Below, one piece after another: positions 1 through 64,000 of a DNA stretch of 64,000 nucleotides. Numbering within the stretch: the first letter of the stretch is position 1; the number at the start of each line of letters is the position of its first letter. This stretch comes from Escherichia coli 042 (GTDB taxonomy: Bacteria > Pseudomonadota > Gammaproteobacteria > Enterobacterales > Enterobacteriaceae). Both the position numbers and the translations under genes were made by a program. The DNA is taken from NCBI RefSeq assembly GCF_000027125.1, contig NC_017626.1; one strand, given 5' to 3'. Below the pieces are notes generated by a model. That model ran no database searches. It was not told the origin of the DNA and saw only the letters and a list, made by a program, of their open reading frames with translations.

Positions 1-248
1 TCACGCTCAATGGCGTTGACCTGGTCGCATTTTTCCTTCGACAGTTTCATATTGGGAAAAACGGTTTTTCCATCCACCACTGTGGCACCCCGACAGATGG
101 TCCATATGCCAGAACCATCGCGGTATGCCATTGTGTGGTTACCTTCTTTTTCGTCCAGAAACTGGTCAAGTATCTGAGGAGCAGATGCGCCAGCACCAAT
201 CAGCGCCAGAACGGCAGCCGACAGGCCGTATCTGATTTTTGTGTTCAT
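1..248 (-). CDS. rrrQ: Prophage lysozyme RrrQ, N-terminal part (gene continues beyond window start)
   Basis: Reverse translation begins MNTKIRYGLSAAVLALIGAGASAPQILDQFLDEKEG; start codon at 246-248 on minus strand; matches recalled Qin lysozyme. Confidence 0.8.
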   Translation of the reverse strand, partial: MNTKIRYGLSAAVLALIGAGASAPQILDQFLDEKEGNHTMAYRDGSGIWTICRGATVVDGKTVFPNMKLSKEKCDQVNAIER

Positions 249-556
249 AGATATTTATGATGAGGACGCTCGTGCTTATTGGCAGGATTTTCAATCTTAA
301 AGGAGTACTGATGCTGCAGATAAGACTCAACTTTTTCTGACAATTTTTCTGCTACTTCCAGGAAGACTTGCCGGACGCTCCTTCTGGCTGCTGCCTCATA
401 AAACTCCAGCGCAGCTCCTTCAACACGGTCCATGGCGACATCTAGGTCAAAAATTTCACCGTCAAAGCGTTCTTTGTCCTGTAAGGCTACAGTTACCGTA
501 ACTTTATTCTCAAAATTACGGACTCCTTTCACAACCAGTTCATAGTCTTGAGTCAT
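245..556 (-). CDS. ydfR: Qin prophage protein YdfR (103 aa)
   Basis: ORF track 103 aa; position between holin and lysozyme; stop overlaps rrrQ start. Confidence 0.65.
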   Translation of the reverse strand: MTQDYELVVKGVRNFENKVTVTVALQDKERFDGEIFDLDVAMDRVEGAALEFYEAAARRSVRQVFLEVAEKLSEKVESYLQHQYSFKIENPANKHERPHHKYL

Positions 557-560
557 TGGA

Positions 561-776
561 TTACTCTCCTCTCGCAGCCTTACGCCTGTCTTCTTTAATC
601 TTGAAATAAAGATTTGTCAGATACGTCAGCAGGCCAAAAACCAGGCTACCCAGCACACCGATTGCAGCCCACTGTGACGGAGTTACTTTATCGAGTAACT
701 GCAATGCCCAGAAACCAGCATTACCCGCCGATGTGCCATAGGCAACACCTGTTGTTAACTTATCCATTGATTTCAT
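561..776 (-). CDS. essQ: Phage holin-like protein EssQ (71 aa)
   Basis: Translation [28 protein letters not shown]... with one TM segment; ATG at 774-776; upstream of lysis genes. Confidence 0.8.
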
Positions 777-995
777 ATCCTCACCCCGATGTACACGGAT
801 GGTGCAATATGTTTGAAAAGATCGGAGTCTACGGGGTAGTTTTGACAGCACACGTTGTTCTCAACGGCGCTAAAAAAACATACACATTAAAAATGTGGGT
901 AATTATTTTGAAAGAAAGTCATATATAAAATAATAATACGAGAAATGTTTTCATATTTAGTGTACTGTATACGGCCATTTATACAGGAAAAGCCT

Positions 996-1166
996 ATGTC
1001 AGAACGTAAAAACTCAAAATCACGCCGTAATTATCTCGTTAAATGTTCCTGCCCAAACTGCACCCAAGAGTCAGAACACAGTTTTTCAAGAGTACAAAAA
1101 GGTGCCCTTTTGATCTGCCCTCATTGCAACAAAGTATTCCAGACAAATCTTAAAGCTGTAGCCTGA
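996..1166 (+). CDS. Hypothetical small zinc-ribbon protein (two CxxC pairs)
   Basis: MSERKNSKSRRNYLVKCSCPNCTQ...ICPHCNKVF; AGGAAAA SD-like upstream; followed by hairpin near 1230-1252. Confidence 0.4.
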   Translation: MSERKNSKSRRNYLVKCSCPNCTQESEHSFSRVQKGALLICPHCNKVFQTNLKAVA

Positions 1167-1529
1167 TTGATTTTATTAGTAACAAGTATTTTTTATATTT
1201 TAATAATATATTTAAAGCAGATAATAAAAAACCCGCCTGAGCGGGTTTGAGATTGTGGTGCTTTTTGTGGGAGTCATCCACTTACGCACTTTGTTTTGCC
1301 ATGCCAGCAGTTAGCTTCTGCTGTAAAACTATTCATGCAGCAAACCTGCACTTCACCACAATGGTTAGCATACTTTTCCTGATTAAGATTTTGCCAAATA
1401 TGCTAGCCATTGTTTCATGTATTGGACCTCCTTACTTTTTATTAAAGAGATCCAATATTCACTACTCTGTCCGTATCTCTACTCAGGCATCAGCCTTCTT
1501 CGTTATCGTATACAGACGAGCGATGAATT

Positions 1530-1745
1530 TTAATCAGTAATGATGACATTTGCTGCTGCAGGACCTTTAGCACCACTCTCTATAGAGAAGGTAACCTTTT
1601 GACCTTCAAATAAGGTTCGATAATTATCATTCTGAATCGCAGAAAAATGCACAAACACATCTTTACTACCATCAACAGGAGAAATAAAGCCGAAACCTTT
1701 ATCAGCGTTAAACCATTTTACTAAACCAGTCATTTTATTTGACAT
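1530..1745 (-). CDS. cspB: Cold shock protein CspB
   Basis: Full-length CSD protein [21 protein letters not shown]...; recalled identity. Confidence 0.95.
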
Positions 1746-2045
1746 TCTACATTCCTTAACTTGAGCCTTTCGGCATAAATGGTTTGCATAACAGAAACGA
1801 CTTCGTACTTAATTGGAGAGACTCAAAGAAGGAATAAGTGAATAACACCTGAAATGAGAACTGCTTTAGTAAACTACTTCGTATATCGTCTGTTCTTCAA
1901 ACCGACGCAATCATTAACGCATAGTTGAACATATGAAGCAATGTTTATTTTAGACATCCAGCCATCTTCAACCCCATCAAAAAACTATAGCTTTCTTCAG
2001 GAACGTGTGTATAGTGCGCCAAGTTATCAGTATTAAGGAATTTTT

Positions 2046-2258
2046 TTGTCCCGTAAAATGACAGGAATTGTCAAAACCTTTGACGGCAAAAGCGGCAAGG
2101 GTCTTATCACCCCATCCGATGGTCGTATCGATGTCCAGCTTCATGTTTCAGCGCTCAATCTCCGCGATGCAGAAGAAATTACCACCGGATTACGCGTGGA
2201 ATTTTGCCGGATAAATGGTCTGCGTGGCCCTTCAGCTGCCAATGTTTACCTTTCATGA
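2046..2258 (+). CDS. cspF: Cold shock protein CspF (TTG start)
   Basis: [23 protein letters not shown]...; divergent from cspB as in K-12. Confidence 0.9.
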
Positions 2259-2550
2259 GCTATATTAAAGCTTTAATTTCAGGCCCCATCGGATCACACA
2301 TGGAGAGTTTTTATGAATAACCCCGTCTGTCTTGATGACTGGTTGATTGGCTTTAAAAGCTTATGCTGTACTTTGGCCGTAATAGCTCTGCTAATAATAT
2401 AATAAGCAGACTCATTGTGTTTAGGGACATTGTACTGGAAGAAAACATTTTAAACATCAGGCAAATAACCAAGTCACCAGCTAAATAATAAGTTAACAGA
2501 CATGAGTCCCGGGATGAGATTCAACATTACCATTGCCCCATTTAAAGCAC

Positions 2551-2574
2551 AAAACCCGCTCATCAGCGGGTTTT
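2551..2574. terminator. Bidirectional Rho-independent terminator between cspF and quuQ
   Basis: aaaaCCCGCTcatcAGCGGGtttt hairpin flanked by A and T tracts. Confidence 0.55.
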
Positions 2575-2679
2575 CTACTTTTTCTTAACGTCGGGTATAC
2601 AAAGCCCATCGTTGAAAAAATTTTATCCATATTTTTTGAAAAATGCAAACATCATGTCGCCATCTTCAGCAAAAATCAT

Positions 2680-3432
2680 TTATCTCGTCACCTTCCTCAA
2701 TTGCGCTTCCGCGTATGCTTCTTCCTGCCAGCACTTTGTTACCAGTTTACCAATGACGTCCGCATACCCCTTATACCACTGATAATCGGTCAGGTCTGGT
2801 ACCAGCTTCTGGACATGACGTCGTGCCAGCGTGGTCGGTAAACGACTAAACCGGTTTCCATTACAACGCCCACAAATCTTATATACCGGTACGCCATGAA
2901 ACCGGGTTCTTTTTTCATCCAGAACAATCCCTTTACCCTTACACCCTCTGCACGCTGTGCTGGCTTCGCCCTTACCATGGCAATGCTGACATAGTTCCTT
3001 CACCCATTCTTCCTTGATTACAGATTCCCCGCGTCTGTAGTGTTTCACCACTTCGCGCAATACATTATAAAATCCCGTACCTGAACAATGCTCACAGCGA
3101 GCCTTACTTGCCGCAGACCTGGAGTAATCAGCAAAGGCAAAACTCACGAGGTAAGGAATAATCTGTAACCGGATTTCTTCACTCAATTTGTTCAATGTCG
3201 GGTTATCCAGTGCCATCGCGTAATTTAGCAGGCCTTCAATCGCAAACTGAGGGTCCTGAACACCAACTTTTGCCAGAAATAAGGCCAACCCAAGTGGTGC
3301 TTTCGACTGCACCATCCCCTGCGCTGCCATTACATCCGTAATTGTTAAACAACCGGTGCCTGTCGCTGGAGCGTCATCGCTCAATTTTGGAGATTTTGGG
3401 GAGTAATATTTTGGTAAGGCTTCAAGGTTCAT
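2680..3432 (-). CDS. quuQ: Late-gene antiterminator Q homolog QuuQ (250 aa from MNLEALPKYY)
   Basis: Cys-rich zinc-binding region CEHCSGTG...CQHCHGKG...CRGCKGKG...CGRCNG typical of Q proteins; recalled identity. Confidence 0.85.
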   Translation of the reverse strand: MNLEALPKYYSPKSPKLSDDAPATGTGCLTITDVMAAQGMVQSKAPLGLALFLAKVGVQDPQFAIEGLLNYAMALDNPTLNKLSEEIRLQIIPYLVSFAFADYSRSAASKARCEHCSGTGFYNVLREVVKHYRRGESVIKEEWVKELCQHCHGKGEASTACRGCKGKGIVLDEKRTRFHGVPVYKICGRCNGNRFSRLPTTLARRHVQKLVPDLTDYQWYKGYADVIGKLVTKCWQEEAYAEAQLRKVTR

Positions 3433-3445
3433 GCTCGTTCTCCAC

Positions 3446-4534
3446 TTACGCCAGTACGCCAATTGCCAGCGCGCGATCGATAAAACGAAATATCAGCTCC
3501 AGTTGGGAGCCATACTTATCTTCAAATGCCACTGTATCCGTATGCAGCTCGTTGTGATGCTTTCTGCACAAAGGCAACACAAAGAGATCATGTGCTTTTG
3601 TTCCCATTCCGCCCTGCCCGTGACCAATCAGATGATGCGGATCGTCGGCTGGCATACCGCAGCAAGCACACGGCTGTGTCTTAACCCAACGTGTGTATTT
3701 CTCCTTAACCCAGCGGCGACGTTTAGGCAGCTTCATGAAAGATTCCGGAGACTCTGGATCAACGGTGATGCTTACCACCGTCTTTTCCTGTGGTGATTTT
3801 TGTTGCTGGTGGGCGTAAGGCAACGGTGCAAGATTTTTTGTGCGTTGTTTCAATATGCTGGTGGCGGTCTGCTCTCCCGGTACGATGTCGCTTTCGCGGT
3901 ACACCGAGCAGATTTTTTCCGCTGGTAATCCCAGCGAACGACGCGATACAGCCTCAGGTAGTGCATCCACCACCTGATTGCAGACCGCCCACCAGGATAA
4001 TTCAGCCAAAGATAATTCCCGCTCCTGCGTACCGCTTATTGCGTGACGGATGACGTCAATCACCCATGCTGTCAGATTTTGTTGAGCAAGCAGCTCCAGT
4101 GATTCCGATGTCTGGTCACGCAGTTGGTTGTCGCAGTGCCAGCACAACACCATTGCGCCGGTACCATAACGGTGAATGACTGTTTCAGTGTGATGGTAAT
4201 CGCCATTAGGCCACTGGCAGGATGTAACATGACGTAATAGCCAGTCGGACAATGCGCCAACGCCGCCAGCAGCACGAATCACCCGTTCGTTACTAAAAAA
4301 CGGCAGCAATGTTTTGTCTTCCGCCAGCGGCTGGCGAACGGCAGGAACGACTCCGGATGGCAGATTACGCATGCTTTTTGGTTCCGGTTCCACCAGCACT
4401 CGAGGATTATGAAATATCTGTATGGATTCACGGCCCGGCTTAAGGACCACCAGCCCAAGCTCAGGCACCAGAACAGGTCTAAGTAATACCCGCACGTTAC
4501 CTCCAGATCCGTTGCTGGAAAGTGCGGGACGCAC
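3446..4534 (-). CDS. ydfU: Qin prophage DUF968-type protein YdfU (start may be internal to ORF)
   Basis: 362-aa ORF with CACCGMPADDPHHLIGHGQGGMGTKAHD motif; recalled YdfU. Confidence 0.75.
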   Translation of the reverse strand: MRPALSSNGSGGNVRVLLRPVLVPELGLVVLKPGRESIQIFHNPRVLVEPEPKSMRNLPSGVVPAVRQPLAEDKTLLPFFSNERVIRAAGGVGALSDWLLRHVTSCQWPNGDYHHTETVIHRYGTGAMVLCWHCDNQLRDQTSESLELLAQQNLTAWVIDVIRHAISGTQERELSLAELSWWAVCNQVVDALPEAVSRRSLGLPAEKICSVYRESDIVPGEQTATSILKQRTKNLAPLPYAHQQQKSPQEKTVVSITVDPESPESFMKLPKRRRWVKEKYTRWVKTQPCACCGMPADDPHHLIGHGQGGMGTKAHDLFVLPLCRKHHNELHTDTVAFEDKYGSQLELIFRFIDRALAIGVLA

Positions 4535-4775
4535 GTGGTGGGCGTTCGGAATAAGGCAGCCTGACAGAGATTATCCAGTGCCGATAGTCGAGACTGAGAG
4601 CTTTCTTAACCTCGAACCCGCGCCTGCGGTAAGAATGAATCAGCCATTCGGCCTGTTCTGCAGTGCATGGAGGGTGCTGGAACCATTCAGACTTGAATGC
4701 GTGAGAATACCGCCCGTGCGTGCAGGCAAGAACGGGCGAATTATCAGAATTGTAATATTTTGCGTTGCGTGCCAT
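4497..4775 (-). CDS. rem: Small prophage protein Rem-like
   Basis: 92-aa ORF immediately upstream of ydfU in K-12 order; identity by position and recollection only. Confidence 0.45.
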   Translation of the reverse strand: MARNAKYYNSDNSPVLACTHGRYSHAFKSEWFQHPPCTAEQAEWLIHSYRRRGFEVKKALSLDYRHWIISVRLPYSERPPRASRTFQQRIWR

Positions 4776-4841
4776 CGGTTTTCTCCGGTGGCACGGTGTT
4801 ACTCAGCGGGAGTTCAGCCCCGCGCAAGATTGTAGATGAGT

Positions 4842-5093
4842 TTATTCTCCTGAAAAAGCAGAAAAGCCAGCTTTTATTCCGATCTCTTTCAATGCCTGTA
4901 ATGAAGTGACAAACTCACCTTCGCGCAAGATAAATCCGTCCGTGACCCGAGCATCCACAAAATTAATTAACGCAGCCCCATTCTTTCGCAAACACATAAT
5001 GCGGTAATGACTAACAAGATTTCCATTTTCAACGCACACAGCATAGAGGCCATCTTCACAAAAAATTTTACGCAGTTCTTCGATGTTCATCAT
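4842..5093 (-). CDS. Hypothetical protein (83 aa)
   Basis: ORF only; lies downstream of the hokD terminator; no recognisable motif. Confidence 0.3.
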   Translation of the reverse strand: MMNIEELRKIFCEDGLYAVCVENGNLVSHYRIMCLRKNGAALINFVDARVTDGFILREGEFVTSLQALKEIGIKAGFSAFSGE

Positions 5094-5220
5094 CAGAATC
5101 CTTCCGGATAATTAGCTCTCCCCTTTAAGGGACCATCCCTCTTATCCCTGCGCGCTACTTAAGTATTTTTGATTCTATTCCGGCACCGTCCAGAACTTCA
5201 AACGCGTTGAAAATAAAAAC

Positions 5221-5240
5221 AAAAACCCGCCGAAGCGGGT
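5221..5240 (-). terminator. Rho-independent terminator downstream of hokD
   Basis: ACCCGCcgaaGCGGGT hairpin preceded on + strand by A-tract (T-tract on minus strand). Confidence 0.5.
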
Positions 5241-5309
5241 TAAGTGCGGGTGCGTTGAGGATGCCTGCCACATCAGAGGTGGCGAGGGATTTCTCCCCCG
5301 CCGGGTCTC

Positions 5310-5465
5310 TTACTCCTCAGGTTCGTAAGCTGTGAAGACAGCGACCTCCGTCTGGCCGGTTCGGATTCGTACCTCGCAGAGGTCTTTCCTCGTTACCAGT
5401 GCCGTCACTATGACGGTTAAACAGATGACGATCAGGGCGATTAACATCGCCTTTTGCTGCTTCAT
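5310..5465 (-). CDS. hokD: Hok-family small membrane toxin HokD (51 aa)
   Basis: Hand translation MKQQKAMLIALIVICLTVIVTALVTRKDLCEVRIRTGQTEVAVFTAYEPEE; below ORF-track size cutoff. Confidence 0.85.
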   Translation of the reverse strand: MKQQKAMLIALIVICLTVIVTALVTRKDLCEVRIRTGQTEVAVFTAYEPEE

Positions 5466-5536
5466 AGCCTGCTTCTCCTGTCAACGCAAAGCAGAAGTGT
5501 CACCTTCGGTGCGAAACAGAGATGTCATGCTTTGGT

Positions 5537-5824
5537 TCAGAGAATGCGTTTGACCGCCTCGCTATATACTTCCGAGCGTTCTCTTTTCCCAACAGAAATC
5601 ACGAAAACGACAACTTTCTCGTCTATAACCTGGTATACAAGGCGATAGCCTGAAGACCGGAGCTTAATCTTGTAACAATCAGGCATACCACGGAGCTTGT
5701 TTGCTTCAATCCGGGGTGACTCAAGTACTTCAACCAGCTTCTTTTTCAACTGTTCACGTACCGTCGAGCCCAGCTTTCGCCATTCCTTTAGTGCCCGCTC
5801 GTCAAAATCCAGAAAATACGCCAT
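5537..5824 (-). CDS. relE: mRNA interferase toxin RelE
   Basis: 95 aa MAYFLDFDERALKEWRKLGSTVREQLKKKL...; recalled identity. Confidence 0.95.
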   Translation of the reverse strand: MAYFLDFDERALKEWRKLGSTVREQLKKKLVEVLESPRIEANKLRGMPDCYKIKLRSSGYRLVYQVIDEKVVVFVISVGKRERSEVYSEAVKRIL

Positions 5825-6063
5825 CAGAGTTCATCCAGCGTCACACGTACTGGCTTAGGATTACGAAGCCGTTCTTTCACTATCTCCACAAGTTCAGCAT
5901 CTTCATCACTCAGGAGTGTCTGTTTGAACGGCAAGCGTTCATTGTCAGCGATATACTCGAGCATGAGACGAAGCGCTTCAGAAGGAGTTACACCCATTTT
6001 TTCAAGCGCGGCGTAAGAACGCGCTTTAAGTTCATCGTCAATACGCAGGTTAATGCTACCCAT
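5824..6063 (-). CDS. relB: Antitoxin RelB
   Basis: 79 aa MGSINLRIDDELKARSYAALEKMGVTPSEALR...; overlaps relE start by 1 nt. Confidence 0.95.
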   Translation of the reverse strand: MGSINLRIDDELKARSYAALEKMGVTPSEALRLMLEYIADNERLPFKQTLLSDEDAELVEIVKERLRNPKPVRVTLDEL

Positions 6064-6087
6064 GTCTTACACCTCTTGTAATTACAA

Positions 6088-6393
6088 ATGTCATTACAAG
6101 TATCGCACTACAACATGCTTAGGGCAAGTCACGAAGGAAGTCAGAAAGTAGTCGTAAGAACGGTGATCACTGTCCGCTTTGTGCCAGGAGCAGCCATTGC
6201 TAAGTCCATCCTGTATTGTGCAGGTCAGCTCGTTTTTAAAGAGTCCGGCCATCATCTTACTGGTACAGACACCATATACTTTGTGACGGTCAGGCTACAT
6301 ATGCACAACTCAACTTATTCATCTATTTTTTGCTTTAGCATGTCAGTGTTGCTTTCTCGTCGGCGGGTGAGCGGTGACCTGACCTGTCGATAA
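6088..6393 (+). CDS. ydfV: Uncharacterised Qin protein YdfV-like (101 aa)
   Basis: 101-aa ORF at the K-12 position between relB and flxA; identity by length and position. Confidence 0.45.
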   Translation: MSLQVSHYNMLRASHEGSQKVVVRTVITVRFVPGAAIAKSILYCAGQLVFKESGHHLTGTDTIYFVTVRLHMHNSTYSSIFCFSMSVLLSRRRVSGDLTCR

Positions 6394-6595
6394 AGGAACG
6401 TAACACGTTTTATGCAACACCCGCATGCGGCAGAAAATTATTGCCGAACGTTTACCCCTGTCAACAAGCTTTACTTTCTGAGGCGCGCCAGCCCGCGAGG
6501 AAAACAATCTGAACATCAAACAATTAATGACACAAGAAATACGATTAAAGATTTTTTTGTGCATGCCGATAGTGCTTTTTTAAAAGGAGAAATCT

Positions 6596-6928
6596 ATGTC
6601 TGTCACAATTCAGGGAAATACCTCAACCGTTATTTCAAACAACTCCGCCCCGGAAGGAACATCAGAAATAGCCAAAATCACAAGACAAATTCAGGTGCTG
6701 ACTGAAAAGCTTGGGAAAATCTCATCGTAAGAGGGGATGACGACACAGCAGAAAAAAGAAATGGCTGCATTGGTACAGAAGCAAATTGAAAGCCTCTGGG
6801 CTCAACTGGAGCAGTTGTTAAGGCAGCAGGCAGAGAAAAAGAATGAAGACGCGACAGTTCAGCCTGATAAAAAAGAAGAGAAAAAAGACGATACAAATAC
6901 CGCTGGCACCATTGATATTTACGTCTAA
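6596..6928 (+). pseudogene. flxA: flxA interrupted by in-frame TAA at codon 45 (6728-6730); downstream 63-aa frame retained
   Basis: Frame MSVTIQGNTSTVISNNSAPEGTSEIAKITRQIQVLTEKLGKISS-stop-EG-MTTQQKKEMAALVQ... gives 110 codons in one frame, matching recalled FlxA length. Confidence 0.55.
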
Positions 6929-7364
6929 GTGACAGCCGTATTGTGGCCCTCATCGGGCCACTTTTCGCCATCAGCCTTTTCTTTAAAGACATATTATCTT
7001 TGTATCATTTCTGATAGTTAACATTACAAGATATAAGTAATGGACGCACTCCCAATTAGTCTATTTAAATCGCCACGAGTTTAACTGACAACCCATGATC
7101 AATTATGAATTGCAACTATTTCTGTAGTCACTTTTGTGGGGACAGTCCACAAAACTGCCAACTTCCGCTTCTTGCTCTTAGCGGACATTAGCATAGGCTA
7201 TTTACCATAACGCCTCATTACGCGCACCGCCCAGACTGACTCAGCGCGTTTCTGGCATATCCCCGGTAAAACAAGTAACAAACCACCCGAAAATGAACAC
7301 CAGAAACGCGACTTAAGAATCTACCCTATGAATGGATATGCACTCAACCGAATCGATCTTGGTT

Positions 7365-8678
7365 TCAATCTTTTTTATCGGGATCAGGCTTCTTTTTAGG
7401 TAACTTCGGGGGCTTAACTTGCTGATGACTTTGCGTTCGGCGCGTAAGCCAGGGATGGTCAGCTTTAGGTTTAACATAGTATTTTGAGCGTAAATCAATA
7501 CGGGCATTATCCACTCGTTCATGGACACTCTTTTCATCATCCAGTGGTATAGGCTCCGGGCCATCAACATACTTTTCCCAGCCCAGCGCTTTCCCGTCAT
7601 ACAGAACGTTAATTTCACCGTCAAAGTTCTCGCATACAGTAACAACCGAATGCCTAAGTCGATATCCCCGGCCCTCACTGCGTACCTGAAACGCACTGCT
7701 TTTGTACTGGAAAGTGAGATTTTTAGACAGAACGCGCTTCGCCTGTAGGCTGAAGATATAACCCAGTTCCTCTTCAGAATGGTGCACATCAAGATGAGCA
7801 TTATCAGTAGTACGAGGCGACGTAGCGAACCGGTTGTTATAGGCTTCAATAAAGGTCGGCAACCATGCATTTGCTGTTTCAATATCACTGATATTCTGAA
7901 GCCGCATTTCTTTGACCAGCCTGTCCTGTAGTGTCTGATTGGCGCGCTCTACCCGCCCTTTTGCCTGCGGGCTGTTGGCATGGATTGGCTCGATGCCCAG
8001 TGTCTTTATCGCACGAGTGAACTGGGTCAGCTCACCTTCCCGCTCTGGGTTATTTACCCTGAATATACTGTGTCTATCAGAGTAGAGAGCGAGCGGTACG
8101 CCATGATCATTAAGGTAACCCCGGAGGGTTTCCATGTAAGCCCGGGTTGTTTCAGCAGGCACAAAACGCAACGCCATCAACGCACTGGTGGCATCATCAA
8201 TGAAAACGATCAGTGTACATCTGGGGCCTCGATTTTCAAACCAGTCATGAGGTGAGCCATCAATCTGGATCAGTTCACCGTAAGATGGTCGTCGCATGCG
8301 GCGTTGATATATACGGGCAATTTTACGACGGCGTTCACGCCATAACCCCTCTTCTACCATCCACTTTCTGAGAGTTTCAACGGATAAAGATAAACCGTGT
8401 ATCTCGCGCAATTTTTCGCACGCAAACGTAGGTCCAAAATCAGCGTAACGGCCTTTGAGGAGTGAAATTACTGTTGCTCTGAATTCAGTAGAAAAGGAAT
8501 TATTAGGACGCTTTCCACGTCGGTGGGAAACCAGACCAGAAGGCCCTTCATTTCTATACCGTTGCACCAGACGTTTAACCTGCCGAATAGAAATGCCAAT
8601 GCGTGCCGCAGCTTGTTCCTGAATAATCTGAAGTCGGTGGAGTTCCTTATGACTCATCGTAACAGTCTCTTTGATCAT
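7365..8678 (-). CDS. DDE (rve-type) transposase, 437 aa, IS481/ISNCY-like
   Basis: N-terminal HTH (RIGISIRQVKRLVQRY) plus integrase-core DDE region (LIQIDGSPHDWF...LIVFIDDATS...SDRHSIF...GRVERANQTL); absent from K-12 at this position by recollection. Confidence 0.7.
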   Translation of the reverse strand: MIKETVTMSHKELHRLQIIQEQAAARIGISIRQVKRLVQRYRNEGPSGLVSHRRGKRPNNSFSTEFRATVISLLKGRYADFGPTFACEKLREIHGLSLSVETLRKWMVEEGLWRERRRKIARIYQRRMRRPSYGELIQIDGSPHDWFENRGPRCTLIVFIDDATSALMALRFVPAETTRAYMETLRGYLNDHGVPLALYSDRHSIFRVNNPEREGELTQFTRAIKTLGIEPIHANSPQAKGRVERANQTLQDRLVKEMRLQNISDIETANAWLPTFIEAYNNRFATSPRTTDNAHLDVHHSEEELGYIFSLQAKRVLSKNLTFQYKSSAFQVRSEGRGYRLRHSVVTVCENFDGEINVLYDGKALGWEKYVDGPEPIPLDDEKSVHERVDNARIDLRSKYYVKPKADHPWLTRRTQSHQQVKPPKLPKKKPDPDKKD

Positions 8679-9012
8679 GAAAAATCCCCCAGAGAATTGT
8701 CTGGGGACATTTTAGAATGGTTCAAAGGGGACATTACAGCTTGGTGTTAACAATAGCCTGCTTCTCCGTGCCTTTCGGCACGTAAGAGGCTAACCTACAT
8801 GTGTCTAGCATGAAATTGGCCTCAGATTAATGTTAAGCGTCTTGCAGGACGCGTAATGTTAACTGGGGCTTTTCTCTATCTGCCGTTGGTGTCCATGCCC
8901 GAGGCAGATAGCCTCAAGCACCCGCAGTCATTCTACTTAACTAAGATTTCCCCGCAAACCGTTTTTGTCCAGCACAGTAAATATCCAACTAAACCAATGG
9001 AGTTCGCTGTAT

Positions 9013-9192
9013 TTACCGCCAGTATTCAATGCACATGACCGCCATGAACACCCCTAAAAAAAGGGCATTTATATATCCAAATATTAATATCAAAACATCA
9101 ACTTTTTCCATATACCTTGCTGTGAAGATGATGGGCATACATGATGCGAACAACCAGAACGCAACAAACAAAAACTGCAATGCGTTTTTCAT
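9013..9192 (-). CDS. Small two-TM membrane protein (59 aa)
   Basis: AGGAGG 6 nt upstream of ATG; MKNALQFLFVAFWLFASCMPIIF...LILIFGYINALFLGVFMAVM hydrophobic. Confidence 0.45.
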   Translation of the reverse strand: MKNALQFLFVAFWLFASCMPIIFTARYMEKVDVLILIFGYINALFLGVFMAVMCIEYWR

Positions 9193-9446
9193 TATTCCTC
9201 CTACAATCAATGTGCAATTACATTTAAACACACCTCAATTTGGCCGGACATATAAATATCTAAACCAGAAAAAATCACTTACATAGCGTTACAAACTCTT
9301 TAGTCTAAAGGTTCATCGTAAAACATTCCCCATACTTATCAGTCCGTTCCGCGCCAGGTAGCTCATTGCCTTATCTGGCAACCTGTAATCAGGTTTCCGC
9401 TTTTTCAGTTGGCTGGTCGTTTAACCGACATAGTTAATCCATTAAT

Positions 9447-9734
9447 CTAGTTGCCGGATGTTGGTGGATTTTCGCGTTTTAGTTGTTCATAAAAGTGCAC
9501 AGCTTTAACCAGTTCTTCTGATGTAACTGGGACTGGTGAGGCAGTGAATAAGGCCTGAATTTGATAGTTCGGCCTGTCGTTACAATCCTCTTTTTTCGGT
9601 ACATATTTCCAGTCACCAGACCACTACTTCCCCTGAAAGTCCGTAACGCCTTTTTTCACGTAGCGATATCGCCATGCCACTGGTTTTGCTTGCCCCGCCG
9701 TTTCATGCCCTTCCTGATAATTAATCTCGCTCAT
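9447..9734 (-). pseudogene. Prophage ORF with in-frame amber (TAG) at codon 37
   Basis: MSEINYQEGHETAGQAKPVAWRYRYVKKGVTDFQGK-amber-WSGDWKYVPKKEDCNDRPNYQ... reads through a single TAG at 9624-9626. Confidence 0.35.
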
Positions 9735-10344
9735 TCATCGCCCCACTCATCACAATATGCTTCGACCGGAGTTTTTCCCGCTTCATAGTCATCACGCTAG
9801 GATTCGACATCAGCAGCACTTCCACCGCGTAACTCACCATAGTCCATTAATAGTTCATCCCGCTCTTCAAAACTGATGTTATATTTAGCTGAACAAAAAT
9901 CAGCCACTTTGTTCTTCCTCATCGTCTTTTATTTCGTGGTATGAGTAATTGCAGTAGTTAAAGAAAATTTCTTATGCTCCGTCATGAATTTCCTCAGGTG
10001 TTGCGTCATCGTCCACTTCGAATACATCCTCAAAATCTCCACCAGCTATTCCCGTTTCAATAATAATTTTGAACTTTCGCATTTCACTACCGCCCTTTCG
10101 GGCGGCCTCCTGATGTTCTGAGGGTGCAGAAATCCATCCGGTTAAGGATTAAATTTTATTTACAGAACTGAATTTAATTATTCAGATATACGTATCTGTA
10201 GCCTTACGAATCTACTCACTGGATGCCTCTTTCATAAAAATAATCCAGTGGGTTTTATCGTTTTTTCCCTGTTCGTTGACAGATAACAGGTTTTCTGTCT
10301 GTCAGTGCCAGAATCTGGCTTACCGGTATTTGCGTTTCATTCCA

Positions 10345-10701
10345 TTAAAAAATCAGAACGCCGTGCGGCCTCAACACCCGAAAGGCTTCTTTAAATCTCT
10401 GTCGCGAATCATCACGCCAGGCATCTTTATTCAGCCGTCCATATTTCTTTCCCATCCAGGCGTTATCACCAACACTCTCAAGATGCGGAGGGTCTAATAC
10501 AACCATCGAAAAAGATGCGTCTGCAAATGATAATGCACGAAAATCTGCGATAATGTCAGGGCTGATAATCAAGCGTCTCCCATTGCGTAATGTGTATCCT
10601 TCTTTTCTGATATCGCTGAATATCGCCCGTTCGTCAGACTTATCGAACCAGAACATGCGGCTGCCACAGCACATATCAAGAATGGTTGCCGGTGCACTCA
10701 C
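10345..10701 (-). CDS. Small SAM-dependent methyltransferase-like protein (118 aa), probably phage DNA MTase
   Basis: Motif I-like ILDMCCGSRMFW and motif IV-like VVLDPPH; nin-like region of lambdoid prophage. Confidence 0.45.
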   Translation of the reverse strand: MSAPATILDMCCGSRMFWFDKSDERAIFSDIRKEGYTLRNGRRLIISPDIIADFRALSFADASFSMVVLDPPHLESVGDNAWMGKKYGRLNKDAWRDDSRQRFKEAFRVLRPHGVLIF

Positions 10702-11120
10702 TGCGCCACGTCCTGAAAATTACCCTGATAGAAAGCCAGTATGCGCTGCATAACTTCGCTCTTCCGGCACTCGCGACAGATTATGTTTAGGCGACTGTCG
10801 TAGCGACGTATTTCTCCGTCAGGTGATGACCAGATAAGGTCCGGATCAACCACAGCAGGTTTCTTCACCTTTGCCCTCGAGAGTTTTTTGCGGGCGTTTT
10901 GCCAGTCCTTACGCGCCTGTTCAGAGGGGAATAACCCGTAGCCGGAGTTGTATACATCGCCACTGGCTACCAGCTCTCTGGCAAGAACGCTCATCAGATA
11001 TCTAGTCGCACCTGTTTTAGCTTCCAGTTGCCGTAACGTCTCACGGCCGCTCTGGCGCACGAGTTCCACCACCTGCCATTTAATTTTTTCCCGCTCTTCT
11101 TGTGTAAAAACTTTTGCCAC
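10698..11120 (-). CDS. Hypothetical phage early protein (140 aa)
   Basis: ORF in operon with replication gene; stop overlaps downstream gene start. Confidence 0.45.
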   Translation of the reverse strand: MAKVFTQEEREKIKWQVVELVRQSGRETLRQLEAKTGATRYLMSVLARELVASGDVYNSGYGLFPSEQARKDWQNARKKLSRAKVKKPAVVDPDLIWSSPDGEIRRYDSRLNIICRECRKSEVMQRILAFYQGNFQDVAQ

Positions 11121-11160
11121 AAGTCCCCCTTAAAATTACCTCATGACCTGAAATCAACAC

Positions 11161-12126
11161 TTATCCTCTGAAACCAGGCGGAATTTCTGTATCCGGTTCA
11201 GAAATATGATTAACACAACGCTGTACAGGTGAACGTCCCAGGCGGATGACCAGTTCGTCCCATTTTTCGCGGAGCTTTGACGGGCTCATGATGTTTTTGA
11301 CCCAGAATGGATCTCGCTGAACCCGACCAAACATTTCGCAAATTTGTCTGTGGCTTCTGCCATCCAGCATCCGCATTGTGCGCACGTCATTGGCCCAGGC
11401 AGTCCAGTTAGGCTCTTTTGGTCGCATGATCTCGCCATCATCACTGGCTGCCTGTTCGTAGAGACCCACGATCCGCCCCCAGATCCACTGCGCACACGCC
11501 AAATCCTCCCTGCTACCCCACTGGCGTTTTTTCGCACTAAACACAACCGCGTCGGAGTTCCGGGTTAAAAAATCCTGTTCAGTCGTCTGCGGGTCCGGTT
11601 GCGAAGCTTCCGGACGAAAAGTGTTTTTATTCTCTGTAGTAGTCTCTGTTGTATTCTCTGTAAGATCATCAGGCCATTTTGACCCGATGACATTGGGTCG
11701 TTTTGAACCAATGGAGCGTTTCATTTTGACCTCTTCCATCGTGTCATTTTGACCTGATGGAGCGGCGCATTTTGAACCGATGGATTCGCTCAATTTGCCA
11801 CCATCTAAAAGCTCGCTCCCATAGTTGATCGTGTAGAAATTGGTCATATCGCGCTTTGATTTATTGAGCTTTTCACAACGCAAAAGCCCCAGCGTTTTCA
11901 GACTTGCAAACGCGCGCTTTAACGTTGACTCTGACCAGAATGGGAACTGTTCCAGCCATTGTTCCGTTGTGTTATAAATCCAGCGAACACCATCACATTC
12001 CATGCCGGAGTTGGTATCTCTCAACCAGTAGTGCAGTTGTTGCAAAACAATGGCTTCGTTTAAGCCAATTTTCATTGCCAGCTGCGTGTTTATAACCAGT
12101 GGGCGTTCAGCAAAAAGAAGGCTCAT
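11161..12126 (-). CDS. Putative phage replication initiation protein (HTH N-domain)
   Basis: Position downstream of cro-like dicC; N-terminal region LNEAIVLQQLHYWLRD...WIYNTTEQWLEQFPFWSESTLKRAF resembles replisome-organiser HTH domains; start chosen at MSLLFAERP. Confidence 0.5.
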   Translation of the reverse strand: MSLLFAERPLVINTQLAMKIGLNEAIVLQQLHYWLRDTNSGMECDGVRWIYNTTEQWLEQFPFWSESTLKRAFASLKTLGLLRCEKLNKSKRDMTNFYTINYGSELLDGGKLSESIGSKCAAPSGQNDTMEEVKMKRSIGSKRPNVIGSKWPDDLTENTTETTTENKNTFRPEASQPDPQTTEQDFLTRNSDAVVFSAKKRQWGSREDLACAQWIWGRIVGLYEQAASDDGEIMRPKEPNWTAWANDVRTMRMLDGRSHRQICEMFGRVQRDPFWVKNIMSPSKLREKWDELVIRLGRSPVQRCVNHISEPDTEIPPGFRG

Positions 12127-12628
12127 AATTCCATCCAGCTTTTTGTTGGTATTGCTGTCGATACGCAAGTTTGAAAGCAATTGCTTTTTCTATAAGTTCG
12201 TCAGTTTCACGATCCACTACGGCAGGATCAGCAAAAAGCAGTCCGGACTCCACCACATCGCCATATTCTTTGTTTAACCCGGCGATCATGCACGTGATGC
12301 TTTTTCCGTCAGTAATTTCACGATACAACCTGAAATCATTAATCCGGATAGCCTCCATAATTGCAGGCACTAGCGCCGTGAACTTTTCACGCTTATCCCT
12401 GGTGTCGATAGCCTTCCAGCGTTCAAATATCTTCACTCGATTAACGCCAAGCGCTCGCTGATCAATCGCGCCACCTTCATATGTGACACGCTGAACATCG
12501 ATGTTCGGGCGCTCTTTCAAAGCCCAGAATGCTTCAGTGATTAATATCGTCGCCTGCTCCTGTGTCATTCCTGGTCGACATATCCAGGCATCCAGAGCCT
12601 CACGAGCCTGTTCAGGAGTGATTTTCAT
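12107..12628 (-). CDS. Phage early protein, YdfX-like (173 aa)
   Basis: ORF directly downstream of dicC in same operon. Confidence 0.45.
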   Translation of the reverse strand: MKITPEQAREALDAWICRPGMTQEQATILITEAFWALKERPNIDVQRVTYEGGAIDQRALGVNRVKIFERWKAIDTRDKREKFTALVPAIMEAIRINDFRLYREITDGKSITCMIAGLNKEYGDVVESGLLFADPAVVDRETDELIEKAIAFKLAYRQQYQQKAGWNYEPSFC

Positions 12629-12842
12629 TGTTCAACCGCCCCGCCCGCTTCGTCTTACGATATTCATCATAAACTTTGGGATCATACTGAAGCTCCCCGC
12701 CAGATGCCTCCTGTAGACGCATCGCGCGACCTTCGGGAACTAAATCCCCTTTCCAGCTATAAAGCGAAGCCAAACGAATACCTGCTGCTTGTGCAAGTTT
12801 TGTTTTTGAACCGAAATACAAAAGAGCGTCAGTTTTAAGCAT
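12612..12842 (-). CDS. dicC: Cro-like repressor DicC
   Basis: 76 aa MLKTDALLYFGSKTKLAQAAGIRLASLYSWKGDLVPEGRAMRLQEASGGE...; divergent from dicA. Confidence 0.9.
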   Translation of the reverse strand: MLKTDALLYFGSKTKLAQAAGIRLASLYSWKGDLVPEGRAMRLQEASGGELQYDPKVYDEYRKTKRAGRLNNENHS

Positions 12843-12925
12843 TTAAAACACCTTTATTGTTAGCCATAACTAACAAGATAGATGTTAACAAAAACATAGT
12901 CAATACGATTTAGCATTAGCTAACT

Positions 12926-13333
12926 ATGGAAACAAAAAATTTAACTATCGGCGAACGCATCAGGTATCGTCGGAAAAACCTCAAACACACCCAAAGGTCT
13001 CTTGCTAAAGCCCTGAAAATCTCCCATGTGTCTGTATCACAATGGGAACGGGGTGATAGTGAACCTACAGGGAAGAACCTTTTTGCCCTCAGCAAAGTAT
13101 TGCAATGCTCACCAACATGGATTCTATTTGGCGATGAAGACAAGCAACCAACACCACCTGTTGAGAAGCCAGTTGCCTTATCCCCCAAAGAACTAGAGCT
13201 CCTTGAGCTGTTTAATGCACTGCCAGAATCAGAACAGGATACCCAGCTCGCCGAAATGCGAGCTCGAGTAAAAAACTTCAATAAACTCTTTGAAGAATTA
13301 CTAAAAGCCCGTCAGCGGACAAATAAAAGATAA
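12926..13333 (+). CDS. dicA: CI-like HTH repressor DicA
   Basis: 135 aa METKNLTIGERIRYRRKNLKHTQRSLAKALKISHVSVSQWERGD...; recalled identity. Confidence 0.95.
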   Translation: METKNLTIGERIRYRRKNLKHTQRSLAKALKISHVSVSQWERGDSEPTGKNLFALSKVLQCSPTWILFGDEDKQPTPPVEKPVALSPKELELLELFNALPESEQDTQLAEMRARVKNFNKLFEELLKARQRTNKR

Positions 13334-13499
13334 CATCATCAATGAGTTATCTTTTACCACATCAATTATGTTAGCTATAGCATACAAAATCACTTGACCG
13401 ATATGTTAGTCATGGCTAATCTTGTTTGCATCAACACACCGCACGGTGTTCTCAGCAAACAGTTCCGCTACCCCAGCGTTAAGGGGAAATGAGGTCAGC

Positions 13500-13655
13500 A
13501 TGGATACTATCGATCTTGGCAACAACGAATCTCTGGTGTACGGCGTGTTTCCAAACCAGGACGGCACGTTCACCGCAATGACGTATACCAAAAGCAAAAC
13601 GTTTAAAACCGAAAATGGTGCCCGTCGCTGGCTGGAAAGAAACTCAGGTGAGTGA
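13500..13655 (+). CDS. ydfA: YdfA (51 aa)
   Basis: MDTIDLGNNESLVYGVFPNQDGTFTAMTYTKSKTFKTENGARRWLERNSGE. Confidence 0.8.
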   Translation: MDTIDLGNNESLVYGVFPNQDGTFTAMTYTKSKTFKTENGARRWLERNSGE

Positions 13656-13656
13656 T

Positions 13657-13785
13657 ATGGATTTCGACACAATCATGGAAAAGGCTTACGAAGAATACTT
13701 CGAAGGCCTTGCCGAAGGCGAAGAAGCTCTCAGCTTCAGTGAGTTTAAACAGGCGCTTTCCAGTTCGGCAAAATCTAACGGCTGA
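13657..13785 (+). CDS. ydfB: YdfB (42 aa)
   Basis: Hand translation MDFDTIMEKAYEEYFEGLAEGEEALSFSEFKQALSSSAKSNG. Confidence 0.75.
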   Translation: MDFDTIMEKAYEEYFEGLAEGEEALSFSEFKQALSSSAKSNG

Positions 13786-13814
13786 TAAGCGAAACAGCAC
13801 CGCGAGGAATCAGT

Positions 13815-14033
13815 ATGCAGAAACGAGAACCCGTCATCATCGCGCCAGACTATACCGATGATGAACTTTATGAGTGGATGCGCCAGAAAATTAATGCAGC
13901 GCAGGATCTGAAATGGGCTAATGAAGCCAGGGCTAAGCAGGCTGAAAATCTGTCCGCTCTGGAGCAGGATATCACCAATCTGGAAAAAGCAGCGGCATTA
14001 AGCATTGCCAGAATGATTACATACCCGCGTTAG
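13815..14033 (+). CDS. ydfC: YdfC (72 aa)
   Basis: MQKREPVIIAPDYTDDELYEWMRQKINAAQDLKWANEARAKQAENLSALEQDI... Confidence 0.85.
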   Translation: MQKREPVIIAPDYTDDELYEWMRQKINAAQDLKWANEARAKQAENLSALEQDITNLEKAAALSIARMITYPR

Positions 14034-14373
14034 TAGCTAATCAACAAAGCTAAGGTTAGTAATTAAGGAGTTCTCCACGGGTGAGGTGGAGTGCGTGCGC
14101 CGGACACGGGTGCGCATCCGGAACTGACAGTTTACTGAAAGGATATTTCCCTGAAAAGTCAGACCATAACGCGAAAGCGCACGGCGAGGTAGCTGGTTCA
14201 TAGATAGCCTGTCGTTAAATTTTCGTCGACCGTGCGCTTCCGGTTGTGGCAACCCGCGAAATGGCGCGGCGGTAAGTATGGCGGGGTTATTCCTTCCCCG
14301 TTGAGGACACCGGGTTGTCAGGTTGACCATACGCTTAAGTGACAACCCCGCTGCAACGCCCTCTGTTATCAAT

Positions 14374-14431
14374 TTTCTGGTGACGTTTGGCGGTATCAGT
14401 TTTACTCCGTGACTGCTCTGCCGCCCTTTTT
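14374..14431 (+). ncRNA. dicF: DicF small RNA (ftsZ-inhibiting sRNA of dicB operon)
   Basis: TTTCTGGTGACGTTTGGCGGTATCAGTTTTACTCCGTGACTGCTCTGCCGCCCTTTTT matches recalled DicF incl. terminator hairpin plus U-tract; boundaries approximate. Confidence 0.7.
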
Positions 14432-14600
14432 AAAGTGAATTTTGTGATGTGGTGAATGCGGCTGAGCGCACGCGGAACAGTTAAAACCAAAAACAGTGTT
14501 ATGGGTGGATTCTCTGTATCCGGCGTTAATTGTTAACTGGTTAACGTCACCTGGAGGCACCAGGCACTGCATCACAAAATTCATTGTTGAGGACGCGATA

Positions 14601-14789
14601 ATGAAAACGTTATTACCAAACGTTAATACGTCTGAAGGTTGTTTTGAAATTGGTGTCACTATCAGTAACCCAGTATTTACTGAAGATGCCATTAACAAGA
14701 GAAAACAAGAACGGGAGCTATTAAATAAAATATGCATTGTTTCAATGCTGGCTCGTTTACGTCTGATGCCAAAAGGATGTGCACAATGA
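14601..14789 (+). CDS. dicB: Cell division inhibitor DicB (62 aa)
   Basis: MKTLLPNVNTSEGCFEIGVTISNPVFTEDAINKRKQERELLNKICIVSMLARLRLMPKGCAQ. Confidence 0.9.
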   Translation: MKTLLPNVNTSEGCFEIGVTISNPVFTEDAINKRKQERELLNKICIVSMLARLRLMPKGCAQ

Positions 14790-14977
14790 ATTCAGCATTT
14801 GTGCTTGTTCTGACAGTTTTTCTTGTTTCCGGAGAGCCAGTTGATATTGCAGTCAGTGTTCACAGGACAATGCAGGAGTGTATGACTGCAGCAACCGAAC
14901 AGAAAATTCCCGGTAACTGTTACCCGGTCGATAAAGTTATTCACCAGGATAATATCGAAATCCCGGCAGGTCTTTAA
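14786..14977 (+). CDS. ydfD: YdfD (63 aa), small membrane protein
   Basis: MNSAFVLVLTVFLVSGEPVDIAVSVHRTMQECMTAATEQKIPGNCYPVDKVIHQDNIEIPAGL; start overlaps dicB stop. Confidence 0.8.
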   Translation: MNSAFVLVLTVFLVSGEPVDIAVSVHRTMQECMTAATEQKIPGNCYPVDKVIHQDNIEIPAGL

Positions 14978-15069
14978 AACAGTTCCGTAATAAATATCCG
15001 GTTTCATTCTTATATGCCAGCAATGGCAGGGATTTGTTCATCCTTAAATCTGTCATGAGGTTAAAACAA

Positions 15070-17541
15070 ATGAGTAAAGTCTTTATTTGCGCCGCTATTC
15101 CTGACGAACTGGCAACAAGGGAAGAAGGCGCTGTGGCTGTAGCCACAGCCATTGAAGCTGGCGACGAACGCCGTGCTCGAGCAAAATTTCACTGGCAATT
15201 CCTGGAACATTATCCGGCTGCTCAGGACTGCGCTTATAAATTTATTGTCTGCGAGGATAAACCTGGCATACCCCGCCCTGCCCTCGATTCATGGGATGCT
15301 GAATATATGCAGGAAAACCGCTGGGATGAGGAGTCTGCTTCTTTTGTCCCGGTTGAGACTGAATCCGATCCGATGAACGTCACTTTTGACAAGCTGGCCC
15401 CTGAAGTACAGAACGCTGTCATGGTTAAGTTCGACACATGTGAAAACATCACCGTTGATATGGTTATTAGCGCACAGGAATTGTTGCAGGAAGACATGGC
15501 AACATTCGACGGACATATCGTTGAAGCGTTGATGAAAATGCCAGAAGTTAACGCCATGTATCCGGAGCTTAAGTTGCACGCCATTGGGTGGGTTAAGCAT
15601 AAATGTATTCCTGGTGCTAAATGGCCCGAAATTCAGGCAGAGATGCGCATCTGGAAAAAACGTCGCGAAGGTGAACGCAAGGAAACCGGAAAATACACGT
15701 CTGTTGTTGATCTCGCCCGCGCCAGAGCCAATCAACAGTACACTGAAAATTCAACAGGAAAAATCAGCCCGGTCATTGCTGCCATTCATCGCGAATACAA
15801 GCAGACATGGAAAACACTGGATGACGAACTGGCCTACGCTCTCTGGCCTAGTGATGTGGATGCCGGAAACATTGACGGCAGCATCCATCGCTGGGCAAAA
15901 AAAGAAGTTATCGACAACGACCGCGAAGACTGGAAGCGTATCTCGGCATCAATGCGCAAACAGCCTGATGCCCTTCGCTACGACCGCCAAACTATTTTTG
16001 GCCTTGTCCGTGAGCGTCCGATCGACATTCACAAAGATCCCGTAGCACTGAACAAATATATCTGCGAATACCTGACGACAAAGGGCGTGTTTGAGAATGA
16101 AGAAACAGACCTGGGCACTGTTGATGTTCTCCAGTCATCAGAAACACAAACTGATGCAGTGGAAACTGAGGTATCTGATATCCCAAAAAATGAAACCGCG
16201 CCGGAAGCTGAACCATCTGTAGAGCGTGAGGGGCCGTTCTATTTCCTCTTCGCAGATAAGGACGGAGAAAAATACGGTCGCGCAAACAAACTCTCTGGTC
16301 TGGATAAGGCACTGGCTGCTGGCGCCACTGAAATCACAAAAGAAGAATATTTTGCCCGAAAAAATGGCACATACACGGGCTTACCGCAAAATGTAGATAC
16401 CGCTGAAGATTCAGAACAACCAGAGCCGATAAAAGTTACCGCTGACGAAGTAAACAAAATTATGCAGGCAGCCAATATCAGCCAGCCTGACGCCGATAAG
16501 TTGCTTGCTGCATCACGTGGTGAATTTGTTGAAGGGATTAGTGACCCGAATGATCCGAAATGGGTTAAGGGGCTCCAGACCCGCGATTCTGTGAACCAGA
16601 ACCAGCATGAATCGGAACGGAACTACCAAAAAGCGGAACAAAACAGTCCAAATGCGTTACAAAACGAGCCAGAAACGAAACAGCCTGAACCAGTAGCGCA
16701 ACAGGAAGTGGAAAAAGTCTGCACCGCCTGCGGTCAGACCGGCGGCGGCAACTGCCCTGATTGTGGCGCGGTGATGGGCGACGCAACATACCAAGAAACA
16801 TTCGATGAAGAGTATCAGGTTGAAGTTCAGGAAGATGATCCGGAGGAAATGGAAGGCGCTGAACATCCACACAAGGAGAACACTGGCGGCAATCAGCATC
16901 ACAATAGCGATAATGAAACTGGCGAGACGGCAGATCACCCAATTAAGGTGAACGGTCATCACGAAATCACATCCACCAGCAGGACGTGTGACCATCTAAT
17001 GATCGACCTTGAAACCATGGGAAAAAATCCTGATGCCCCGATCATCTCAATAGGTGCAATATTTTTCGATCCGCAAACCGGAGATATGGGACCGGAATTT
17101 AGTAAGACTATCGATCTGGAAACTGCTGGCGGAGTCATTGATCGGGACACCATTAAATGGTGGCTTAAGCAATTACGCGAAGCGCAATCTGCCATTATGA
17201 CCGATGAAATCCCGTTAGATGATGCACTGTTACAATTGCGAGAATTTATCGACGAAAACTCCGGTGAATTTTTTGTTCAGGTTTGGGGAAATGGAGCCAA
17301 CTTCGACAACACGATTTTGCGCCGTTCATACGAACGGCAGGGGATCCCCTGCCCGTGGCGTTACTACAACGATCGCGATGTACGCACAATCGTTGAGCTG
17401 GGGAAAGCCATAGACTTCGATGCCAGAACGGCTATTCCATTCGAAGGTGAGCGCCATAATGCACTTGATGACGCCCGTTACCAGGCAAAATACGTTTCAG
17501 TTATCTGGCAAAAACTGATCCCGAGTCAGGCTGATTCTTAA
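15070..17541 (+). CDS. ydfE: Intact YdfE-family protein with C-terminal DEDDh 3'-5' exonuclease domain (ORF-track frame 835 aa)
   Basis: N-terminus MSKVFICAAIPDELATREEG...; C-terminal motifs MIDLETMG, WGNGANFDNTIL, HNALDDARYQAKY; central CTACGQTGGGNCPDCG zinc ribbon and acidic linker. Confidence 0.7.
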   Translation: MSKVFICAAIPDELATREEGAVAVATAIEAGDERRARAKFHWQFLEHYPAAQDCAYKFIVCEDKPGIPRPALDSWDAEYMQENRWDEESASFVPVETESDPMNVTFDKLAPEVQNAVMVKFDTCENITVDMVISAQELLQEDMATFDGHIVEALMKMPEVNAMYPELKLHAIGWVKHKCIPGAKWPEIQAEMRIWKKRREGERKETGKYTSVVDLARARANQQYTENSTGKISPVIAAIHREYKQTWKTLDDELAYALWPSDVDAGNIDGSIHRWAKKEVIDNDREDWKRISASMRKQPDALRYDRQTIFGLVRERPIDIHKDPVALNKYICEYLTTKGVFENEETDLGTVDVLQSSETQTDAVETEVSDIPKNETAPEAEPSVEREGPFYFLFADKDGEKYGRANKLSGLDKALAAGATEITKEEYFARKNGTYTGLPQNVDTAEDSEQPEPIKVTADEVNKIMQAANISQPDADKLLAASRGEFVEGISDPNDPKWVKGLQTRDSVNQNQHESERNYQKAEQNSPNALQNEPETKQPEPVAQQEVEKVCTACGQTGGGNCPDCGAVMGDATYQETFDEEYQVEVQEDDPEEMEGAEHPHKENTGGNQHHNSDNETGETADHPIKVNGHHEITSTSRTCDHLMIDLETMGKNPDAPIISIGAIFFDPQTGDMGPEFSKTIDLETAGGVIDRDTIKWWLKQLREAQSAIMTDEIPLDDALLQLREFIDENSGEFFVQVWGNGANFDNTILRRSYERQGIPCPWRYYNDRDVRTIVELGKAIDFDARTAIPFEGERHNALDDARYQAKYVSVIWQKLIPSQADS

Positions 17542-17613
17542 TGTTCAACTGTCGCCGGTTGTGACTGGTATTCTGCAACCGGCGCTCGTCTGATGTAAGA
17601 GATAAAGAAATCG

Positions 17614-17865
17614 ATGAGCGAAGTAATCATGATTGTCTCTCCCGGCAAATGGGTATCCGAAGAGCAGTTAATTGCGCTGAAAGGAATAAAAAAAGGTACG
17701 TTAAAAAAGGCCCGAGAAAAATCGTTTATGGAAGGAAGGGAATATAAGTATGTCGCTCATGACGGTATGCCATGGGATAACAGTCCATGCTTTTACAACC
17801 TGGAAGAAATTGATCGCTGGATTGAGCGCCAGGCATCAGCGAGACCAAGACGTCATCTTACTTGA
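17614..17865 (+). CDS. Excisionase-like small protein (83 aa)
   Basis: Small basic protein immediately upstream of integrase gene. Confidence 0.45.
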   Translation: MSEVIMIVSPGKWVSEEQLIALKGIKKGTLKKAREKSFMEGREYKYVAHDGMPWDNSPCFYNLEEIDRWIERQASARPRRHLT

Positions 17866-17884
17866 CTAAAAGCCACACTAACTA

Positions 17885-19180
17885 ATGAGAGAAGTTGAAA
17901 TGAAATATCCGACAGGCGTGGAAAACCATGGAGGGAAATTACGTATCTGGTTTGTTTATAAAGACGTAAGAGTCAGGGAAAATCTGGGGGTTCCTGACAC
18001 AGCAAAAAACAGGCGCGTTGCAGGTGAACTACGCTCCTCTGTTTGTTACGCAATAAAAACTGGTGTTTTCGACTATGCAAAACAGTTTCCCTCCTCACGC
18101 AATCTGGAAAAATTTGGTGAGGCCCGACAAGATTTAACCATAAAAGAACTGGCTGAAAAATTTCTGGCACTGAAAGAAACTGAAGTCGCCAAAACATCAC
18201 TCAACACATACCGTGCCGTCATCAAAAATATCCTGAGCATAATCGGTGAAAAAAATCTTGCCTCATCGATTAATAAAGAAAAATTACTGGAGGTTCGTAA
18301 AGAGTTACTGACTGGATACCAGATCCCCAAAAGTAACTATATTGTTACACAACCAGGGAGATCGGCTGTAACTGTAAATAATTACATGACAAATCTTAAC
18401 GCCGTGTTCCAGTTTGGTGTTGATAACGGTTACCTGGCAGATAATCCGTTTAAGGGGATCTCGCCATTAAAGGAATCAAGAACCATTCCGGATCCTCTTT
18501 CGCGGGAAGAATTTATCCGTCTTATCGATGCGTGCAGAAATCAGCAAGCAAAAAATTTATGGTGTGTTTCTGTTTATACTGGAGTTCGCCCTGGTGAGCT
18601 GTGTGCACTTGGATGGGAGGACATAGATCTGAAAAATGGAACAATGATGATCAGGAGAAATTTAGCAAAAGACCGTTTCACGGTACCAAAAACACAGGCG
18701 GGAACCAATCGGGTCATTCATCTTATTAAGCCAGCAATCGACGCTCTCCGGAGTCAGATGACATTAACGAGACTGAGCAAAGAGCATATCATTGATGTTC
18801 ACCTCAGAGAGTATGGCAGAACAGAAAAACAAAAATGCACCTTTGTTTTTCAACCTGAAGTGTCAGCGAGAGTAAAAAATTATGGTGACCATTTTACCGT
18901 TGACTCAATAAGGCAGATGTGGGACGCAGCGATAAAACGTGCCGGACTCCGCCATCGAAAATCATATCAGTCGAGACATACTTATGCCTGCTGGTCGCTG
19001 ACAGCTGGTGCTAACCCGGCATTTATAGCAAACCAGATGGGCCATGCAGATGCGCAAATGGTATTTCAGGTATACGGAAAATGGATGTCTGAAAACAATA
19101 ATGCACAGGTAGCTTTGTTAAATACACAGTTAAGCGAGTTTGCCCCAACCATGCCCCATAACGAAGCAATGAAAAATTAA
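17885..19180 (+). CDS. intQ: Prophage tyrosine integrase IntQ (apparently intact)
   Basis: 431-aa ORF with C-terminal tyrosine-recombinase catalytic region (…GVRPGELCALGWEDIDL…HTYACWSLTAGANPAFIANQMGHADAQMVFQVYGKW); adjacent to rspB as in K-12. Confidence 0.85.
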   Translation: MREVEMKYPTGVENHGGKLRIWFVYKDVRVRENLGVPDTAKNRRVAGELRSSVCYAIKTGVFDYAKQFPSSRNLEKFGEARQDLTIKELAEKFLALKETEVAKTSLNTYRAVIKNILSIIGEKNLASSINKEKLLEVRKELLTGYQIPKSNYIVTQPGRSAVTVNNYMTNLNAVFQFGVDNGYLADNPFKGISPLKESRTIPDPLSREEFIRLIDACRNQQAKNLWCVSVYTGVRPGELCALGWEDIDLKNGTMMIRRNLAKDRFTVPKTQAGTNRVIHLIKPAIDALRSQMTLTRLSKEHIIDVHLREYGRTEKQKCTFVFQPEVSARVKNYGDHFTVDSIRQMWDAAIKRAGLRHRKSYQSRHTYACWSLTAGANPAFIANQMGHADAQMVFQVYGKWMSENNNAQVALLNTQLSEFAPTMPHNEAMKN

Positions 19181-19367
19181 TTTAATATTTATCAAATAGT
19201 TAACACGCATGACTCTTGAAATCCATAAATTCAAGCGCAGTGCCCAGCCATCCCGATACTGCTGCTTTCACCAAATCCTTAGTGCTTCTTTCGTGTTTTT
19301 CTATTGTCATAATGGTTATCTCTAAAAAAGAGGTAAGATGCGTACTACTTACTCGCCGTTATTGGTA

Positions 19368-20387
19368 TTATTCAGAAAAAGTGAGTAAGACTTTGCAGCA
19401 ATGCTTTTGATCCTGTTCAAATAAACTAATGGCATCAGCAACATGCTGGAAATCAAACGTATGGGTAATTAGTTTTTCTGGTTTAATTAACCCTTTACTT
19501 AACCAGTCGATAACGACCGGGAATTTATTTGCATTTAAGCGTGAAGAGAAAATAGAGAGTTCTTTTCCGGTAATTCCTTGCTGAATCACTTCAGACGGTT
19601 CACTGGAGAAGCCCATCAATACAATACGTGCCGCTGGAGAAGCCAGCGTTACGGCTTCTTTCAGGATTGAAGGATGACAAGCCGCATCGATAATTAATGT
19701 CGGCTTTATGCCTTTTTCAGCGAAAATCTCGCCAAGCGGTGTCTGGCTGTTATTAATCGCCCAGTCTGCCCCGCTCTCTTTCGCTTTTTCCAGTCGTTCA
19801 TCAATGCGATCGGCAACAATCACATTCTTAACGTTATAGACGCCTTTTAATACCTGAACGATCGTCAGGCCGATTGGACCTGCACCGTAAACCAGAACGG
19901 TATCATTTTCAGTCGGTTGCCCATGACCGGTAACGTTAGCCGCAATGGTAAAAGGTTCGATCATCACCGCATATTGATCGGCCACTGCTTCAGGAATTTT
20001 CCACGCATTTTTTGCCGGCACCATGGCATATTCACTGAAACCACCGTCAGCGTGCACACCTAATACAGCCAGTGTCGTACAAACGTTCGGCTTACCTATA
20101 GAGCACGGATAGCAATGCCCACAGCTGACCACCGGATCGACAGCAACGCGTTCACCGACTCTGGCGCTTTCCACGCCTTCACCCACTGCATCAATGACGC
20201 CAAAGAATTCATGACCAATGACGCGCGGATATTTCGCAAAAGGATTATGCCCACGATAAATATGGCTATCTGAACCACAAATTCCGGCAAGTTTCACTTT
20301 TACTCGTACTTCACCCGCTGACGGGGTGGGTATTTCACGTTCGATAATTGCCAGTTGATTCGGTTTTTCAATTAAAATGCTTTTCAT
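19368..20387 (-). CDS. rspB: Starvation-sensing protein RspB (Zn-dependent dehydrogenase)
   Basis: MKSILIEKPNQLAIIEREIPTPSAGEVRVKVKLAGICGSDSHIY...; recalled identity. Confidence 0.95.
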   Translation of the reverse strand: MKSILIEKPNQLAIIEREIPTPSAGEVRVKVKLAGICGSDSHIYRGHNPFAKYPRVIGHEFFGVIDAVGEGVESARVGERVAVDPVVSCGHCYPCSIGKPNVCTTLAVLGVHADGGFSEYAMVPAKNAWKIPEAVADQYAVMIEPFTIAANVTGHGQPTENDTVLVYGAGPIGLTIVQVLKGVYNVKNVIVADRIDERLEKAKESGADWAINNSQTPLGEIFAEKGIKPTLIIDAACHPSILKEAVTLASPAARIVLMGFSSEPSEVIQQGITGKELSIFSSRLNANKFPVVIDWLSKGLIKPEKLITHTFDFQHVADAISLFEQDQKHCCKVLLTFSE

Positions 20388-20398
20388 TATCTTACTCC

Positions 20399-21613
20399 TT
20401 ACCAGTTCCACAGCGTGCCATCTTCCAGACGTGCGACTGGCAGATAAGCAGGTTCATAGGGATATTTCGCCGCCAGCTTTTCATCGAATTCGATGCCAAG
20501 ACCCGGTTTGTCTCCCGGATGCATATAGCCGTTATCGAAAGTCCAGTTGTGCGGGAAGACTTCGAGCATTTGTTCGGAATAACCCATGTATTCCTGGACA
20601 CCGAAATTGGGGACCCACAGATCAAAGTGCAGCGCCGCAGCCATGCAGACTGGTGACAAATCGGAAGGACCGTGTGAGCCAGTACGTACCTGATACAACG
20701 AAGCAAAATCGGCAATCCGGCGCATACCGGTAATTCCGCCTGCATGGGTCAGCGTGGTGCGGATATAATCGATAAGTTGCTCTTCAATCAGTTGCTTGCA
20801 GTCCCAGATGCTGTTGAAGACTTCACCCACCGCGATGGGTGTGACGGTATGTTGGCGAATGAGACGGAAGCATTCCTGGTTTTCCGCAGGCGTCGGGTCT
20901 TCCATCCAGAACATGCGATAATCTTCAATGCTTTTACCAAAGCGCGCCGCTTCAATAGGCGTTAAGCGATGGTGCATGTCATGCAGCAAATGTTCATTAA
21001 AACCAAACTTGTTACGTACCGCGTCAAACAATTTCGGCATGAAATCGAGGTATTTCTCCGTCGACCACAGCTGCTCTTCCGGCCACTGTCCTTTGGTTGC
21101 GGGTTCATAAGCCAGACCTTTACCTTTCGACATGCCGTAGGTGGTTTTCATACCAGGGATTCCGCACTGCACGCGGATGGCTTTGAATCCCAGCTCCTGA
21201 TGACGGGCATAATCATCCAGAGCTTCATCAATACTGTGACCGGTGGTATGGCAATAAACCATCACCCCTTCACGAGACGCGCCGCCGAGTAACTGGTAAA
21301 GCGGCATGTTGGCAGCTTTGGCTTTAATATCCCACAGCGCCATATCAACCGCTGAAATGGCCGACATCGTCACCGGGCCGCGACGCCAGTAAGCTCCTTT
21401 ATAGAAAAACTGCCAGATATCTTCGATACGGTGTGCATCGCGACCAATAAGCTGCGGACAAAGGTGATCCTGCAAATAAGAGGCCACGGAAAGCTCACGT
21501 CCATTGAGGGTGGCATCCCCAAGGCCCGTAATACCGTCCTCAGTGGTGATTTTTAATGTGACGAAATTACGCCCCGGACAGGTAACAAAAACTTCAGCCT
21601 TTACGATCTTCAT
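20399..21613 (-). CDS. rspA: Starvation-sensing protein RspA (mannonate dehydratase family)
   Basis: [40 protein letters not shown]...; 404 aa. Confidence 0.95.
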
Positions 21614-21818
21614 GTTCGATTCCTTGCATCGCTTGTCGTGATGCATGAAATCTACGCAACTGAGCTACTACCATACAAGTATGAAAATCGAAAAAAGCCG
21701 GAGTGATCACAAAAAAAGGCGTATATTTGCGCCGTGAATGGTTGACAAAAGATGAAATAGAATACCTTTTGTCAGCTGACACTTCCTTGTATCTTATTGA
21801 TAAAATGGATTTATGTCC

Positions 21819-22145
21819 TTACGCGCGCCCCCAGCCCGCAACAATGATCAACATGCCGCAAAGCGCAATCAACGCCCCCGTCCAGTCATAAAGACTCAGT
21901 TTCACGCCATCCACAACGCGCAGCCAAATCAATGCCGTGCAGACATAAACGCCACCATAAGCCGCGTAAACACGCCCACTCGCCGCAGGATGCAACGTTA
22001 ACAACCAGACAAACAGTGCCAGAGAAATCCCCGCCGGAAGCAACAGCCAGATACTGGCGTTTCGTTTTAACCACAACCAGGGCAGAAAGCATCCAATAAT
22101 TTCACACAGCGCAGTAGCAAAAAATAGTAACGTTGTTTTAATCAT
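21819..22145 (-). CDS. ynfA: UPF0060 membrane protein YnfA
   Basis: [28 protein letters not shown]...; 108 aa. Confidence 0.9.
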
Positions 22146-22279
22146 CTTTGTCACTTATTGACATCATGTATAGTTATAGGACGACATAATATCATCAATA
22201 TAAACATCCTCCTGGTACGTTTTGCGTTCGCAGTGGATGGTGTAGAATCACCTTTAATCATTCATACAGGGAATGAATT

Positions 22280-22621
22280 ATGAAAATTACTCTCAGCAAA
22301 CGAATTGGCCTGCTCGCTTTTCTGCTGCCTTGCGCAATGGCATTGAGCACAACTGTTCATGCCGAAACTAACAAACTGGTGATTGAGTCTGGCGACAGTG
22401 CACAAAGCCGCCAGCACGCCGCTATGGAAAAAGAGCAATGGAATGAAACGCGCAATCTGCGCCAGAAAGTGAATAAACGCACTGAAAAAGAGTGGGATAA
22501 AGCCGACGCCGCTTTTGATAACCGCGATAAATGTGAGCAAAGCGCCAACATCAATGCCTACTGGGAGCCAAATACTTTGCGCTGCCTGGACCGTCGAACT
22601 GGCCGCGTTATTACCCCCTAA
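22280..22621 (+). CDS. ynfB: Secreted protein YnfB
   Basis: [28 protein letters not shown] signal peptide; 113 aa. Confidence 0.9.
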
Positions 22622-22655
22622 CCTGTTATTGATTTAAGGAATGTAAGGACACGTT

Positions 22656-23216
22656 ATGCCAAGCGCCCACAGTGTTAAGCTACGCCCGCTGGAGCGTGAA
22701 GATTTACGCTATGTACATCAACTCGACAATAACGCCAGTGTGATGCGTTACTGGTTTGAGGAACCCTACGAAGCCTTTGTTGAACTCTCTGATCTGTATG
22801 ATAAGCATATTCACGATCAGAGCGAACGGCGCTTTGTGGTGGAATGTGACGGCGAAAAAGCCGGTCTGGTGGAGCTGGTGGAAATTAACCATGTTCATCG
22901 CCGCGCAGAATTTCAGATAATTATCTCCCCGGAGTATCAAGGGAAAGGTCTGGCAACCCGTGCCGCCAAATTAGCAATGGACTATGGCTTCACCGTTCTC
23001 AATCTCTATAAGCTGTATCTGATCGTTGATAAAGAGAATGAAAAAGCGATTCACATTTACCGCAAGCTTGGCTTTACGGTTGAAGGTGAATTGATGCATG
23101 AGTTTTTTATTAATGGTCAATATCGTAATGCTATTCGCATGTGTATATTCCAGCATCAGTATCTGGCAGAGCACAAAACACCGGGTCAGACTCTCCTGAA
23201 GCCGACCGCACAATAG
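22656..23216 (+). CDS. speG: Spermidine N1-acetyltransferase SpeG
   Basis: [41 protein letters not shown]...; GNAT motifs. Confidence 0.95.
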
Positions 23217-23218
23217 CA

Positions 23219-23929
23219 TTAATAATAATCGATAGTATTTTTGATGGTGTAAACCCGTTCGACGGCGGGTTTTACTCCTTCATCAACAATGATTAGCTGA
23301 CAGTCCACCGGATTGGCGTGACTGTCATATTCACAGCTCTGTTTTACATTACCAACCCTTTGATTATTCAGTAAAGTAACCGCTGTGTAATCTAATTTTT
23401 TGATCGGATCCGTTGATGGCGTGGCGCTGACAGATAATGTTTTGTCGTTACTTTTCGTGGTTTTACCCAGCGGATACCCCTGATCATCATAGCGATATTC
23501 CATCTGCATCTGTTTGCTGCTGGCTTTAATCACAAAGCCATTATCATCGGTTTCCCAACTCACCCCGGCAGAAGGTAATTCTGCTAGCTGGCATTTTCCC
23601 TGCAAACGAACTCTTTTCTCCAGTGTCTGGGCATCACGGTAATAATTGGCGTCCAGTACCAGGGCAACCACGGTATTATTTTCCAGATCCAGTAATTCGA
23701 GTGAATCAAAACAGCCTTCTTCCGACAAAGTCCCCGAAACACGTTTCGTCACTTCACCTTGCTCATCCATTAATGTCTGAGTGAAATCTTTTACCGGACC
23801 ACGCAGCGGATCAAAATCGAATTCATTAGAGAAACTGGCCATCTCAGGGGTAAAGGAAAGTGTTACCTCTGTGCGGTCACATCCTGTGAGGAATATCGCG
23901 AGTAAGCATGGCAGTAATTTGTATTTCAC
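23219..23929 (-). CDS. ynfC: Lipoprotein YnfC (GTG start, 236 aa)
   Basis: MKYKLLPCLLAIFLTGCDRTEV lipobox. Confidence 0.85.
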   Translation of the reverse strand: MKYKLLPCLLAIFLTGCDRTEVTLSFTPEMASFSNEFDFDPLRGPVKDFTQTLMDEQGEVTKRVSGTLSEEGCFDSLELLDLENNTVVALVLDANYYRDAQTLEKRVRLQGKCQLAELPSAGVSWETDDNGFVIKASSKQMQMEYRYDDQGYPLGKTTKSNDKTLSVSATPSTDPIKKLDYTAVTLLNNQRVGNVKQSCEYDSHANPVDCQLIIVDEGVKPAVERVYTIKNTIDYY

Positions 23930-24036
23930 AACAGTCACCAGAGAGTAGAGATGATTCTCAATCATAGTAGCAAATACAGTACTTTACACGTTAAATGCTA
24001 TGCTTAAAGAAGTTATCTTCGCGTAAGGAGCTTATG

Positions 24037-24342
24037 ATGAAACTCTCAACCTGCTGTGCCGCGCTTCTGCTCGCCCTCGCCTCACCCGCGGTACTCGCCG
24101 CGCCGGGATCCTGTGAGCGCATACAGAGCGATATATCACAGCGCATTATCAATAATGGCGTACCCGAAAGCAGCTTCACGTTAAGTATTGTACCCAATGA
24201 CCAGGTTGATCAGCCTGATTCCCAGGTCGTCGGGCATTGCGCTAATGATACGCATAAAATTCTCTACACCCGCACCACCAGCGGTAACGTCTCTGCTCCC
24301 GCGCAGTCTACCCAGGATGGCGCGCCTGCCGAACCGCAGTAA
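24037..24342 (+). CDS. ynfD: Secreted protein YnfD
   Basis: MKLSTCCAALLLALASPAVLAAPGSCERIQS...; 101 aa. Confidence 0.85.
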   Translation: MKLSTCCAALLLALASPAVLAAPGSCERIQSDISQRIINNGVPESSFTLSIVPNDQVDQPDSQVVGHCANDTHKILYTRTTSGNVSAPAQSTQDGAPAEPQ

Positions 24343-24540
24343 CACATTATCGACTGAACGCCGGATACGACACATCCGGCGATTTGAACATACAACATAA
24401 TCCCACCTTATTACTCATACCCTTCTATTGATATGGATTAATAATTCTTAACCCAAAATAGGTAGACTTCCTCTATTGTTAGCGCGCTAAATATTCAATA
24501 TATAAACTTTTATATAACGATAAAGAACAGGGAGTGAGTT

Positions 24541-26967
24541 ATGTCCAAAAATGAACAAATGGTGGGCATCAGCCGCAGAACACTCGTTAAATCTACCGCG
24601 ATAGGTTCTCTGGCGCTGGCTGCAGGCGGTTTTTCTTTACCGTTCACCCTGCGCAGTGCAGCGGCAGCGGTACAACAGGCCAGCGAGAAAGTGGTCTGGG
24701 GTGCCTGTTCCGTCAACTGTGGTAGCCGCTGTGCACTTCGTCTGCATGTTAAAGATAATGAAGTGACCTGGGTGGAAACTGACAACACCGGCAGCGATGA
24801 GTATGGCAATCATCAAGTACGTGCCTGTTTGCGCGGTCGCTCCATCCGTCGGCGTATTAATCATCCCGATCGCTTGAATTACCCAATGAAACGCGTGGGC
24901 AAACGCGGCGAAGGCAAATTCGAACGGATTAGCTGGGATGAAGCCCTGGATACTATCGCCAGTAGCCTGAAAAAAACCGTCGAACAATATGGCAATGAGG
25001 CTGTATATATTCAGTACTCTTCGGGGATTGTTGGCGGCAATATGACCCGCTCTTCACCATCAGCCTCGGCGGTCAAACGCCTGATGAACTGCTACGGCGG
25101 TTCACTCAATCAGTATGGCTCCTACAGCACCGCGCAAATTTCCTGTGCCATGCCCTACACCTACGGCAGTAATGATGGCAACAGCACCACGGATATTGAA
25201 AACAGCAAGCTGGTCGTGATGTTTGGTAACAACCCGGCAGAAACCCGCATGAGCGGCGGTGGCATCACTTATCTTCTTGAAAAAGCGCGCGAGAAATCGA
25301 ACGCCAAAATGATTGTTATCGATCCGCGATATACCGATACAGCTGCTGGTCGTGAAGACGAATGGCTACCTATTCGCCCGGGCACCGATGCCGCGCTGGT
25401 TGCGGGTATTGCCTGGGTATTGATTAACGAAAATCTCGTTGATCAACCTTTTCTCGATAAATACTGCGTCGGCTATGACGAAAAAACCTTACCCGCAGAT
25501 GCACCAAAAAATGGTCACTATGAAGCCTATATTCTTGGTGAAGGTGACGATAAAACAGCGAAAACGCCGCAGTGGGCTTCGCAAATTACCGGTATCCCGG
25601 TGGAGCGTATCATCAAACTGGCGCGTGAAATTGGCACAGCAAAACCCGCTTATATCTGCCAGGGCTGGGGACCGCAACGCCAGGCAAACGGCGAGCTGAC
25701 TGCACGTGCTATTGCGATGTTGCCTATTCTGACGGGCAATGTCGGCATCAGCGGCGGGAGTAGTGGCGCGCGTGAATCGACCTATACCATTACCATAGAA
25801 CGCCTGCCGGTGCTGGATAATCCGGTCAAAACGTCAATCTCCTGCTTCAGCTGGACGGATGCTATCGATCATGGCCCGCAAATGACGGCAATCCGCGACG
25901 GTGTCCGGGGCAAAGATAAACTGGATGTGCCCATTAAGTTCATCTGGAACTACGCGGGAAATACCCTGGTTAATCAGCATTCTGACATCAACAAAACGCA
26001 TGAAATTCTGCAGGACGAATCGAAATGCGAAATGATTGTGGTCATCGAAAACTTTATGACCTCATCGGCAAAATATGCCGACATTCTGCTGCCAGACCTG
26101 ATGACCGTTGAGCAGGAAGATATTATTCCTAACGACTACGCCGGTAACATGGGATATCTCATTTTCCTTCAGCCAGTCACCAGCGAAAAATTCGAACGCA
26201 AACCGATTTACTGGATCCTGAGTGAGGTCGCGAAACGTCTTGGACCTGACGTCTATCAAAAGTTCACAGAAGGTCGCACGCAGGAACAATGGTTGCAACA
26301 TCTGTACGCCAAAATGCTTGCCAAAGATCCGGCGTTACCGTCTTACGACGAACTGAAAAAAATGGGTATCTATAAGCGTAAAGATCCTAATGGTCATTTT
26401 GTCGCCTACAAAGCATTTCGTGACGACCCCGAGGCAAATCCACTTAAAACGCCTTCCGGTAAGATTGAAATTTATTCCAGCAAGCTGGCGGAAATTGCCC
26501 GTACCTGGGAACTGGAAAAAGATGAAGTGATAAGCCCACTGCCGGTTTATGCCTCAACCTTTGAAGGCTGGGACTCCCCTGAACGTAGTACCTTTCCACT
26601 GCAACTGTTTGGTTTCCATTACAAATCCCGTACTCACTCGACCTACGGCAACATTGATGTCCTGAAGGCTGCCTGCCGTCAGGAGGTGTGGATCAACCCT
26701 ATAGACGCACAGAAACGTGGGATTGCCAACGGCGATATGGTGCGGGTGTATAACCATCGTGGCGAAGTTCGGCTACCAGCCAAAGTGACACCACGCATTC
26801 TCCCTGGGGTTAGCGCTATGGGCCAGGGAGCCTGGCACGAGGCCAATATGTCTGGCGATAAAATCGACCATGGCGGCTGTGTGAATACGCTAACCACTCT
26901 GCGCCCTTCACCACTGGCGAAGGGAAACCCGCAGCACACTAATCTGGTCGAGATCGAAAAAATATAA
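24541..26967 (+). CDS. ynfE: Tat-exported molybdopterin oxidoreductase YnfE (DmsA paralog, selenate reductase)
   Basis: Twin-arginine leader SRRTLVKSTAIGSLALAAGGF; CSVNCGSRC 4Fe-4S motif; 808 aa. Confidence 0.95.
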   Translation: MSKNEQMVGISRRTLVKSTAIGSLALAAGGFSLPFTLRSAAAAVQQASEKVVWGACSVNCGSRCALRLHVKDNEVTWVETDNTGSDEYGNHQVRACLRGRSIRRRINHPDRLNYPMKRVGKRGEGKFERISWDEALDTIASSLKKTVEQYGNEAVYIQYSSGIVGGNMTRSSPSASAVKRLMNCYGGSLNQYGSYSTAQISCAMPYTYGSNDGNSTTDIENSKLVVMFGNNPAETRMSGGGITYLLEKAREKSNAKMIVIDPRYTDTAAGREDEWLPIRPGTDAALVAGIAWVLINENLVDQPFLDKYCVGYDEKTLPADAPKNGHYEAYILGEGDDKTAKTPQWASQITGIPVERIIKLAREIGTAKPAYICQGWGPQRQANGELTARAIAMLPILTGNVGISGGSSGARESTYTITIERLPVLDNPVKTSISCFSWTDAIDHGPQMTAIRDGVRGKDKLDVPIKFIWNYAGNTLVNQHSDINKTHEILQDESKCEMIVVIENFMTSSAKYADILLPDLMTVEQEDIIPNDYAGNMGYLIFLQPVTSEKFERKPIYWILSEVAKRLGPDVYQKFTEGRTQEQWLQHLYAKMLAKDPALPSYDELKKMGIYKRKDPNGHFVAYKAFRDDPEANPLKTPSGKIEIYSSKLAEIARTWELEKDEVISPLPVYASTFEGWDSPERSTFPLQLFGFHYKSRTHSTYGNIDVLKAACRQEVWINPIDAQKRGIANGDMVRVYNHRGEVRLPAKVTPRILPGVSAMGQGAWHEANMSGDKIDHGGCVNTLTTLRPSPLAKGNPQHTNLVEIEKI

Positions 26968-27027
26968 CCCACTACAACCATAAATTCTGGCATGACATTT
27001 TGTTTGAAAAGCAATAAGTGAGTAATG

Positions 27028-29451
27028 ATGAAAATCCATACCACAGAGGCGCTCATGAAGGCTGAAATCAGCCGTAGAAGTCTGATGAAAACCTCCGCAC
27101 TTGGCAGTCTCGCGCTGGCAAGCAGTGCTTTCACTCTGCCATTTTCCCAAATGGTCCGAGCGGCAGAGACACCGGTAGAAGAGAAAGCGGTCTGGAGTTC
27201 CTGCACCGTTAACTGCGGGAGCCGCTGTCTGTTACGTTTGCATGTGAAAGATGACACCGTGTACTGGGTGGAGTCTGATACGACAGGAGACGACGTCTAC
27301 GGTAATCATCAGGTTCGAGCGTGTTTACGCGGGCGCTCTATCCGTCGACGGATGAATCATCCTGATAGGTTGAAATATCCCATGAAGCGCGTCGGCAAGC
27401 GCGGTGAAGGTAAATTTGAACGGATAAGTTGGGATGAAGCCCTGGATACCATCAGTGATAATCTTCGGCGGATCCTTAAAGATTACGGCAATGAGGCTGT
27501 ACATGTTCTCTATGGAACAGGCGTAGATGGCGGAAACATCACCAACTCAAACGTCCCGTACCGTCTGATGAACTCTTGCGGTGGTTTTCTCAGTCGCTAT
27601 GGCAGCTACAGTACCGCTCAAATCAGTGCCGCAATGAGTTATATGTTCGGTGCCAATGATGGCAACAGCCCGGATGATATCGCCAATACGAAACTGGTCG
27701 TTATGTTCGGAAATAACCCGGCAGAAACGCGGATGAGCGGCGGTGGTGTCACTTACTACGTCGAGCAAGCCCGAGAACGTTCAAACGCACGCATGATCGT
27801 CATCGATCCACGTTATAACGACACTGCTGCCGGGCGTGAAGATGAATGGCTGCCAATTCGCCCAGGCACCGATGGCGCACTGGCCTGTGCGATTGCCTGG
27901 GTACTGATTACTGAAAACATGGTCGATCAGCCATTTCTCGACAAATATTGTGTTGGTTACGATGAAAAAACGCTGCCCGCCAACGCACCACGTAACGCGC
28001 ATTATAAAGCCTATATTCTGGGCGAAGGGCCTGACGGCATAGCTAAAACGCCGGAATGGGCAGCAAAAATCACCAGCATCCCGGCAGAAAAAATTATCCA
28101 GTTGGCACGAGAGATCGGTTCAGCAAAACCTGCTTATATTTGTCAGGGTTGGGGGCCACAACGACACTCCAACGGCGAGCAAACGTCCCGCGCTATTGCC
28201 ATGCTTTCCGTTCTCACCGGTAACGTCGGCATAAACGGCGGCAACTCAGGTGTACGCGAAGGTAGCTGGGATCTGGGGGTAGAATGGTTCCCGATGCTCG
28301 AGAATCCTGTTAAAACGCAGATTTCCGTCTTTACATGGACAGATGCCATCGACCATGGTACGGAAATGACCGCGACCCGTGATGGTGTTCGTGGAAAAGA
28401 AAAACTGGATGTCCCCATCAAGTTTTTATGGTGCTACGCCAGTAACACATTGATCAATCAACATGGCGACATCAATCACACCCATGAGGTGCTTCAGGAT
28501 GACAGCAAGTGCGAGATGATTGTTGGCATTGACCACTTCATGACGGCCTCGGCTAAGTATTGCGATATCCTGTTGCCCGACCTGATGCCAACAGAGCAAG
28601 AAGACCTTATCTCTCATGAATCTGCAGGGAATATGGGCTATGTGATCCTCGCCCAACCCGCAACCTCAGCAAAATTTGAACGCAAACCCATCTACTGGAT
28701 GCTGAGTGAAGTCGCCAAACGCTTAGGACCGGACGTTTATCAAACCTTTACTGAAGGTCGCAGTCAGCATGAATGGATCAAATATCTCCATGCGAAAACG
28801 AAGGAACGTAACCCTGAGATGCCCGACTACGAGGAGATGAAAACGACCGGGATCTTTAAGAAAAAATGCCCGGAAGAACACTACGTCGCTTTCCGCGCAT
28901 TCCGTGAAGATCCACAGGCAAACCCGTTGAAAACACCTTCGGGGAAAATCGAAATTTATTCTGAACGACTGGCGACGATTGCGGATACCTGGGAATTGAA
29001 AAAAGATGAAATTATTCATCCCCTTCCTGCGTATACCCCAGGTTTTGATGGCTGGGACGATCCCCTGCGGAAAACCTATCCACTGCAGTTAACGGGCTTC
29101 CACTACAAAGCGCGTACCCACTCCAGCTACGGCAATATTGATGTGTTACAGCAGGCCTGCCCACAAGAGGTGTGGATCAACCCTATTGATGCTCAGGCAC
29201 GCGGTATCCGTCATGGCGATACCGTGCGGGTATTTAACAATAATGGAGAAATGCTGATTGCCGCAAAAGTGACTCCGCGTATTCTGCCTGGCGTTACCGC
29301 CATCGGGCAAGGTGCGTGGCTTAAAGCGGATATGTTTGGTGACCGGGTCGATCACGGCGGCAGTATCAATATTCTGACCTCTCACCGCCCTTCACCGCTG
29401 GCAAAGGGAAACCCGTCGCACAGCAATCTTGTCCAGATCGAAAAGGTTTAA
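27028..29451 (+). CDS. ynfF: Tat-exported molybdopterin oxidoreductase YnfF (DmsA paralog)
   Basis: SRRSLMKTSALGSLALASSAF Tat leader; CTVNCGSRC; tandem paralog of ynfE. Confidence 0.95.
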   Translation: MKIHTTEALMKAEISRRSLMKTSALGSLALASSAFTLPFSQMVRAAETPVEEKAVWSSCTVNCGSRCLLRLHVKDDTVYWVESDTTGDDVYGNHQVRACLRGRSIRRRMNHPDRLKYPMKRVGKRGEGKFERISWDEALDTISDNLRRILKDYGNEAVHVLYGTGVDGGNITNSNVPYRLMNSCGGFLSRYGSYSTAQISAAMSYMFGANDGNSPDDIANTKLVVMFGNNPAETRMSGGGVTYYVEQARERSNARMIVIDPRYNDTAAGREDEWLPIRPGTDGALACAIAWVLITENMVDQPFLDKYCVGYDEKTLPANAPRNAHYKAYILGEGPDGIAKTPEWAAKITSIPAEKIIQLAREIGSAKPAYICQGWGPQRHSNGEQTSRAIAMLSVLTGNVGINGGNSGVREGSWDLGVEWFPMLENPVKTQISVFTWTDAIDHGTEMTATRDGVRGKEKLDVPIKFLWCYASNTLINQHGDINHTHEVLQDDSKCEMIVGIDHFMTASAKYCDILLPDLMPTEQEDLISHESAGNMGYVILAQPATSAKFERKPIYWMLSEVAKRLGPDVYQTFTEGRSQHEWIKYLHAKTKERNPEMPDYEEMKTTGIFKKKCPEEHYVAFRAFREDPQANPLKTPSGKIEIYSERLATIADTWELKKDEIIHPLPAYTPGFDGWDDPLRKTYPLQLTGFHYKARTHSSYGNIDVLQQACPQEVWINPIDAQARGIRHGDTVRVFNNNGEMLIAAKVTPRILPGVTAIGQGAWLKADMFGDRVDHGGSINILTSHRPSPLAKGNPSHSNLVQIEKV

Positions 29452-29461
29452 GGAGTAGCCC

Positions 29462-30079
29462 ATGACCACACAATATGGATTTTTTATCGATTCCAGCCGC
29501 TGTACTGGCTGTAAAACCTGCGAACTGGCGTGCAAAGATTTTAAAGATCTTGGCCCGGAAGTCAGTTTCCGCCGTATTTATGAATATGCTGGCGGCGACT
29601 GGCAGGAAGATAATGGCGTCTGGCACCAGAACGTGTTCGCTTATTATCTCTCCATCTCCTGTAACCATTGCGATGACCCCGCATGTACAAAAGTCTGCCC
29701 CAGCGGCGCAATGCATAAGCGTGAAGATGGCTTTGTGGTGGTTGATGAAAATGTTTGTATCGGCTGCCGCTACTGCCACATGGCTTGTCCGTACGGCGCG
29801 CCACAGTACAATGCTGAAAAAGGGCACATGACGAAGTGCGATGGTTGTTATTCGCGCGTCGCCGAGGGGAAACAACCCATATGTGTCGAATCCTGCCCGC
29901 TGCGTACACTTGAGTTCGGTCCAATTGAAGAGCTGCGCCAGAAGCACGGCACTCTTGCTGCCGTCGCGCCACTGCCGCGCGCGCATTTCACAAAACCCAA
30001 TATCGTTATCAAACCTAACGCCAACAGCCGCCCGACCGGCGATACCACTGGTTATCTGGCTAATCCGGAGGAAGTGTAA
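29462..30079 (+). CDS. ynfG: Fe-S subunit YnfG (DmsB-like)
   Basis: Four ferredoxin Cys clusters (CTGCKTCELACK, CNHCDDPAC, CIGCRYCHMACP, CDGCYSRV...CVESCP). Confidence 0.95.
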   Translation: MTTQYGFFIDSSRCTGCKTCELACKDFKDLGPEVSFRRIYEYAGGDWQEDNGVWHQNVFAYYLSISCNHCDDPACTKVCPSGAMHKREDGFVVVDENVCIGCRYCHMACPYGAPQYNAEKGHMTKCDGCYSRVAEGKQPICVESCPLRTLEFGPIEELRQKHGTLAAVAPLPRAHFTKPNIVIKPNANSRPTGDTTGYLANPEEV

Positions 30080-30080
30080 A

Positions 30081-30935
30081 ATGGGAAATGGATGGCATGA
30101 ATGGCCACTGGTTATCTTTACCGTATTGGGTCAATGCGTAGTAGGCGCGCTGATTGTTAGCGGAATTGGCTGGTTCGCCGCCAAAAATGACGCAGACCGT
30201 CAGCACATTGTTCGTGGCATGTTTTTCCTCTGGCTGTTGATGGGCATCGGGTTTATTGCCTCTGTCATGCACCTGGGATCGCCACTGCGGGCGTTTAACT
30301 CGCTGAATCGAATCGGAGCTTCTGGTCTGAGTAACGAGATTGCTGCCGGTTCAATATTTTTTGCCGTAGGCGGATTATGGTGGCTGGTGGCGGTCATCGG
30401 TAAAATGCCGCAAGCGTTGGGGAAACTCTGGTTACTTGTCAGCATGGCGCTCGGCGTCATTTTCGTCTGGATGATGACCTGCGTGTATCAAATCGACACA
30501 GTGCCAACCTGGCATAACGGTTACACTACGCTGGCTTTCTTCCTGACAGTATTGTTGAGCGGTCCAATACTTGCTGCCGCAATTCTGCGGGCAGCCCGCG
30601 TTACATTTAATACCACACCATTTGCCATCATTAGCGTTCTGGCGCTGATCGCTTGTGCCGGGGTGATTGTGCTGCAAGGTTTGTCTCTGGCGTCTATTCA
30701 CTCATCCGTACAACAAGCCAGCGCACTGGTACCAGATTACGCCTCCTTACAGGTCTGGCGTGTGGTATTGTTATGCACAGGTCTAGGATGCTGGCTTTGT
30801 CCGCTCATTCGTCGCCGTGAACCTCACGTTGCCGGACTTATTCTGGGGCTAATCCTCATACTTGGCGGTGAGATGATCGGGCGTGTGCTCTTTTATGGCC
30901 TGCACATGACGGTAGGAATGGCCATTGCAGGTTAA
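30081..30935 (+). CDS. ynfH: Membrane anchor subunit YnfH (DmsC-like)
   Basis: MGNGWHEWPLVIFTVLGQCVVGALIVSG...; polytopic; ATG at 30081 one nt after ynfG stop. Confidence 0.9.
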   Translation: MGNGWHEWPLVIFTVLGQCVVGALIVSGIGWFAAKNDADRQHIVRGMFFLWLLMGIGFIASVMHLGSPLRAFNSLNRIGASGLSNEIAAGSIFFAVGGLWWLVAVIGKMPQALGKLWLLVSMALGVIFVWMMTCVYQIDTVPTWHNGYTTLAFFLTVLLSGPILAAAILRAARVTFNTTPFAIISVLALIACAGVIVLQGLSLASIHSSVQQASALVPDYASLQVWRVVLLCTGLGCWLCPLIRRREPHVAGLILGLILILGGEMIGRVLFYGLHMTVGMAIAG

Positions 30936-30977
30936 CAAATTGGTGCGGGGCAACCCGCACATTTCAGGATGTTAGGA

Positions 30978-31592
30978 ATGACCCATTTTTCACAGCAAGA
31001 TAATTTTTCTGTCGCGGCGCGCGTGTTGGGCGCGCTGTTTTATTACGCTCCAGAGAGTGCGGAAGCCGCACCACTGGTTGCGGTACTCACCAGTGACGGC
31101 TGGGAAACTCAGTGGCCTCTACCAGAAGCGTCATTAGCGCCGCTGGTGACGGCTTTTCAGGCACAGAGTGAAGAGACTCGCGCCCAGGCCTGGCAACGTT
31201 TGTTTGTCGGTCCGTGGGCTCTGCCATCACCGCCGTGGGGGTCGGTCTGGCTGGATCGCGAATCTGTGCTGTTTGGCGATTCAACATTGGCACTTCGTCA
31301 GTGGATGCGCGAGAAAGGCATTCAGTTTGAAATGCAGCAAAACGAACCGGAAGATCATTTTGGTTCACTGCTGTTGATGGCTGCGTGGTTGGCGGAGAAT
31401 GGTCGCCAGACAGAATGCGAAGAATTGCTGGCATGGCACCTTTTTCCGTGGTCAACACGTTTTCTTGACGTTTTTATCGAAAAAGCAGAACACCCTTTCT
31501 ACCGTGCACTGGGTGAACTGGCTCGCTTAACGCTGGCGCAATGGCAATCACAACTGTTAATTCCTGTCGCGGTTAAACCACTCTTTCGATAG
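30978..31592 (+). CDS. dmsD: Tat proofreading chaperone DmsD
   Basis: MTHFSQQDNFSVAARVLGALFYYAPESAEAAPLVAVL...; 204 aa. Confidence 0.95.
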   Translation: MTHFSQQDNFSVAARVLGALFYYAPESAEAAPLVAVLTSDGWETQWPLPEASLAPLVTAFQAQSEETRAQAWQRLFVGPWALPSPPWGSVWLDRESVLFGDSTLALRQWMREKGIQFEMQQNEPEDHFGSLLLMAAWLAENGRQTECEELLAWHLFPWSTRFLDVFIEKAEHPFYRALGELARLTLAQWQSQLLIPVAVKPLFR

Positions 31593-31785
31593 GATCACCG
31601 TAATATTGCCGGATGGTGGCGATTACGCGCAATTCGGCAATAATAGGTTACAGTGTCACGTTTTTTATCTCTTAAAGCACGCACTGCTTTTGCGTCTGGC
31701 TTCTTTTGCCGCAAAATAGTCGCCCGTGTTTCATTGCCCATTTCTGCTCATGCATCATCTACACATCTATCCGGATCTGCGCACT

Positions 31786-33042
31786 ATGTTCCGCCGTCTG
31801 CTTATCGCAACAGCTGTCGGTATTCTCGCGGCCTTTGCCGTTGCCGGGTTTCGTCATGCGATGCTGCTACTGGAGTGGTTGTTCCTCAATAATGACTCGG
31901 GCAGTCTGGTCAATGCAGCGACAAATCTTTCCCCGTGGCGACGGCTTCTAACTCCGGCGCTCGGCGGACTGGCGGCGGGTTTGTTGTTGATGGGCTGGCA
32001 GAAATTTACCCAGCAACGCCCTCATGCGCCGACCGATTACATGGAAGCGTTGCAAACCGATGGGCAGTTTGATTACGCAGCAAGCCTGGTTAAATCCCTT
32101 GCCTCTCTGCTGGTAGTAACCAGCGGCAGTGCAATTGGTCGCGAAGGTGCGATGATTCTTTTAGCTGCCCTTGCTGCCTCCTATTTTGCGCAACGTTTTA
32201 CGCCACGCCAGGAGTGGAAATTTTGGATCGCCTGTGGAGCTGCGGCGGGAATGGCTGCGGCCTATCGTGCCCCGCTTGCTGGCAGTTTATTTATAGCCGA
32301 AGTGCTGTTTGGCACTATGATGTTGGCCTCTCTCGGCCCGGTGATTATTTCCGCCGTCGTGGCGTTGCTGGTTAGCAATCTGATTAATCATAGCGACGCG
32401 TTACTCTACAGCGTACAACTCTCAGTGACGGTTCAGGCTCGTGACTATGCGCTGATTATCAGTACAGGTGTGCTGGCAGGTCTGTGCGGACCACTGTTGT
32501 TAACGTTGATGAACGCCTGTCATCGTGGATTTGTAAGTCTCAAGCTTGCGCCGCCCTGGCAACTGGCACTGGGCGGGTTGATCGTGGGTCTGCTTTCCCT
32601 GTTCACACCTGCAGTGTGGGGCAACGGCTATAGCACCGTACAATCCTTTTTAACCGCTCCGCCACTGTTAATGATCATTGCCGGGATCTTCCTCTGTAAA
32701 CTGTTTGCCGTGCTGGCGAGTAGTGGTTCTGGCGCGCCCGGTGGTGTCTTTACACCGACGCTATTTATCGGTCTTGCCATTGGCATGTTGTATGGTCGTA
32801 GCCTGGGATTATGGTTCCCTGATGGCGAAGAAATGACGCTTTTACTCGGATTGACCGGGATGGCGACACTGTTGGCGGCAACCACGCACGCGCCGATTAT
32901 GTCGACGTTGATGATATGTGAAATGACCGGGGAATATCAGCTACTCCCCGGTTTATTGATTGCCTGCGTAATTGCGTCGGTAATTTCGCGGACGTTACAC
33001 CGTGACTCTATCTACCGCCAGCACACTGCGCAGCATAGCTAA
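31786..33042 (+). CDS. clcB: Voltage-gated ClC-type chloride channel ClcB
   Basis: [33 protein letters not shown]...; GREG and GxFxP-type motifs. Confidence 0.9.
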
Positions 33043-33690
33043 GCGGATGTATTGCCCCAGTTCACGCTGTTCGGCGCGCGGCAGATAAGGCAGTTCACCA
33101 ATGAGCGGTGCCGGAAGTTTTTTACCCAGCACATCAATGATTTCCGCATAATGCGCCAGTCCTGGATTGATTCGGTTAGCCACCCAGCCAATGAGCGGCA
33201 GCCCGTCGTTGGCAATCGCCTGAGCTGTTAGTAGTGCATGGTTAATGCAACCTTCCTGAATACCGACAACCATCAATACCGGCAGTTGTTCCTGCACCAC
33301 CCATTCAGAGAGTGGACGCAAATCATTCATCAGACTGCGCCAGCCGCCAGTCCCTTCTACCACGACATGATCGACTTTTTCGGTCAGGTTTGCCAGGCCG
33401 TTTGAAATGAGGGTGTAATTGATTGGGCAACTGTGCGCCACGCTACTTTCTTCTTCGCTTAACGCGATAGGATTAACTGCTTCATAAGGCAGTTCGATGG
33501 TTGAAACACTCTGCAACACCAGGGCATCTTTATTACGCAGCCCTTCGGGTGTCTCTTTGCTCCCCTTCGCTACGGGTTTATATCCCGCAACCGTTTTTCC
33601 CTGGGAGGCTAACGCTTGTAGCAATGCGCGGGAAACCACCGTTTTCCCTACAGAAGTGTCTGTACCGGTAATAAAGAAACGCTTCAGCAT
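32995..33690 (-). CDS. ynfK: Dethiobiotin synthetase paralog YnfK/BioD2
   Basis: [28 protein letters not shown]-loop; convergent 3' overlap with clcB. Confidence 0.9.
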
Positions 33691-33814
33691 CACTAACTCC
33701 ACCGTTATGCTTCACAAATATAAACTAGGAAAATAATTAACTTTGAAAGTCTAAGTTATGCTTTCCTGGCCCAAATTGAGATAGCGCAAATTTTGGTAGA
33801 ACAGTTAAAAAATG

Positions 33815-35035
33815 TTAACCCTGCAACAGACGAATCAACAAAGAACCGTTATACATCGCGTCTTTTACCAGCGCAGCCCCTGCCATCGTACCCTGGTTAG
33901 AAAACTGAGTACTCTCAACGCTAATGTGCTGACTATACGCAGGAAGGGCCTGCTGACGGATGCTGTCCGAGATGACCGGGAAGAGGATATCTGCCGCTTT
34001 ACTTAACGGTGAGCCAATCAGTATTTTTTGTGGGTTAAATAAATTCACCATGATGGCAAGAATGCGCCCGACATGCGCGCCCACCCCGGTAATGATGTCT
34101 TTTGCCAGCAGATCGCCGCGCAATGCCGCCTGACACAATGAGTCCACGGTTAACGGCTGTCCATGTAACATCGAGCTCATGGATTGATTGAGACGCAGCT
34201 GTGCCAGCTCAAGAATACTGTCCACACTGGCGATGGTTTCGAGGCAGCCGTGATTCCCGCAATAACAACGTTTCCCATACGGGTCGACCTGTGTGTGGCC
34301 TATTTCCACGAGACTACTGCTGCCTGCGTGTAGCAGATGACCATCGGTAATGACGCCCGCCCCCACGTTGTGATCGATAACCACCTGAATCACATCGCGC
34401 GCCCCGCGTGAGGCACCAAACAAGGCCTCAGCCATCGTCCATGCGCTGATATCATGCTGAATATAAACCGGTACGCCGGTATGCTGCTCCAGCGCCTCGC
34501 CGAGCGGCATCTCTTTTACATCCTCGTAGAACGGCATGCGATGTACAATACCATTTTCCGTATCAATAATTCCCGGCAAGGTAATGGCAATCGAAGTCAG
34601 ACGCTCAAGTTTTTTCTGATGGCGGATAAAAAACTGATCGATATGGGAAATAATACGATCCAGCAATGGCAAGTCATCTTTTAACGCCAGTTCCTGCGAC
34701 TCTTCCACCACCAGTTTGCTGCTCAGATCGCGCAGAGCAAGGAAAATCTCCCCGCGACTAATGCGCAGAGAAAGATAGTGCCAGGCTTCAGTTTCAACCA
34801 CCAGCCCCACCGCCGGACGGCCACGGTTCCCCGCTTCTTTGATTTCCAGCTCTTGCACCAGGTGTGCTTCGAGCATCTCACGGACAATTTTAGTGATACT
34901 GGCAGGAGCCAGTTGCGCCAGACGGGAAAGATCGATACGCGAGACTGGACCAAGCTGATCAATCAGGCGATAAACCGCGCCCGCGTTGGTCTGCTTTATT
35001 TGATCAATGTGCCCAGGCTGGTTTTCAGCAACCAC
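33815..35035 (-). CDS. mlc: ROK-family global regulator Mlc (DgsA)
   Basis: MVAENQPGHIDQIKQTNAGAVYRLIDQLGPVSRIDLSRLAQL...; 406 aa. Confidence 0.95.
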   Translation of the reverse strand: MVAENQPGHIDQIKQTNAGAVYRLIDQLGPVSRIDLSRLAQLAPASITKIVREMLEAHLVQELEIKEAGNRGRPAVGLVVETEAWHYLSLRISRGEIFLALRDLSSKLVVEESQELALKDDLPLLDRIISHIDQFFIRHQKKLERLTSIAITLPGIIDTENGIVHRMPFYEDVKEMPLGEALEQHTGVPVYIQHDISAWTMAEALFGASRGARDVIQVVIDHNVGAGVITDGHLLHAGSSSLVEIGHTQVDPYGKRCYCGNHGCLETIASVDSILELAQLRLNQSMSSMLHGQPLTVDSLCQAALRGDLLAKDIITGVGAHVGRILAIMVNLFNPQKILIGSPLSKAADILFPVISDSIRQQALPAYSQHISVESTQFSNQGTMAGAALVKDAMYNGSLLIRLLQG

Positions 35036-35169
35036 CGCATACTCCCTATATTTTCGCGCTCCGAAATAATCTGTAGGCTATGGTGAAGCACTTCAATACG
35101 TGTCGTCAAATTTTTACTTAGGCATGTGATTAACAGCACATTTTTCGGGCTTTTTCGCTGAAATTTCCC

Positions 35170-36063
35170 TCACCTGAGAGCATTCAGCAGATGAATACGA
35201 AAGTTACGCGCAGCTGGACTTTGTTCATGATGTTTCGGCCAGACCAACCACATTTCAGAAACTGCATCCTCTTCAGCAATCGGCACCCAGCGCATTTCGT
35301 TGAGCTGAACACGTTTAAATGACGCAGGCAAAATTGAAACACCCAGACCGGCGGAAACCAGACCGATGATGGTCATTGCCTCGCCCACCTCCTGAGTGAT
35401 GACGGGCGTCAAATGGTAACGTCGCATCAGTCCGAGAATATCGTCATACAGCCCTGTCCCTACATGCGGATCAAAAAAGACAAAGGGTTCTTTCGCCAGT
35501 TCAGCCAGCGTTACATTCGGGTTATTTGCCAGGGGATGATCGTGCGGGATCATCGCCATAAGCGGTTCATGGACGATGACTGCGTGTTCAAGCGTCTCCG
35601 GTAACGCTGTGTTACGCAGCAATCCCATATCCAGCGTTCCTTCAATGAGCGGGGCGATTTGCTCGCGAGTGTTCATTTCGCGGGTTTGTAAATGGACATC
35701 AGGATAATCACGGCGAAACAGCGATAACGTATCGGACACCGCCCGAATAAAAGGAGCGGACGAAGTAAAACCAATGCGCAACTCCCCCGCTTCGCCCTGA
35801 TGCAGCCTTTCAGCGCGAGCGGCAGCGTCATCCACCATAGACAGGATTTGCCGACTATCTGCAAGAAACTGTTTTCCTGCTGCCGTCAGCAATACACTGC
35901 GATTGGTCCGTGCCAGCAGTCGGGCACCGATTTGTTGCTCCAGTGCCTGAATCTGCTGACTTAGCGGCGGTTGCGAAATATTCAGGCGGGCAGCCGCGCG
36001 CCCAAAATGCAGCTCTTCCGCAACAGCAACAAAGTAACGCAGATGACGAAGTTCAATATTCAT
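35170..36063 (-). CDS. ynfL: LysR-family transcriptional regulator YnfL
   Basis: MNIELRHLRYFVAVAEELHFGRAAARLNISQPPLSQQIQALE. Confidence 0.9.
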   Translation of the reverse strand: MNIELRHLRYFVAVAEELHFGRAAARLNISQPPLSQQIQALEQQIGARLLARTNRSVLLTAAGKQFLADSRQILSMVDDAAARAERLHQGEAGELRIGFTSSAPFIRAVSDTLSLFRRDYPDVHLQTREMNTREQIAPLIEGTLDMGLLRNTALPETLEHAVIVHEPLMAMIPHDHPLANNPNVTLAELAKEPFVFFDPHVGTGLYDDILGLMRRYHLTPVITQEVGEAMTIIGLVSAGLGVSILPASFKRVQLNEMRWVPIAEEDAVSEMWLVWPKHHEQSPAARNFRIHLLNALR

Positions 36064-36169
36064 ATTTAAAACATCTTATTTGAGATTATTAATATATTAG
36101 ACAGAACAATTCCATTTTCCTACCCTATGTATAAACCTGATCCACAGGCATACTTAGCAAGGATTTCAA

Positions 36170-37423
36170 GTGAGCCGTACTACAACTGTTGATGGCGCTC
36201 CGGCAAGCGACACTGACAAGCAAAGCATTTCTCAGCCAAATCAATTTATTAAACGCGGTACGCCGCAATTTATGCGCGTCACCCTGGCGCTGTTCTCTGC
36301 CGGACTGGCAACCTTCGCACTTCTCTATTGTGTGCAACCTATCCTTCCGGTGCTTTCACAAGAGTTTGGCTTAACGCCTGCTAACAGTAGTATTTCACTG
36401 TCCATTTCAACGGCGATGTTGGCTATCGGTTTGCTGTTTACTGGCCCGCTATCCGATGCCATTGGTCGCAAACCAGTGATGGTCACGGCGCTACTGTTGG
36501 CCTCCATTTGTACGTTACTTTCGACAATGATGACCAGCTGGCACGGCATTTTGATTATGCGCGCCTTGATTGGGCTTTCGTTAAGTGGCGTGGCAGCTGT
36601 TGGCATGACTTATCTTAGCGAGGAAATCCACCCCAGTTTCGTGGCCTTTTCGATGGGGTTGTATATCAGCGGCAACTCAATTGGCGGTATGAGCGGACGC
36701 TTAATTAGCGGTGTCTTCACGGACTTTTTCAACTGGCGAATTGCTTTGGCGGCAATCGGTTGTTTCGCGCTGGCCTCGGCGTTGATGTTCTGGAAAATCC
36801 TCCCGGAATCACGCCATTTTCGCCCGACTTCACTGCGCCCTAAGACGTTATTCATCAACTTTCGTCTGCACTGGCGTGACCGGGGATTACCGTTATTGTT
36901 CGCAGAAGGCTTTTTGCTGATGGGGTCGTTCGTCACGCTGTTTAATTACATCGGCTATCGGTTGATGCTCTCTCCCTGGCATGTCAGCCAGGCCGTGGTT
37001 GGCTTATTATCGCTGGCCTATTTGACCGGTACATGGAGCTCCCCCAAAGCCGGAACCATGACCACCCGCTATGGGCGCGGTCCGGTGATGTTGTTTTCGA
37101 CGGGGGTTATGCTGTTTGGTTTACTGATGACCTTATTTAGCTCGCTGTGGCTGATCTTTGCCGGAATGTTACTCTTCTCAGCCGGATTCTTCGCAGCCCA
37201 CTCAGTAGCCAGCAGCTGGATCGGCCCCCGCGCAAAACGCGCTAAAGGCCAGGCCTCCTCGCTGTATCTGTTCAGTTACTATCTGGGGTCGAGTATTGCC
37301 GGGACGCTGGGTGGTGTTTTCTGGCATAACTATGGCTGGAACGGCGTCGGCGCATTTATTGCTCTGATGCTGGTCATTGCTCTGCTGGTCGGGACGAGTT
37401 TGCATCGTCGTCTGCACGCCTGA
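36170..37423 (+). CDS. ynfM: MFS transporter YnfM
   Basis: 12-TM MFS profile; divergent from ynfL. Confidence 0.9.
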   Translation: MSRTTTVDGAPASDTDKQSISQPNQFIKRGTPQFMRVTLALFSAGLATFALLYCVQPILPVLSQEFGLTPANSSISLSISTAMLAIGLLFTGPLSDAIGRKPVMVTALLLASICTLLSTMMTSWHGILIMRALIGLSLSGVAAVGMTYLSEEIHPSFVAFSMGLYISGNSIGGMSGRLISGVFTDFFNWRIALAAIGCFALASALMFWKILPESRHFRPTSLRPKTLFINFRLHWRDRGLPLLFAEGFLLMGSFVTLFNYIGYRLMLSPWHVSQAVVGLLSLAYLTGTWSSPKAGTMTTRYGRGPVMLFSTGVMLFGLLMTLFSSLWLIFAGMLLFSAGFFAAHSVASSWIGPRAKRAKGQASSLYLFSYYLGSSIAGTLGGVFWHNYGWNGVGAFIALMLVIALLVGTSLHRRLHA

Positions 37424-37846
37424 AAAATAAGTCCGGACTGCGGTAAATACCCATCCGGACTTATTGCCTGCTCAAACCAACGTTAATAGCCATCCTAAAA
37501 TAGACGAAGCGCCAGCCAATTCCCGCAGCGCATCTAGCGTCATCAGGATTATAAGTACCCAAATAAACGGATTCATTTTGCTGTGTGTCATTTATTACTG
37601 ATGCGCAGTTATTCTACCGCTTTGTAAGTAGTAAAATAGTTAACCTGATCAAGACTACTATTATTGGTAGCTAAATTTCCCTTAAGTCACAATACGTTAT
37701 TATCAACGCTGTAATTTATTCAGCGTTTGTACATATCGTTACACGCTGAAACCAACCACTCACGGAAGTCTGCCATTCCCAGGGATATAGTTATTTCAAC
37801 GGCCCCGCAGTGGGGTTAAATGAAAAAACAAATTGAGGGTATGACA

Positions 37847-38155
37847 ATGAAAAAAGTATTAGCTCTGGTTGTTGCCGCTGCTATGGGTCTGTCTTCTGCT
37901 GCCTTTGCTGCAGAGACTGCGACCACACCTGCTCCGACTGCGACGACCACCAAAGCAGCGCCGGCGAAAACCACACATCATAAAAAACAGCATAAAGCAG
38001 CACCTGCCCAGAAAGCGCAGGCGGCTAAAAAGCATCATAAAAATGCCAAAGCTGAACAGAAAGCTCCTGAACAAAAAGCGCAGGCAGCGAAGAAACACGC
38101 CAAGAAACACAGCCATCAGCAACCGGCAAAACCTGCTGCACAACCCGCAGCGTAA
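37847..38155 (+). CDS. asr: Acid shock protein Asr
   Basis: [21 protein letters not shown] signal peptide, Lys/Ala/His-rich repeats. Confidence 0.9.
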
Positions 38156-38247
38156 GTTATCAATAGTAATGCTGGCGCGCCCCCTCGCGCCTGAAAATTA
38201 CGGTGCTAAGCGGATAACGTTTAGCACCGCCTTTAGCGGAGGGTAGT

Positions 38248-38331
38248 ATGGTGGGCCGTTATCGCTTTGAGTTCATTCTTATCATCCTTATTTTATGCGC
38301 ACTGATTGCCGCCCGTTTTTATCTTTCCTGA
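38248..38331 (+). CDS. ydgU: Small membrane protein YdgU (27 aa)
   Basis: Hand translation MVGRYRFEFILIILILCALIAARFYLS. Confidence 0.65.
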   Translation: MVGRYRFEFILIILILCALIAARFYLS

Positions 38332-38430
38332 TCGTAGTTATCTGATTTTACTCCCACTTTCATCCCGTCCCGTCTATAGTATTTATGAGGGTTTGCTTTT
38401 AATAATCATAATTACCCACCAGAGTGTGAT

Positions 38431-39252
38431 ATGCGTACAACCATTGCTGTAGTGTTGGGTGCAATTAGTTTGACGTCTGCTTTTGTGTTTGCAGATAAAC
38501 CAGACGTTGCCAAATCGGCAAACGATGAGGTCAGCACCCTGTTTTTTGGTCATGATGATCGTGTGCCAGTGAATGACACGACCCAATCACCGTGGGATGC
38601 GGTTGGCCAACTGGAAACGGCCAGCGGCAATTTATGTACGGCGACGCTGATTGCACCCAATCTGGCATTAACGGCAGGACACTGTTTATTGACGCCGCCA
38701 AAGGGTAAAGCCGATAAAGCGGTAGCGCTGCGTTTCGTGTCAAATAAAGGTCTTTGGCGCTATGAGATCCACGACATAGAAGGCCGCGTTGATCCGACAC
38801 TGGGAAAGCGGTTAAAAGCAGATGGGGATGGCTGGATTGTACCTCCCGCAGCTGCGCCCTGGGATTTCGGTTTGATTGTGCTACGTAATCCCCCTTCTGG
38901 CATTACACCGTTGCCGTTATTTGAGGGAGATAAAGCCGCGCTTACCGCCGCATTAAAAGAGGCAGGTCGTAAAGTGACTCAGGCGGGATACCCTGAAGAT
39001 CATCTCGATACGTTGTACAGTCATCAAAACTGTGAAGTGACTGGCTGGGCGCAAACGTCGGTGATGTCGCATCAGTGCGATACCTTGCCGGGTGACAGCG
39101 GTTCGCCTCTGATGTTGCATACCGATGACGGCTGGCAATTAATTGGGGTGCAAAGTTCGGCTCCTGCCGCGAAAGATCGCTGGCGCGCCGATAACCGGGC
39201 CATTTCTGTTACCGGTTTTCGCGACAGGCTGGATCAACTGTCGCAAAAATAA
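38431..39252 (+). CDS. ydgD: Secreted trypsin-like serine peptidase YdgD
   Basis: Signal peptide; TAGHC and GDSGSP catalytic motifs. Confidence 0.9.
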
Positions 39253-39290
39253 TGTTCAAACGCTGCCCGACAGCGCGGGCAGCGTGTTCA

Positions 39291-39620
39291 TCAGGCAAGT
39301 TTCACCATGATCATTCCAGCCAACAGCAAGACCAGGCCAATCCAGCCTTTACGATTTAACCGTTGACCAAACAAGATCCAACCTGCGGCTAACGTGGCGG
39401 CAATACCAAACCCGCCCCACAATGCATAAGCGACAGACAAGTCGATCCCTTTAACGGCCTGAGAAAGCGCACTAAAGGCAGCCAGCACCGCCGACAGGGA
39501 GAGCAAGCCAAATATTTTGCGACGAAAGCCGTCAGAAAATTTCAAAAAGACGTTAGCAACGATTTCCAGCACGATTGCCAATGCCAGCCAGGCGGCGTGA
39601 ACCCATTCAAACTGCGCCAT
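39291..39620 (-). CDS. mdtI: SMR-family spermidine exporter subunit MdtI
   Basis: 109 aa, 4 TM; overlaps mdtJ. Confidence 0.95.
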
Positions 39621-39972
39621 GGTTCACCTCCAGTTCAGGTTTACGCGCTTTACGGGTACCTGATTTGATCAATACAATCCCGGCCACCAGGGTGGTTAAC
39701 CCGGCAATTTTCATCAGCGATAAACTTTCGTCGAATAACAAAACGCTAAACAAGGTAATAAATAAAATACCGATACCTTCCCACAGCGCATAAGCCACGC
39801 CTAAGGCGATTTTTTTAACGGCGAAAGAGAGAAATATATACGACAGAGAAATCATCACCAGCATTAAAATAAAGCCGCCATTTCCCTCACTGACGCTCGC
39901 CCATTTCATGGACAGCGTACCGGTAATTTCTGTAGCAATAGCCAGGCCTAATAAAATCCAATAAATATACAT
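39607..39972 (-). CDS. mdtJ: SMR-family spermidine exporter subunit MdtJ
   Basis: 121 aa, 4 TM. Confidence 0.95.
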
Positions 39973-40383
39973 TGTCCTTCTCCTGCAAGAGAATTATTTT
40001 AATTTTCGCTTAATTCAGCGAAACCAAAGTAAAGTGGTCAAGCCCCGCGCTTAGCGCAAGCTTTGGCAGAAGAAAGGACTAAAGCGCGTTGCGCCAGTGC
40101 TGCTCACCTACGAGCAAGATAGTGGATGAGGTACGAAGATGGGTAAATGTAGAAAATAACGTCCTGAACAAATTGTCCATAATATTACAATTATCCGCAG
40201 TGTTGCTTCTCGTCATCGCGGATGATAATTGTCCTCGGTAGTTGAACACGCCTGATTTGTATCATAGCTTAAGAATTAACTCAAAATATTTTCACTTCTT
40301 TACCTGAGCGGTTTGATTTTCGTTATGATGACGGAGCGAAAAAGACATTATTATTAGCAAAGGAAGAAAAAACGGGGACAAGC

Positions 40384-40530
40384 ATGGCAAAGCCGATCAT
40401 CACGCTCAATGGCCTAAAAATCGTCATTATGTTGGGAATGCTGGTCATTATTCTCTGCGGTATCCGTTTTGCCGCCGAGATCATCGTGCCGTTTATTCTC
40501 GCATTATTTATTGCTGTTATATATAACTAA
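40384..40530 (+). pseudogene. tqsA: tqsA 5' fragment (first 46 native codons, then island-derived I-Y-N-stop)
   Basis: [46 protein letters not shown] then frame leaves native sequence at 40521. Confidence 0.85.
40512..40520. repeat. attL core direct repeat TGCTGTTAT
   Basis: Identical 9-mer at 51546-51554; joining the flanks restores ...[18 protein letters not shown]... of TqsA. Confidence 0.65.
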
Positions 40531-40593
40531 TTTCACTTAACGCATTGATTTAATTAAATGATTTGCACTACAAAAAGTGCCATAAATCGCAAA

Positions 40594-40617
40594 ATGACTA
40601 CACCAGTGACTACACCG
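40594..40617. repeat. Arm-type tandem repeat ATGACTACACC-AGTGACTACACCG near attL
   Basis: Same 23-24 nt tandem motif present at 51395-51418 near attR in same orientation. Confidence 0.55.
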
Positions 40618-40934
40618 TTCGGTGCACTGTATGAAACAACGTGGAACAAATAGACACAAGAAATATACAGGCGGGTCATCTTTCCAGGGGGAAGCGCGCT
40701 AATTCATGAGGGGCGTTAATGTTGATATGGGGATCCCCATAACGGGGCTACCGGATTTTTTTTCCGGTTAACTGTTAATCAGGCTGGTGGGCTTTACCTG
40801 TTTTGTAGGAGTGGTCATTATGACCATTCAGACAATGACCTTAATCAGAACTTTTCGCTAAAAAATGACGTTGGTCACGTCGTCCGGAAAGCACAAAATC
40901 CCGTCAATTTTTAATTAACGGTTAAACCGTCTTT

Positions 40935-40980
40935 TGTCACGGCGTGTCACTGGTTGTCACTCTCCGTCACGGTATGTCGC
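40935..40980. repeat. Five GTCAC-type half-sites phased at exactly 10 bp
   Basis: tGTCACggcgtGTCACtggttGTCACtctccGTCACggtatGTCGC; GTCAC is the reverse complement of the GTGAC of the arm repeats. Confidence 0.5.
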
Positions 40981-40986
40981 TACTCG

Positions 40987-41268
40987 TTAACGCCGTAACC
41001 GCTCCGGCTTCTTCCAGTGGTACGTAATTTTCTCCGTTTCCCGATACAGTGCCACGCGGCGATTGTAGGCCAGCATTTCAAGAACGCGGATCCGTATGTT
41101 GCGCATATCCACATCATTAAGCTGGATACCATCACGGCGCATCACCTCAGCAACCACACGCGCGTAATTTTCGGCGGTCACGCTGTCCGGCTGCGTGGCC
41201 TGTTCGTCATGCTGCTGGCTGATTCCGGTAACGCGGCGGATTAATCCCAGTAGTTCGGCTTCTGTCAT
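40987..41268 (-). CDS. Hypothetical island protein (93 aa from MTEAELLGLIRR)
   Basis: ORF; start chosen downstream of cos copy 1 with GGGGG SD-like upstream; longer ORF-track N-terminus would read through cos. Confidence 0.35.
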   Translation of the reverse strand: MTEAELLGLIRRVTGISQQHDEQATQPDSVTAENYARVVAEVMRRDGIQLNDVDMRNIRIRVLEMLAYNRRVALYRETEKITYHWKKPERLRR

Positions 41269-41301
41269 TGTGCCCCCATCGCTCTGATAGTCTGGTGTCG
41301 T

Positions 41302-41366
41302 CGGGTCCTTCCTGGAATTATGGCCCGTTACGGGGCGGCGACCTCGCGCGTTTTCACTATTTATGA
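41302..41366 (+). other. Lambda-type cos site copy 1 (cosN GGGCGGCGACCT at 41333-41344), followed by ACCGGACAT repeats at 41383-41479
   Basis: cgggtccttcc...gttacgGGGCGGCGACCTcgcgcgttttcactatttatgaaaatttt closely matches recalled lambda cosQ-cosN-left-end sequence. Confidence 0.7.
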
Positions 41367-41547
41367 AAATTTTTCGGGATCCATGTCCGGTTTCTCTGCA
41401 AGTTAACCATATGAAAAATATAAAAACATGCTTTCCATGAACCGGACATGCGCAAAAAACAGACACTAAAACCGGACATCGAACCAGTTAACCGAAAGTG
41501 TGCACAAATCACATGCATTGCTGCGAGTGATTAACAAGTTATCGGCT

Positions 41548-41982
41548 TTACTGTTCTGTATCGGCTGATTGCTCCATGCTGGCACGGCGAACGCTTATGG
41601 CATGACGCCACCCAGCCAGAAAGCCAGCCATTTTATTTCGTGCCTTGCTCACATCTTCCGGTGAATAGCCGTAAATCTGCAAACCTTCATCAAATCGATG
41701 TTCTGTTTCTTCACTGGAGTACTCGTCACGCTCAGATGAAAGCAGCCTGGCAAACATAATTTTTTCCAGCGCACTGGTTTCTACGTGATATCTGATGGTC
41801 TCAAGACGGCTTTTACCTGAAGACCAAAGCAATGTATGCCCGATGTGATAACCGCCAGACTTTCCGCGATCCGCATTAAGATACGGCATCCCCTGTTTGG
41901 TCCATGCGCGAATAGTGGTTCTGTTAACCTTGAAATGTTCAGCTATTTCCTGCTGACTTACAAAACAAGCTTTATCAATCAT
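41548..41982 (-). CDS. Nu1-like small terminase / packaging-specificity protein (144 aa)
   Basis: N-terminus VSQQEIAEHFKVNRTTIRAWTKQGMPYL parallels lambda Nu1 VNKKQLADIFGASIRTIQNWQEQGMPVL winged-HTH. Confidence 0.65.
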   Translation of the reverse strand: MIDKACFVSQQEIAEHFKVNRTTIRAWTKQGMPYLNADRGKSGGYHIGHTLLWSSGKSRLETIRYHVETSALEKIMFARLLSSERDEYSSEETEHRFDEGLQIYGYSPEDVSKARNKMAGFLAGWRHAISVRRASMEQSADTEQ

Positions 41983-42049
41983 AATGTTACCTTAACTGCA
42001 TGGTTAAATATTAATCAAGTGGTGGTGGTGTCACCTTCACGGAAAAACG

Positions 42050-42115
42050 TCATAAATAGCGAAAACCCGCGAGGTCGCCGCCCCGTAACGGGCCATAATT
42101 CCAGGAAGGACCCGT
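42050..42115 (-). other. Lambda-type cos site copy 2, inverted relative to copy 1 (cosN complement at 42072-42083), 88 bp upstream of terS
   Basis: Reverse complement reads ...gttacgGGGCGGCGACCTcgcgggttttcgctatttatga; 63/65 identity to copy 1. Confidence 0.7.
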
Positions 42116-42137
42116 AAAAAAGCCGGATTTCTCCGGC
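42115..42137 (-). terminator. Rho-independent terminator ending capsid operon
   Basis: Minus strand GCCGGAgaaaTCCGGC followed by T-tract. Confidence 0.6.
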
Positions 42138-42143
42138 CTTGTC

Positions 42144-42557
42144 TCAGATGTTTTTCAGTATGCGATCGATGTCGCCGTCATCGCCCTGGTTTCTGCCATC
42201 GTATGCCATGCCAGCTGATACGGCTTGCGGGCTGTGCATGTCCATAAAGTTTTCAAAGGCTGCGGTAAGTTCCGGCGCAACCTTCGGACGTTCCTGCTCT
42301 ATGGTCATGCTAAGGATGCTTTTAGCCGTACCAACATCGATACAAGGCACGTTTGCCATTGCACGCAACAGCGGCTGATAGTCTTTATGCTCATGAAGCG
42401 CCATAATCGCATCAGCGCGCGGCTTGTCCTGCTCTTCCAGTTTGTTTAGTTGATGTACGGCCTCATAGGTTGATAAACCTCTGTCAGCCATTGCCCGCGC
42501 TTCGACTTTAAATTTACTCGCCAGCGGTAGCGTCATGATGCTTTCATTCGTTGCCAT
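42144..42557 (-). CDS. Hypothetical island protein (137 aa), last gene of capsid operon
   Basis: ORF co-directional and tightly spaced after D-like gene. Confidence 0.45.
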   Translation of the reverse strand: MATNESIMTLPLASKFKVEARAMADRGLSTYEAVHQLNKLEEQDKPRADAIMALHEHKDYQPLLRAMANVPCIDVGTAKSILSMTIEQERPKVAPELTAAFENFMDMHSPQAVSAGMAYDGRNQGDDGDIDRILKNI

Positions 42558-42569
42558 CGTTCCCCCTGC

Positions 42570-42905
42570 TTATCGGGCCAGCGGCTGAACGGATACGCCG
42601 GAACCCGCAAAGGCGGCGCATTTTTTCGCATCGGTGTCGACGCTCTCAGGCCAGTTAACGGCGGCAATATTGAATATCCCCGTCTTGTAACACTGTGCTG
42701 ATTTCTGCTTTGACGTGTCCACAGGGTACGAGGTCAGATAAACAGCCTTGCCAGATTCCTGACCATCCCACGGCTTAAACTCGCCATTGTCTGCCAGCAT
42801 CAGCGGGGTAAATTCCTGAATAACGCCAGCATCAGCGGCAAAATGTACCAACGTCGTGGATACCTGCTGACTGCCTGCAAATAACTCAATGTATGGAGTG
42901 TCCAT
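42570..42905 (-). CDS. Head decoration protein, lambda gpD homolog (111 aa)
   Basis: TPLMLADNGEFKPWDG...YKTGIFNIAAVNWPESVDTDAKKCAAFAGSGVSV parallels lambda D TPLMLDTSSRKLVAWDG...[35 protein letters not shown]. Confidence 0.8.
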   Translation of the reverse strand: MDTPYIELFAGSQQVSTTLVHFAADAGVIQEFTPLMLADNGEFKPWDGQESGKAVYLTSYPVDTSKQKSAQCYKTGIFNIAAVNWPESVDTDAKKCAAFAGSGVSVQPLAR

Positions 42906-42917
42906 AGAATCCCCCCG

Positions 42918-43973
42918 TTAACCAATTTTGACGGTAACAAATTTGCGAATATCTGCCGGTACCGGCTGCGGTGCACTGTGTGTCTGCACGTACTCAATCG
43001 CCGGATCGCCGTCCTCAATCCAGTTTTTCGGGTAAAACATGTTTTGTGTTGCGCCCGTTCTTACCGCTTCCTGATCCATTATCGCACCATAGGCCACCAG
43101 CCCTTTATTGTTGGTGTTACCCAGGACCAGCAAATCAGGCTCAAGGAAATATTTTTCGGTACCATCGCTGTCAGTGTATTTGCCGGAATAGACGATAAGG
43201 GCCAGATCACCAAGATAGCCTTTAAAGCTCACCACTTCGCCCAGGTTTTTACAGGCCAGTTCGGCGGCGGATTCTGAACCACGGGAAAGATCGTACAGCT
43301 CACGGAATTTTTTAAAGCTGCGTAATGTGCGCCATACCTCAGCGCCCATAATCATGACGTTTGCGGGGCAACCAGCCTGATCAGCATAAAGCTCGATGTC
43401 ATAGATTGGGTCGTGCATGTCTTTATCCTGCTCGGACCATTTTTTACCCTTGGCCTGCTCTATGATGCAGTTTTCCGGTATTTTCCAGTCGATTTCATAG
43501 CGTTCTATGCCTTCGCCCTCAATGATGTTTTTTCCGGTCGTTACCGCATTCACCGCCAGCCATTCCACGCGTGCCTTAATGGCGTTTATCTGGCGGCGCA
43601 TGTTGCCAGTAATCAGGCGCATACGGCGATAGGTAGGGTCGTTAAGCTGTGCCGGATCTTCTCCAGCCATGCGCATGATGGTTTTCGTTGGATCGATTTC
43701 GTGCTTTGGCTTCATGTAGCCAGGTTTGATTGTGCTGGTTTCGTACCCTTTATCGCGCTGAACCTGGCTACCCACCATAGGCGAACAAAACGCCGACATG
43801 GTGACTTCTTCAATGTCCAGGGTATCCAGCATGATGTTTTGCGTGCTGAATGTCGCCACGTTCGGGAAAAACAGCGTGGTAAACAGAGGGCTGAATTTAA
43901 AATCCGCAATATCCCCGCGATTCAGGTACATGAAAAGCTGGTTAGTGTTAAGTGCCGTTGCTTTGCCTGCCAT
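42918..43973 (-). CDS. Major capsid protein, lambda gpE homolog (351 aa)
   Basis: KPGYMKPKHEIDP, DPTYRRMRLITGNMR, VSFKGYLGDLALIVYSGKY, YPKNWIEDGDPA align along recalled lambda E. Confidence 0.85.
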   Translation of the reverse strand: MAGKATALNTNQLFMYLNRGDIADFKFSPLFTTLFFPNVATFSTQNIMLDTLDIEEVTMSAFCSPMVGSQVQRDKGYETSTIKPGYMKPKHEIDPTKTIMRMAGEDPAQLNDPTYRRMRLITGNMRRQINAIKARVEWLAVNAVTTGKNIIEGEGIERYEIDWKIPENCIIEQAKGKKWSEQDKDMHDPIYDIELYADQAGCPANVMIMGAEVWRTLRSFKKFRELYDLSRGSESAAELACKNLGEVVSFKGYLGDLALIVYSGKYTDSDGTEKYFLEPDLLVLGNTNNKGLVAYGAIMDQEAVRTGATQNMFYPKNWIEDGDPAIEYVQTHSAPQPVPADIRKFVTVKIG

Positions 43974-44179
43974 TATTCACCCCCATAATTTTTATGCATC
44001 CCAAGCGCCGCAAGTAAATAAGAGCGTACAAGTGAACCTATCGACGGCTCCGGCGTCATCAGCGGATCCAGTCCAGCCGCAACGCCAGCTTCATAGTTTT
44101 TTTTGTGGCGCTGCTTGAGCACCTCCACGATTTCGGGGCTTATGTACACCGAAACACCGCCTTTTTTCTCTTCAGCCAT
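43973..44179 (-). CDS. Small protein upstream of capsid gene, possible ribbon-helix-helix fold (68 aa)
   Basis: MAEEKKGGVSVYISPEIVEVLKQRHKK; GAGGA SD; stop overlaps capsid start. Confidence 0.35.
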   Translation of the reverse strand: MAEEKKGGVSVYISPEIVEVLKQRHKKNYEAGVAAGLDPLMTPEPSIGSLVRSYLLAALGMHKNYGGE

Positions 44180-44208
44180 AGTAAGAAATTCCTCTTCGAC
44201 TAAAAAAA

Positions 44209-44236
44209 TCATAACTGGATGTTTATCCAGTTATGA
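44209..44236. promoter_or_regulatory. Perfect 12-bp inverted repeat TCATAACTGGAT-gttt-ATCCAGTTATGA in capsid-operon promoter region
   Basis: Seen directly; 30 bp upstream of operon start; second palindrome ATTGCATtttATGCAAT at 44248-44264. Confidence 0.5.
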
Positions 44237-44388
44237 TTATAATCAGAATTGCATTTTATGCAATGATATTGAGTTATGTTGCAAATTATGAAATGATTAT
44301 CCCGATCACGAACGCCAGTGCATCCAAAAACCTCATATGCAAAAGCCCGATAAGAACCCTCTGACCTTATCGGGCTTTTTTTGGGCGC

Positions 44389-44410
44389 AAAAAAGCCGGA
44401 TTGCTCCGGC
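44389..44410 (-). terminator. Rho-independent terminator after 74-aa gene
   Basis: Same GCCGGA-loop-TCCGGC module plus T-tract; preceded by second hairpin 44345-44382. Confidence 0.55.
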
Positions 44411-44430
44411 TATGTGTGCTGTGTGCTGGC

Positions 44431-44655
44431 TCAGTCTCTGATCTCTTTCAGAAATTCTATCAATGCATCTATCTGTTCAGGATTTACCGCCAGCATTTCA
44501 CCGGATAGAGCACATCTCACAAAACCATGCTGATCCTTTTCAATCAGTGCGCCCGTCTCCAGGAATGCGCGGTAATCATTGATGCTCATCGTCTCCATGT
44601 TGTCAGCATGGTATTTATCACGCTGTTTTAATATCTCATCAAATTTCATCGGCAT
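44431..44655 (-). CDS. Hypothetical island protein (74 aa)
   Basis: ORF bracketed by terminators. Confidence 0.4.
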   Translation of the reverse strand: MPMKFDEILKQRDKYHADNMETMSINDYRAFLETGALIEKDQHGFVRCALSGEMLAVNPEQIDALIEFLKEIRD

Positions 44656-44751
44656 TGTTTTTTTCCTCTGTTGTGTCTGTTTGTTTCAGATAGTAACTAT
44701 GCCTGACCGTGACGAAAACCCGGTAATGCGCCATACCGTTTCAACTGGTGC

Positions 44752-44774
44752 AAAAAAAGCCGGATTTCTCCGGC
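44752..44774 (-). terminator. Rho-independent terminator after PerC-like gene
   Basis: GCCGGAgaaaTCCGGC plus T7 on minus strand. Confidence 0.6.
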
Positions 44775-44781
44775 TGTTTGA

Positions 44782-45054
44782 TTAGCTGTCCTGGTAATTG
44801 CGCCATATTTCATCACCAGCACCATCTATACCCATTTCGGCATAAGTGCGATCGACTGCCTTTTTCAGGTCTCCGAAATTATCCGGCGGCTCCGGTGCCC
44901 TCTGTGCCTTCCTTGAACATTCCAGCCGTCGCATCGTGATGTGATGCCGTTCCTTGTCTGTCTCCACCAGCTGCATGACTTCACCCCATCGCGCCGCCGC
45001 CCTCCGGTAAAAGCCTTTCGCCTCCAGTTCCTCCGCTATGCGGTCATGTACCAT
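44782..45054 (-). CDS. PerC/Pch-family transcriptional regulator (90 aa)
   Basis: AEELEAKGFYRRAAARWGEVM resembles recalled Pch/PerC signature (…LEAQGLWRRAAARW…); GAGGGGG SD before ATG. Confidence 0.55.
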   Translation of the reverse strand: MVHDRIAEELEAKGFYRRAAARWGEVMQLVETDKERHHITMRRLECSRKAQRAPEPPDNFGDLKKAVDRTYAEMGIDGAGDEIWRNYQDS

Positions 45055-45064
45055 CGTCACCCCC

Positions 45065-45475
45065 TCAGAACGAAATATCATCACCGTAAGGGTCATCGCC
45101 TCCCGCTGGTGGCTGATTACCCTGTGTGCCTGTGGTTTTGCGTCTGTTCCCGCCTGGACGTGCCGCGCGGGCACTGATTACGCTGTCTGCGATAACCTGC
45201 CAGCCCTGCCGCGTTTCTCCGTTCTGTCCGGTCCACTGGCTTACCTGCATCGTGCCGGATACGCTGGCAACATCGCCTTTTTGATGTTTAGCCAGGAAGT
45301 CGGCCTGTTTGCCAAATGCGATGACCGATAACCATAACGTCGCCTGTCCGTCCTGTGCCTGGCTGCATGGCAAAGATACCGCCATACGCGCCAGCGTCAT
45401 CGGTGTGCCCTTGCTGGTCTGTTTTACCTGCGGGTCGTCCACCAGCCGCCCGTAAGCGGCTATCTGTGCCGTCAT
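45065..45475 (-). CDS. ssb: Single-stranded DNA-binding protein (SSB)
   Basis: OB-fold region and Gly/Pro-rich tail ending DDPYGDDISF (cf. E. coli SSB C-terminal DDDIPF). Confidence 0.8.
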   Translation of the reverse strand: MTAQIAAYGRLVDDPQVKQTSKGTPMTLARMAVSLPCSQAQDGQATLWLSVIAFGKQADFLAKHQKGDVASVSGTMQVSQWTGQNGETRQGWQVIADSVISARAARPGGNRRKTTGTQGNQPPAGGDDPYGDDISF

Positions 45476-45723
45476 AATTCCACCTCTCCGGTTTTAACGT
45501 TGATGGTTGTTACCTGTTCCGCTTCGGCAATCTCCCGTTCTGTCAGCGTGGCAAAGTTTGCCGCCGCCGTGGTCATGAATGCGCTTATCAGGTCGGGATG
45601 TTCCTTCGCGTATCCTTCCCGCGTGTGGCGGTCTATCGTTCTGATTGCCACCTTTAAGGTGTGCTCAGTCATGTCTAACGCTTTATATTTTGGCTCTGTT
45701 CTGTCTCTGCGTTTTTGGGTCAT
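45472..45723 (-). CDS. Hypothetical small protein between ori and ssb
   Basis: ORF; start uncertain (45723 or 45672). Confidence 0.3.
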   Translation of the reverse strand: MTQKRRDRTEPKYKALDMTEHTLKVAIRTIDRHTREGYAKEHPDLISAFMTTAAANFATLTEREIAEAEQVTTINVKTGEVEL

Positions 45724-45734
45724 TTCTCGCAACC

Positions 45735-45926
45735 TCTCACTTTTTCGCCTCACTTTTTCAAGCGTCTCACTTCGTCGCAGTTGGGATTTTCGGTTTTTCT
45801 ATGTGTGTGTTTCATAAGTATTTTTTTACCCCTCACTTTTGAGGATGTATACAGGTCGAAAAGTGAGGGAGAGCGGGCTAATTTTGGCCCTCTTTCTATC
45901 CCCCTCGCTTTTGCTCCTCACTTTTA
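45735..45926. repeat. Iteron array (CTCACTTTT, at least 6 copies, both orientations) with AT-rich spacer: putative island replication origin
   Basis: Copies at 45735, 45748, 45766, 45832, 45858 (inverted), 45916; directly 3' of pri-rep gene. Confidence 0.55.
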
Positions 45927-47324
45927 TAGCGGCGCTACATCATCCCCATCGATACGAATAACCCCATCTTTTTCCAGCTTGTACAGCCAGCGCCGGAAGT
46001 TTTTCATTTCATACCCCAGCTTTTTCATGTCATCACGTAACAGCGGGATCGTGCACTTGTCGCCGTTCTGTGTGCGTGAACGGATGCACCCCCATAGCGC
46101 GGTATGGTTTTCCGTCTTGTTCCCTGCCTCCTCGATGCGCTCCAGTTCAACAGGAGGGCGCGGATCATCCACCACCACCAGCGACGTGATTAATTCACCG
46201 TCAGCGTCGGTAAAAAGCTCCACCACGCGTAAGTCATATGCGGCTTCTTTGAGTTCCTCCGCGTCCTTCATTTTGGTGCATGAGATAACCAGCGCTTCGC
46301 TTCCTGCGTCCTCCCTGCGTATCCGGTATTCAGCATCCAGCGAAGCACGAAATGCACTGGAACCGCGCGCGCCTTTCGTCTCATCCTTGCCGGAATGGTG
46401 AACCACCAGCACCGTGGCCCCTGTGCGTCGTTTCAGTTCGTCACAACCACGGATAAACGCCCCCATATCACGGGAATCATTTTCATCATTCCCACCAAAG
46501 CAACGCGCCAGCGTATCCAGAATAATCATGCGTACAGGTTTACCCGTTTCCCGCTCCACCTGACGGGCAGCGATAACCATTTCATCAACATCAAGCGGGG
46601 CAGCCGGAAAGATGGGGCGGTTTACCAGATACAGATTTTTCACCTGCTCATCGTGCACAACCTCCCAGGCTTTTACACGACGCGGAACACCTATACCGCC
46701 TTCACCAACCACATAGAGAACCGCACCATGTGCAACCCTGCGGCCTCCCCACTGGCGACCAGTGGCAACATGGCACGCCCACGATCCAGCAAGGAATGAT
46801 TTATAGGACCCGCTAGCCCCGTATATGCTGCATAGCGATACCGCCGGAATAATCCCCTTAACCACGTAATCCAGTTGCGTGTCGTATCCGGTAGATCCAA
46901 CGCTCATCGGTAGCGTGGTTTTTCGCTGGTGTTTTTTTTCTTCCGCCGGCTCTTTCCCGCGCACCCGTTCCAGGTATTCGCGCCAGTTCTCCCGCATATG
47001 GCTGTGCATCCCTTCGGGGTAATAATTCGCATCAGTTACACCCGCCGCCGCCAGCTTGTGCGCAATGGCATTAATATTTGATGGCCTGATGTGGCCTGCC
47101 TTGTACAGCCGGACACAATAGCGCCCCTCGTCGATGATTCTCAGGTCTGCCAGTTCATCCAGTTGATCATCAGCCAGCACAACGGGAGGCACATTATCGC
47201 CAGCCAGTCGCCCGTCCTGTTCCTGCCACTGTTTCGCATGTGCCCAGGCATCACTACCCGCAAAAATAATGACTTCGGTCATCTTGTCGTAAGGCTGTTT
47301 TTTTAAGTTCGGTGCGCTTTTCAT
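45924..47324 (-). CDS. Primase/replicase-type AAA ATPase (RepA/AAA_25-like, 466 aa)
   Basis: Walker A GASGSYKS, Walker B MIILDTLARCFGG, VVHHSGKDETKGARGSSAF sensor region. Confidence 0.8.
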   Translation of the reverse strand: MKSAPNLKKQPYDKMTEVIIFAGSDAWAHAKQWQEQDGRLAGDNVPPVVLADDQLDELADLRIIDEGRYCVRLYKAGHIRPSNINAIAHKLAAAGVTDANYYPEGMHSHMRENWREYLERVRGKEPAEEKKHQRKTTLPMSVGSTGYDTQLDYVVKGIIPAVSLCSIYGASGSYKSFLAGSWACHVATGRQWGGRRVAHGAVLYVVGEGGIGVPRRVKAWEVVHDEQVKNLYLVNRPIFPAAPLDVDEMVIAARQVERETGKPVRMIILDTLARCFGGNDENDSRDMGAFIRGCDELKRRTGATVLVVHHSGKDETKGARGSSAFRASLDAEYRIRREDAGSEALVISCTKMKDAEELKEAAYDLRVVELFTDADGELITSLVVVDDPRPPVELERIEEAGNKTENHTALWGCIRSRTQNGDKCTIPLLRDDMKKLGYEMKNFRRWLYKLEKDGVIRIDGDDVAPL

Positions 47325-47620
47325 TTCTTGCCCCTGAATCCGTTAACCATGGTTTTCAGCTTCTGGATGTTTGCCCGTGCCCTGGCGTTGCTGGTGGGCA
47401 CGTTATGCGGCGCGGTCTGTACCAGAGAAAAATCACGCCGGAACTGATAAACAGGCATCACGCAATCATATTCGTAACCTTCACGGCGGTAGGTTACGCG
47501 CCGTTCTTCCACGTCCTTAATCATTACCGTGCCGCCGTACTGGTCGCGGTAAATATCACCGCGCGTAAATTTAGGGTGAGTGTTGCCACTGGCAGTTAAG
47601 CCAGAATATTTAAGTTTCAT
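47321..47620 (-). CDS. Hypothetical island protein (99 aa)
   Basis: ORF in tight operon; stop overlaps pri-rep start. Confidence 0.45.
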   Translation of the reverse strand: MKLKYSGLTASGNTHPKFTRGDIYRDQYGGTVMIKDVEERRVTYRREGYEYDCVMPVYQFRRDFSLVQTAPHNVPTSNARARANIQKLKTMVNGFRGKK

Positions 47621-47625
47621 TATTT

Positions 47626-47859
47626 TTATTCTCCGGTGTGCTGTTCTTTATATCTGTCGTGCAATAGATCTATTTCTTGCAGTTCCATTATTACAGGCTC
47701 AAGAAGCGTTATTAATGCTGTGGCAATTCTTGATTTTTGTTTGTCGCGTTCATTGTCGCCAAGTGTTTCAAGCCATATGCGCAATATTTCCATCATGTTT
47801 TCACTGTGAGAAAGTGCAAGAAATGCGCGGTCTATTGTTTGGTGGTAAATATCACGCAT
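47626..47859 (-). CDS. Hypothetical island protein (77 aa)
   Basis: ORF in operon. Confidence 0.4.
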   Translation of the reverse strand: MRDIYHQTIDRAFLALSHSENMMEILRIWLETLGDNERDKQKSRIATALITLLEPVIMELQEIDLLHDRYKEQHTGE

Positions 47860-48319
47860 GGCTTACATCCTCAGGAAATTTTCTTCTATAACGCGCCTCT
47901 GCCACATATTCCGCATAATCGGCGGCGATATTCAGTACATCAAGCCCCGTTGATTTATATTCTCTCGTGGAAAGTAAGAAAAAAGCCGCTCTAATAAGTT
48001 CTGGCATTGACGAAAGCGCATCAGCCGCATCATCAGGAACGCCGGAAAATTCCTGTTTCAGGGAATTAAAACGATCATCACGCATAACCCCCCCCCCATT
48101 TTCACAATCAGCAATCAGGATAGCTTTGGCCTCATTCAGCGCCGTATCAGCACTAAATTGCATGACAGCCAGTGAGTGAGGAACGAAAGCACCGGCATAT
48201 TCTGTTTCGCTGGTGGCGTGCTTATGTGCCCTGTCCGCGATAACAGAAATATCAATCAGCGCGTGCATCAGCGTTTTGATGGCTTCGGCGGCTGCGTCCG
48301 GTGTGGTTTTATTGTGCAT
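47852..48319 (-). CDS. Hypothetical island protein (155 aa)
   Basis: ORF in operon. Confidence 0.45.
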   Translation of the reverse strand: MHNKTTPDAAAEAIKTLMHALIDISVIADRAHKHATSETEYAGAFVPHSLAVMQFSADTALNEAKAILIADCENGGGVMRDDRFNSLKQEFSGVPDDAADALSSMPELIRAAFFLLSTREYKSTGLDVLNIAADYAEYVAEARYRRKFPEDVSHA

Positions 48320-48521
48320 AAAGCATCCCCTGAATATTCGTGTTAATCATTCCGGCACGTTTTGTGATTTCCTGTAATGATTCCCTTGTGGCGACAATTG
48401 CTTCATCTGGTAAGTGGTAATTACACACCACGCGACCTTTATCCACATTGACCAGTAGCTGCCCTGTGAATTTCTCACGAAACTGAATGCGGTTAAGGTC
48501 AGTAAGTGACAGATTAATCAT
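48309..48521 (-). CDS. Hypothetical island protein (70 aa)
   Basis: AGGAGG immediately upstream of ATG at 48521. Confidence 0.45.
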   Translation of the reverse strand: MINLSLTDLNRIQFREKFTGQLLVNVDKGRVVCNYHLPDEAIVATRESLQEITKRAGMINTNIQGMLYAQ

Positions 48522-48711
48522 GGCGCACCTCCTGACGAATACGGGCGGCAAATACAGCAACACAACCGGACGGGCAACGGTTACGCGCTTCGCGTTCCGT
48601 CCAGGCGGTTACGTGGATGATTTGAGATTCTCCGGCACTCAGTGCCAGAAAACGCCACACAAAGGCCGTTTGTGTGTGTACAAGGTGTGGTATATGATTT
48701 ACAGCAACCAT
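48514..48711 (-). CDS. Hypothetical island protein (65 aa), first gene of leftward operon
   Basis: AGGAG SD upstream of ATG at 48711. Confidence 0.4.
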   Translation of the reverse strand: MVAVNHIPHLVHTQTAFVWRFLALSAGESQIIHVTAWTEREARNRCPSGCVAVFAARIRQEVRHD

Positions 48712-48804
48712 AACGGCTCCTAGTTTACGTTGTTGGTTAGAAGCCCTGCGAGTGGTAACGACACTTGCGGGGCTTTGTCTTTTCATCGATTACCTTGATA
48801 AAGG

Positions 48805-48884
48805 TGTCAGCCACTATATTAGTAACGGGTGTCAGCCACGTCAATAGTGTTTTTCCGTTTTCTTGTGTGTATACTGTCAGCCAC
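48805..48884. promoter_or_regulatory. Three direct repeats TGTCAGCCAC in divergent promoter region, with TATACT -10-like element
   Basis: Repeats at 48805-48814, 48830-48839, 48875-48884. Confidence 0.5.
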
Positions 48885-48905
48885 CTAATAACGAGGAAAT
48901 CAGAT

Positions 48906-49085
48906 ATGGCAACAAAAGCAGTTAATGCAAAATCCAAAAAGCTTGAGGCTCGAGTACCACACGCAATAGCTGATGCTGTAGAAAATTTAAAGGAAGATGG
49001 CGAAAGTACAGGGCAATTTATCGTTTCGGCACTTGAAGGCGAGATCAAACGCCGCCAGCGCCGCAAGGCCAAAGAATCAGAATAA
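48906..49085 (+). CDS. Ribbon-helix-helix (CopG/Arc-like) putative repressor (59 aa)
   Basis: KKLEARVPHAIADAVENLKEDGESTGQFIVSALEGEIKR fits beta-strand/helix/helix RHH pattern; divergent from main operon. Confidence 0.5.
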   Translation: MATKAVNAKSKKLEARVPHAIADAVENLKEDGESTGQFIVSALEGEIKRRQRRKAKESE

Positions 49086-49127
49086 TCACTATCAGCGCCG
49101 TGGTGTGAGGTATTACGGCGCATTGCT

Positions 49128-49316
49128 ATGCAGGACAACACAATGACCGATAAAGAATTGACCAAAACATTATCACCGGCACGGAAAAGACGGCGCAGAA
49201 AGATAGAGCATGAATCAGAAAGATTCGCACCATGTGCTTTTGCCCTTGAGCAATTCCTTAAAGAGTACAGGGAAAAGCGCTCATTGCAGGTATGGCAACG
49301 AACTGAACCAGACTGA
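49128..49316 (+). CDS. Hypothetical small basic protein (62 aa or shorter from MTDKEL)
   Basis: ORF followed by hairpin plus T7 at ~49410-49440. Confidence 0.3.
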   Translation: MQDNTMTDKELTKTLSPARKRRRRKIEHESERFAPCAFALEQFLKEYREKRSLQVWQRTEPD

Positions 49317-49585
49317 TTGCATTGCCCACCAGCCTGATAGCGGCTATCATCCCCGTGCTTATGTTTGGGATCACACACACAAACGGCGCAGCGGGTTATC
49401 TGTTCAGAAAGGCGGCTCCATTTCGGGGCCGCTTTTTTTATACCTGAAAAACCCCAATTTTGTTGTTTTTCAGTTTCACCAGGGCGAACGAATCCCCGCC
49501 CACGTTCTGGCGTATATTCAATCTTCATGGTTATAGCTCTGTGTTCAGATGATTGATGTGTGGCGGCTGCGTGCCGCCAGCGTGA

Positions 49586-49774
49586 TTAATGAACTGCCTT
49601 GCAGCTATCCTTCCAGGCCAGAACCTCGGATAAAGACCAGCCAACGGAACGACCGCCAAGTTTACGACGTGATGGGAATTGTCCGGCCTTTTCCAGGCGG
49701 TAGCGACACGTACGGCTAAGGCCGGTTAGTTTTTCGCATTCTTTTTCACGTATAAACCGATCAGTGCTTAACAC
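49586..49774 (-). CDS. alpA: AlpA-family excision/transcription regulator
   Basis: 62 aa MLSTDRFIREKECEKLTGLSRTCRYRLEKAGQFPSRRKLGGRSVGWSLSEVLAW. Confidence 0.8.
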   Translation of the reverse strand: MLSTDRFIREKECEKLTGLSRTCRYRLEKAGQFPSRRKLGGRSVGWSLSEVLAWKDSCKAVH

Positions 49775-50048
49775 TATTGCCCCCCCTTTCGTTTCTTAAA
49801 GAGTCATCAGGTGTCTTATTGTGTCGTATTGTTCCCGCTAGAGTGATGAATGGCAAATATTGAGGATGTATGATTTACAGAAAATGAAACAGTAAGAATA
49901 AAATCTTTTAAATTCATGTTAATACAAAGGCATAAAATATTGTTTCATGCCTTTTTTCTCGCTCTTTAAAGAGTGATTCGCTAGTGTATAAAAAACCAGT
50001 GACACATTAAAAATCAGCCACTTATAAATCTGTATGCTTTTTCGCCTC

Positions 50049-50123
50049 TTGTTCGTGGTTGTTCCACATTGTTGCTCATTGTTGCACGTTGTATCTGTTC
50101 GCATATACAGTATGCGCATACTG
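50049..50123. promoter_or_regulatory. Five TTGTTSC-like repeats at ~10-bp spacing plus 16-bp perfect palindrome CAGTATGCGCATACTG (50108-50123) in int-alpA intergenic region
   Basis: Seen directly. Confidence 0.4.
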
Positions 50124-50140
50124 AAAAAACACGAAAAAAA

Positions 50141-51370
50141 TTATTTTCTTCTGGCTACTGGTAGCGTGGTTACGTTTTCATGTGTTCCCGCCAGTATCCC
50201 TAACCGCTCCGTCCACATATCCAGCGCATTGCGTTTAGCATCCAGATAACGGGAATGATTATAAACTCGCTGCATTCCTGGCATCTGGTGGCCTGTAAGC
50301 TGCTCCACGACATGCGGATCAACGCCTAAATCGTTCAGCATGGTTGTAAAGGTGCGCCGGATGTCATGCAGTGACCAGTGAGGATGATTAAGCCTCCTGT
50401 GCGCTAATCTTCCATACTGCGATACGCTGGCCTCCTGTTTCACTTCCCCCAGCAATAAGCCCGTGTGCCTGTTCTGCTCCACCAGCTGCGTGACGAACGG
50501 CAGGATCGCTTCCGGTATGGGCCGGAATATTGCGACCTTCGTTTTGCTGTGCTCCTTCGGAACGGTCCATAGCATTTCCGTAAAATCCCACTCCCCGATC
50601 TCCGATAACCTCAGTTCTACCGTTCTGGCTCCGAAGACAATCAGGAGGCGGATTAACGCGACGTAGTAAGGGGAGAATATTTTTTTGTCCAGTGCCTGCA
50701 ATAATTCGCCAAGTTCTTTGTTACTTAAGACACGTTCGCTTATATCCGGTTTTTTCCCAACGTCCGCCACGTTCAGATCGTCCAGAACGTTGCTGATTGC
50801 ATAGCGCCGCCTACGGCAGAACTTAAGCGCCTGTTTGCACGCCTGTAGCACGAATCCGGCAGTAACAGGCGTTCGCTTTGCCACCTGGTCAAAACAGGCC
50901 AGCCAGTGCCGTAGCTCGCATTTATCCAGCGGCATAGCACCAATCTGCTGTATTACGTGATTATTAAGTCGCCTTTTCAGGGCGATATAATCCACGCGGT
51001 TTTCCTTTACGTAATACTCAAGCCAGTAGGTGAGCGCATCGCCAACCGTTACCGGCTTTAACGCTTCCTGTACGGTGTAATTAAGCTCATGACGTGGATT
51101 TTTCCCCTCTGCCAGCCATGCGCGACACTGGGCGGCTTTTTCCCTGGCTGATTTCAGGCTCAGATCAGGATAACTTCCCAGCTTAATGCGTTCGGGTCGT
51201 GTCTCCCTTCCCGTTCCGGCCCTGTATGTGAAATACCAGGTCAATTTCCCTGATGTTAAATATTTCACGCTCAGGTTTCCGCCATCACTATAAAACGTGT
51301 TTTTCTCCGCTGGCTTACCATGAAGTTTCCTTAGCAAGGTATCGCTCAGTTTGTTCATTGCTCTGCTCAC
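50141..51370 (-). CDS. int: P4-type tyrosine integrase (start GTG 51370 or ATG 51358)
   Basis: 409-aa ORF; catalytic region ...HDIRRTFTTMLNDLGVDPHVVEQLTGHQMPGMQRVYNHSRY; adjacent to attR. Confidence 0.9.
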   Translation of the reverse strand: MSRAMNKLSDTLLRKLHGKPAEKNTFYSDGGNLSVKYLTSGKLTWYFTYRAGTGRETRPERIKLGSYPDLSLKSAREKAAQCRAWLAEGKNPRHELNYTVQEALKPVTVGDALTYWLEYYVKENRVDYIALKRRLNNHVIQQIGAMPLDKCELRHWLACFDQVAKRTPVTAGFVLQACKQALKFCRRRRYAISNVLDDLNVADVGKKPDISERVLSNKELGELLQALDKKIFSPYYVALIRLLIVFGARTVELRLSEIGEWDFTEMLWTVPKEHSKTKVAIFRPIPEAILPFVTQLVEQNRHTGLLLGEVKQEASVSQYGRLAHRRLNHPHWSLHDIRRTFTTMLNDLGVDPHVVEQLTGHQMPGMQRVYNHSRYLDAKRNALDMWTERLGILAGTHENVTTLPVARRK

Positions 51371-51394
51371 GTTTTACCCCCTCTTTACGAAAAA

Positions 51395-51418
51395 GTGACT
51401 ACACCAGTGACTACACCG
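51395..51418. repeat. Arm-type tandem repeat GTGACTACACC-AGTGACTACACCG near attR
   Basis: Matches 40594-40617. Confidence 0.55.
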
Positions 51419-51545
51419 ATCGTTGCACAAAGGGCTACAACGTGAAACAAGCTGGAACAAGGAAAATCACAAATCTGTTGATAATCAAAAACATAATGCA
51501 CAGCCTGAAACATTATGAAACAGCAAAAAACACCAAATGATAAAA

Positions 51546-51554
51546 TGCTGTTAT
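51546..51554. repeat. attR core direct repeat TGCTGTTAT
   Basis: Identical to 40512-40520. Confidence 0.65.
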
Positions 51555-51567
51555 TCTTAACCCGCTG

Positions 51568-52452
51568 GTGCAACACATGGTCCGCTGGCGAGTGCCGCGT
51601 GTACTGGCGGTGTCGATTTTGATGACCATCATCGTGATGGCGATGGTGTTGCTGTTAGCTTATCTGGGTTCCGCGCTCAACGAGTTGACGCGGACGTTAC
51701 CGCAATATCGCAACTCTATTATGACGCCGCTGCAAGCGATTGAACCGTTGTTGCAACGCGTAGGGATTGATGTCTCAGTTGACCAACTGGCGCATTACAT
51801 TGATCCGAACGCGGCGATGACGTTGCTCACCAACTTATTGACGCAGTTATCTAATGCCATGTCATCAATATTTTTATTGCTGCTGACGGTGCTGTTTATG
51901 CTGCTCGAAGTGCCACAATTGCCCGGAAAATTTCAGCAAATGATGGCGCGTCCGGTTGAAGGGATGGCGGCGATTCAGCGTGCGATTGACAGTGTTTCTC
52001 ATTATCTGGTGCTGAAAACAGCCATCAGCATCATCACCGGCCTGGTCGCCTGGGCGATGCTCGCCGCACTCGATGTTCGCTTCGCTTTTGTCTGGGGATT
52101 GCTGGCCTTTGCGCTTAATTACATCCCTAATATTGGTTCAGTTCTCGCAGCAATTCCCCCTATCGCTCAGGTACTGGTGTTTAATGGCTTCTACGAAGCG
52201 TTGTTGGTGCTGGCGGGATATCTGCTGATTAATCTGGTCTTCGGCAATATTCTGGAGCCGCGCATCATGGGACGTGGGCTGGGGCTTTCGACATTGGTGG
52301 TATTTTTGTCGTTGATTTTTTGGGGATGGTTGTTAGGACCGGTGGGTATGCTGCTTTCCGTGCCGTTGACAATTATTGTCAAAATTGCGCTTGAACAAAC
52401 AGCGGGAGGTCAAAGCATCGCCGTTCTGTTAAGCGATCTCAATAAAGAGTGA
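51568..52452 (+). pseudogene. tqsA: tqsA 3' fragment (lacks first ~55 codons; internal GTG/ATG present)
   Basis: [26 protein letters not shown]... continues TqsA frame to native stop. Confidence 0.85.
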
Positions 52453-52476
52453 CGGCCTCCGCAGAGGCCGTCAGGG

Positions 52477-53868
<1,392 letters not shown>

Positions 53869-53875
53869 TTACCCC

Positions 53876-55471
<1,596 letters not shown>

Positions 55472-55931
55472 TCATGTACGAGCTAAATGTTACTCCGTTA
55501 AAATAAATTAGTAACAAACGCCCTATAACGTACTGAAAATTATGCCTGTGATCTAGCGCCAAAAATCAGTATTTCGGCGTGAACTCGCAAAATATTAACG
55601 ATTCAGCCGTGATAGTGGGATAAACACCTTAGAACGCCGGATAAAGACTGATAATTGTCTTCGACGGTCGGGTAAAACGTGATATCACCCCGGCACGAAT
55701 CACTACTTAACATTAAATTAACTTATACAATTCAGTTGCTTCAGTAGTATTGATGCTGATACGGCTGTTTTTTAAGCATAGACGGTCATTTGAGCAGGAT
55801 TAAAATTGGCTTAAGGAATGTGATATGAAAAATGACGCAGACAGTTACACCGTTTAAATGCAATAATCAGCCACGTTTCTCGTTAATAACAATACCAGTA
55901 CCTGGTTTGCGCAAGGCGAAGGATTATTTTT

Positions 55932-56876
55932 ATGAAGCTTAAGAACACCCTCCTGGCGTCGGCACTGCTTTCTGCTACGGCATTCTCCGTTAACGCAGCA
56001 ACAGAACTGACACCGGAGCAAGCGGCAGCGGTTAAACCTTTTGACCGTGTAGTGGTTACCGGTCGTTTTAATGCTATTGGCGAAGCGGTGAAAGCCGTTT
56101 CTCGTCGCGCAGATAAAGAAGGTGCCGCCTCTTTTTATGTTGTCGACACTTCTGATTTTGGTAACAGCGGTAACTGGCGTGTGGTCGCTGACCTCTATAA
56201 AGCCGATGCTGAAAAAGCAGAAACTGAAAAGAATCGTGTCTTCAACGGGGTAATTGAACTGCCTAAAGACCAGGCTGTTTTGATCGAACCGTATGACACA
56301 GTTACCGTCCAGGGCTTCTTCCGCAGCCAACCGGAAGTGAACGATGCCATCACCAAAGCGGCAAAAGCGAAAGGTGCCTACTCTTACTACATCGTTCGTC
56401 AAATCGATGCCAACCAGGGCGGCAACCAGCGTATTACTGCATTCATCTATAAAAAAGATGCAAAGAAACGTATCGTCCAGAGCCCGGATGTAATCCCGGC
56501 AGATTCCGAAGCAGGACGTGCAGCTCTGGCTGCCGGTGGCGAAGCCGCGAAGAAAGTTGAGATTCCGGGTGTTGCGACTACCGCATCACCAAGCTCTGAA
56601 GTCGGTCGCTTCTTTGAAACCCAGTCATCAAAAGGCGGGCGTTACACCGTCACGCTCCCGGATGGCACTAAAGTCGAAGAACTGAACAAAGCGACCGCAG
56701 CGATGATGGTCCCGTTCGACAGCATCAAATTCTCTGGCAACTACGGCAACATGACTGAAGTCTCCTATCAGGTTGCGAAACGTGCCGCGAAGAAAGGTGC
56801 TAAGTATTACCACATCACCCGCCAGTGGCAGGAACGTGGTAATAACCTGACCGTCAGCGCAGATCTGTATAAATAA
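55932..56876 (+). CDS. ydgH: Periplasmic DUF1471-repeat protein YdgH
   Basis: Signal peptide MKLKNTLLASALLSATAFSVNA; 314 aa. Confidence 0.9.
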   Translation: MKLKNTLLASALLSATAFSVNAATELTPEQAAAVKPFDRVVVTGRFNAIGEAVKAVSRRADKEGAASFYVVDTSDFGNSGNWRVVADLYKADAEKAETEKNRVFNGVIELPKDQAVLIEPYDTVTVQGFFRSQPEVNDAITKAAKAKGAYSYYIVRQIDANQGGNQRITAFIYKKDAKKRIVQSPDVIPADSEAGRAALAAGGEAAKKVEIPGVATTASPSSEVGRFFETQSSKGGRYTVTLPDGTKVEELNKATAAMMVPFDSIKFSGNYGNMTEVSYQVAKRAAKKGAKYYHITRQWQERGNNLTVSADLYK

Positions 56877-57061
56877 CTATTCAGTTACTCCTATAAGGCG
56901 GCTTGATGCCGCCTTTCGCATTTTTAGTCACAAATTTCCCCGCGACCATTGCATGCAGACACATCTCTTCGTAAAATCCCGCGCTTCAGTGGCAAACTCC
57001 ATTTTTATGCGTTTTGCCCTAATATTTATTCTTCTTATCACGTTTTAATCACTGGATATCG

Positions 57062-58444
57062 ATGGAAAAGAAACTGGGACTGAGCGCACTCACCGCGCTG
57101 GTATTAAGCTCAATGCTGGGCGCGGGTGTTTTCAGTCTGCCGCAAAATATGGCGGCAGTTGCCAGCCCGGCAGCACTGCTCATCGGCTGGGGCATTACTG
57201 GCGCTGGCATTTTATTGCTGGCCTTTGCCATGCTGATCCTCACGCGCATTCGTCCCGAACTTGACGGCGGTATCTTTACCTATGCCCGCGAAGGGTTTGG
57301 CGAGCTAATCGGCTTTTGTTCCGCATGGGGATACTGGCTGTGCGCAGTCATCGCCAACGTCTCCTATCTGGTGATCGTTTTTTCCGCGTTAAGCTTTTTT
57401 ACGGACACGCCGGAATTGCGCCTGTTTGGCGATGGTAATACCTGGCAATCGATCCTCGGTGCATCGGCTTTATTGTGGATTGTTCACTTTTTGATCCTGC
57501 GCGGAGTGCAAACCGCTGCCAGCATTAACCTGGTGGCGACACTGGCAAAATTGTTGCCGCTGGGTCTGTTTGTTGTGCTGGCGATGATGATGTTCAAACT
57601 GGATACCTTCAAGCTCGACTTCACCGGACTTGCACTTGGCGTACCCGTTTGGGAACAGGTGAAAAACACCATGCTGATCACCCTGTGGGTTTTCATTGGT
57701 GTGGAAGGTGCCGTGGTTGTTTCTGCGCGTGCGCGTAATAAACGTGATGTTGGCAAAGCGACACTGCTGGCGGTTCTCTCCGCTCTGGGCGTTTACTTGC
57801 TGGTAACGCTGCTTTCGCTGGGCGTGGTGGCACGTCCTGAACTGGCTGAAATTCGTAACCCGTCAATGGCCGGTCTGATGGTGGAAATGATGGGACCGTG
57901 GGGCGAAATCATCATCGCTGCCGGTTTGATCGTTTCCGTTTGCGGCGCGTACTTAAGCTGGACCATCATGGCGGCAGAAGTTCCGTTCCTGGCTGCCACT
58001 CATAAAGCATTCCCACGCATTTTTGCGCGCCAGAACGCACAAGCTGCGCCATCCGCCTCACTGTGGTTGACCAACATCTGCGTGCAAATTTGTCTGGTAC
58101 TCATCTGGCTGACCGGTTCCGATTACAACACGTTGCTGACCATCGCCTCAGAAATGATTCTGGTGCCCTATTTCCTGGTCGGCGCGTTCTTGCTGAAAAT
58201 CGCAACCCGTCCACTGCATAAAGCGGTAGGTGTCGGTGCCTGCATTTATGGCTTATGGTTATTGTACGCCTCTGGTCCAATGCACTTGCTGTTATCCGTT
58301 GTTCTGTATGCGCCGGGGCTGCTGGTTTTCCTGTATGCGCGTAAAACGCATATACATGATAACGTACTGAACCGTCAGGAAATGGTGCTAATTGGCATGC
58401 TGTTAATTGCCTCAGTTCCGGCGACCTGGATGCTGGTGGGATAA
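57062..58444 (+). CDS. ydgI: Putative arginine:ornithine antiporter YdgI (ArcD-like)
   Basis: 460-aa APC-family transporter. Confidence 0.9.
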   Translation: MEKKLGLSALTALVLSSMLGAGVFSLPQNMAAVASPAALLIGWGITGAGILLLAFAMLILTRIRPELDGGIFTYAREGFGELIGFCSAWGYWLCAVIANVSYLVIVFSALSFFTDTPELRLFGDGNTWQSILGASALLWIVHFLILRGVQTAASINLVATLAKLLPLGLFVVLAMMMFKLDTFKLDFTGLALGVPVWEQVKNTMLITLWVFIGVEGAVVVSARARNKRDVGKATLLAVLSALGVYLLVTLLSLGVVARPELAEIRNPSMAGLMVEMMGPWGEIIIAAGLIVSVCGAYLSWTIMAAEVPFLAATHKAFPRIFARQNAQAAPSASLWLTNICVQICLVLIWLTGSDYNTLLTIASEMILVPYFLVGAFLLKIATRPLHKAVGVGACIYGLWLLYASGPMHLLLSVVLYAPGLLVFLYARKTHIHDNVLNRQEMVLIGMLLIASVPATWMLVG

Positions 58445-58480
58445 CGTTCATCCCATCGTTGGATAGCAAAGGAGATAACG

Positions 58481-59203
58481 ATGGGTAAAGCCCAGCCCTT
58501 GCCAATATTAATTACTGGCGGAGGTCGTCGCATCGGCCTCGCACTCGCCTGGCATTTCATTAATCAAAAGCAACCGGTGATTGTCAGCTATCGGACGCAC
58601 TATCCAGCCATTGATGGACTGATTAAGGCAGGTGCGCAGTGTATTCAAGCTGATTTTTCGACCAACGACGGTGTGATGGCGTTTGCCGATGAAGTACTAA
58701 AAAGTACCCATGGTCTGCGTGCTATTTTGCATAACGCCAGCGCGTGGATGGCGGAAAAACCGGGTGCGCCACTGTCCGACGTGCTGGCTTGCATGATGCA
58801 GATCCACGTTAATACCCCATACCTGCTCAACCATGCGCTAGAAAGATTACTGCGTGGGCACGGACACGCCGCCAGCGATATCATTCACTTTACCGATTAT
58901 GTGGTGGAGCGCGGTAGCGACAAACATATTGCCTATGCTGCAAGCAAAGCGGCACTGGATAATATGACCCGCTCGTTTGCCCGCAAGCTGGCACCGGAAG
59001 TGAAAGTGAATTCTATTGCGCCATCGCTGATCCTGTTTAATGAACATGATGATGCCGAATATCGACAACAGGCGCTGAATAAATCACTGATGAAAACCGC
59101 GCCTGGCGAGAAAGAAGTGATCGACCTGGTCGATTACTTACTTACCAGCTGCTTTGTCACCGGACGCAGTTTCCCTCTTGATGGCGGTCGTCATCTGCGT
59201 TAA
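58481..59203 (+). CDS. folM: Dihydromonapterin reductase FolM (SDR)
   Basis: ILITGGGRRIGLALA Rossmann motif, YAASKAAL catalytic motif. Confidence 0.95.
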   Translation: MGKAQPLPILITGGGRRIGLALAWHFINQKQPVIVSYRTHYPAIDGLIKAGAQCIQADFSTNDGVMAFADEVLKSTHGLRAILHNASAWMAEKPGAPLSDVLACMMQIHVNTPYLLNHALERLLRGHGHAASDIIHFTDYVVERGSDKHIAYAASKAALDNMTRSFARKLAPEVKVNSIAPSLILFNEHDDAEYRQQALNKSLMKTAPGEKEVIDLVDYLLTSCFVTGRSFPLDGGRHLR

Positions 59204-59535
59204 TGCAGCTTAATCCAGCATATAATCAACACCCATACGCTTATCCCCCAGCATGCAACAGAACCAACAAAAGCGGCGGGCAAGCGCATCATTCCGGTGA
59301 AATACCACAGCGACGCCAGGTAAACAAAATAGGGAATAATCGACCACATGCTAAAAATGATGGTTGCGCGTAAGGCTTCAATGCCGCGTTCGCTGGCAAC
59401 AATATAATGCGCGATGAGCGCAAAGGTCGGGAAAAGTGGGATCAGCCCGGCGATATAATAATTTTTCGTTTTTGCTAAAACACCAATCAACAGCACTACC
59501 AGCGCACCGAGCGCGGCTTTGATTACCAGCCCCAT
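59200..59535 (-). CDS. ydgC: GlpM-family membrane protein YdgC
   Basis: 111 aa, 4 TM. Confidence 0.9.
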   Translation of the reverse strand: MGLVIKAALGALVVLLIGVLAKTKNYYIAGLIPLFPTFALIAHYIVASERGIEALRATIIFSMWSIIPYFVYLASLWYFTGMMRLPAAFVGSVACWGISVWVLIICWIKLH

Positions 59536-59663
59536 CTTTTTACCTTAACACTTCCATAACAAGTCATCAGTAGAATACCTGATGAAACCTTGTTTAGAAA
59601 CGATTGATAGTAAGTAAAAACAGCGCGGTGTATTGTGACGTTTTTATATCTACCGTGAATAAT

Positions 59664-60383
59664 ATGAACACTATCGTATTTGTGGAAGATGATGCGGAAG
59701 TCGGTTCACTGATTGCTGCGTACCTGGCAAAACATGATATGCAGGTTAACGTAGAGCCGCGCGGCGACCAGGCCGAAGAAACTATTCTGCGAGAAAATCC
59801 GGATTTGGTGTTACTCGACATCATGCTACCAGGCAAGGATGGCATGACCATTTGTCGTGATTTACGCGCAAAGTGGTCCGGACCGATTGTTCTTCTAACC
59901 TCTCTCGATAGCGATATGAACCACATCCTGGCACTGGAAATGGGTGCCTGCGACTATATTCTCAAAACGACACCCCCTGCTGTATTGTTAGCGCGCTTAC
60001 GTTTGCATTTGCGTCAAAATGAGCAAGCCACACTGAGCAAAGGTCTTCAGGAAACGTCTCTGACGCCCTACAAAGCCCTGCATTTCGGCACGTTGACCAT
60101 CGATCCCATCAACCGCGTAGTCACCCTCGCTAACACTGAAATCTCGCTCTCGACAGCTGATTTCGAATTATTGTGGGAATTAGCTACCCATGCTGGGCAA
60201 ATTATGGACCGCGATGCATTGCTGAAAAATTTACGCGGCGTCAGTTATGACGGACTGGATCGTAGCGTGGACGTGGCTATTTCGCGGTTAAGAAAAAAAC
60301 TGCTCGATAACGCCGCAGAACCTTATCGCATTAAAACTGTGCGTAACAAAGGCTATCTTTTTGCGCCTCATGCATGGGAATAA
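59664..60383 (+). CDS. rstA: Two-component response regulator RstA
   Basis: MNTIVFVEDDAEVGSLIAAYL...; receiver plus OmpR-type winged helix; 239 aa. Confidence 0.95.
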   Translation: MNTIVFVEDDAEVGSLIAAYLAKHDMQVNVEPRGDQAEETILRENPDLVLLDIMLPGKDGMTICRDLRAKWSGPIVLLTSLDSDMNHILALEMGACDYILKTTPPAVLLARLRLHLRQNEQATLSKGLQETSLTPYKALHFGTLTIDPINRVVTLANTEISLSTADFELLWELATHAGQIMDRDALLKNLRGVSYDGLDRSVDVAISRLRKKLLDNAAEPYRIKTVRNKGYLFAPHAWE

Positions 60384-60386
60384 GCG

Positions 60387-61688
60387 ATGAAAAAACTGTT
60401 TATCCAGTTTTACCTGTTATTGTTTGTCTGCTTCCTTGTGATGTCTCTGCTGGTTGGGCTGGTGTACAAATTTACCGCCGAACGCGCGGGCAAACAGTCG
60501 CTGGATGATTTGATGAACAGTTCGCTGTATCTGATGCGCAGCGAATTGCGTGAGATCCCCCCACACGACTGGGGTAAGACGCTGAAAGAGATGGATTTAA
60601 ATCTCTCTTTCGATCTGCGTGTCGAGCCACTGAGTAAATATCATCTTGATGATATTTCCATGCACCGGCTGCGTGGCGGCGAAATTGTCGCCCTGGACGA
60701 TCAGTACACGTTTTTGCAACGTATCCCGCGCAGCCACTACGTGCTGGCAGTTGGTCCTGTTCCTTATCTTTATTACCTCCATCAGATGCGATTACTGGAT
60801 ATCGCCCTGATCGCTTTTATTGCCATTTCCCTCGCCTTTCCGGTGTTTATCTGGATGCGTCCGCACTGGCAGGATATGTTAAAACTGGAAGCAGCGGCGC
60901 AACGATTTGGCGATGGGCATCTCAATGAGCGTATCCACTTTGATGAGGGTTCGAGCTTTGAACGACTTGGCGTCGCATTTAACCAGATGGCGGACAATAT
61001 CAACGCCTTGATTGCCAGCAAAAAACAGCTTATTGACGGTATCGCTCATGAACTGCGAACACCGTTAGTGCGCCTGCGTTATCGACTGGAGATGAGCGAT
61101 AACCTGAGCGCCGCCGAATCCCAGGCGTTGAATCGCGATATCAGTCAACTTGAAGCTTTAATTGAAGAGCTGCTGACTTATGCCCGACTCGATCGCCCAC
61201 AAAACGAGCTTCATCTTAGCGAACCAGACCTGCCGTTGTGGCTGTCAACGCATCTGGCAGACATTCAGGCAGTAACGCCCGATAAAACGGTACGGATTAA
61301 AACGCTCGCGCAAGGCCATTATGCGGCGTTGGATATGCGCTTAATGGAGCGCGTGCTGGATAATTTGCTCAATAACGCCCTGCGCTACTGTCACTCAACG
61401 GTTGAAACCAGCCTGCTACTGTCGGGGAATAGAGCGACATTAATTGTTGAGGATGATGGCCCAGGGATTGCCCCAGAAAACCGCGAACATATCTTTGAAC
61501 CTTTTGTTCGCCTCGATCCCAGCCGGGATCGCTCAACCGGCGGCTGCGGGCTGGGGCTGGCAATTGTCCACTCTATAGCACTGGCAATGGGCGGTACGGT
61601 TAATTGTGACACCAGCGAACTGGGTGGTGCTCGCTTCTCGTTTAGCTGGCCGTTATGGCATAACATCCCGCAATTTACCTCTGCCTGA
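60387..61688 (+). CDS. rstB: Sensor histidine kinase RstB
   Basis: HAMP, H-box IAHELRTPL, GGCGLGLAIV G-box. Confidence 0.95.
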   Translation: MKKLFIQFYLLLFVCFLVMSLLVGLVYKFTAERAGKQSLDDLMNSSLYLMRSELREIPPHDWGKTLKEMDLNLSFDLRVEPLSKYHLDDISMHRLRGGEIVALDDQYTFLQRIPRSHYVLAVGPVPYLYYLHQMRLLDIALIAFIAISLAFPVFIWMRPHWQDMLKLEAAAQRFGDGHLNERIHFDEGSSFERLGVAFNQMADNINALIASKKQLIDGIAHELRTPLVRLRYRLEMSDNLSAAESQALNRDISQLEALIEELLTYARLDRPQNELHLSEPDLPLWLSTHLADIQAVTPDKTVRIKTLAQGHYAALDMRLMERVLDNLLNNALRYCHSTVETSLLLSGNRATLIVEDDGPGIAPENREHIFEPFVRLDPSRDRSTGGCGLGLAIVHSIALAMGGTVNCDTSELGGARFSFSWPLWHNIPQFTSA

Positions 61689-61730
61689 CACTACGCGCAC
61701 GATGGTCAAGTCACCACCATTGTGCTATAA

Positions 61731-64000
<2,270 letters not shown>

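Follow-up and report, generated by a model that had tools for sequence, protein, structure and literature searches.

A capsid operon in an island of Escherichia coli 042 is preceded by a long perfect palindrome, which raises the question of what the palindrome does and which factor reads it. The window discussed here is the whole stretch of DNA that was analyzed (64,000 nt), and its relevant features are listed in Table 1. We read the palindrome as the operator of a sigma-70 promoter driving the capsid/Rpp operon and predict that its reader is the host SOS repressor LexA; the probability we attach to this reading is about 0.6.

Table 1. Position, strand and characteristics of features of the island and of its capsid-operon promoter (window coordinates).
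Feature	Position	Strand	Characteristics
12-nt-arm palindrome TCATAACTGGAT-gttt-ATCCAGTTATGA	44209-44236		Read from sequence
Extended perfect palindrome, arms AATCATAACTGGAT / ATCCAGTTATGATT	44207-44238	-	14-nt arms, 4-nt spacer
T run	44202-44208	-	7 T: 2 inside the stem, 5 after the stem
Candidate LexA (SOS) box AACTGGATAAACATCCAGTT	44213-44232	-	CTG-N10-CAG; conserved palindrome core
Second palindrome ATTGCATtttATGCAAT = ATTGCATAAAATGCAAT = ATTGCATTTTATGCAAT	44248-44264	strandless	Overlaps -35 and spacer
Predicted -10 TATAAT	44236-44241	-	Read from sequence; 3 nt upstream of the box
Predicted -35 TTGCAT	44258-44263	-	3 of 6, TTG kept; 16-nt spacer to -10
RBS AAGAGGAA	44196-44189	-	Before ATG 44179
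Upstream motif copy ATCATTTCATAATTTGCAA	44279-44297	-	Repeat family D1; nearly invariant
Upstream terminator 1, AGCCGGAGCAATCCGGCT + T6	44388-44411	-	-12.5 kcal/mol
Upstream terminator 2, AAAAAGCCCGATAAG ... CTTATCGGGCTTTT	44341-44379	-	Hairpin + T-run, -21.7 kcal/mol
First operon gene, 68-aa protein (phrog_3255)	43973-44179	-	ATG at 44179
Major capsid protein, lambda gpE family	42918-43973	-	phrog_29, E 1.5e-107; PF03864 in relatives; counterpart of EcCICFT073 c1499
Head decoration protein, gpD-like	42570-42905	-	phrog_49; PF02924 in relatives; counterpart of c1500
137-aa scaffold-like protein	42144-42557	-	phrog_1999; phrog_53 positions 496-567, 5.8e-9
Rpp (redirecting phage packaging) homologue, winged-HTH	41548-41982	-	99% identical to CFT073 protein at c1503 (RppA) position
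RepA-type helicase	45924-47324
AlpA-like	49586-49774
Integrase	50141-51370

The island and its capsid operon

Islands of the EcCICFT073 type are read in one direction throughout, are ~10-12 kb long and encode a primase or a replication helicase. The island in the window carries int, alpA, a replication helicase and a capsid/decoration/rpp module, and it is an EcCICFT073-type PICI (E. coli phage satellite). Its upstream part contains PerC-like, SSB, RepA-helicase, AlpA-like and integrase genes, and the operon genes are all on the minus strand. The preliminary description had called these genes a capsid operon, and the name fits their products, which comprise a head protein, a decoration protein, a scaffold-like protein and Rpp. 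The 137-aa protein resembles the C-terminal (scaffold) part of head maturation proteases. In EcCICFT073, c1499 (capsid), c1500 (decoration) and c1503 (RppA) have been described (PMC6092414, PMC6739421). Gene order, promoter and palindrome (TCATAACTGGATGAACATCCAGTTATGA) are the same at the CFT073 locus as in the window. Unlike EcCICFT073, the window island has an additional 74-aa gene upstream. Of 5426 complete E. coli genomes, 604 (~11%) match this region.

The chromosomal site varies. The island in the window (40000-51400) lies beside mdtJI, on the pntB side, whereas EcCICFT073 is next to phoQ; in both O157:H7 (L001) and CFT073 (L018) the island is between phoQ and roxA, and the integrase differs in line with the site. 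CFT073 also has a lambdoid prophage at icd, ~11 kb from the island. In the window, a 263-aa ORF at 48737-49528 matches an O157 region annotated as a truncated Icd-like cell-division-inhibitor pseudogene, and it is probably not a real 263-aa gene.

Repeats of several kinds occur in the island. Two inverted 78-nt repeats (41302-41379 and 42037-42114), 91% complementary, flank rpp. Each carries what we take to be a lambda-type cos core (...GTTACGGGGCGGCGACCTCGCGGGTTTTCGCTATTTATGA...), like that of the lambda left end. Two opposed cos-like sites around rpp may matter for packaging or for rpp allele exchange. A terminator module, AGCCGGAG(A/C)AATCCGGCT, is found three times, after the 74-aa gene (44394-44411), after PerC (44758-44775) and after the scaffold-like gene (42121-42138). 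Upstream of alpA, four direct G(C/G)AACAA repeats with 10-11 nt spacing (GTGCAACAATGAGCAACAATGTGGAACAACCACGAACAAG) are located at 50045-50085 on the minus strand, and they resemble recombination-directionality or arm-type sites. A sequence similar to these repeats, GCAAC(A/G)ATGA, stands right before the -10 in the capsid-operon promoters of Salmonella.

Promoter, palindromes and their conservation

The promoter of the operon was predicted from sequence. A consensus scan with a threshold of 4-of-6 did not call it, the -35 being weak (3 of 6). The predicted start is at ~44232-44228, within the candidate LexA box. Among the 98 loci having the element, the -10 is TATAAT in 97 and TGTAAT in one (L092), and the TTGC of the -35 is kept across the E. 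coli and Salmonella variants listed.

The preliminary description had reported a 28-bp perfect palindrome about 30 bp upstream of the operon, a second palindrome 12 bp further upstream and insulation by tandem terminators, and this layout is accurate. The 12-nt-arm palindrome is separated from the ATG by 29 nt, and its arms extend to 14 nt (44207-44220 and 44225-44238, 100% complementary, 4-nt spacer). The second palindrome is 11 nt farther from the gene. Both terminators come after the 74-aa gene (44655-44431, minus), and terminator 2 is conserved among E. coli relatives. A perfect 12-nt-arm repeat with a fixed spacer has a chance expectation of ~64000/4^12 = 0.004 per window. Allowing no more than one mismatch, CTGGATNNNNATCCAG occurs once in the 64-kb window (0.13 expected).

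Conservation was compared in 99 loci, namely the window, 10 RefSeq E. coli loci (CFT073 included), 8 loci reached via divergent 68-aa homologues (including Salmonella islands, first-gene product ~54% identical) and 80 IMG/VR contigs. Among them, 54 different upstream sequences occur, and the segment from the -10 to the T run has 26 different versions. One-genome-per-species contigs scanned with the capsid protein, and then with its alignment, yielded no confirmed relative, so the comparison covers E. coli and Salmonella. Repeating the IMG/VR scan with the Salmonella-type capsid recovered mainly E. coli contigs that the first had already given, and tblastn of the 68-aa protein against deposited phages gave no match.

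The invariant parts of the element are the TATAAT -10 and, after 3 nt, the 20-mer aaCTGgataaacatcCAGtt (44213-44232), not the long palindrome. CTGGAT-N4-AT(C/A)CAGT is positioned exactly 3 nt after the -10 hexamer in 98 of the 99 loci, and the CTG-N10-CAG core is retained equally widely, the exception being L059. A T run of 5-7 is retained in all variants compared. The outer arms vary in most relatives: the left has the form TCATAA, TCAGGA, TCAGAG, TCAGAT, TCACAA or TCATGA, the right TTATGA, TTGTGA, TCCTGA, TTCTGA or TTATAA, and the long arms are perfect in only about one-third of loci. The operator-like site seen on the promoter in the preliminary description is therefore upheld for its conserved core but not for its 28-bp extent, because the outer arms vary and the Salmonella copies have a 1-nt insertion in the right one.

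Among the loci compared, only the window/O157 lineage has a perfect second palindrome. In relatives its left arm is TTGCAC, TTGCGC, TTGCTC or TTGCGA with ATGCAA unchanged, and inner arm positions vary without compensation. What is conserved in this region is TTGC (the predicted -35) and AAAATGCAA rather than the symmetry. Perfect long arms and a perfect second palindrome are traits of this lineage, not of the family. The -10 region at 44236-44247 (TGATTATAATCA) is itself a 12-bp palindrome, extending to CTGATTATAATCAG where relatives have TCAG; the self-complementarity of ATTATAAT may be all that lies behind it.

Farther upstream, in an AT-rich region, are two copies of a 19-nt motif, ATCATT(G/T)CATAA(A/T)(A/T)TGCAA, at 44297-44279 and 44267-44249 (30 nt apart, 84% identity). 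The upstream copy is conserved as CATTTCATAATTT(G/A)CAAC in E. coli and Salmonella and is a candidate activator or UP-like element. Together with AAAATGCAA, this nearly invariant motif suggests further regulatory input besides LexA. AlpA is a candidate reader of the upstream motifs, solely by analogy with its reported activator role. TTGCA-N5-TGCAA is not enriched elsewhere in the window (6 matches, 5.4 expected). The AT-rich upstream region presumably also bears a resemblance to the Fur box and to the LysR T-N11-A motif.

A candidate LexA box at the predicted start site

The conserved core was scored with a matrix of symmetrised weights from 18 E. coli SOS boxes (PMC3009722, Table 4). It scores 22.2-22.4 bits, within the range of validated E. 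coli SOS boxes, which have a leave-one-out median of 19.9 and a range of 3.8-27.6. The exact p-value per position is 2e-8 (uniform composition) to 1e-7 (AT-rich), so that chance would yield 0.001-0.006 matches per window and 0.1-0.5 in a genome. A heterology-index-like value of 5.2 falls between the extremes of the training boxes (0.3-8.5). The candidate box agrees with the consensus TACTGTATATATATACAGTA at 14 of 20 positions, with CTG and CAG intact.

The closest likeness is to the ruvAB operator (CGCTGGATATCTATCCAGCA) and the cho box (CACTGGATAGATAACCAGCA), which share the 20-bp palindrome and CTG-N10-CAG and overlap a promoter, as the candidate box does a predicted one. CTGGAT/ATCCAG half-sites identical to those of the candidate box are present in the ruvA box (PMC3009722), and the CTGG/CCAG form is found in both ruvA and cho. 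With ruvA and cho left out of the matrix, the candidate box still scores 21.9 bits, compared with 16.7 for ruvA and 17.7 for cho. It has G/C where the consensus has T/A, so LexA affinity may be moderate. Unlike E. coli SOS boxes, it is on a mobile element, outside the described regulon, and within a longer palindrome followed by a T-run.

The box is also singular in its surroundings. It is the top match in the 64-kb window, followed by matches of 15.8-16.1 and 14.2-14.5 bits, and it is the top match of the 49-kb CFT073 locus and the 16-kb O157 locus as well. In all 17 loci scanned whole, Salmonella included, the top match is in the same place (18.7-21.9 bits), and elsewhere in those loci that are 3-6 kb long scores are 12 bits or lower. 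When the scan was confined to -120 to +12, the best box was located there in 97 of 97 loci (16.2-22.4 bits). Geometry, score and rarity, and retention at orthologous promoters with diverging flanks are all those of an E. coli SOS box, and LexA is the predicted reader.

Some natural variants discriminate between a LexA site and an RNA hairpin, as far as sequence can. Six loci have ATACAG in place of ATCCAG, which breaks the palindrome and a core G-C pair and brings the box nearer to the LexA consensus (21.9 bits). The insertion in the Salmonella copies falls outside the 20-mer, and their box ends in the consensus CAGTA. L059 (IMGVR_UViG_2529293138_000005, ~2200-2295) is the sole locus of the 99 with CTG-N11-CAG, through a 1-nt insertion in the spacer or loop (CTGGATGAACAATCCAG); this would spoil LexA spacing but not the hairpin, and it is either a natural test case for the two readings or a sequencing error.

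The second and third best matches to the LexA matrix are also in the island, between the integrase stop and the AlpA-like gene (49982-50001 and 50093-50112). One match, TACTGTATATGCGAACAGAT (CTGT-N8-ACAG, 14.5 bits), overlaps a perfect 16-bp palindrome, CAGTATGCGCATACTG (50122-50107). Another, CACTGGTTTTTTATACACTA, has CAC instead of CAG and scores 16 bits in the window and 18.4 bits in O157 (L001 13808-13827, upstream of alpA). In published work, alpA induction is helper-dependent, not SOS-dependent.

With TATAAT followed after 3 nt by the box, the box would extend from about -3 to +17 relative to the predicted start. A LexA dimer lying across the start site would hold off a fairly strong sigma-70 promoter by blocking RNA polymerase in undamaged cells. 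DNA damage would activate RecA, LexA would cleave itself, and the operon would be derepressed. The same damage signal induces lambdoid helper prophages, and production of the capsid, decoration, scaffold-like and Rpp proteins would then coincide with helper induction. The two upstream terminators would keep the operon independent of transcription of the replication module, and the hairpin and U-run, formed only in RNA started upstream, may add insulation. The "tightly regulated late promoter" of the preliminary description keeps its operator-like character but is better read as an SOS-gated promoter, the core being a predicted LexA box.

LexA may not account for everything at this site. LexA alone does not explain the conserved TGAT and T-run after the box or the persistent hairpin. 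On non-lysogens, EcCICFT073 prevents lambda from forming plaques by way of rppA (PMC6092414, PMC6739421). Such interference takes place with no obvious SOS signal, which implies that LexA is not the sole control or that repression is leaky. Expression would then come from leaky repression, from repression that is sensitive to dosage once the island has replicated, or by a second route; a like case was noted for SaPI operon I.

Other readings and related systems

A different reader is conceivable. The palindrome could be the operator of an island regulator (PerC-like or the 68-aa protein) or of a helper-phage regulator, timing the operon to the helper late phase, as the preliminary description had supposed. 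A symmetric site overlapping a predicted promoter, the conserved upstream motifs and a PerC-family gene just upstream in many islands would suit such a regulator, as would the reported activation of EcCICFT073 genes by AlpA (PMC6092414) and the fact that rppA-dependent interference works on infection without an SOS inducer. However, the conserved part is exactly a LexA box of canonical form, the flanks needed for a longer operator vary, and no further copy of the half-site motif occurs in the island. With the conserved core a candidate LexA box, no dedicated helper or island factor is needed. PerC in particular fits poorly as the reader: of 92 loci that share the promoter and extend 900 bp or more upstream, 34 have no PerC homologue. 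LEE1 fusions did not respond to the PerC-like proteins of these PICIs (PMC11773190), and these proteins have no known DNA site. The 68-aa protein, the candidate for an RHH-like reader, has no match in Pfam or NCBIfam; its AF2 model (pLDDT 71) consists of two helices, and its best PDB fold matches have E above 1, so that no RHH fold match is significant. With nothing usable in Pfam, NCBIfam or PDB folds, the 68-aa protein was dropped as an RHH autoregulator. We consider a dedicated regulator of the palindrome unlikely, and an extra activator at the conserved upstream motifs possible.

The element could instead act mainly as RNA. An intrinsic terminator or attenuator (14-bp hairpin and U-run) would stop transcripts started upstream, either as a third insulator or as a barrier overcome by a helper or island antiterminator. 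The consensus scan flags the palindrome as terminator-like on the operon strand. The full hairpin folds at -17.7 kcal/mol (z = -6.6 relative to shuffles) with 5 U after the stem, and every variant, bulged Salmonella copies included, retains a hairpin of -11.8 to -17.3 kcal/mol and 5-7 U. Outer-arm changes are compensated in three lineages (TCACAA/TTGTGA, TCAGGA/TCCTGA and TCAGAG/TTCTGA), and the L059 insertion falls in the hairpin loop.

The position of the hairpin argues against this as its main role. Its 5' arm starts inside the best-conserved -10 TATAAT, and in transcripts from that promoter the hairpin shrinks to 5 bp (-3.9 kcal/mol), no different from shuffles. The sole upstream promoter candidate, TTCATA-18-TATCAT, has a poorly conserved -10, and only transcripts that read through both strong terminators would contain the full hairpin. 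Just 4 G-C pairs occur in the stem. One of these, in the core, is removed without compensation by the C-to-A change in the six ATACAG loci; pair 13-34, which varies most, fails to pair in 11 of 20 variants. Covariation does not exceed that of shuffles: two pairs change on both sides, as they likewise do in 183 of 500 shuffles, and for the covariation score the figure is ~86-94 of 500. Template switching can produce compensated changes in quasi-palindromes in the absence of selection. An Rfam search gave only sub-threshold noise. We regard a mainly RNA-level element as quite improbable, although termination of read-through RNA is possible as a secondary role.

The lambdoid late control region (pR', Q-loading site, tR') resembles this locus in having a promoter-proximal hairpin and U-run ahead of morphogenetic genes. 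It differs in that no conserved promoter is found here upstream of the hairpin, and the 5' arm overlaps with the invariant TATAAT. Only the layout is similar, and a lambda-Q-like pause-and-terminator arrangement was rejected because the upstream -10 that it requires is not conserved.

That the long palindrome has no function of its own, being a promoter beside a quasi-palindrome perfected by template-switch mutation in some lineages, agrees with its imperfect arms in about two of every three loci and with the non-significant covariation, but it is very improbable given a 16-nt core and a distance to the -10 that are invariant in 98 of 99 loci of E. coli and Salmonella with diverging flanks, and given a 22-bit SOS-box match of such low chance expectation per window.

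The proposed LexA control has a parallel in SaPIs. SaPI operon I (terS and capsid-size genes) is LexA-regulated (Ubeda et al., 2007, as described in PMC3152322), and terS of this operon is still expressed when LexA-dependent expression is blocked (PMC3152322). The two systems are alike in that a satellite packaging or capsid operon follows the replication module and has its own promoter with a host LexA site (predicted here), and in firing with DNA damage, a signal that also induces helper prophages (as we infer here). They differ in gene content: SaPI operon I contains terS, cp1 and cp2, unrelated to the gpE-like capsid, gpD-like decoration and Rpp genes found here. Here the host is a Gram-negative bacterium, with a box of the corresponding type, CTG-N10-CAG. 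SaPI island regulation is by Stl repression, whereas that of the EcCICFT073 type is by AlpA activation. By this comparison the resemblance is a functional analogy, not homology or membership.

A broader scheme can be outlined, which we put forward tentatively and consider rather doubtful as a whole. EcCICFT073-type PICIs would have two keys: AlpA, which depends on the helper, would serve excision and replication, and host LexA would serve the capsid/Rpp operon. The palindrome would be dual, a DNA operator and an RNA terminator of leak-through transcripts, and the operon would be fired only by its own LexA-gated promoter, convergent with SaPI operon I. Rpp interference and packaging redirection would then be SOS-dependent.

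LexA control is apparently unreported for Gram-negative PICIs. Published EcCICFT073 work covers AlpA and Rpp and does not describe this promoter. The literature searched contained no report linking LexA with EcCICFT073 or E. coli PICIs, none containing the site sequence, and no relevant report on c1498-c1500 expression. If LexA control is true, a model E. coli satellite would sense DNA damage directly and not only a helper-phage signal, and the timing of capsid-related and Rpp proteins to prophage induction would be explained. Gram-positive and Gram-negative satellites would have reached the same wiring independently. Quinolones and other SOS-inducing antibiotics would be expected to increase expression of the Rpp and capsid genes in the ~11% of complete E. 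coli genomes that match this region.

Follow-up and report, generated by a model that had tools for sequence, protein, structure and literature searches.

An ssb-linked pchE allele on an EcCICFT073-type PICI of Escherichia coli

Organization of the perC locus

The window, meaning the whole 64-kb stretch of DNA analysed here, carries a PerC-family gene within an integrated island, between the island ssb and the capsid operon. The main features are listed below in coordinate order.

40521..51554, minus strand: whole island, EcCICFT073 PICI type by gene content, ~11.0 kb, inside tqsA between 9-bp TGCTGTTAT repeats
44207..44264, minus strand: capsid-operon leader, not a PerC companion, from sequence; conserved in CFT073 and absent from Sp7
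44431..44655, minus strand: orf74 (ECs1589 homologue, phrog_1957), a small and optional gene that lies after perC and ahead of the capsid module, with terminators on both sides
44751..44775, minus strand: intrinsic terminator AGCCGGAGAAAUCCGGCU followed by U7, 6 nt past the perC stop, from a terminator scan
44782..45054 (stop codon included), minus strand: pchE-type (group 3) PerC-family gene, 90 aa, from the ORF and Pfam PF06069
45060..45067, minus strand: ssb-perC junction TGAGGGGG, in which the ssb stop overlaps the perC Shine-Dalgarno; genes 10 nt apart, from sequence reading
45065..45475, minus strand: island ssb, encoding 136 aa that end in an acidic ...GDDISF tail; it immediately precedes perC, with which it shares a transcription unit
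45472..45723, minus strand: orf83 (ECs1586 homologue, phrog_1231), first gene of the orf83-ssb-perC cassette
45736..45925, no strand assigned: putative replication origin with six AAAAGTGAGG-type iterons, between the RepA-helicase gene and orf83

The perC ORF runs on the minus strand from an ATG at 45054-45052 to a TAA at 44784-44782 (90 codons). It begins MVHDRIAEELEAKGFYRRAAARWGEVMQ, and the full PerC-family protein encoded at 44782-45054 is MVHDRIAEELEAKGFYRRAAARWGEVMQLVETDKERHHITMRRLECSRKAQRAPEPPDNFGDLKKAVDRTYAEMGIDGAGDEIWRNYQDS, in which the motif quoted by the first-pass annotation, AEELEAKGFYRRAAARW, forms residues 7-23. The Shine-Dalgarno sequence, GAGGGGG, lies 5 nt 5' of the ATG and overlaps the ssb stop codon (TGA). 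A longer, GTG-initiated ORF of 130 aa was rejected as the gene, because homologues begin with MVHD, MIHD or MIKD. On the same strand, RefSeq places a 42-aa hypothetical protein at 44697-44825 (WP_001301569.1), overlapping the perC 3' end and the terminator; this is probably a spurious gene call. No PerC-family ORF other than 44782-45054 was found in the 64-kb window, and the LEE is absent from it.

Family assignment, selection and distribution of the PerC-family protein

The first-pass annotation had placed the protein in the PerC/Pch family, and a profile search bears this out from end to end: Pfam PerC (PF06069) is matched with E = 4.3e-43 and 146 bits, residues 1-89/90 against model positions 1-89/90. 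The match to phrog_994 has E = 3e-47, and several further PHROGs families labelled "transcriptional activator" are also hit. The protein keeps all the family-conserved residues (L10, E11, G14, R17, R18, A19, R22, W23, C46, M74 and G75), each either invariant or conserved to at least 90% across an alignment of 63 family sequences that are 26-90% identical to the window PerC.

Compared with the Sakai allele, perC has a dN/dS of 0.23 (0.05 for the neighbouring ssb); on this measure the gene is under purifying selection and therefore a functional coding gene. We considered whether perC might instead be a decaying passenger without function, since truncated or frameshifted alleles exist in databases (P0040, P0033 and partial entries) and many islands do without the gene. 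This is very improbable, given the intact ORF, the good ribosome-binding site, the dN/dS value, the retention of every family-conserved residue, the presence of an allele at least 99% identical in 358 of 5426 complete E. coli genomes and the published phenotypes of pchE (PMC6265319).

The identical gene is entered in RefSeq as "PerC family transcriptional regulator" (WP_000233304.1). Many complete E. coli genomes (O55:H7, O145:H28, O103:H2) match a 1.1-kb query around perC with 100% identity, and perC DNA matches occur in 962 of the 5426 complete genomes. Some O157:H7 genomes are among those with matches of at least 99% identity, some of them with an allele 100% identical to that of the window. 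The family itself is small. A profile search of 1.84 billion cluster representatives returned 251 clusters (50% identity) at E <= 0.001, and tblastn found homologues in 138 plasmid records and, rarely, in true phages (7 of 50,697 phage records). A genome-contig scan with the PerC alignment gave 96 pattern matches, none of which tblastn confirmed, and no cross-species synteny; the neighbourhoods of relatives described below come from IMG/VR and from exact-protein look-ups, one of which matched just a 340-bp contig.

Uhlich and colleagues classed pchE as a group 3 perC homologue (PMC6265319, PMC7369912). PchE (ECs_1588), encoded on OI-51/Sp7 of O157:H7 Sakai, is 90% identical to the window PerC over 90 residues, with nine substitutions. 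By this identity and by its ssb-linked position in a PICI, the window gene is an allele of the E. coli O157:H7 gene pchE and belongs with it to group 3 of the perC homologues. RefSeq and earlier papers already cover the gene, the family to which it belongs and its carriage on E. coli PICIs (PMC6092414, PMC3378721, PMC11773190).

The island is an EcCICFT073-type PICI

The TGCTGTTAT repeats at the island junctions occupy 40512-40520 and 51546-51554, and the flanks are tqsA, not phoQ and roxA. In order, the island encodes int, alpA, Icd-like genes, an RgdR-like DUF4222 protein, the RepA helicase, the origin, orf83-ssb-perC and orf74, followed by orf68, a gpE-like capsid protein, a gpD-like decoration protein, a scaffold-like protein, RppA and a final small orf. 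It thus combines int, alpA, a replicase with an iteron origin and an Rpp redirector with a size in the ~10-15 kb range, and it contains neither tail nor lysis genes. On gene content the island is an EcCICFT073-type PICI, and the first-pass statement that perC is carried on an island holds. Helper-phage induction and transfer have been shown for EcCICFT073 itself (PMC6092414, PMC6739421).

Several observations concern the island at large. The host gene tqsA (ydgG, AI-2 transporter) is split at about codon 46 into parts at 40384-40530 and 51555-52452: the first 46 codons end at ~40520, the remainder resumes at 51555 and a 48-codon N-terminal stub is left. In the window strain tqsA is probably inactivated; its remainder could restart solely at an internal GTG. 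Just inside both island ends lies a direct repeat of ~65 nt (40590-40655 and 51390-51465) that holds the tandem GTGACTACACC AGTGACTACACCG; these repeats may be arm-type binding sites for the integrase. The DUF4222 protein (47321-47620, minus strand) shares 80% identity with ECs1581 (RgdR), a regulator of type III secretion encoded on OI-51, and keeps the RGD motif at residues 20-22. A 144-aa protein (41548-41982, minus strand) is 99% identical to RppA (c1503) of EcCICFT073, the redirector of helper-phage TerS to the island cos site; the RefSeq annotation of some genomes has a longer protein here, under the name "terminase small subunit". Another protein, of 137 aa (42144-42557, minus strand; phrog_1999), bears a weak likeness to phage head-maturation protease/scaffold proteins over their C-terminal part (phrog_53 positions 496-567). 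Taken with the other head genes, the gene content suggests an island that supplies shell, decoration and scaffold proteins itself and has no gene for a portal, protease or large terminase.

perC closes a cassette that begins at the origin

The gene perC is the last of a conserved cassette that begins at the island origin and ends at an intrinsic terminator. The hairpin of this terminator falls within an RNA fold of -17.7 kcal/mol (z = -3.6), and its sequence is identical in Sakai Sp7; the ssb-perC spacing of ~10 nt recurs in both Sp7 and CFT073. At the putative origin, five of the AAAAGTGAGG-type iterons share one orientation and one is inverted. Sp7 and CFT073 carry other iterons at this place, as expected from the replicon specificity of PICI origins (PMC6092414). 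From these comparisons, origin and replicase appear to have been swapped as a unit while the adjoining orf83-ssb-perC block was retained. At the other end, orf74 varies among related loci, being present in some and missing from others, CFT073 included.

To place the cassette among its relatives, IMG/VR was scanned with the PerC alignment. The scan returned 309 relatives, of which the best 80 loci (74-100% identical) were analysed, with neighbours typed by tblastn. Of these loci, 77 extended far enough upstream to be judged, and in 72 of them PerC was immediately preceded by an SSB gene. The pairing was still found where PerC identity had dropped to 64% and, in one locus (L012), to 37%; the elements concerned carry genes for AlpA, DUF4222 and a primase. 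One E. coli element (L011, 7001-8694) has AlpA, a DUF927 primase and an SSB with PerC after it; within 3 kb there are also a Q-antiterminator gene and two more PerC-family ORFs, so that several perC paralogues are clustered there.

In O157:H7 PA20, a tricistronic ECs1586-ssb-pchE mRNA has been mapped by RACE, with its start just upstream of ECs1586 (PMC7369912). The promoter mapped in O157 falls in the origin region, which differs in the window island; expression of the window cassette in the uninduced state is therefore an assumption.

Comparison with the closest known systems

Sp7 is the same element as O-island 51 and CP-933C, described by Flockhart et al. as carrying PchE (PMC3378721), and as EcCIEDL933, the prototype of capsid-forming PICIs (bioRxiv 10.1101/2022.09.08.507074). 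Its pchE occupies the same place after ssb as the window gene and is followed by the identical terminator and the same orf74. Over the whole orf83-ssb-pchE-terminator-orf74 block the DNA of the two islands is nearly identical, and the likeness stops abruptly at the capsid modules. As a capsid-forming PICI, Sp7 has a head module of the HK97 type; its replicon is primase-type and its site lies between roxA and phoQ. In the window island, by contrast, a RepA-helicase replicon is combined with a head module of the lambda gpE/gpD type and with RppA, and the site is inside tqsA.

EcCICFT073, the prototype Gram-negative PICI, encodes a PerC (WP_000233305.1) that is 79% identical to that of the window and, at 82 aa, has a shorter and different C-terminus. 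Its gene order is that of the window island (int-alpA-...-DUF4222-replicase-ori-orf83-ssb-PerC-orf68-capsid-decoration-scaffold-RppA), its RppA is 99% identical and its capsid leader is 92% identical, palindrome included. Unlike the window island, it has a primase-type replicon, lacks orf74 and is inserted between roxA and phoQ.

More distant is EPEC PerC (pMAR2 perABC), of the same Pfam family and 42% identical to the window PerC. Together with EHEC PchA/B/C it shares with the window protein the blocks D..A..LE..G(F/L)(Y/W)RRAA.RW, RE...RR..C and AA..T...MG(I/L)...FRNY. The genes of these proteins belong to a plasmid regulatory operon or to lambdoid prophages and have no adjoining ssb. They activate LEE1/ler, whereas reports on PchE-type proteins say that these do not (PMC6265319, PMC11773190).

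The capsid-operon leader is inherited with the capsid module

The first-pass annotation had suggested that PerC could activate the late genes of the island, with the promoter region of the capsid operon, which contains a palindrome at 44209-44236, as the place to test this. The leader there has a perfect -10 element, TATAAT (44241-44236), and a weak -35 element, TTGCAT (44263-44258; 3/6 match). The spacer holds a 17-bp palindrome, ATTGCAT-N3-ATGCAAT (44248-44264), and a second palindrome with 14-nt arms (44207-44238) reaches from the -10 region into the transcribed sequence, with a T-run after it. The RNA of this second palindrome folds with -19.9 kcal/mol (z = -7.1) and is terminator-like. 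This layout suggests control by a repressor or by attenuation; both palindromes lie in or past the core promoter, positions typical of repressor and attenuator sites. Antitermination of the leader by a helper-phage Q protein is conceivable. Further copies of the palindrome half-site that might serve as operators were not found beyond chance in the window, and none were found in Sp7. Three terminator-like hairpins, detected by the terminator scan, separate perC from the capsid operon.

If PerC, made from the replication operon, switched on the capsid/packaging operon at the palindrome promoter, the two should be inherited together. Among the best 80 of the 309 relatives, the capsid module after PerC was gpE-type in 44 loci, HK97-type (the module of capsid-forming PICIs) in 31 and a ClpP-protease/capsid fusion in 3; in the other 2 the contig ended too early. 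Every class of PerC identity to the window was found with both main modules:

PerC at least 99% identical: gpE-type 17, HK97-type 2
PerC 95-98% identical: gpE-type 5, HK97-type 8
PerC 89-94% identical: gpE-type 11, HK97-type 17
PerC 74-78% identical: gpE-type 11, HK97-type 4

Replicase types likewise assort freely among these loci. Comparison of the loci thus shows free recombination of the cassette with various replicases and with capsid modules of three kinds. The palindrome, allowing up to two mismatches per arm, was present in 44/44 gpE-type loci vs 0/31 HK97-type loci, and the leaders of the two types have no shared sequence.

The converse scan of IMG/VR, with the exact palindrome, gave 23 contigs, 22 of them with room upstream. 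PerC lay between ssb and the palindrome in 11 of these 22, and in 2 a divergent PerC occurred only elsewhere in the element; for the remaining 9, an HMM search of the six-frame translation found no PerC-family ORF. Since the palindrome tracks the capsid type and occurs on PerC-free contigs, it is to be counted as part of the gpE-type capsid module; PerC, for its part, moves with ssb, and palindrome and PerC can each occur without the other. Annotated PICIs without PerC exist in complete genomes (L009, L010), and PerC is present in PICI-like elements without capsid genes (L007; EcCIMP1, PMC11773190). Two gpE-type loci in IMG/VR (L096, L104) have no PerC beside ssb and carry a 45%-identical PerC at the far end, past the capsid operon. 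By their arrangement, PerC can therefore occupy a second position in PICIs.

We consider it unlikely that PerC is an island late-gene activator. The idea draws on the position of perC between the replication and capsid modules, a frequent place for late activators, on a capsid promoter whose perfect -10 and 3/6 -35 are compatible with a need for an activator, and on the local AT-richness of the leader (~40% GC), where H-NS anti-silencing could act. Yet PerC alleles at least 99% identical to that of the window precede both gpE- and HK97-type modules, whose leaders are unrelated, and the third capsid type is found after PerC too; half of the palindrome contigs (11/22) lack an ssb-side PerC, capsid-free elements carry the gene, three terminators intervene and the palindromes sit at repressor-type positions. 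In addition, transcription of pchE is steady without induction and is lowered by SOS induction (PMC7369912, PMC6265319), the opposite of what a late activator would do. Activation through the palindrome is accordingly disfavoured: PerC is not co-inherited with the promoter that a dedicated late-operon activator would act on.

Predicted fold and mode of action

An AlphaFold2 model built from a 20-sequence alignment (mean pLDDT 85) places helices at residues 5-13, 16-27, 33-50 and 60-74. The protein is basic in its N-terminal half (pI 9.1) and acidic in its C-terminal third (pI 4.2), and the predicted fold looks like a small helical bundle resembling one and a half TPR repeats or an MIT domain, followed by an acidic tail. 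A Foldseek search with the model gave no significant match; MIT domains headed the non-significant ones, and fold matches discriminate weakly for a helical protein of 90 aa. No solved relative was found in the PDB by sequence, with either the single protein or the 63-sequence profile; the best candidates, PACSIN and ribosomal protein uS3 (E 0.01-0.06), were treated as spurious. No DNA-binding fold of the helix-turn-helix, winged-helix, ribbon-helix-helix or zinc-finger kind was recognized in the model.

Outside PerC, a weak likeness to the AraC negative regulators (ANR) was seen. The window protein matches NCBIfam ANR_neg_reg (NF033650) with 20.4 bits (E = 3e-4) over residues 7-52, below the 32-bit cut-off, and ten further diverse PerC-family proteins, EPEC PerC included, give in-register matches of 14-22 bits. 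Assignment of the window protein to ANR was rejected on both counts, the score being below the cut-off and a true PerC giving the same weak match. Both families consist of small helical proteins, and ANR members such as Aar are alike in register to the first three PerC helices while lacking the fourth helix and the C-terminal MGI...RNY block. These alignments suggest a common three-helix core and give no ground to reclassify the window protein. ANR proteins act through protein contacts.

It is quite unlikely that the window protein is an ANR-type anti-activator or repressor, as has been proposed for the PerC-like protein of EcCIMP1 that silences LEE1. Such a role would agree with the sub-threshold in-register match, with repression of LEE1-lux by the EcCIMP1 homologue (PMC11773190) and with repression of csgD by PchE (PMC6265319). 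The match does not separate repressors from activators, however, as the activator EPEC PerC scores in the same way, and the PerC-specific C-terminal helix and MGI...W/FRNY tail of the window protein fall outside the 54-position ANR model.

Group 1 Pch relieves silencing by H-NS, StpA, Hha and YdgT at LEE1 (PMC4764244). Given this published anti-silencing and the lack of a recognizable DNA-binding fold in the model, we infer that PerC most likely modulates transcription through protein-protein contacts and not through sequence-specific DNA binding. Silencing of the whole island by H-NS was considered and found not compelling, the island having ~50% GC with AT-rich dips that are just local.

Published functions of PchE and its relatives

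Over-expression of PchE brings strong, Ler-independent repression of csgD, curli and biofilm and increases flagellar gene expression and motility, and deletion of pchE has just a slight curli phenotype (PMC6265319). EPEC PerC has a regulon that reaches beyond the LEE, to the fim switch and nitrate respiration (PMC5293775). PICI-borne PerC homologues are known (PMC6092414, PMC11773190): the EcCIMP1 paper notes PerC-like genes in EcCIEDL933 and EcCICFT073 (PMC11773190). According to that paper, which cites Porter 2005, these two copies had no effect on LEE1 fusions; EcCIMP1's own PerC-like protein represses LEE1 in a LEE1-lux assay (PMC11773190).

The first-pass annotation had likened the protein to the PerC/Pch activators that switch on virulence regulons. 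The comparison is apt for group 1 Pch and EPEC PerC, and fails for the group 3, PchE type: pchD and pchE affect the LEE little (PMC6265319), and the PICI copies are without effect on LEE1 fusions by the secondhand account just cited. Its further suggestion, cross-regulation of host loci, is plausible by analogy with the 90%-identical PchE, for which lowered csgD/curli and raised flagella have been published, and is not new.

Discussion

Our preferred reading, held with moderate confidence, is that the window gene, a pchE allele on a PICI, acts as a host regulator of the lysogenic-conversion type, not as a dedicated activator of the capsid operon. By analogy with PchE, orf83-ssb-perC would yield a single mRNA whose level is steady as long as the lysogen is not induced. 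The dosage of PchE would then shift host surface programmes, with csgD and curli lowered, flhDC and flagella raised and little effect on the LEE, although the host effects of PchE are known mostly from plasmid over-expression. At the molecular level, the predicted 10.5-kDa helical bundle would contact nucleoid-associated or transcription proteins; group 1 Pch displacing H-NS/StpA/Hha from LEE1, and the distantly related ANR proteins, may serve as models.

The tight and deep ssb-PerC linkage suggests, in addition, that PerC has some part in the life cycle of the satellite itself, for which a pure host-regulator reading has no explanation. PerC might work with the co-translated island SSB, for instance through a TPR-like surface that binds the acidic SSB tail, or might bind a helper-phage or host protein, favouring island replication or hindering the helper. 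Such a life-cycle factor would account for an adjacency, with its stop/Shine-Dalgarno overlap, that is conserved from 100% down to 37% PerC identity, for a small family concentrated in mobile elements and rare in true phages, and for the likeness to TPR folds, which typically bind peptides. We hold it doubtful: when post-origin genes of EcCICFT073 were cloned individually, only c1503 (RppA) cut lambda plating (PMC6739421), EPEC PerC and prophage Pch act without an adjoining ssb, and about half of otherwise similar islands lack PerC, which is therefore not essential for the satellite cycle.

As a discovery the finding adds little, since gene, family and PICI carriage had already been annotated or published. 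Its value for annotation is that the island can be described as an EcCICFT073-type PICI in which a pchE allele is accompanied by RppA and an RgdR homologue; all three are small regulators or effectors with known links to EHEC phenotypes. A more speculative, and rather improbable, extension is that PchE-type PerC proteins are primarily satellite genes, coupled to ssb and replication-proximal, whose TPR-like surface would bind a host, helper or SSB-tail peptide to tune satellite expression or replication, and that LEE-activating PerC and Pch would be later exaptations. In the literature searched, we found no paper on the reason for the PerC-ssb coupling in satellites or on the role of PerC there. 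What the analysis does is sharpen these two questions: the cause of so tight a coupling, and the benefit that the satellite draws from PerC.

Follow-up and report, generated by a model that had tools for sequence, protein, structure and literature searches.

Phage-inducible chromosomal islands (PICIs) of E. coli are described in PMC6092414 as carrying four Pri-Rep variants, with the replication origin located immediately 3′ of the initiator gene and iterons arranged around an AT-rich region. In that study, a plasmid bearing the rep-ori segment of EcCICFT073 was maintained and deletion of either rep or ori lowered its maintenance; function is proven there for the EcCICFT073 allele only. The same 2018 study reports no detectable transfer of a marked island of strain O42 after mitomycin C (PMC6092414), a null result that says nothing about replication. 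In the SaPIs, the C-terminal winged helix of the Rep proteins binds iterons located just past rep (PMC9371898).

Several other replicons offer points of comparison. The alpha initiator of satellite P4 contains a primase and an SF3 helicase and requires crr, a sequence several kb away from the origin. Iteron plasmids such as pPS10, F, R6K and RK2 present repeated initiator sites next to an AT-rich unwinding element. Their initiators are non-helicase Rep proteins of the WH1-WH2 type acting on iterons of 17–22 bp, and their origins contain DnaA boxes, the helicase being delivered by DnaA and DnaC. The RepA helicase of RSF1010 is about 280 aa long and lacks an origin-binding domain, the plasmid iterons being bound by another protein, RepC.

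Here, we analyzed a 64-kb stretch of DNA (hereafter, the window, to which all coordinates refer) and found that positions 45724–45925 are very probably the vegetative replication origin of a PICI of the EcCI042 type. This origin type has been known since 2018 (PMC6092414) and the island is a named satellite, which makes the call correct but ordinary. As far as could be found, the new details are the exact boundaries of an exchangeable rep-ori cassette and an Asn/His to A/G switch that links the initiator to its repeats.

The host island EcCI042

Two copies of the att core ATAACAGCA were found on the minus strand at 40512–40520, the end far from int, and at 51546–51554, the end next to int. Counted between their outer ends, they lie 11,043 bp apart and delimit an island at 40512–51554 that splits tqsA, as seen by comparison with relatives. 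Table S1 of Fillol-Salom et al. 2018 (PMC6092414) lists EcCI042 as an 11-kb element with att core ATAACAGCA in tqsA. In an exact protein look-up, the 466-aa Rep of the island was identical to CBG34588.1 of E. coli 042, and CBG34588 is the accession given for the EcCI042 Pri-Rep in PMC6092414. The tqsA site, the ATAACAGCA repeats 11 kb apart and the match of Rep to CBG34588 thus identify the island as EcCI042 or an identical copy. A third copy of ATAACAGCA lies outside the island at 58287–58295; three copies in the window were reached in 4 of 100 shuffles, so that this one is probably due to chance.

The element displays the features of a PICI, namely a size of about 11 kb, an integrase (50141–51370, minus strand; PHROG 1, E = 1e-71), an alpA-type regulator, transcription in a single direction and an att site of its own. 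All local island genes are on the minus strand, and the gene set comprises the integrase, a helix-turn-helix regulator, Icd-like genes, a DUF4222 gene, the 466-aa gene, ssb, perC, and genes for a major capsid, a head-decoration and a small-terminase-like protein. EcCICFT073, a member of the same family, presents the order int, alpA-like regulator, DUF4222, rep, ori, ssb, perC and capsid in PMC6092414, as does the window. The single-stranded DNA-binding protein is encoded at 45065–45475 (minus strand; PHROG 44, E = 1e-39), with the same annotation in relatives. An 83-aa gene (45472–45723, minus strand; PHROG 1231), whose start was taken from the annotation of a 99.9% identical locus, L001, borders the far edge of the origin.

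Two other parts of the island drew attention. The segment at 41380–42041, around the small-terminase-like gene, showed no homology to the close relatives L001, L005 and L006, suggesting a second exchangeable module. At 48737–49528, the window holds a 263-aa reading frame where L001 is annotated with an incomplete Icd-like pseudogene, and the island may have decayed here.

The repeat array past rep

The initial annotation had proposed that at least six copies of a short repeat, one of them inverted, flank an AT-rich stretch directly 3′ of a primase/replicase gene and form a putative island origin. The array region was read directly and an exact-motif search was performed. Exact copies of CTCACTTTT were found on the plus strand at 45736, 45749, 45832 and 45917 and, confirming the inverted copy, on the minus strand at 45859, for a total of five exact copies in 190 bp (four direct and one inverted). 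A single mismatch separates CTCGCTTTT at 45904 from the repeat, and CTCACTTcg at 45766 differs at two positions, the same place being iteron-like in relatives. The array therefore comprises five exact and two degenerate iterons over 45736–45925; the count of at least six holds if one mismatch is allowed (CTCGCTTTT being the sixth) and fails for exact copies. Only one further exact copy of CTCACTTTT was found in the 64-kb window (19377, minus strand), for a chance expectation of 0.52 per window (shuffle mean), and none of 100 shuffles reached six.

The array occupies the 200 bp that separate the rep stop codon (minus strand) from the 83-aa gene. Numbered from rep, iteron 1 (45917–45925, minus strand; exact) overlaps the rep stop codon (45924–45926) and is followed by iteron 2 (45904–45912, minus strand; one mismatch, reading CTCGCTTTT on the plus strand; conservation 0.97). 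Iteron 3 (45859–45867, plus strand; exact, AAAAGTGAG on the plus strand) is the single inverted copy and lies on the rep side of the array, the six others all pointing the same way. Iteron 4 (45832–45840, minus strand; exact) forms an inverted pair with iteron 3, the inverted repeat I2, whose 11-nt arms are 100% complementary and 18 nt apart. On the other side of the AT-rich stretch are the degenerate iteron 5 (45766–45774, minus strand; CTCACTTcg on the plus strand, two mismatches; conservation 0.73), iteron 6 (45749–45757, minus strand; exact, 13 bp from iteron 7) and iteron 7 (45736–45744, minus strand; exact AAAAGTGAG on the gene strand), which is farthest from rep and whose fixed positions are 100% conserved in 59 relatives. 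The iterons are 9–10 bp long and spaced by 13–17 bp within clusters.

The AT-rich stretch between the repeats is real. With three iteron copies on one side (45736–45774) and four on the other (45832–45925), the segment at 45788–45828 has a GC content of 24% and belongs to the least stable 1.5% of the 41-mers of the window by nearest-neighbour free energy, making it the proposed unwinding element; such an instability (top 1.5%) is only moderate, a point that counts against the origin reading. The inverted iteron pair is centred on the palindrome TGTATACA (45846–45853), whose conservation in the 59 relatives is 95–100%. Klebsiella and Enterobacter-type loci, although their iterons differ, also present a TGTATA(T/C)A-like core there, and the palindrome could serve to nucleate melting or to bind a host factor. 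No DnaA box (up to one mismatch), IHF core or GATC was found in the origin, which fits DnaA-independent initiation. A literature search with the iteron sequence returned only unrelated primers and constructs, the supplements of PMC6092414 do not contain iteron sequences, and no useful relative was found in the phage collection.

As in the published PICIs, the origin is thus placed immediately 3′ of the initiator gene with two iteron sets flanking an AT-rich region. The SaPIs resemble the window in their C-terminal winged helix, short iterons right past rep and central AT-rich region (PMC9371898), whereas their iterons are 5–6 bp long and form opposed sets on each side, as compared to 9–10 bp and one inverted copy here. 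The window array does not follow the iteron-orientation rule of the SaPIs, a rule stated for SaPIs and not for E. coli PICIs. It also departs from the classical Rep_3/WH1-WH2 layout by its RecA-fold helicase, its repeats of 9–10 bp and the absence of a DnaA box, and from the ori-crr layout of P4 alpha, since the exact search revealed no second iteron cluster in the island (the sole other copy in the window, at 19377, is outside it) and Rep gave no match to TIGR01613.

The location of the array also raises the question of a purely regulatory role, in which Rep or another island regulator would bind the repeats to control the 83-aa gene, ssb, perC and the capsid genes, replication starting elsewhere or depending on the helper. 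Iteron 7 overlaps what is likely the ribosome-binding site of the 83-aa gene, the array is embedded in a unidirectional operon without a terminator on the gene strand (scan of 45300–46300), and initiators of iteron plasmids often autoregulate through their iterons. However, neither strand showed a promoter-like site between 45300 and 46300, the array is exchanged together with the part of rep for the helicase and DNA binding while the downstream genes remain homologous (see below), and the homologous layout described in PMC6092414 supports replication. We consider this explanation improbable as a replacement for an origin, with which a regulatory side-role is nevertheless compatible. In the segment 45724–45744, the overlap of iteron 7 is with the probable Shine-Dalgarno (GAGAGG) of the downstream 83-aa gene, and Rep binding might therefore also lower expression of this gene.

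The Rep initiator-helicase

The gene next to the array, rep (45924–47324, minus strand), encodes the 466-aa protein published as the 'Pri-Rep' of EcCI042 (CBG34588). AAA_25 was its sole Pfam match (E = 5e-43), no primase domain was detected with Pfam or NCBIfam, and the protein gave no match to TIGR01613. The array does lie directly 3′ of a replication gene, as had been annotated, and iteron 1 overlaps its TAA, whereas the primase label was not borne out, AAA_25 being all that Pfam recognized. Pri-Rep is kept here as the published name, though a primase domain was not detected with Pfam or NCBIfam.

The AlphaFold2 model of Rep (pLDDT 92.7) displays three parts, namely an alpha/beta N-terminal domain (residues 1–123), a RecA-fold helicase (about 150–385) and a C-terminal winged helix (about 400–466). 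RSF1010 RepA was the sole PDB sequence match of the protein. In Foldseek, it was also the nearest helicase to the central domain and its best structural match (PDB 1g8y and 1nlf; TMt from 0.68 up to 0.73), 1g8y being the closest. Helicase and origin reader would thus be fused in the window protein, according to the model, in contrast to the separate RepA and RepC of RSF1010.

The C-terminal domain (residues 396–466, encoded at 45927–46139 on the minus strand) is modelled with helices at 405–419, 426–435 and 443–452 followed by strands at 456–459 and 462–465. Modelled alone, this domain reached a pLDDT of 76 and its Foldseek matches were winged-helix DNA-binding domains only, including those of CzrA, DtxR, Fur, LexA and MCM; for such a short domain the probabilities rose to 0.97, with E-values that are weak individually (0.09–0.35). 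A profile of the domain also gave a weak match to the LexA DNA-binding domain (E = 0.0014). The third helix of such a winged-helix unit is the usual recognition helix, here 443–452, and residue 442 directly precedes it in the model. By its predicted fold, Rep is therefore a helicase with a C-terminal winged-helix domain, as are PICI initiators. P4 alpha is likewise an enterobacterial satellite initiator that joins a helicase to a C-terminal origin-binding domain and acts on short repeats, but neither a primase domain nor a second repeat cluster was found for the window. SaPI initiators are self-loading helicases of the SF3 or MCM-like type, as opposed to the RecA fold of the window Rep, which may share self-loading with them by analogy.

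The N-terminal domain of Rep, a confident alpha/beta fold, had no sequence match in Pfam, NCBIfam or PDB. Its coding segment for residues 1–122 (46959–47324) showed 87% nucleotide identity with that of the 584-aa EcCICFT073-type Pri-Rep, the two proteins combining a common N-terminal domain with helicases of different superfamilies.

Cassette exchange and the residue 442 switch

Most of the rep-ori segment was present in about 580 of 5,426 complete E. coli genomes, and 80 extra loci were obtained from viral contigs. Across 59 distinct origins, the eight fixed iteron positions were 95% conserved, as compared to 72% for the spacers, and five of the seven iterons reached 96–100%. Iteron base 7 (AAAAGTG-N-G) behaved differently from the fixed positions: it was G throughout in 33 arrays, A throughout in 21, and mixed in the five others, at weaker copies only.

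Comparison with L005, a locus at the same tqsA site with flanks that are 94–98% identical and a 584-aa EcCICFT073-type rep, delimited the exchanged unit. Homology of the window to L005 ends at 45725 and restarts at 46959, defining an exchangeable rep-ori cassette (45726–46958, minus strand) composed of the iteron array, the helicase and the C-terminal domain. In place of the window iterons, the intergenic region of L005 carries at least 12 GGTAGAYA repeats, while its downstream genes stay homologous to those of the window and the N-terminal Rep domain is also retained. The EcCICFT073 system therefore shares with the window the first ~122 aa of Rep and an origin directly past rep in which iterons surround an AT-rich region, but differs by its iterons (GGTAGAYA versus AAAAGTGAG) and by a helicase of the P4/D5 type (TIGR01613) instead of a RecA-fold AAA_25 protein. 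The CFT073-type Rep of L005 scored 108.6 bits against TIGR01613, just below the cut-off of 108.7.

Three further rep alleles carry their own repeats directly past the stop codon. A DUF927-type allele is followed by TGGGACAAGT repeats, a primase-like rep in E. coli (L089, NZ_CP148328.1; circular record of 10.8 kb) by nine TGTTCACC repeats, and a Klebsiella homologue (L087, CP018459.1; circular record of 17 kb) by TAAGTGCGGCA repeats. The latter two records, deposited as circular plasmids, consist of whole PICI-like satellites with integrase, rep and capsid genes; assembly may here have captured episomes that had excised and were replicating. A 99.9% copy also occurs in large 'plasmid' records, which were discarded as evidence of autonomy, as they look like big replicons or pieces of chromosome. 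We take TGTTCACC to be the P4 type I repeat.

From one genus to another, the repeats keep their position and change together in sequence. This behaviour is hard to reconcile with a chance or low-complexity repeat, or with an RNA structure in the transcript, devoid of function at the DNA level. The predicted RNA fold is mildly below that of shuffled sequences (z-score of −1.77), but this value is attributable to the inverted iteron pair, Rfam gave only two sub-threshold matches of which none was near the gathering score, and no shuffle out of 100 reproduced the observed repeat count, leaving this explanation hardly credible.

The identity of base 7 followed a single residue of the initiator. 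Residue 442 tracked base 7 in every one of 64 non-redundant loci (Asn with A in 26, His with G in 34 and Gly with C in 4), and the mutual information between the two equalled the full entropy (1.263 bits), the next best protein column reaching 0.75. The Klebsiella Rep has Ser at the position equivalent to 442, with a C-type iteron. In the window, codon 442 is AAC (Asn; 45999–46001, minus strand) and is the proposed specificity residue for iteron base 7 on the basis of this covariation.

To control for linkage, 330 nt of the rep 3′ end and 250 nt of the origin were aligned for 60 distinct sequences (580 nt). Position 46001, where codon 442 begins (AAC or CAC), was the sole non-iteron column in perfect association with iteron type, the second-best scoring 0.80, and both states of residue 442 recurred on four or more distinct C-terminal backgrounds. 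As about 75 nt separate codon 442 from the first iteron, part of the association could be due to linkage, yet no site in between shows it. We consider it rather probable that a one-residue/one-base code splits this replicon family into mutually orthogonal specificity groups. Under such a code, Asn442 would go with AAAAGTG-A-G, His442 with AAAAGTG-G-G, and Gly or Ser with C, all copies of an array switching together.

Covariation this strict can be read in another way, as perfect agreement between initiator and iterons speaks for binding specificity and not for melting. The repeats would then be copy-control or incompatibility sites acting by handcuffing or titration, such as the control arrays that iteron plasmids carry, rather than the place where the strands open. 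The island has no second iteron cluster, the other exact copy of the window (19377) lying outside, and the array itself contains both the AT-rich stretch and the conserved central palindrome, which makes a role in copy control alone quite unlikely. A packaging signal (cos or pac) for terminase could also be envisioned, given that PICIs have packaging sites and that this island has a small-terminase-like gene, but the array is about 4 kb from that gene and the repeats co-vary with a Rep residue. Moreover, a different rep allele comes with different repeats but with unchanged capsid and terminase genes; with the repeats following rep and not those genes, a packaging site is extremely unlikely.

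A vegetative replication origin is thus the explanation that we retain. The putative island origin of the initial annotation, with its satellite rep-ori layout, is supported by position, composition and comparative behaviour, as well as by the identity of the island with the published PICI EcCI042, for whose family the same origin layout has been described. We propose that the C-terminal winged helix of Rep binds the AAAAGTGAG sites and that base 7 is read by residue 442, which caps the recognition helix at its N-terminus, two steps to which the covariation points. The next steps are proposed by analogy to the Rep proteins of SaPIs and to self-loading helicases of viruses: Rep hexamers would assemble around TGTATACA at the inverted pair (45832/45859) and at the two direct clusters that flank it, and melt the AT-rich stretch (45788–45828) without DnaA, the RecA-fold helicase loading itself. 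Following induction by a helper phage, the SSB of the island would act with host primase and polymerase to finish copying the excised 11-kb circle.

These results have several implications for satellite biology. The exchanged unit can be mapped to the base, with iterons, helicase and winged helix moving together and the N-terminal domain left behind. This rep allele would also add a RecA-fold, RSF1010-RepA-like and putatively self-loading initiator to the PICI types, next to the SF3 and MCM-like helicases of the SaPIs. The switch between residue 442 and base 7 would represent a clean natural change of specificity, of use to the field of satellite and plasmid replication. If the proposed code is true, it would represent a case of concerted co-evolution between initiator and origin, perhaps as a result of several satellites residing in the same cell, and would offer a simple route to re-target a self-loading helicase.

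Follow-up and report, generated by a model that had tools for sequence, protein, structure and literature searches.

The window, by which we mean the whole stretch of 64,000 nucleotides of Escherichia coli 042 DNA that was analysed, contains an island of ~11 kb inserted in tqsA, which the insertion has split in two. The island reads int, alpA, switch, five small genes, repA, SSB, PerC, capsid, decoration protein and terS, with the tyrosine integrase gene (50141-51370, minus strand) at its end, and it is an E. coli phage-inducible chromosomal island (PICI) of the EcCICFT073/O-island-51 lineage. The int gene is followed by an alpA-like gene in the same (minus) orientation, as in Gram-negative PICIs of the EcCICFT073 type, and the element has the other PICI features of its own replicase, a size within ~10-15 kb and no tail or lysis genes, its morphogenesis genes being only those for capsid, decoration protein and TerS. 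OI-51 has been equated with the EcCICFT073-type PICIs, and AlpA activates the downstream genes in EcCICFT073 (PMC6092414). Induction by a helper phage and high-frequency transfer via AlpA are known for EcCICFT073 only.

Between the switch and the replicase, five minus-strand ORFs of 65, 70, 155, 77 and 99 aa occupy positions 47321-48711. Gene 1 (48514-48711, minus strand, 65 aa) is the first ORF of the operon and is Icd-like; read directly from the sequence, an AGGAG lies 5 nt ahead of its ATG at 48711. Gene 2 (48309-48521, minus, 70 aa, phrog_340) starts behind GGAGG and overlaps gene 1 by 8 nt (ATGATTAA), gene 3 (47852-48319, minus, 155 aa, phrog_2512) starts behind AGGGGA with an 11-nt overlap with gene 2, and gene 4 (47626-47859, minus, 77 aa, phrog_2196) starts behind GAGGA and overlaps gene 3 by 8 nt (ATGCGTGA). 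Gene 5 (47321-47620, minus, 99 aa, DUF4222), the orthologue of RgdR by the matches given below, starts behind GGAGAA after a gap of 5 nt, and directly after it comes the replicase gene repA (45924-47324, minus, 466 aa, a RepA-family helicase), whose start, preceded by AGGGG, shares a 4-nt ATGA with the gene 5 stop. The original prediction had described five packed genes with Shine-Dalgarno sites and overlapping stops and starts, situated between a regulatory switch and a replicase, and this holds for packing, position and operon setting alike. The five ORFs are genuine genes rather than chance ORFs, since each of the five has a PHROG family match (E 1e-23 to 5e-91), hundreds of E. coli genomes carry them as annotated RefSeq genes, homologous ORFs keep their lengths across alleles that are just 26-65% identical, and the variable sites of RgdR fall in excess at third codon positions (16/17/43 for first, second and third). 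The packing suggests that the five are co-transcribed. At least part of the block is present in 1461 of 5426 complete E. coli genomes, about a quarter.

The switch region upstream of gene 1 contains a sigma-70-like candidate promoter for the operon, TTGACG-17-TAATAT (48844-48816, minus strand), located by consensus scan only, and three exact, operator-like direct repeats of TGTCAGCCAC that start at 48805, 48830 and 48875 (48805-48884), between the divergent genes and flanking the promoter. Repeat one (48805-48814) comes right after the -10 hexamer, on its downstream side, and repeat two (48830-48839) overlaps the candidate promoter. The 5' leader has a GC-rich stem-loop of 15 pairs (48740-48776), ~30 nt upstream of gene 1, and its stem recurs in 78 of 79 related loci as 25 distinct stem sequences whose arms covary; on the plus (antisense) strand a T-rich tail follows the stem, as in a terminator. 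The leader as a whole has no unusual stability (z -0.58), and an Rfam scan of the entire island at E up to 1 gave no C4/CI-type immunity RNA. Consensus scanning also marked two weak hairpins of terminator-like form on the coding strand, the first within gene 1 (48676-48656), the second in the alpA-block interval (49303-49279). Divergent from the operon is a 59-aa gene of the YlcI/YnfO family (48906-49085, plus strand; NF041551, E 1e-16; phrog_949), which bears no annotation in a RefSeq relative and is kept on the opposite strand in related loci at 34-100% identity; its product is a candidate regulator of the switch. The AlpA-like regulator itself (49586-49774, minus, 62 aa) is 45% identical to Vis of P4 and 54% identical to AlpA from a related island, and the equivalent genes in related loci carry PF05930. 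A long minus-strand ORF at 48737-49528 bears the PGAP label "truncated Icd-like pseudogene" in a relative. Mainly from its odd composition and its length, which varies between loci, we judge it most likely to be a shadow of the plus-strand genes.

The original prediction had recognised no domain in any of the five proteins, which was wrong for two of them. Against the Icd-like model NF033153 (curated cutoff 25 bits) gene 1 reaches 64.8 bits, phage P1 Icd itself reaching 52.6 bits, and gene 1 aligns pairwise with P1 Icd at 37% identity (E 2e-7); judged by sequence, it is a member of the Icd family, a cell-division-inhibitor-like protein. The Shine-Dalgarno site of gene 2 lies within the codons for the conserved C-terminus (ARIRQ-) of gene 1, and a tblastn search of phages with gene 1 gave a single match, inside a 16.5-kb induced element. 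Gene 5 matches DUF4222 (PF13973, E 1e-23) over residues 16-68 and encodes a basic protein (pI 10) with the RGD motif at residues 20-22, within TRGDIY at 19-24, and we assign it as the RgdR orthologue from these features. RgdR was described in O157:H7 in 2012 as an activator of LEE1/type III secretion and a repressor of motility; this activity has been published for both ECs1581 and C1493 and requires residue 20, among others, and RgdR supplied in trans alters LEE1, motility and Congo-red binding even in island-deleted backgrounds (PMC3378721). It has been reported in all E. coli PICIs analysed (PMC6092414). Structure prediction, suggested at the outset as a check, was informative for RgdR, with a predicted SH3/Tudor/KOW-like barrel and a C-terminal helix, and unreliable for gene 3 (AF2 pLDDT 55.6). 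Searching viral models with the predicted RgdR fold returned only uncharacterised or DUF1653 proteins, PDB sequence searches with RgdR and gene 3 gave matches at chance level only, and a profile search of genome contigs with the RgdR alignment found a single locus, in E. albertii.

The homology searches suggested with the structure prediction likewise succeeded in part, in that the Icd-like and RgdR families were found and genes 2, 3 and 4 have no informative homologue in NCBIfam or PADLOC and no Pfam match. A search of the phage collection at the DNA level gave no match, and homologue searches with genes 3 and 4 returned near-identical E. coli proteins almost exclusively. Gene 2 (phrog_340, E 1e-23) is an optional mosaic module that occurs as alleles of 70 or 121 aa and is missing from most related loci. 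The gene 3 protein is acidic and all-helical; it matches phrog_2512 over its full length, its two halves match the separate families phrog_5146 and phrog_24341, and it is an N module (~73-86 aa elsewhere) fused to a C module (77 aa, beginning MRDDRF), the two being separate genes in other loci, sometimes with another gene in between. In strain JB2, RefSeq annotates two ORFs in its place. A poly-G tract (G10 on the coding strand; 48088-48097, minus) marks the junction of the two modules, and an internal ATG (48085-48083) begins 2 nt downstream of it. Across about 50 copies in related loci, this window counted, the tract is G7 in 14, G8 in 18, G9 in 13, G10 in 4 (the window included) and G11 in 1, and among a spread selection of complete E. 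coli genomes, 21 have G7, 1 has G8 and 3 have G9. The length shifts the frame of gene 3, G7 or G10 giving the fused ORF and G8 giving two coupled genes that overlap at ATGCGTGA, and the RefSeq annotation follows suit with either one ORF or two. With an ATG of its own in the C module, both modules would be translatable at every tract length, and the tract would then switch between fused and split forms, not between on and off. All O157:H7 genomes sampled have G7 and all O55:H7 genomes sampled have G8, which argues that the switching is not fast. The gene 4 protein is acidic and helical (charge -6) and matches phrog_2196 (E 1e-42), as does the 73-aa protein of a distant island (1e-28), which jackhmmer ties to all gene 4 alleles; in all three gene 4 alleles tested, the acidic protein is paired with a basic RgdR, and the family always lies immediately upstream of RgdR.

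Comparison of about 90 related loci shows a fixed frame, with an Icd-like gene at the 5' end and an acidic protein of 75-80 aa plus the basic RgdR at the replicase, between which the interior small genes are shuffled. These ends, the Icd-like gene on one side and the 77-aa family with RgdR on the other, are kept across at least four replicase types, and they are a conserved core of the island family and not variable cargo. At the replicase end, what stays constant is gene 4 with RgdR and the N-terminal ~100 residues of the replicase. RepA matches phrog_2850 and primase/helicase families (PGAP name "helicase RepA family protein"), over residues 1-102 it is 61% identical to a DUF5906 replicase, and this N-terminal ~100 aa is common to other replicase types placed after RgdR, the remaining body being interchanged between RepA, D5_N/DUF5906, DUF927 and 711-aa types. 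The four-base ATGA overlap between the end of RgdR and the start of the replicase was seen in all loci examined.

Based on these data we put forward a reading of the block, which we hold to be somewhat better than an even bet, as the leader of the PICI early (replication) operon, encoding host- or helper-directed modulators under AlpA control. A helper phage would switch AlpA on, AlpA would activate the operon, and ribosomes would move along the coupled small ORFs and on into the replicase. The products of these small ORFs would target host or helper factors and not act as enzymes, the Icd-like protein arresting division or growth and the RgdR barrel binding nucleic acid or the transcription machinery so as to reprogramme transcription. 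Such binding and reprogramming would explain why leaky RgdR expression alters LEE1, motility and Congo-red binding. The acidic gene 4 protein is likely to be a partner or antagonist of RgdR, and genes 2 and 3, variable members of a shuffled pool, may set specificity. As counterpoints, RgdR phenotypes obtained by expression in trans say little on its role in the life cycle of the island, and the tight coupling to the replicase would suit a replication role just as well.

This last point leads to the explanation in which the block serves replication, RgdR and/or the 77-aa protein controlling initiation or copy number through the replicase in the manner of Cnr, helped by the other small genes. 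The model for it is satellite P4, whose early operon (Vis/AlpA, Icd-like ORF, epsilon, orf151, cnr, alpha) shares with the window the layout of AlpA-type regulator, Icd-like ORF, several small genes and replicase; the P4 "137-aa cI ORF" matches NF033153 (E 8e-21), and at the equivalent positions epsilon serves helper derepression and cnr, just upstream of alpha, copy-number control. The invariant ATGA and the co-inheritance of gene 4, RgdR and the N-terminal ~100 residues of the replicase, while the replicase body is swapped, speak for this explanation. Against it, neither BLASTP nor jackhmmer matched genes 2-5 significantly to P4 epsilon, orf151 or Cnr, Cnr belonging to a different family (DUF5375, phrog_5991), and we dropped these genes as P4 homologues, the likeness being positional only; P4 also differs from the window island in its replicase and packaging strategy. 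Furthermore, RgdR alone in trans has its effects on LEE1, motility and Congo-red binding also without the island, and an RgdR that acted past the shared ~100 residues would need to recognise several unrelated replicase bodies. On balance a replication-accessory role is unlikely, if worth keeping in mind. Seen by eye only, gene 4 and Cnr show a possible likeness in a motif, an idea that we dropped.

A second explanation takes the block as anti-phage cargo for abortive infection or superinfection exclusion, in which the small proteins sense proteins of incoming phages and the Icd-like protein serves as toxic effector. It draws on the ECOR61 locus, titled a "prophage-encoded superinfection exclusion" by Silas et al., where expression of a T7-group phage accessory protein causes growth arrest, suppressor transposons hit three genes in a row (366, 186 and 192 nt, overlapping by 8 nt and 1 nt), the phenotype was rebuilt, weakly, only with six linked genes including a primase, and removal of the Icd-like gene abolished the arrest (bioRxiv 10.1101/2023.04.06.535777). 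Two of our related loci (L091 and L093) match these sizes and overlaps, with an Icd-like protein of 121 aa, proteins of 61, 63 and 73 aa, a DUF4222 protein of 99 aa and a primase of 583 aa, and the ECOR61 block and the window share a six-gene unit of Icd-like gene, small genes, DUF4222 gene and replicase or primase. Genes 1, 4 and 5 are 53%, 26% and 69% identical to the Icd-like, 73-aa and DUF4222 proteins of the size-matched loci. From gene sizes, overlaps and annotation, not from ECOR61 sequence, the ECOR61 growth-arrest system appears to be a sister block. Its replicase type differs from that of the window, and genes 2 and 3 stand here in the place of its transposon-hit 61- and 63-aa genes (phrog_3672 and phrog_1478), which some related loci have and which have no homologue in the window.

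The architecture of ECOR61, its dependence on the Icd-like gene and the mosaic middle genes, as expected of genes in an arms race, argue for such a defence role, and defence genes are frequent in satellites (PMC10085698). Nevertheless, none of the six proteins (five genes plus replicase) matched a family of the PADLOC-DB 2.0 defence models at E up to 0.1, the genes at the two ends belong to the core and lie inside a replication operon with no separate cassette, the 61- and 63-aa genes are missing, and the weak rebuilt phenotype needed the primase and also fits toxic triggered replication, as reported for EcCICFT073. We consider a dedicated defence function distinctly improbable. The original proposal of accessory or interference cargo is thus supported in that RgdR acts on host genes and the apparent ECOR61 sister arrests growth, and is contradicted by the conserved ends and the negative defence search. 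Within the reading we prefer, that of an early-operon leader encoding host- or helper-directed modulators, the block may double as an abortive-infection-like device, given that the sister-island unit yields growth arrest with a T7-group accessory protein. A bolder form, which we rate as doubtful speculation, would make the Icd-like/acidic/RgdR/replicase unit a general phage-sensing growth-arrest device of enterobacterial PICIs, with the middle genes as swappable sensors of phage proteins, the poly-G tract toggling gene 3 between a fused and a two-subunit form, and the leader stem-loop keeping the unit silent, possibly by terminating a short antisense RNA that spans the ribosome-binding site of the Icd-like gene, an idea modelled on the P1 C4 and P4 CI immunity RNAs. 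The view that the ORFs are functionless remains of a domesticated cryptic element, with frameshift polymorphisms as accumulating damage, could appeal to the ~2/3 of related loci that are out of frame at the gene 3 poly-G, to a second fusion/split at another junction and to the island sitting within a disrupted host gene, but it is very improbable when every ORF retains a good ribosome-binding site and a coupled start, both gene 3 modules would be translatable at any tract length via the C-module ATG, the families persist across alleles of 26-65% identity, and RgdR combines its third-position excess with demonstrated activity (PMC3378721).

The block is also carried by O157:H7, in which RgdR influences both the expression of virulence genes and the colonisation of animals, and the roles of RgdR and its fixed neighbours in the island life cycle could account for the presence of a global regulator on a satellite and could tie the ECOR61 growth arrest to PICI biology. 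It offers a defined set of small proteins for testing in host takeover or anti-phage activity.

Among known systems, phage P1 provides a parallel for the 5' end of the block. In the P1 immI operon (c4 RNA, icd, ant) a structured leader precedes an Icd-family first ORF, as in the window, and according to its annotation the icd stop overlaps the next gene and icd translation is required for downstream expression; what follows the Icd-family ORF is an antirepressor in P1 and small proteins plus a replicase here. For the block as a whole, the counterpart is the OI-51/CP-933C block of O157:H7, which is 99.6% identical to that of the window over all 1391 bases. RgdR/ECs1581 was mapped on OI-51 (PMC3378721), and the rgdR region there has the same int-alpA-...-rgdR-rep order as the window and a 99-aa RgdR with the RGD motif. 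The two copies differ in insertion site (tqsA in the window, next to phoQ for OI-51) and in the gene 3 tract (G10 and G7, respectively), and, going by the published residue list, residues 10 and 45 of the window RgdR appear to be unlike those of ECs1581. The block in the window is a further copy of one already known and, since two of its genes belong to known families (Icd-like and RgdR), it is partly characterised and not a new system.

The five-gene block immediately upstream of the replicase is the leader segment of a satellite's early operon; satellites of this kind are known, and two of the block's genes fall in named families. Our listing of open reading frames reproduced the positions and sizes of the original prediction exactly, all on the minus strand, as gene 1 (48514-48711, 65 aa), gene 2 (48309-48521, 70 aa), gene 3 (47852-48319, 155 aa), gene 4 (47626-47859, 77 aa), and gene 5 (47321-47620, 99 aa), with the RepA-family gene (45924-47324, minus strand, 466 aa) downstream of gene 5. 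The tight packing claimed for them also holds, with a Shine-Dalgarno-like motif at every start and junctions that are short overlaps (8, 11, 8, and 4 nt) plus a single 5-nt gap. All five are real genes: they match PHROG families (E 1e-23 to 5e-91), are annotated by RefSeq, and recur across E. coli, where the block occurs, whole or in part, in 1461 of 5426 complete genomes, at least 80% of it in 305. The block is 99.6% identical to that of O157:H7. The 11-kb island that carries the block splits tqsA, the autoinducer-2 exporter gene, leaving its N-terminus at ~40.39-40.53 kb (40390-40530) and the remainder from ~51.56 kb (51555-52452); the 23-nt sequence TGACTACACCAGTGACTACACCG occurs as a direct repeat, one copy just within each island end (40595 and 51396). 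In transcription order the integrase (50141-51370) comes first, followed by an AlpA-like regulator (49586-49774), a switch region of ~870 bp, the five genes, RepA, a 93-aa ORF, SSB, a PerC-family gene (44782-45054, minus strand), the major capsid protein, a decoration protein, and the small terminase. This layout is the same as that of the Gram-negative phage-inducible chromosomal islands, in which AlpA is induced by a helper phage and then activates the downstream genes (Fillol-Salom et al., PMC6092414).

None of the five genes was originally thought to contain a recognizable domain, and for genes 1 and 5 this proved incorrect. Gene 1 encodes an Icd-like protein, scoring 64.8 bits against NF033153 (cutoff 25) and sharing 37% identity (E 2e-7) with Icd of phage P1; the same model is matched by P1 Icd itself, by the C-terminus of the P4 ‘cI ORF’, and by a 121-aa protein of related islands. 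Gene 5 contains DUF4222 (E 1e-23) and is an orthologue of RgdR (ECs1581), with RGD at residues 20-22 and a strongly basic character (pI 10.05, charge +9.7). RgdR was mapped to O-island 51 of O157:H7; it is an activator of type III secretion and of the LEE1 promoter, a repressor of motility, and a non-specific DNA binder, and RGD residue 20 is important for its activity (Flockhart et al., PMC3378721). Structure prediction, which had been suggested as a check, was good for RgdR and poor for gene 3. The AF2 model of RgdR, from an alignment of 42 sequences, has a core pLDDT of >90 and shows a small barrel of five strands and a short helix (residues 23-68) followed by a C-terminal helix (residues 79-96). 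The predicted barrel is compatible with a small adaptor that binds nucleic acid or a polymerase, and with the pleiotropic phenotypes; such folds are common, fold-search scores were modest, and all viral matches are uncharacterized proteins. PerC relatives can activate or repress LEE1, and the island therefore contains two candidate LEE regulators, RgdR and PerC.

For genes 2, 3, and 4 the original assessment stands, as none has a Pfam, NCBIfam, or PADLOC match and their PHROG matches are to families of ‘unknown function’ only; a PDB sequence search with gene 3 also gave no match. Gene 3 is a fusion of two modules: in many relatives the N part (73-86 aa) and the C part (77 aa, starting MRDDRF) are encoded separately, in some of them with a gene 2 homologue in between. 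The modules are joined by a G10 tract on the coding strand (48088-48097), which precedes the ATG of the C module itself by 2 nt. Among 49 copies with the module junction, the window included, the tract was G7 (14), G8 (18), G9 (13), G10 (4), or G11 (1), and in a spread sample of complete genomes it was G7 in 21, G8 in 1, and G9 in 3. A tract of G7 or G10 yields the fused protein, one of G9 a longer N protein, and one of G8 a coupled gene pair overlapping at ATGCGTGA, so that tract length toggles between one fused protein and two coupled genes. These differences are inherited rather than sequencing noise, and switching does not appear to be rapid, because the tract is constant within our O157:H7 (G7) and O55:H7 (G8) samples. 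On ‘Rosetta stone’ grounds the two modules are likely to cooperate; the AF2 model of gene 3 (pLDDT 55.6, all-helical, with a disordered junction) is too poor to judge this. A second fusion or split, located in an A-rich stretch, involves the N module and a 47-aa gene related to the 63-aa gene of the ECOR61 type discussed below (a 117-aa ORF in loci L033 and L060; 47 + 73 aa in L040).

The switch region between the AlpA-like gene and gene 1 contains, on the plus strand and divergent from the operon, a 59-aa gene (48906-49085) of the YlcI/YnfO family that has a good ribosome-binding site and then a second small ORF (phrog_21027, 49128-49316). The long antisense ORF on the minus strand (48737-49528) is probably a shadow ORF. 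In the closest relative, the 59-aa gene has no RefSeq annotation and PGAP labels part of the antisense ORF a truncated ‘Icd-like’ pseudogene. Between the divergent genes, three exact direct repeats of TGTCAGCCAC (48805-48884, spaced by 25 and 45 nt) look like operator sites, the second overlapping the -35 hexamer of a candidate sigma-70-like promoter that faces the operon (48844-48816, from a consensus scan); different repeats occupy the same place in other regulatory alleles. A GC-rich leader stem-loop (48740-48776, in the stretch 48740-48785) lies ~30 nt upstream of gene 1 and is kept in 78 of 79 related loci, with 25 distinct stem sequences whose arms differ together. Read on the plus strand, antisense to the operon, it has a T-rich tail and resembles an intrinsic terminator, and a short antisense RNA may accordingly span the ribosome-binding site of gene 1; the consensus scan yielded no promoter for it. 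Within gene 1, ~35 nt past its start, a weak terminator-like hairpin followed by GCGTTTTCTG (48656-48676, minus strand) overlaps the codons for the conserved FVWRF motif and may be a mere by-product of coding.

We compared the block with 80 IMG/VR loci found with an RgdR alignment, one E. albertii locus, several from RefSeq, and ten obtained via a neighbouring protein, using local ORF calling, BLAST, and jackhmmer. The pattern that emerges is a fixed frame around a variable middle. At least one Icd-like gene is at the 5' end of every locus (alleles 43-100% identical), and the codons of its conserved C-terminus (ARIRQ-) double as the ribosome-binding site of whichever gene comes next. Two or three Icd-like genes (65 aa + ~154 aa) occur in tandem upstream of the gene 4 homologue in L013, L052, L057, L058, and L068, and TTCGTCAGG(A/G)GG, the coding motif they share at the C-terminus, is found again at gene junctions, a pattern that a recombination boundary used in module exchange would be expected to show. 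At the 3' end, a gene 4 family member (75-80 aa, alleles down to 26% identity) is followed after a conserved 5-nt gap by RgdR, the stop of which overlaps the replicase start. The middle varies among gene 2 (70 or 121 aa), the gene 3 halves, and genes of 46, 47, 61, 63, and 72 aa, and minimal blocks (e.g., L068) have only the Icd-like, gene 4 family, and RgdR genes. With fixed ends and a changing middle, genes 1, 4, and 5 are the core and genes 2 and 3 optional modules. The replicases are of RepA type (465-471 aa), D5_N/DUF5906 type (582-584 aa), DUF927 type, or forms of 601-714 aa, and the otherwise unrelated RepA, DUF5906, and 711-aa types have only their first ~100 residues in common (~61% identity; window 47020-47324, compared with L003 and L084). 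Gene 4, RgdR, and the replicase N-terminal domain are therefore inherited as one unit. Members of the gene 4 family are acidic throughout (three alleles carry a charge of -6 to -7) and RgdR is basic, which suggests that they form a partner or antagonist pair.

In strain ECOR61, expression of the T7-group accessory gene orf24 stops growth, six linked genes, among them a primase, were required to reconstitute a weaker effect, and the effect was abolished without the Icd-like gene; the genes listed in the supplementary coordinates measure 366, 186, and 192 nt and overlap by 8 and 1 nt (Silas et al., bioRxiv 10.1101/2023.04.06.535777). Gene sizes and overlaps agree in loci L091 and L093, in which the next genes encode a 73-aa gene 4 homologue, a 99-aa DUF4222 protein, and a 583-aa primase, and on this agreement we infer that the ECOR61 system, matched by sizes and overlaps and not by its sequence, is a sister of our block. 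These size-matched loci contain homologues of genes 1, 4, and 5 (53%, 26%, and 69% identity), while the 61- and 63-aa genes are absent from the window. The proposal that the block is interference cargo survives in part: published studies of RgdR and of the apparent sister block favor it, but the end genes are core rather than cargo, and no link was found between the block and any defence family already described. In the reading with the best support, these genes encode small host- or helper-directed modulators, made alongside the replicase after activation by AlpA. In the main rival reading, gene 4 and RgdR would be accessories of replication.

In phage P1, the immI operon opens with icd, which overlaps ant and is under the control of C4 RNA; no C4-type RNA was found in the island. 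Genes 2-5 have no sequence similarity to the P4 proteins, and the likeness to P4 is thus one of position only. The P4 plan is the same as that of the island, running from Vis/AlpA through an ORF with an Icd-like domain, epsilon, orf151, and cnr to alpha, with epsilon serving in helper derepression and cnr in copy-number control.

Follow-up and report, generated by a model that had tools for sequence, protein, structure and literature searches.

What keeps a Gram-negative PICI silent while it resides in the chromosome? In the paper that defined these islands, it was called unclear whether they have a global repressor (PMC6092414). The question is raised again by a locus in Escherichia coli 042, within a stretch of 64,000 nt that was analysed as a whole (the window), where the gene for a 59-residue ribbon-helix-helix (RHH) protein diverges from the main operon of an island across a gap carrying three short repeats. 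In about 70 related islands the protein and its sites change together, an indication that the module described below is the "off switch" so far missing from the picture of this island family.

The island and its gene order

The locus belongs to an island located between pntB and a truncated tqsA in the E. coli 042 chromosome, namely a capsid-forming PICI inserted in tqsA. When compared with the published criteria for the EcCIEDL933 type (bioRxiv 10.1101/2022.09.08.507074), it was found to carry int, alpA and primase/rep genes in that order, as well as its own capsid, portal, protease and terminase genes, while tail and lysis genes were absent from the annotation of a 99.3% identical locus in NZ_CP024127 and from the open reading frames of the window, the two sources from which the operon gene names used here were taken. 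The O157:H7 copy of the region is 99.5% identical. Helper-phage induction and transfer have been shown experimentally for EcCIEDL933 and EcCICFT073, which are copies other than that of strain 042 (PMC6092414; bioRxiv 10.1101/2022.09.08.507074).

The integrase gene (51370..50141, minus strand) is followed on the same strand by alpA (49586..49774; phrog_2790), the known activator of Gram-negative PICIs (PMC6092414; bioRxiv 10.1101/2022.09.08.507074). The RHH gene lies on the plus strand, convergent with alpA, and beyond it an icd-like gene (48514..48711, minus strand; NCBIfam NF033153, E = 5e-18) heads a leftward operon that continues with small ORFs, DUF4222, a RepA-type helicase, ssb and perC; the capsid, protease, portal, head-tail connector, HNH and terminase genes follow perC on the same minus strand. 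For comparison, 73 related loci were fetched and EcCICFT073 was added. The order int(-), alpA(-), RHH(+), icd-like(-), DUF4222, primase is shared by the loci of sufficient length, and the experimentally studied EcCICFT073 has the same module. Judged by blastn, that is, by DNA similarity alone, a relative of the RHH gene is present in no fewer than 773 of the 5,426 complete E. coli genomes; every copy is chromosomal, and a single genome may hold up to four.

A small RHH protein of the YlcI/YnfO family

The RHH gene (48906..49085, plus strand) runs from an ATG at 48906 to a stop codon ending at 49085, has a Shine-Dalgarno GAGG at 48893-48896, about eight bases upstream of its ATG, and is separated from the divergent icd-like start by 194 bp (48712-48905). 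Its product, the predicted repressor, scores 60.6 bits against the NCBIfam family NF041551, YlcI/YnfO (cut-off 30; E = 1.1e-16), and falls in phrog_949, to which PHROGs assigns no function; YlcI of E. coli K-12 belongs to the same PHROG but is 20% identical to the 59-residue protein. A Pfam scan of the protein gave no match even at E <= 10, and sequence and profile searches of the PDB returned nothing meaningful. Homologues are spread across Enterobacterales.

An AlphaFold (AF2) model built from 30 homologues has an extended N-terminus followed by two helices (pLDDT 89). Modelling of a tethered dimer, two copies joined by a flexible linker, produced a canonical RHH dimer, with a strand at residues 10-18 and helices at 19-28 and 35-58 in both halves and a pLDDT of about 90 in the structured parts. 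Its two N-terminal strands (10-18 and 91-99) form the antiparallel ribbon of the fold, a feature of the dimer model only. The beta-strand, helix, helix topology of the RHH (Arc/MetJ/CopG) superfamily, spanning about 45 residues, is present in the protein, and its inter-helix turn, D-G-E-S-T, has the usual glycine plus serine/threonine. Apart from this DNA-binding domain the protein consists of a short basic tail, with no separate partner domain. The family score and the two models thus bear out the RHH signature that the original prediction had read from the letters of the gene.

Three operator-like boxes in the divergent gap

The same prediction had placed three exact repeats in a 194-bp gap between divergent transcription units, the third beside a TATACT element and the ribosome-binding site of the RHH gene, and each of these statements proved correct. 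Exact copies of TGTCAGCCAC occur at 48805, 48830 and 48875 and nowhere else in the 64 kb, for which the chance expectation, both strands counted, is about 0.12 occurrences of any one 10-mer. The last T of TATACT (48870-48875) is at the same time the first base of the third copy, which stops 8 nt short of the Shine-Dalgarno sequence, and the RHH gene on the plus strand and the icd-like operon on the minus strand do diverge from the gap. A search of the island for further operator copies, for example at the alpA promoter, gave one-mismatch matches at about the chance rate, none of them near alpA.

The actual repeat unit is an 11-mer, GTG-N5-CAC, which in the third box becomes CTG-N5-CAC. Predicted operator sites 1 (48804..48814) and 2 (48829..48839) both read GTGTCAGCCAC, and predicted site 3 (48874..48884) reads CTGTCAGCCAC, all given on the plus strand. 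The same layout, with boxes near -101, -76 and -31 relative to the ATG, is seen again in some 60 distinct related loci (about 70 islands, including EcCICFT073), indicating that the repeats did not arise by chance. Among the relatives, site 1 is found at -98 to -112 in either orientation, site 2 is almost invariant at -76 and is followed by a conserved (G/T)TCAA, and site 3 is invariant at -31, directly after the conserved TATACT, so that the regional consensus takes the form AAGTG-N5-CAC-nTCAA ... T-rich ... GTATACTG-N5-CACC. In many classes site 1 is inverted with respect to sites 2 and 3, as would suit a dimer that reads a box whose ends are symmetric but whose centre is not. In some classes, that of EcCICFT073 among them, one or two bases of site 3 deviate from those of sites 1 and 2.

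The boxes lie on core elements of two conserved, predicted promoters

A promoter scan predicts a leftward promoter, P_left (48816..48844, minus strand), with TTGACG at 48844..48839 and TAATAT at 48821..48816 separated by a 17-nt spacer. P_left presumably drives the icd-like gene and the replication operon, and 61 of the 64 distinct upstream regions retain its pattern, TTGAnn-17/18-TAnnnT. The predicted promoter of the RHH gene, P_right, has its -10 element TATACT at 48870..48875 on the plus strand; a TAnnnT stands at this position in 58 of the 64 regions, and TATACT itself in 48, while the -35 element is poor and not recognisable and the sequence upstream is T-rich.

The three boxes coincide with the core elements of both putative promoters. 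Site 1 lies 1-12 nt downstream of the leftward -10 and covers the predicted P_left start (near 48809), site 2 fills the P_left spacer and abuts the -35 element, and site 3 spans the stretch from the last bases of the P_right -10 over the predicted start site of the RHH transcript (near 48882). Such a geometry is what would be anticipated for a repressor that shuts both P_left and its own promoter. RHH proteins can also activate transcription, as AmrZ does.

Protein and site co-vary

The central five bases of the box, the N5 core, differ among loci, agree within a locus and track residues 11-15 of the protein, which lie in the predicted DNA-reading strand. At least 20 different cores were found, each recurring within its own locus. 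Ten strand/core classes illustrate the relation: KKLEA is paired with TCAGC, KRFDV with TCGGA, QKMSA with GCACC, QQLNA with AATCG, LQVSV with AACAC, QKIHA with TGTTC, QSVTA with TCTTA, QMTTV with AAATA, QQIVS with AATGC and, in EcCICFT073, QALKA with TGGCC; the further classes obey the same rule. When protein pairs were restricted to those 65-80% identical outside the strand, the core was the same in 39 of 48 pairs that shared residues 11-15 and in 31 of 347 pairs that differed there. In the KKLEA members from E. coli and Xenorhabdus, 33 of 33 site bases are identical, against 54-60% identity elsewhere in the region.

The operators lie within 100 bp of the RHH gene, so plain linkage must inflate these co-variation figures. 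Linkage alone is nevertheless insufficient, because three sites agree within each locus and because alignment columns 4-6 of the protein, which are physically nearer to the sites, are less informative than columns 12-14; the columns most informative on the core are 14, 12 and 13. A weak hhalign match to Arc places Q9, N11 and R13, which contact bases in Arc, opposite residues 12, 14 and the invariant R16. The neighbouring alpA gene served as a control: where AlpA was at least 90% identical and the strands differed, the core was shared in 0 of 34 pairs, and where AlpA was less than 70% identical and the strand was the same, it was shared in 32 of 32. AlpA was accordingly rejected as the reader of the boxes, the core following the RHH strand in this comparison of pairs. 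Taken as a whole, the co-variation supports the prediction that the repeats behave as operators of the 59-residue protein.

A candidate antisense RNA in the same gap

The remainder of the gap holds a candidate cis-antisense RNA of about 80 nt (48705..48785, plus strand; the 5' end is a guess) with two stem-loops. The smaller, upstream one displays CUCC in its loop, opposite the icd-like Shine-Dalgarno sequence, and the second, at 48740-48776 with a T-rich tail, resembles a terminator. A -10-like TATGAT at 48693-48698 falls within icd-like codons 5-7, and the TAnnnT box at this position stays fixed across loci while the icd-like residues encoded there vary. All 44 loci compared have the hairpin at 48740-48776, and in 42 its plus-strand version is the more stable one, by a mean of 6.8 kcal/mol, since its G-U pairs become C-A mismatches on the opposite strand. 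Over both stem-loops, 96% of the cells of 23 pairs are paired and 16 pairs show compensatory changes; none of 500 shuffles reached the observed values, and slid controls were about 40% paired. The fold of 48705-48786 has a z-score of -4.9. The plus-strand RNA is therefore probably a cis-antisense RNA, with the start of the icd-like gene as its predicted target.

Rfam models searched over 38000-52000 gave no match, even at E <= 1, with C4/isrK (CI/seqA) included, and a P4-type CI/seqA immunity RNA was rejected on this ground.

A long frame kept open on the opposite strand

On the alpA strand, the entire module is overlain by a long open frame. It is free of stops from the alpA stop codon (49586-49588) to 48737, encodes 263 residues when counted from an ATG at 49528 (48737..49528, minus strand), lies antisense to ORF62 and the RHH gene as well as to the operators and the hairpin, and leaves 26 nt between its end and the icd-like ATG. 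Over -160..+177 the frame is open in 39 of 43 loci, with the phase unchanged throughout, as compared with 14% of shuffles and with 12 of 43 loci for the plus strand. Where alpA adjoins, the frame begins no more than 50 nt from it. Of the 27 loci that gave an Icd-like match, 16 show an in-frame fusion of the long frame with the Icd-like domain; in the 042 window, unlike those relatives, it is separate from the icd-like gene. The EcCICFT073 version would have 428 residues, ending in the Icd-like domain and bearing a faint Bro-N/Ant motif close to its N-terminus, and the 250 residues between the two matched no family. Because this middle part has no family match and an odd composition, looking like non-protein sequence, the interpretation that the frame is kept open for translation is favoured over the one in which it encodes a domain.

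The nested antisense layout leads annotation pipelines to treat the locus inconsistently: in NZ_CP024127, PGAP calls the 263-residue antisense ORF and skips the RHH gene, and in other genomes it marks fragments of the long frame as ash, BRO-N or Icd-like pseudogenes.

The RHH gene is followed, in the same predicted transcript, by ORF62 (49128..49316, plus strand; 57 aa if started at 49143), which matches phrog_21027 (E = 1.6e-15). Judged from its sequence, the transcript would end at a terminator at 49411..49439 (plus strand; fold -21.7 kcal/mol). This terminator, with an A-tract before it and a T-tract after it, is possibly bidirectional and may also act on transcripts arriving from alpA.

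The description of the region as a divergent promoter region therefore stands as far as the two promoters are concerned, but is too simple, since the gap also encodes a plus-strand RNA and lies antisense within an alpA-linked frame.

A model for maintenance and induction

With boxes on the core elements of two conserved promoters and a protein that co-varies with them, a repressor/operator switch on the main operon is the best reading of the locus. To this extent the repressor/operator arrangement of the original prediction is upheld, repression itself being deduced from the layout. More fully, and at a probability of roughly 70%, the module would be an autoregulated, immunity-type maintenance repressor, seconded by a probable antisense RNA lock and bypassed on induction by AlpA-dependent read-through that does not require P_left. 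This model builds on the observed fold, sites, co-variation, conserved promoter elements, RNA structure and open frame, to which it adds binding, repression, the target of the RNA and the read-through route as its inferred steps.

In the model, the two-stranded beta-ribbon of the RHH dimer would read the 11-bp GTG-N5-CAC boxes, with the invariant Arg16 probably contacting the conserved GTG/CAC ends and the variable residues 12-14 reading the five base pairs at the centre. While the island is integrated, the protein would be made from a weak promoter and would repress itself via site 3, while at sites 1 and 2 it would occlude the spacer and the start of P_left, which, if unrepressed, would express the icd-like gene and the replication operon. 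It is this predicted occlusion of P_left that suggests an immunity-type maintenance repressor of the island. The antisense RNA, transcribed from the same strand as the RHH gene, would probably be a second lock, blocking the translation of any icd-like message that escapes.

Induction would most likely proceed without removal of the repressor by a helper protein. The helper activates alpA transcription, and alpA is required and sufficient for the induction of EcCICFT073 and required in EcCIEDL933 (PMC6092414; bioRxiv 10.1101/2022.09.08.507074). Once the helper had switched on alpA, transcripts from the alpA promoter would traverse the module on the opposite strand, past the terminator at 49411-49439 and the RHH gene, and enter the operon from upstream, thereby bypassing the repressed P_left. 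The long frame after alpA would keep these transcripts translated, and they might collide or pair with the repressor transcript and so interfere with repressor synthesis. A reporter fused to a gene downstream of alpA does depend on alpA (PMC6092414). AlpA of P. aeruginosa is an antiterminator (PMC7969949), which makes the proposed read-through route plausible. The conserved open frame that begins close to alpA and the eta/kil precedent of P4 (PMC10111431) also speak for it. Published island deletions report no repressor phenotype because the RHH gene was neither annotated nor tested in them.

A bolder version of this scheme is offered tentatively, as a possibility with the odds against it: a three-layer immunity switch of Gram-negative PICIs that combines an RHH code, residues 12-14 being matched to the N5 core, with at least 20 orthogonal groups, an antisense RNA that locks the first operon gene, and a frame held open solely for AlpA-driven silencing, inside which repressor and RNA are encoded antisense. 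If it were true, the diversified code would let several islands coexist in one cell, and translated AlpA-driven transcripts would pass across the repressor gene and silence it. The distant YlcI homologues of lambdoid prophages might also feed into the same switch.

Alternative readings of the module

The alternative that survives best, while still unlikely, is an Stl-like master repressor, in which the RHH protein alone would silence the island until a protein of the helper phage bound it and lifted repression, as the original prediction had envisaged. The repressor/operator layout does sit on the promoter of the main operon, and many specificity classes are what a switch under diversifying pressure would be expected to show. 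Lambdoid prophages, moreover, have distant members of the family (K-12 YlcI, phrog_949), with which mixed dimers could form in principle. The island also resembles the SaPIs, with their Stl/Rpr repressors, in the presumed silencing of a replication/packaging operon from a divergent promoter region. However, Stl is a much larger helix-turn-helix protein, its gene co-oriented with int and divergent from xis/rep, whereas the island protein is an RHH protein of 59 residues encoded opposite to int, so that both fold and gene orientation differ from Stl/Rpr; a domain with a short basic tail offers no partner domain to a helper protein; and a tblastn search with the protein against 50,697 phage records gave no match, that is, no close homologue. 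Stl is inactivated by helper proteins, while the known inducer of the island is its own AlpA (PMC6092414), which induction requires and the over-expression of which is enough to induce the island (PMC6092414; bioRxiv 10.1101/2022.09.08.507074). The 59-residue protein may work like a master repressor, yet outside the Stl/Rpr family.

A function in copy-number control, after the manner of CopG plus RNAII of pMV158, is distinctly improbable as the principal role. The module would then damp the replication operon after excision and guard against runaway replication, and in fact unchecked replication of EcCICFT073 harms the cell (PMC6092414). As in pMV158, a small RHH repressor of replication genes is paired with an antisense RNA, here a candidate aimed at the first gene of the replication operon, and the repressor would be autoregulated via site 3. 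Likewise, omega of pSM19035 uses short repeats, direct or inverted, with one dimer per repeat, comparable to the flips of site 1. In contrast to contiguous heptads, the island repeats are 11 bp long, spaced 25 and 45 bp apart and placed on promoter elements. The repressor gene is also outside the operon that it would control, so that its dose, unlike that of copG, does not obviously follow operon output, and the many orthogonal specificity classes are more like immunity groups. Copy control is nonetheless compatible with the maintenance-repressor reading and does not exclude it.

The two weakest proposals can be dealt with briefly. That the RHH protein is the antitoxin of ORF62, with the repeats autoregulating that pair alone, is hardly credible: ORF62 has no match to a toxin family, two of the three sites lie on the other promoter, and ORF62 relatives are confined to E. 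coli-type loci and absent beside the homologues in other genera, where the RHH gene is often alone, as in Xenorhabdus, about 220 bp from alpA. A type II toxin-antitoxin pair with ORF62 was rejected on the ground that a conserved downstream partner is missing outside E. coli-type loci. It is just as remote that the repeats serve as binding sites for AlpA or the integrase, or as replication iterons, the small ORF being incidental. Although alpA and integrase genes are always nearby and PGAP passes over the RHH gene in one genome in favour of the antisense ORF, the cores do not track AlpA, and the distance from the sites to int is about 1.3 kb, with the island ends a long way off. In PICIs, moreover, the known origin is situated downstream of the primase gene (PMC10111431), and all 73 loci conserve the small ORF, its start codon fixed at 31 nt from site 3.

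Relation to known systems

With the autoregulated maintenance repressor as the preferred reading, several precedents can be compared with the module. The immI region of P22 has RHH repressors on divergent promoters, Arc and Mnt, together with the sar antisense RNA. It employs two proteins, whereas the module of the 042 island has one; it has a single palindromic operator bound by a tetramer, whereas the island has three separate 11-bp boxes with an asymmetric core; and it controls an antirepressor, whereas the predicted target of the island module is the replication operon.

The immunity region of P4 occupies the same slot, directly after an alpA/vis homologue and before the primase operon (PMC10111431). 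There, eta follows the alpA homologue and contains an internal constitutive promoter, the immunity RNA and a nested shorter product, and its translation prevents the termination of late transcripts (PMC10111431). The likeness extends to a long frame after alpA that has a promoter within it and yields a shorter C-terminal product, which is Icd-like in the island and Kil in P4, and to regulators embedded in the long alpA-linked frame (PMC10111431). The predicted immunity factor of the island differs, being a protein repressor plus an RNA on the opposite strand, antisense to the long frame, whereas P4 uses a processed RNA from the same strand that causes termination (PMC10111431).

Thus, RHH repressors on divergent promoters (P22), an RHH repressor combined with an antisense RNA (pMV158) and nested regulators after alpA (P4) are already known. 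What appears to be new is a repressor role for the uncharacterised YlcI/YnfO family, the occurrence of the module in both PICI prototypes, EcCICFT073 and the EcCIEDL933 type, the series of specificity classes in which protein and site are matched, and a gene for a protein repressor nested antisense in an alpA-linked frame. No publication tying YlcI/YnfO or any RHH protein to PICI control was found in the limited literature covered, a scope that leaves novelty unproven. The presence of the module in both tractable prototypes and its frequency among E. coli genomes make the question of repression directly testable. The protein/site pairs, in turn, show a minimal DNA-binding domain with a natural specificity code that is unusually clean and would be useful in the construction of orthogonal repressors.

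Where islands are co-resident, their specificity classes usually differ, yet not clearly above chance in an estimate made by hand. In one E. coli island a further cassette lies in tandem with the first; its Arc-like protein (phrog_228) is unrelated and its operator palindromic, suggesting that the slot takes different small repressors, as immunity regions do.

Relatives and possible exchange of the RHH cassette

The repressor predicted for the island, a 59-aa RHH protein of the YlcI/YnfO family, falls in the same PHROG (phrog_949) as YlcI of the DLP12 prophage of E. coli K-12, with which it shares only 20% identity, so distant relatives occur in lambdoid prophages, the group from which helpers come. 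In DLP12, ylcI (6252-6446 of the K-12 locus, L083) lies between the lysis cassette and nohD and is oriented opposite to the late genes. An unrelated regulator is found in E. coli RM10042 (NZ_CP028122), where a tandem second regulatory cassette (L004, 3990-4640) encodes a 59-aa Arc-like protein of phrog_228. This cassette includes a palindromic operator (TGTGTAATGTGTATATACACATAAACACATTA), an ORF62-like gene, and a remnant of the icd-like leader with its hairpin; the tandem arrangement with an unrelated protein suggests cassette exchange at the slot of the RHH gene.

Single genomes of Xenorhabdus innexi (L014, L024, L025, and L056), X. mauleonii (L006, L028, L058, and L062), and Pectobacterium brasiliense (L034, L071, and L072) contain several islands with differing protein/operator classes (RHH strand residues 11-15 paired with the central 5 bp of the operator boxes), as many as four in one genome, a difference among co-resident islands that is not clearly above chance by a hand estimate. 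The two islands of X. khoisanae (L064/L065) share one class. The insertion target, tqsA (51385-52452), is missing its N-terminal part beside the integrase gene; this site is shared by islands that differ in their replication genes, which are of either the RepA-helicase or the primase/DUF927 type.

RNA structures and a long antisense reading frame

Opposite the icd-like gene, the plus strand (48693-48786) holds a conserved RNA structure of two hairpins, for which Rfam has no family and which is a candidate cis-antisense RNA: one loop presents an anti-Shine-Dalgarno sequence, the 3′ hairpin is terminator-like, and a -10-like box is located within the icd-like coding sequence. On the same strand, the gap that separates the RHH stop codon from the start of ORF62 contains a hairpin (49095-49121; -16.9 kcal/mol) with an 11-bp stem (GCGCCGTGGTG...TATTACGGCGC) and no T-run after it, which is kept at ~80% identity in both L004 cassettes. 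The RHH-ORF62 transcript ends at a terminator (49411-49439) that, because an A-tract precedes its stem and a T-tract follows it, could also stop unmodified or untranslated transcripts arriving from alpA.

This terminator is traversed by a long stop-free frame that follows alpA on the minus strand (48737-49585) and crosses ORF62, the RHH gene, and the operators in antisense orientation. No stop interrupts the frame in 39 of 43 related loci, and its fusion to the Icd-like domain is frequent, an arrangement like that of P4 eta/kil. It may encode a functional protein or may only be kept translatable. RefSeq calls for 48737-49528 are inconsistent between the window and the comparison loci L001-L003 and L080-L082: in one genome, a 263-aa antisense ORF is called and the RHH gene omitted, while in others the RHH gene is called and the pieces on the other strand appear as pseudogene fragments labelled ash, BRO-N, or Icd-like.
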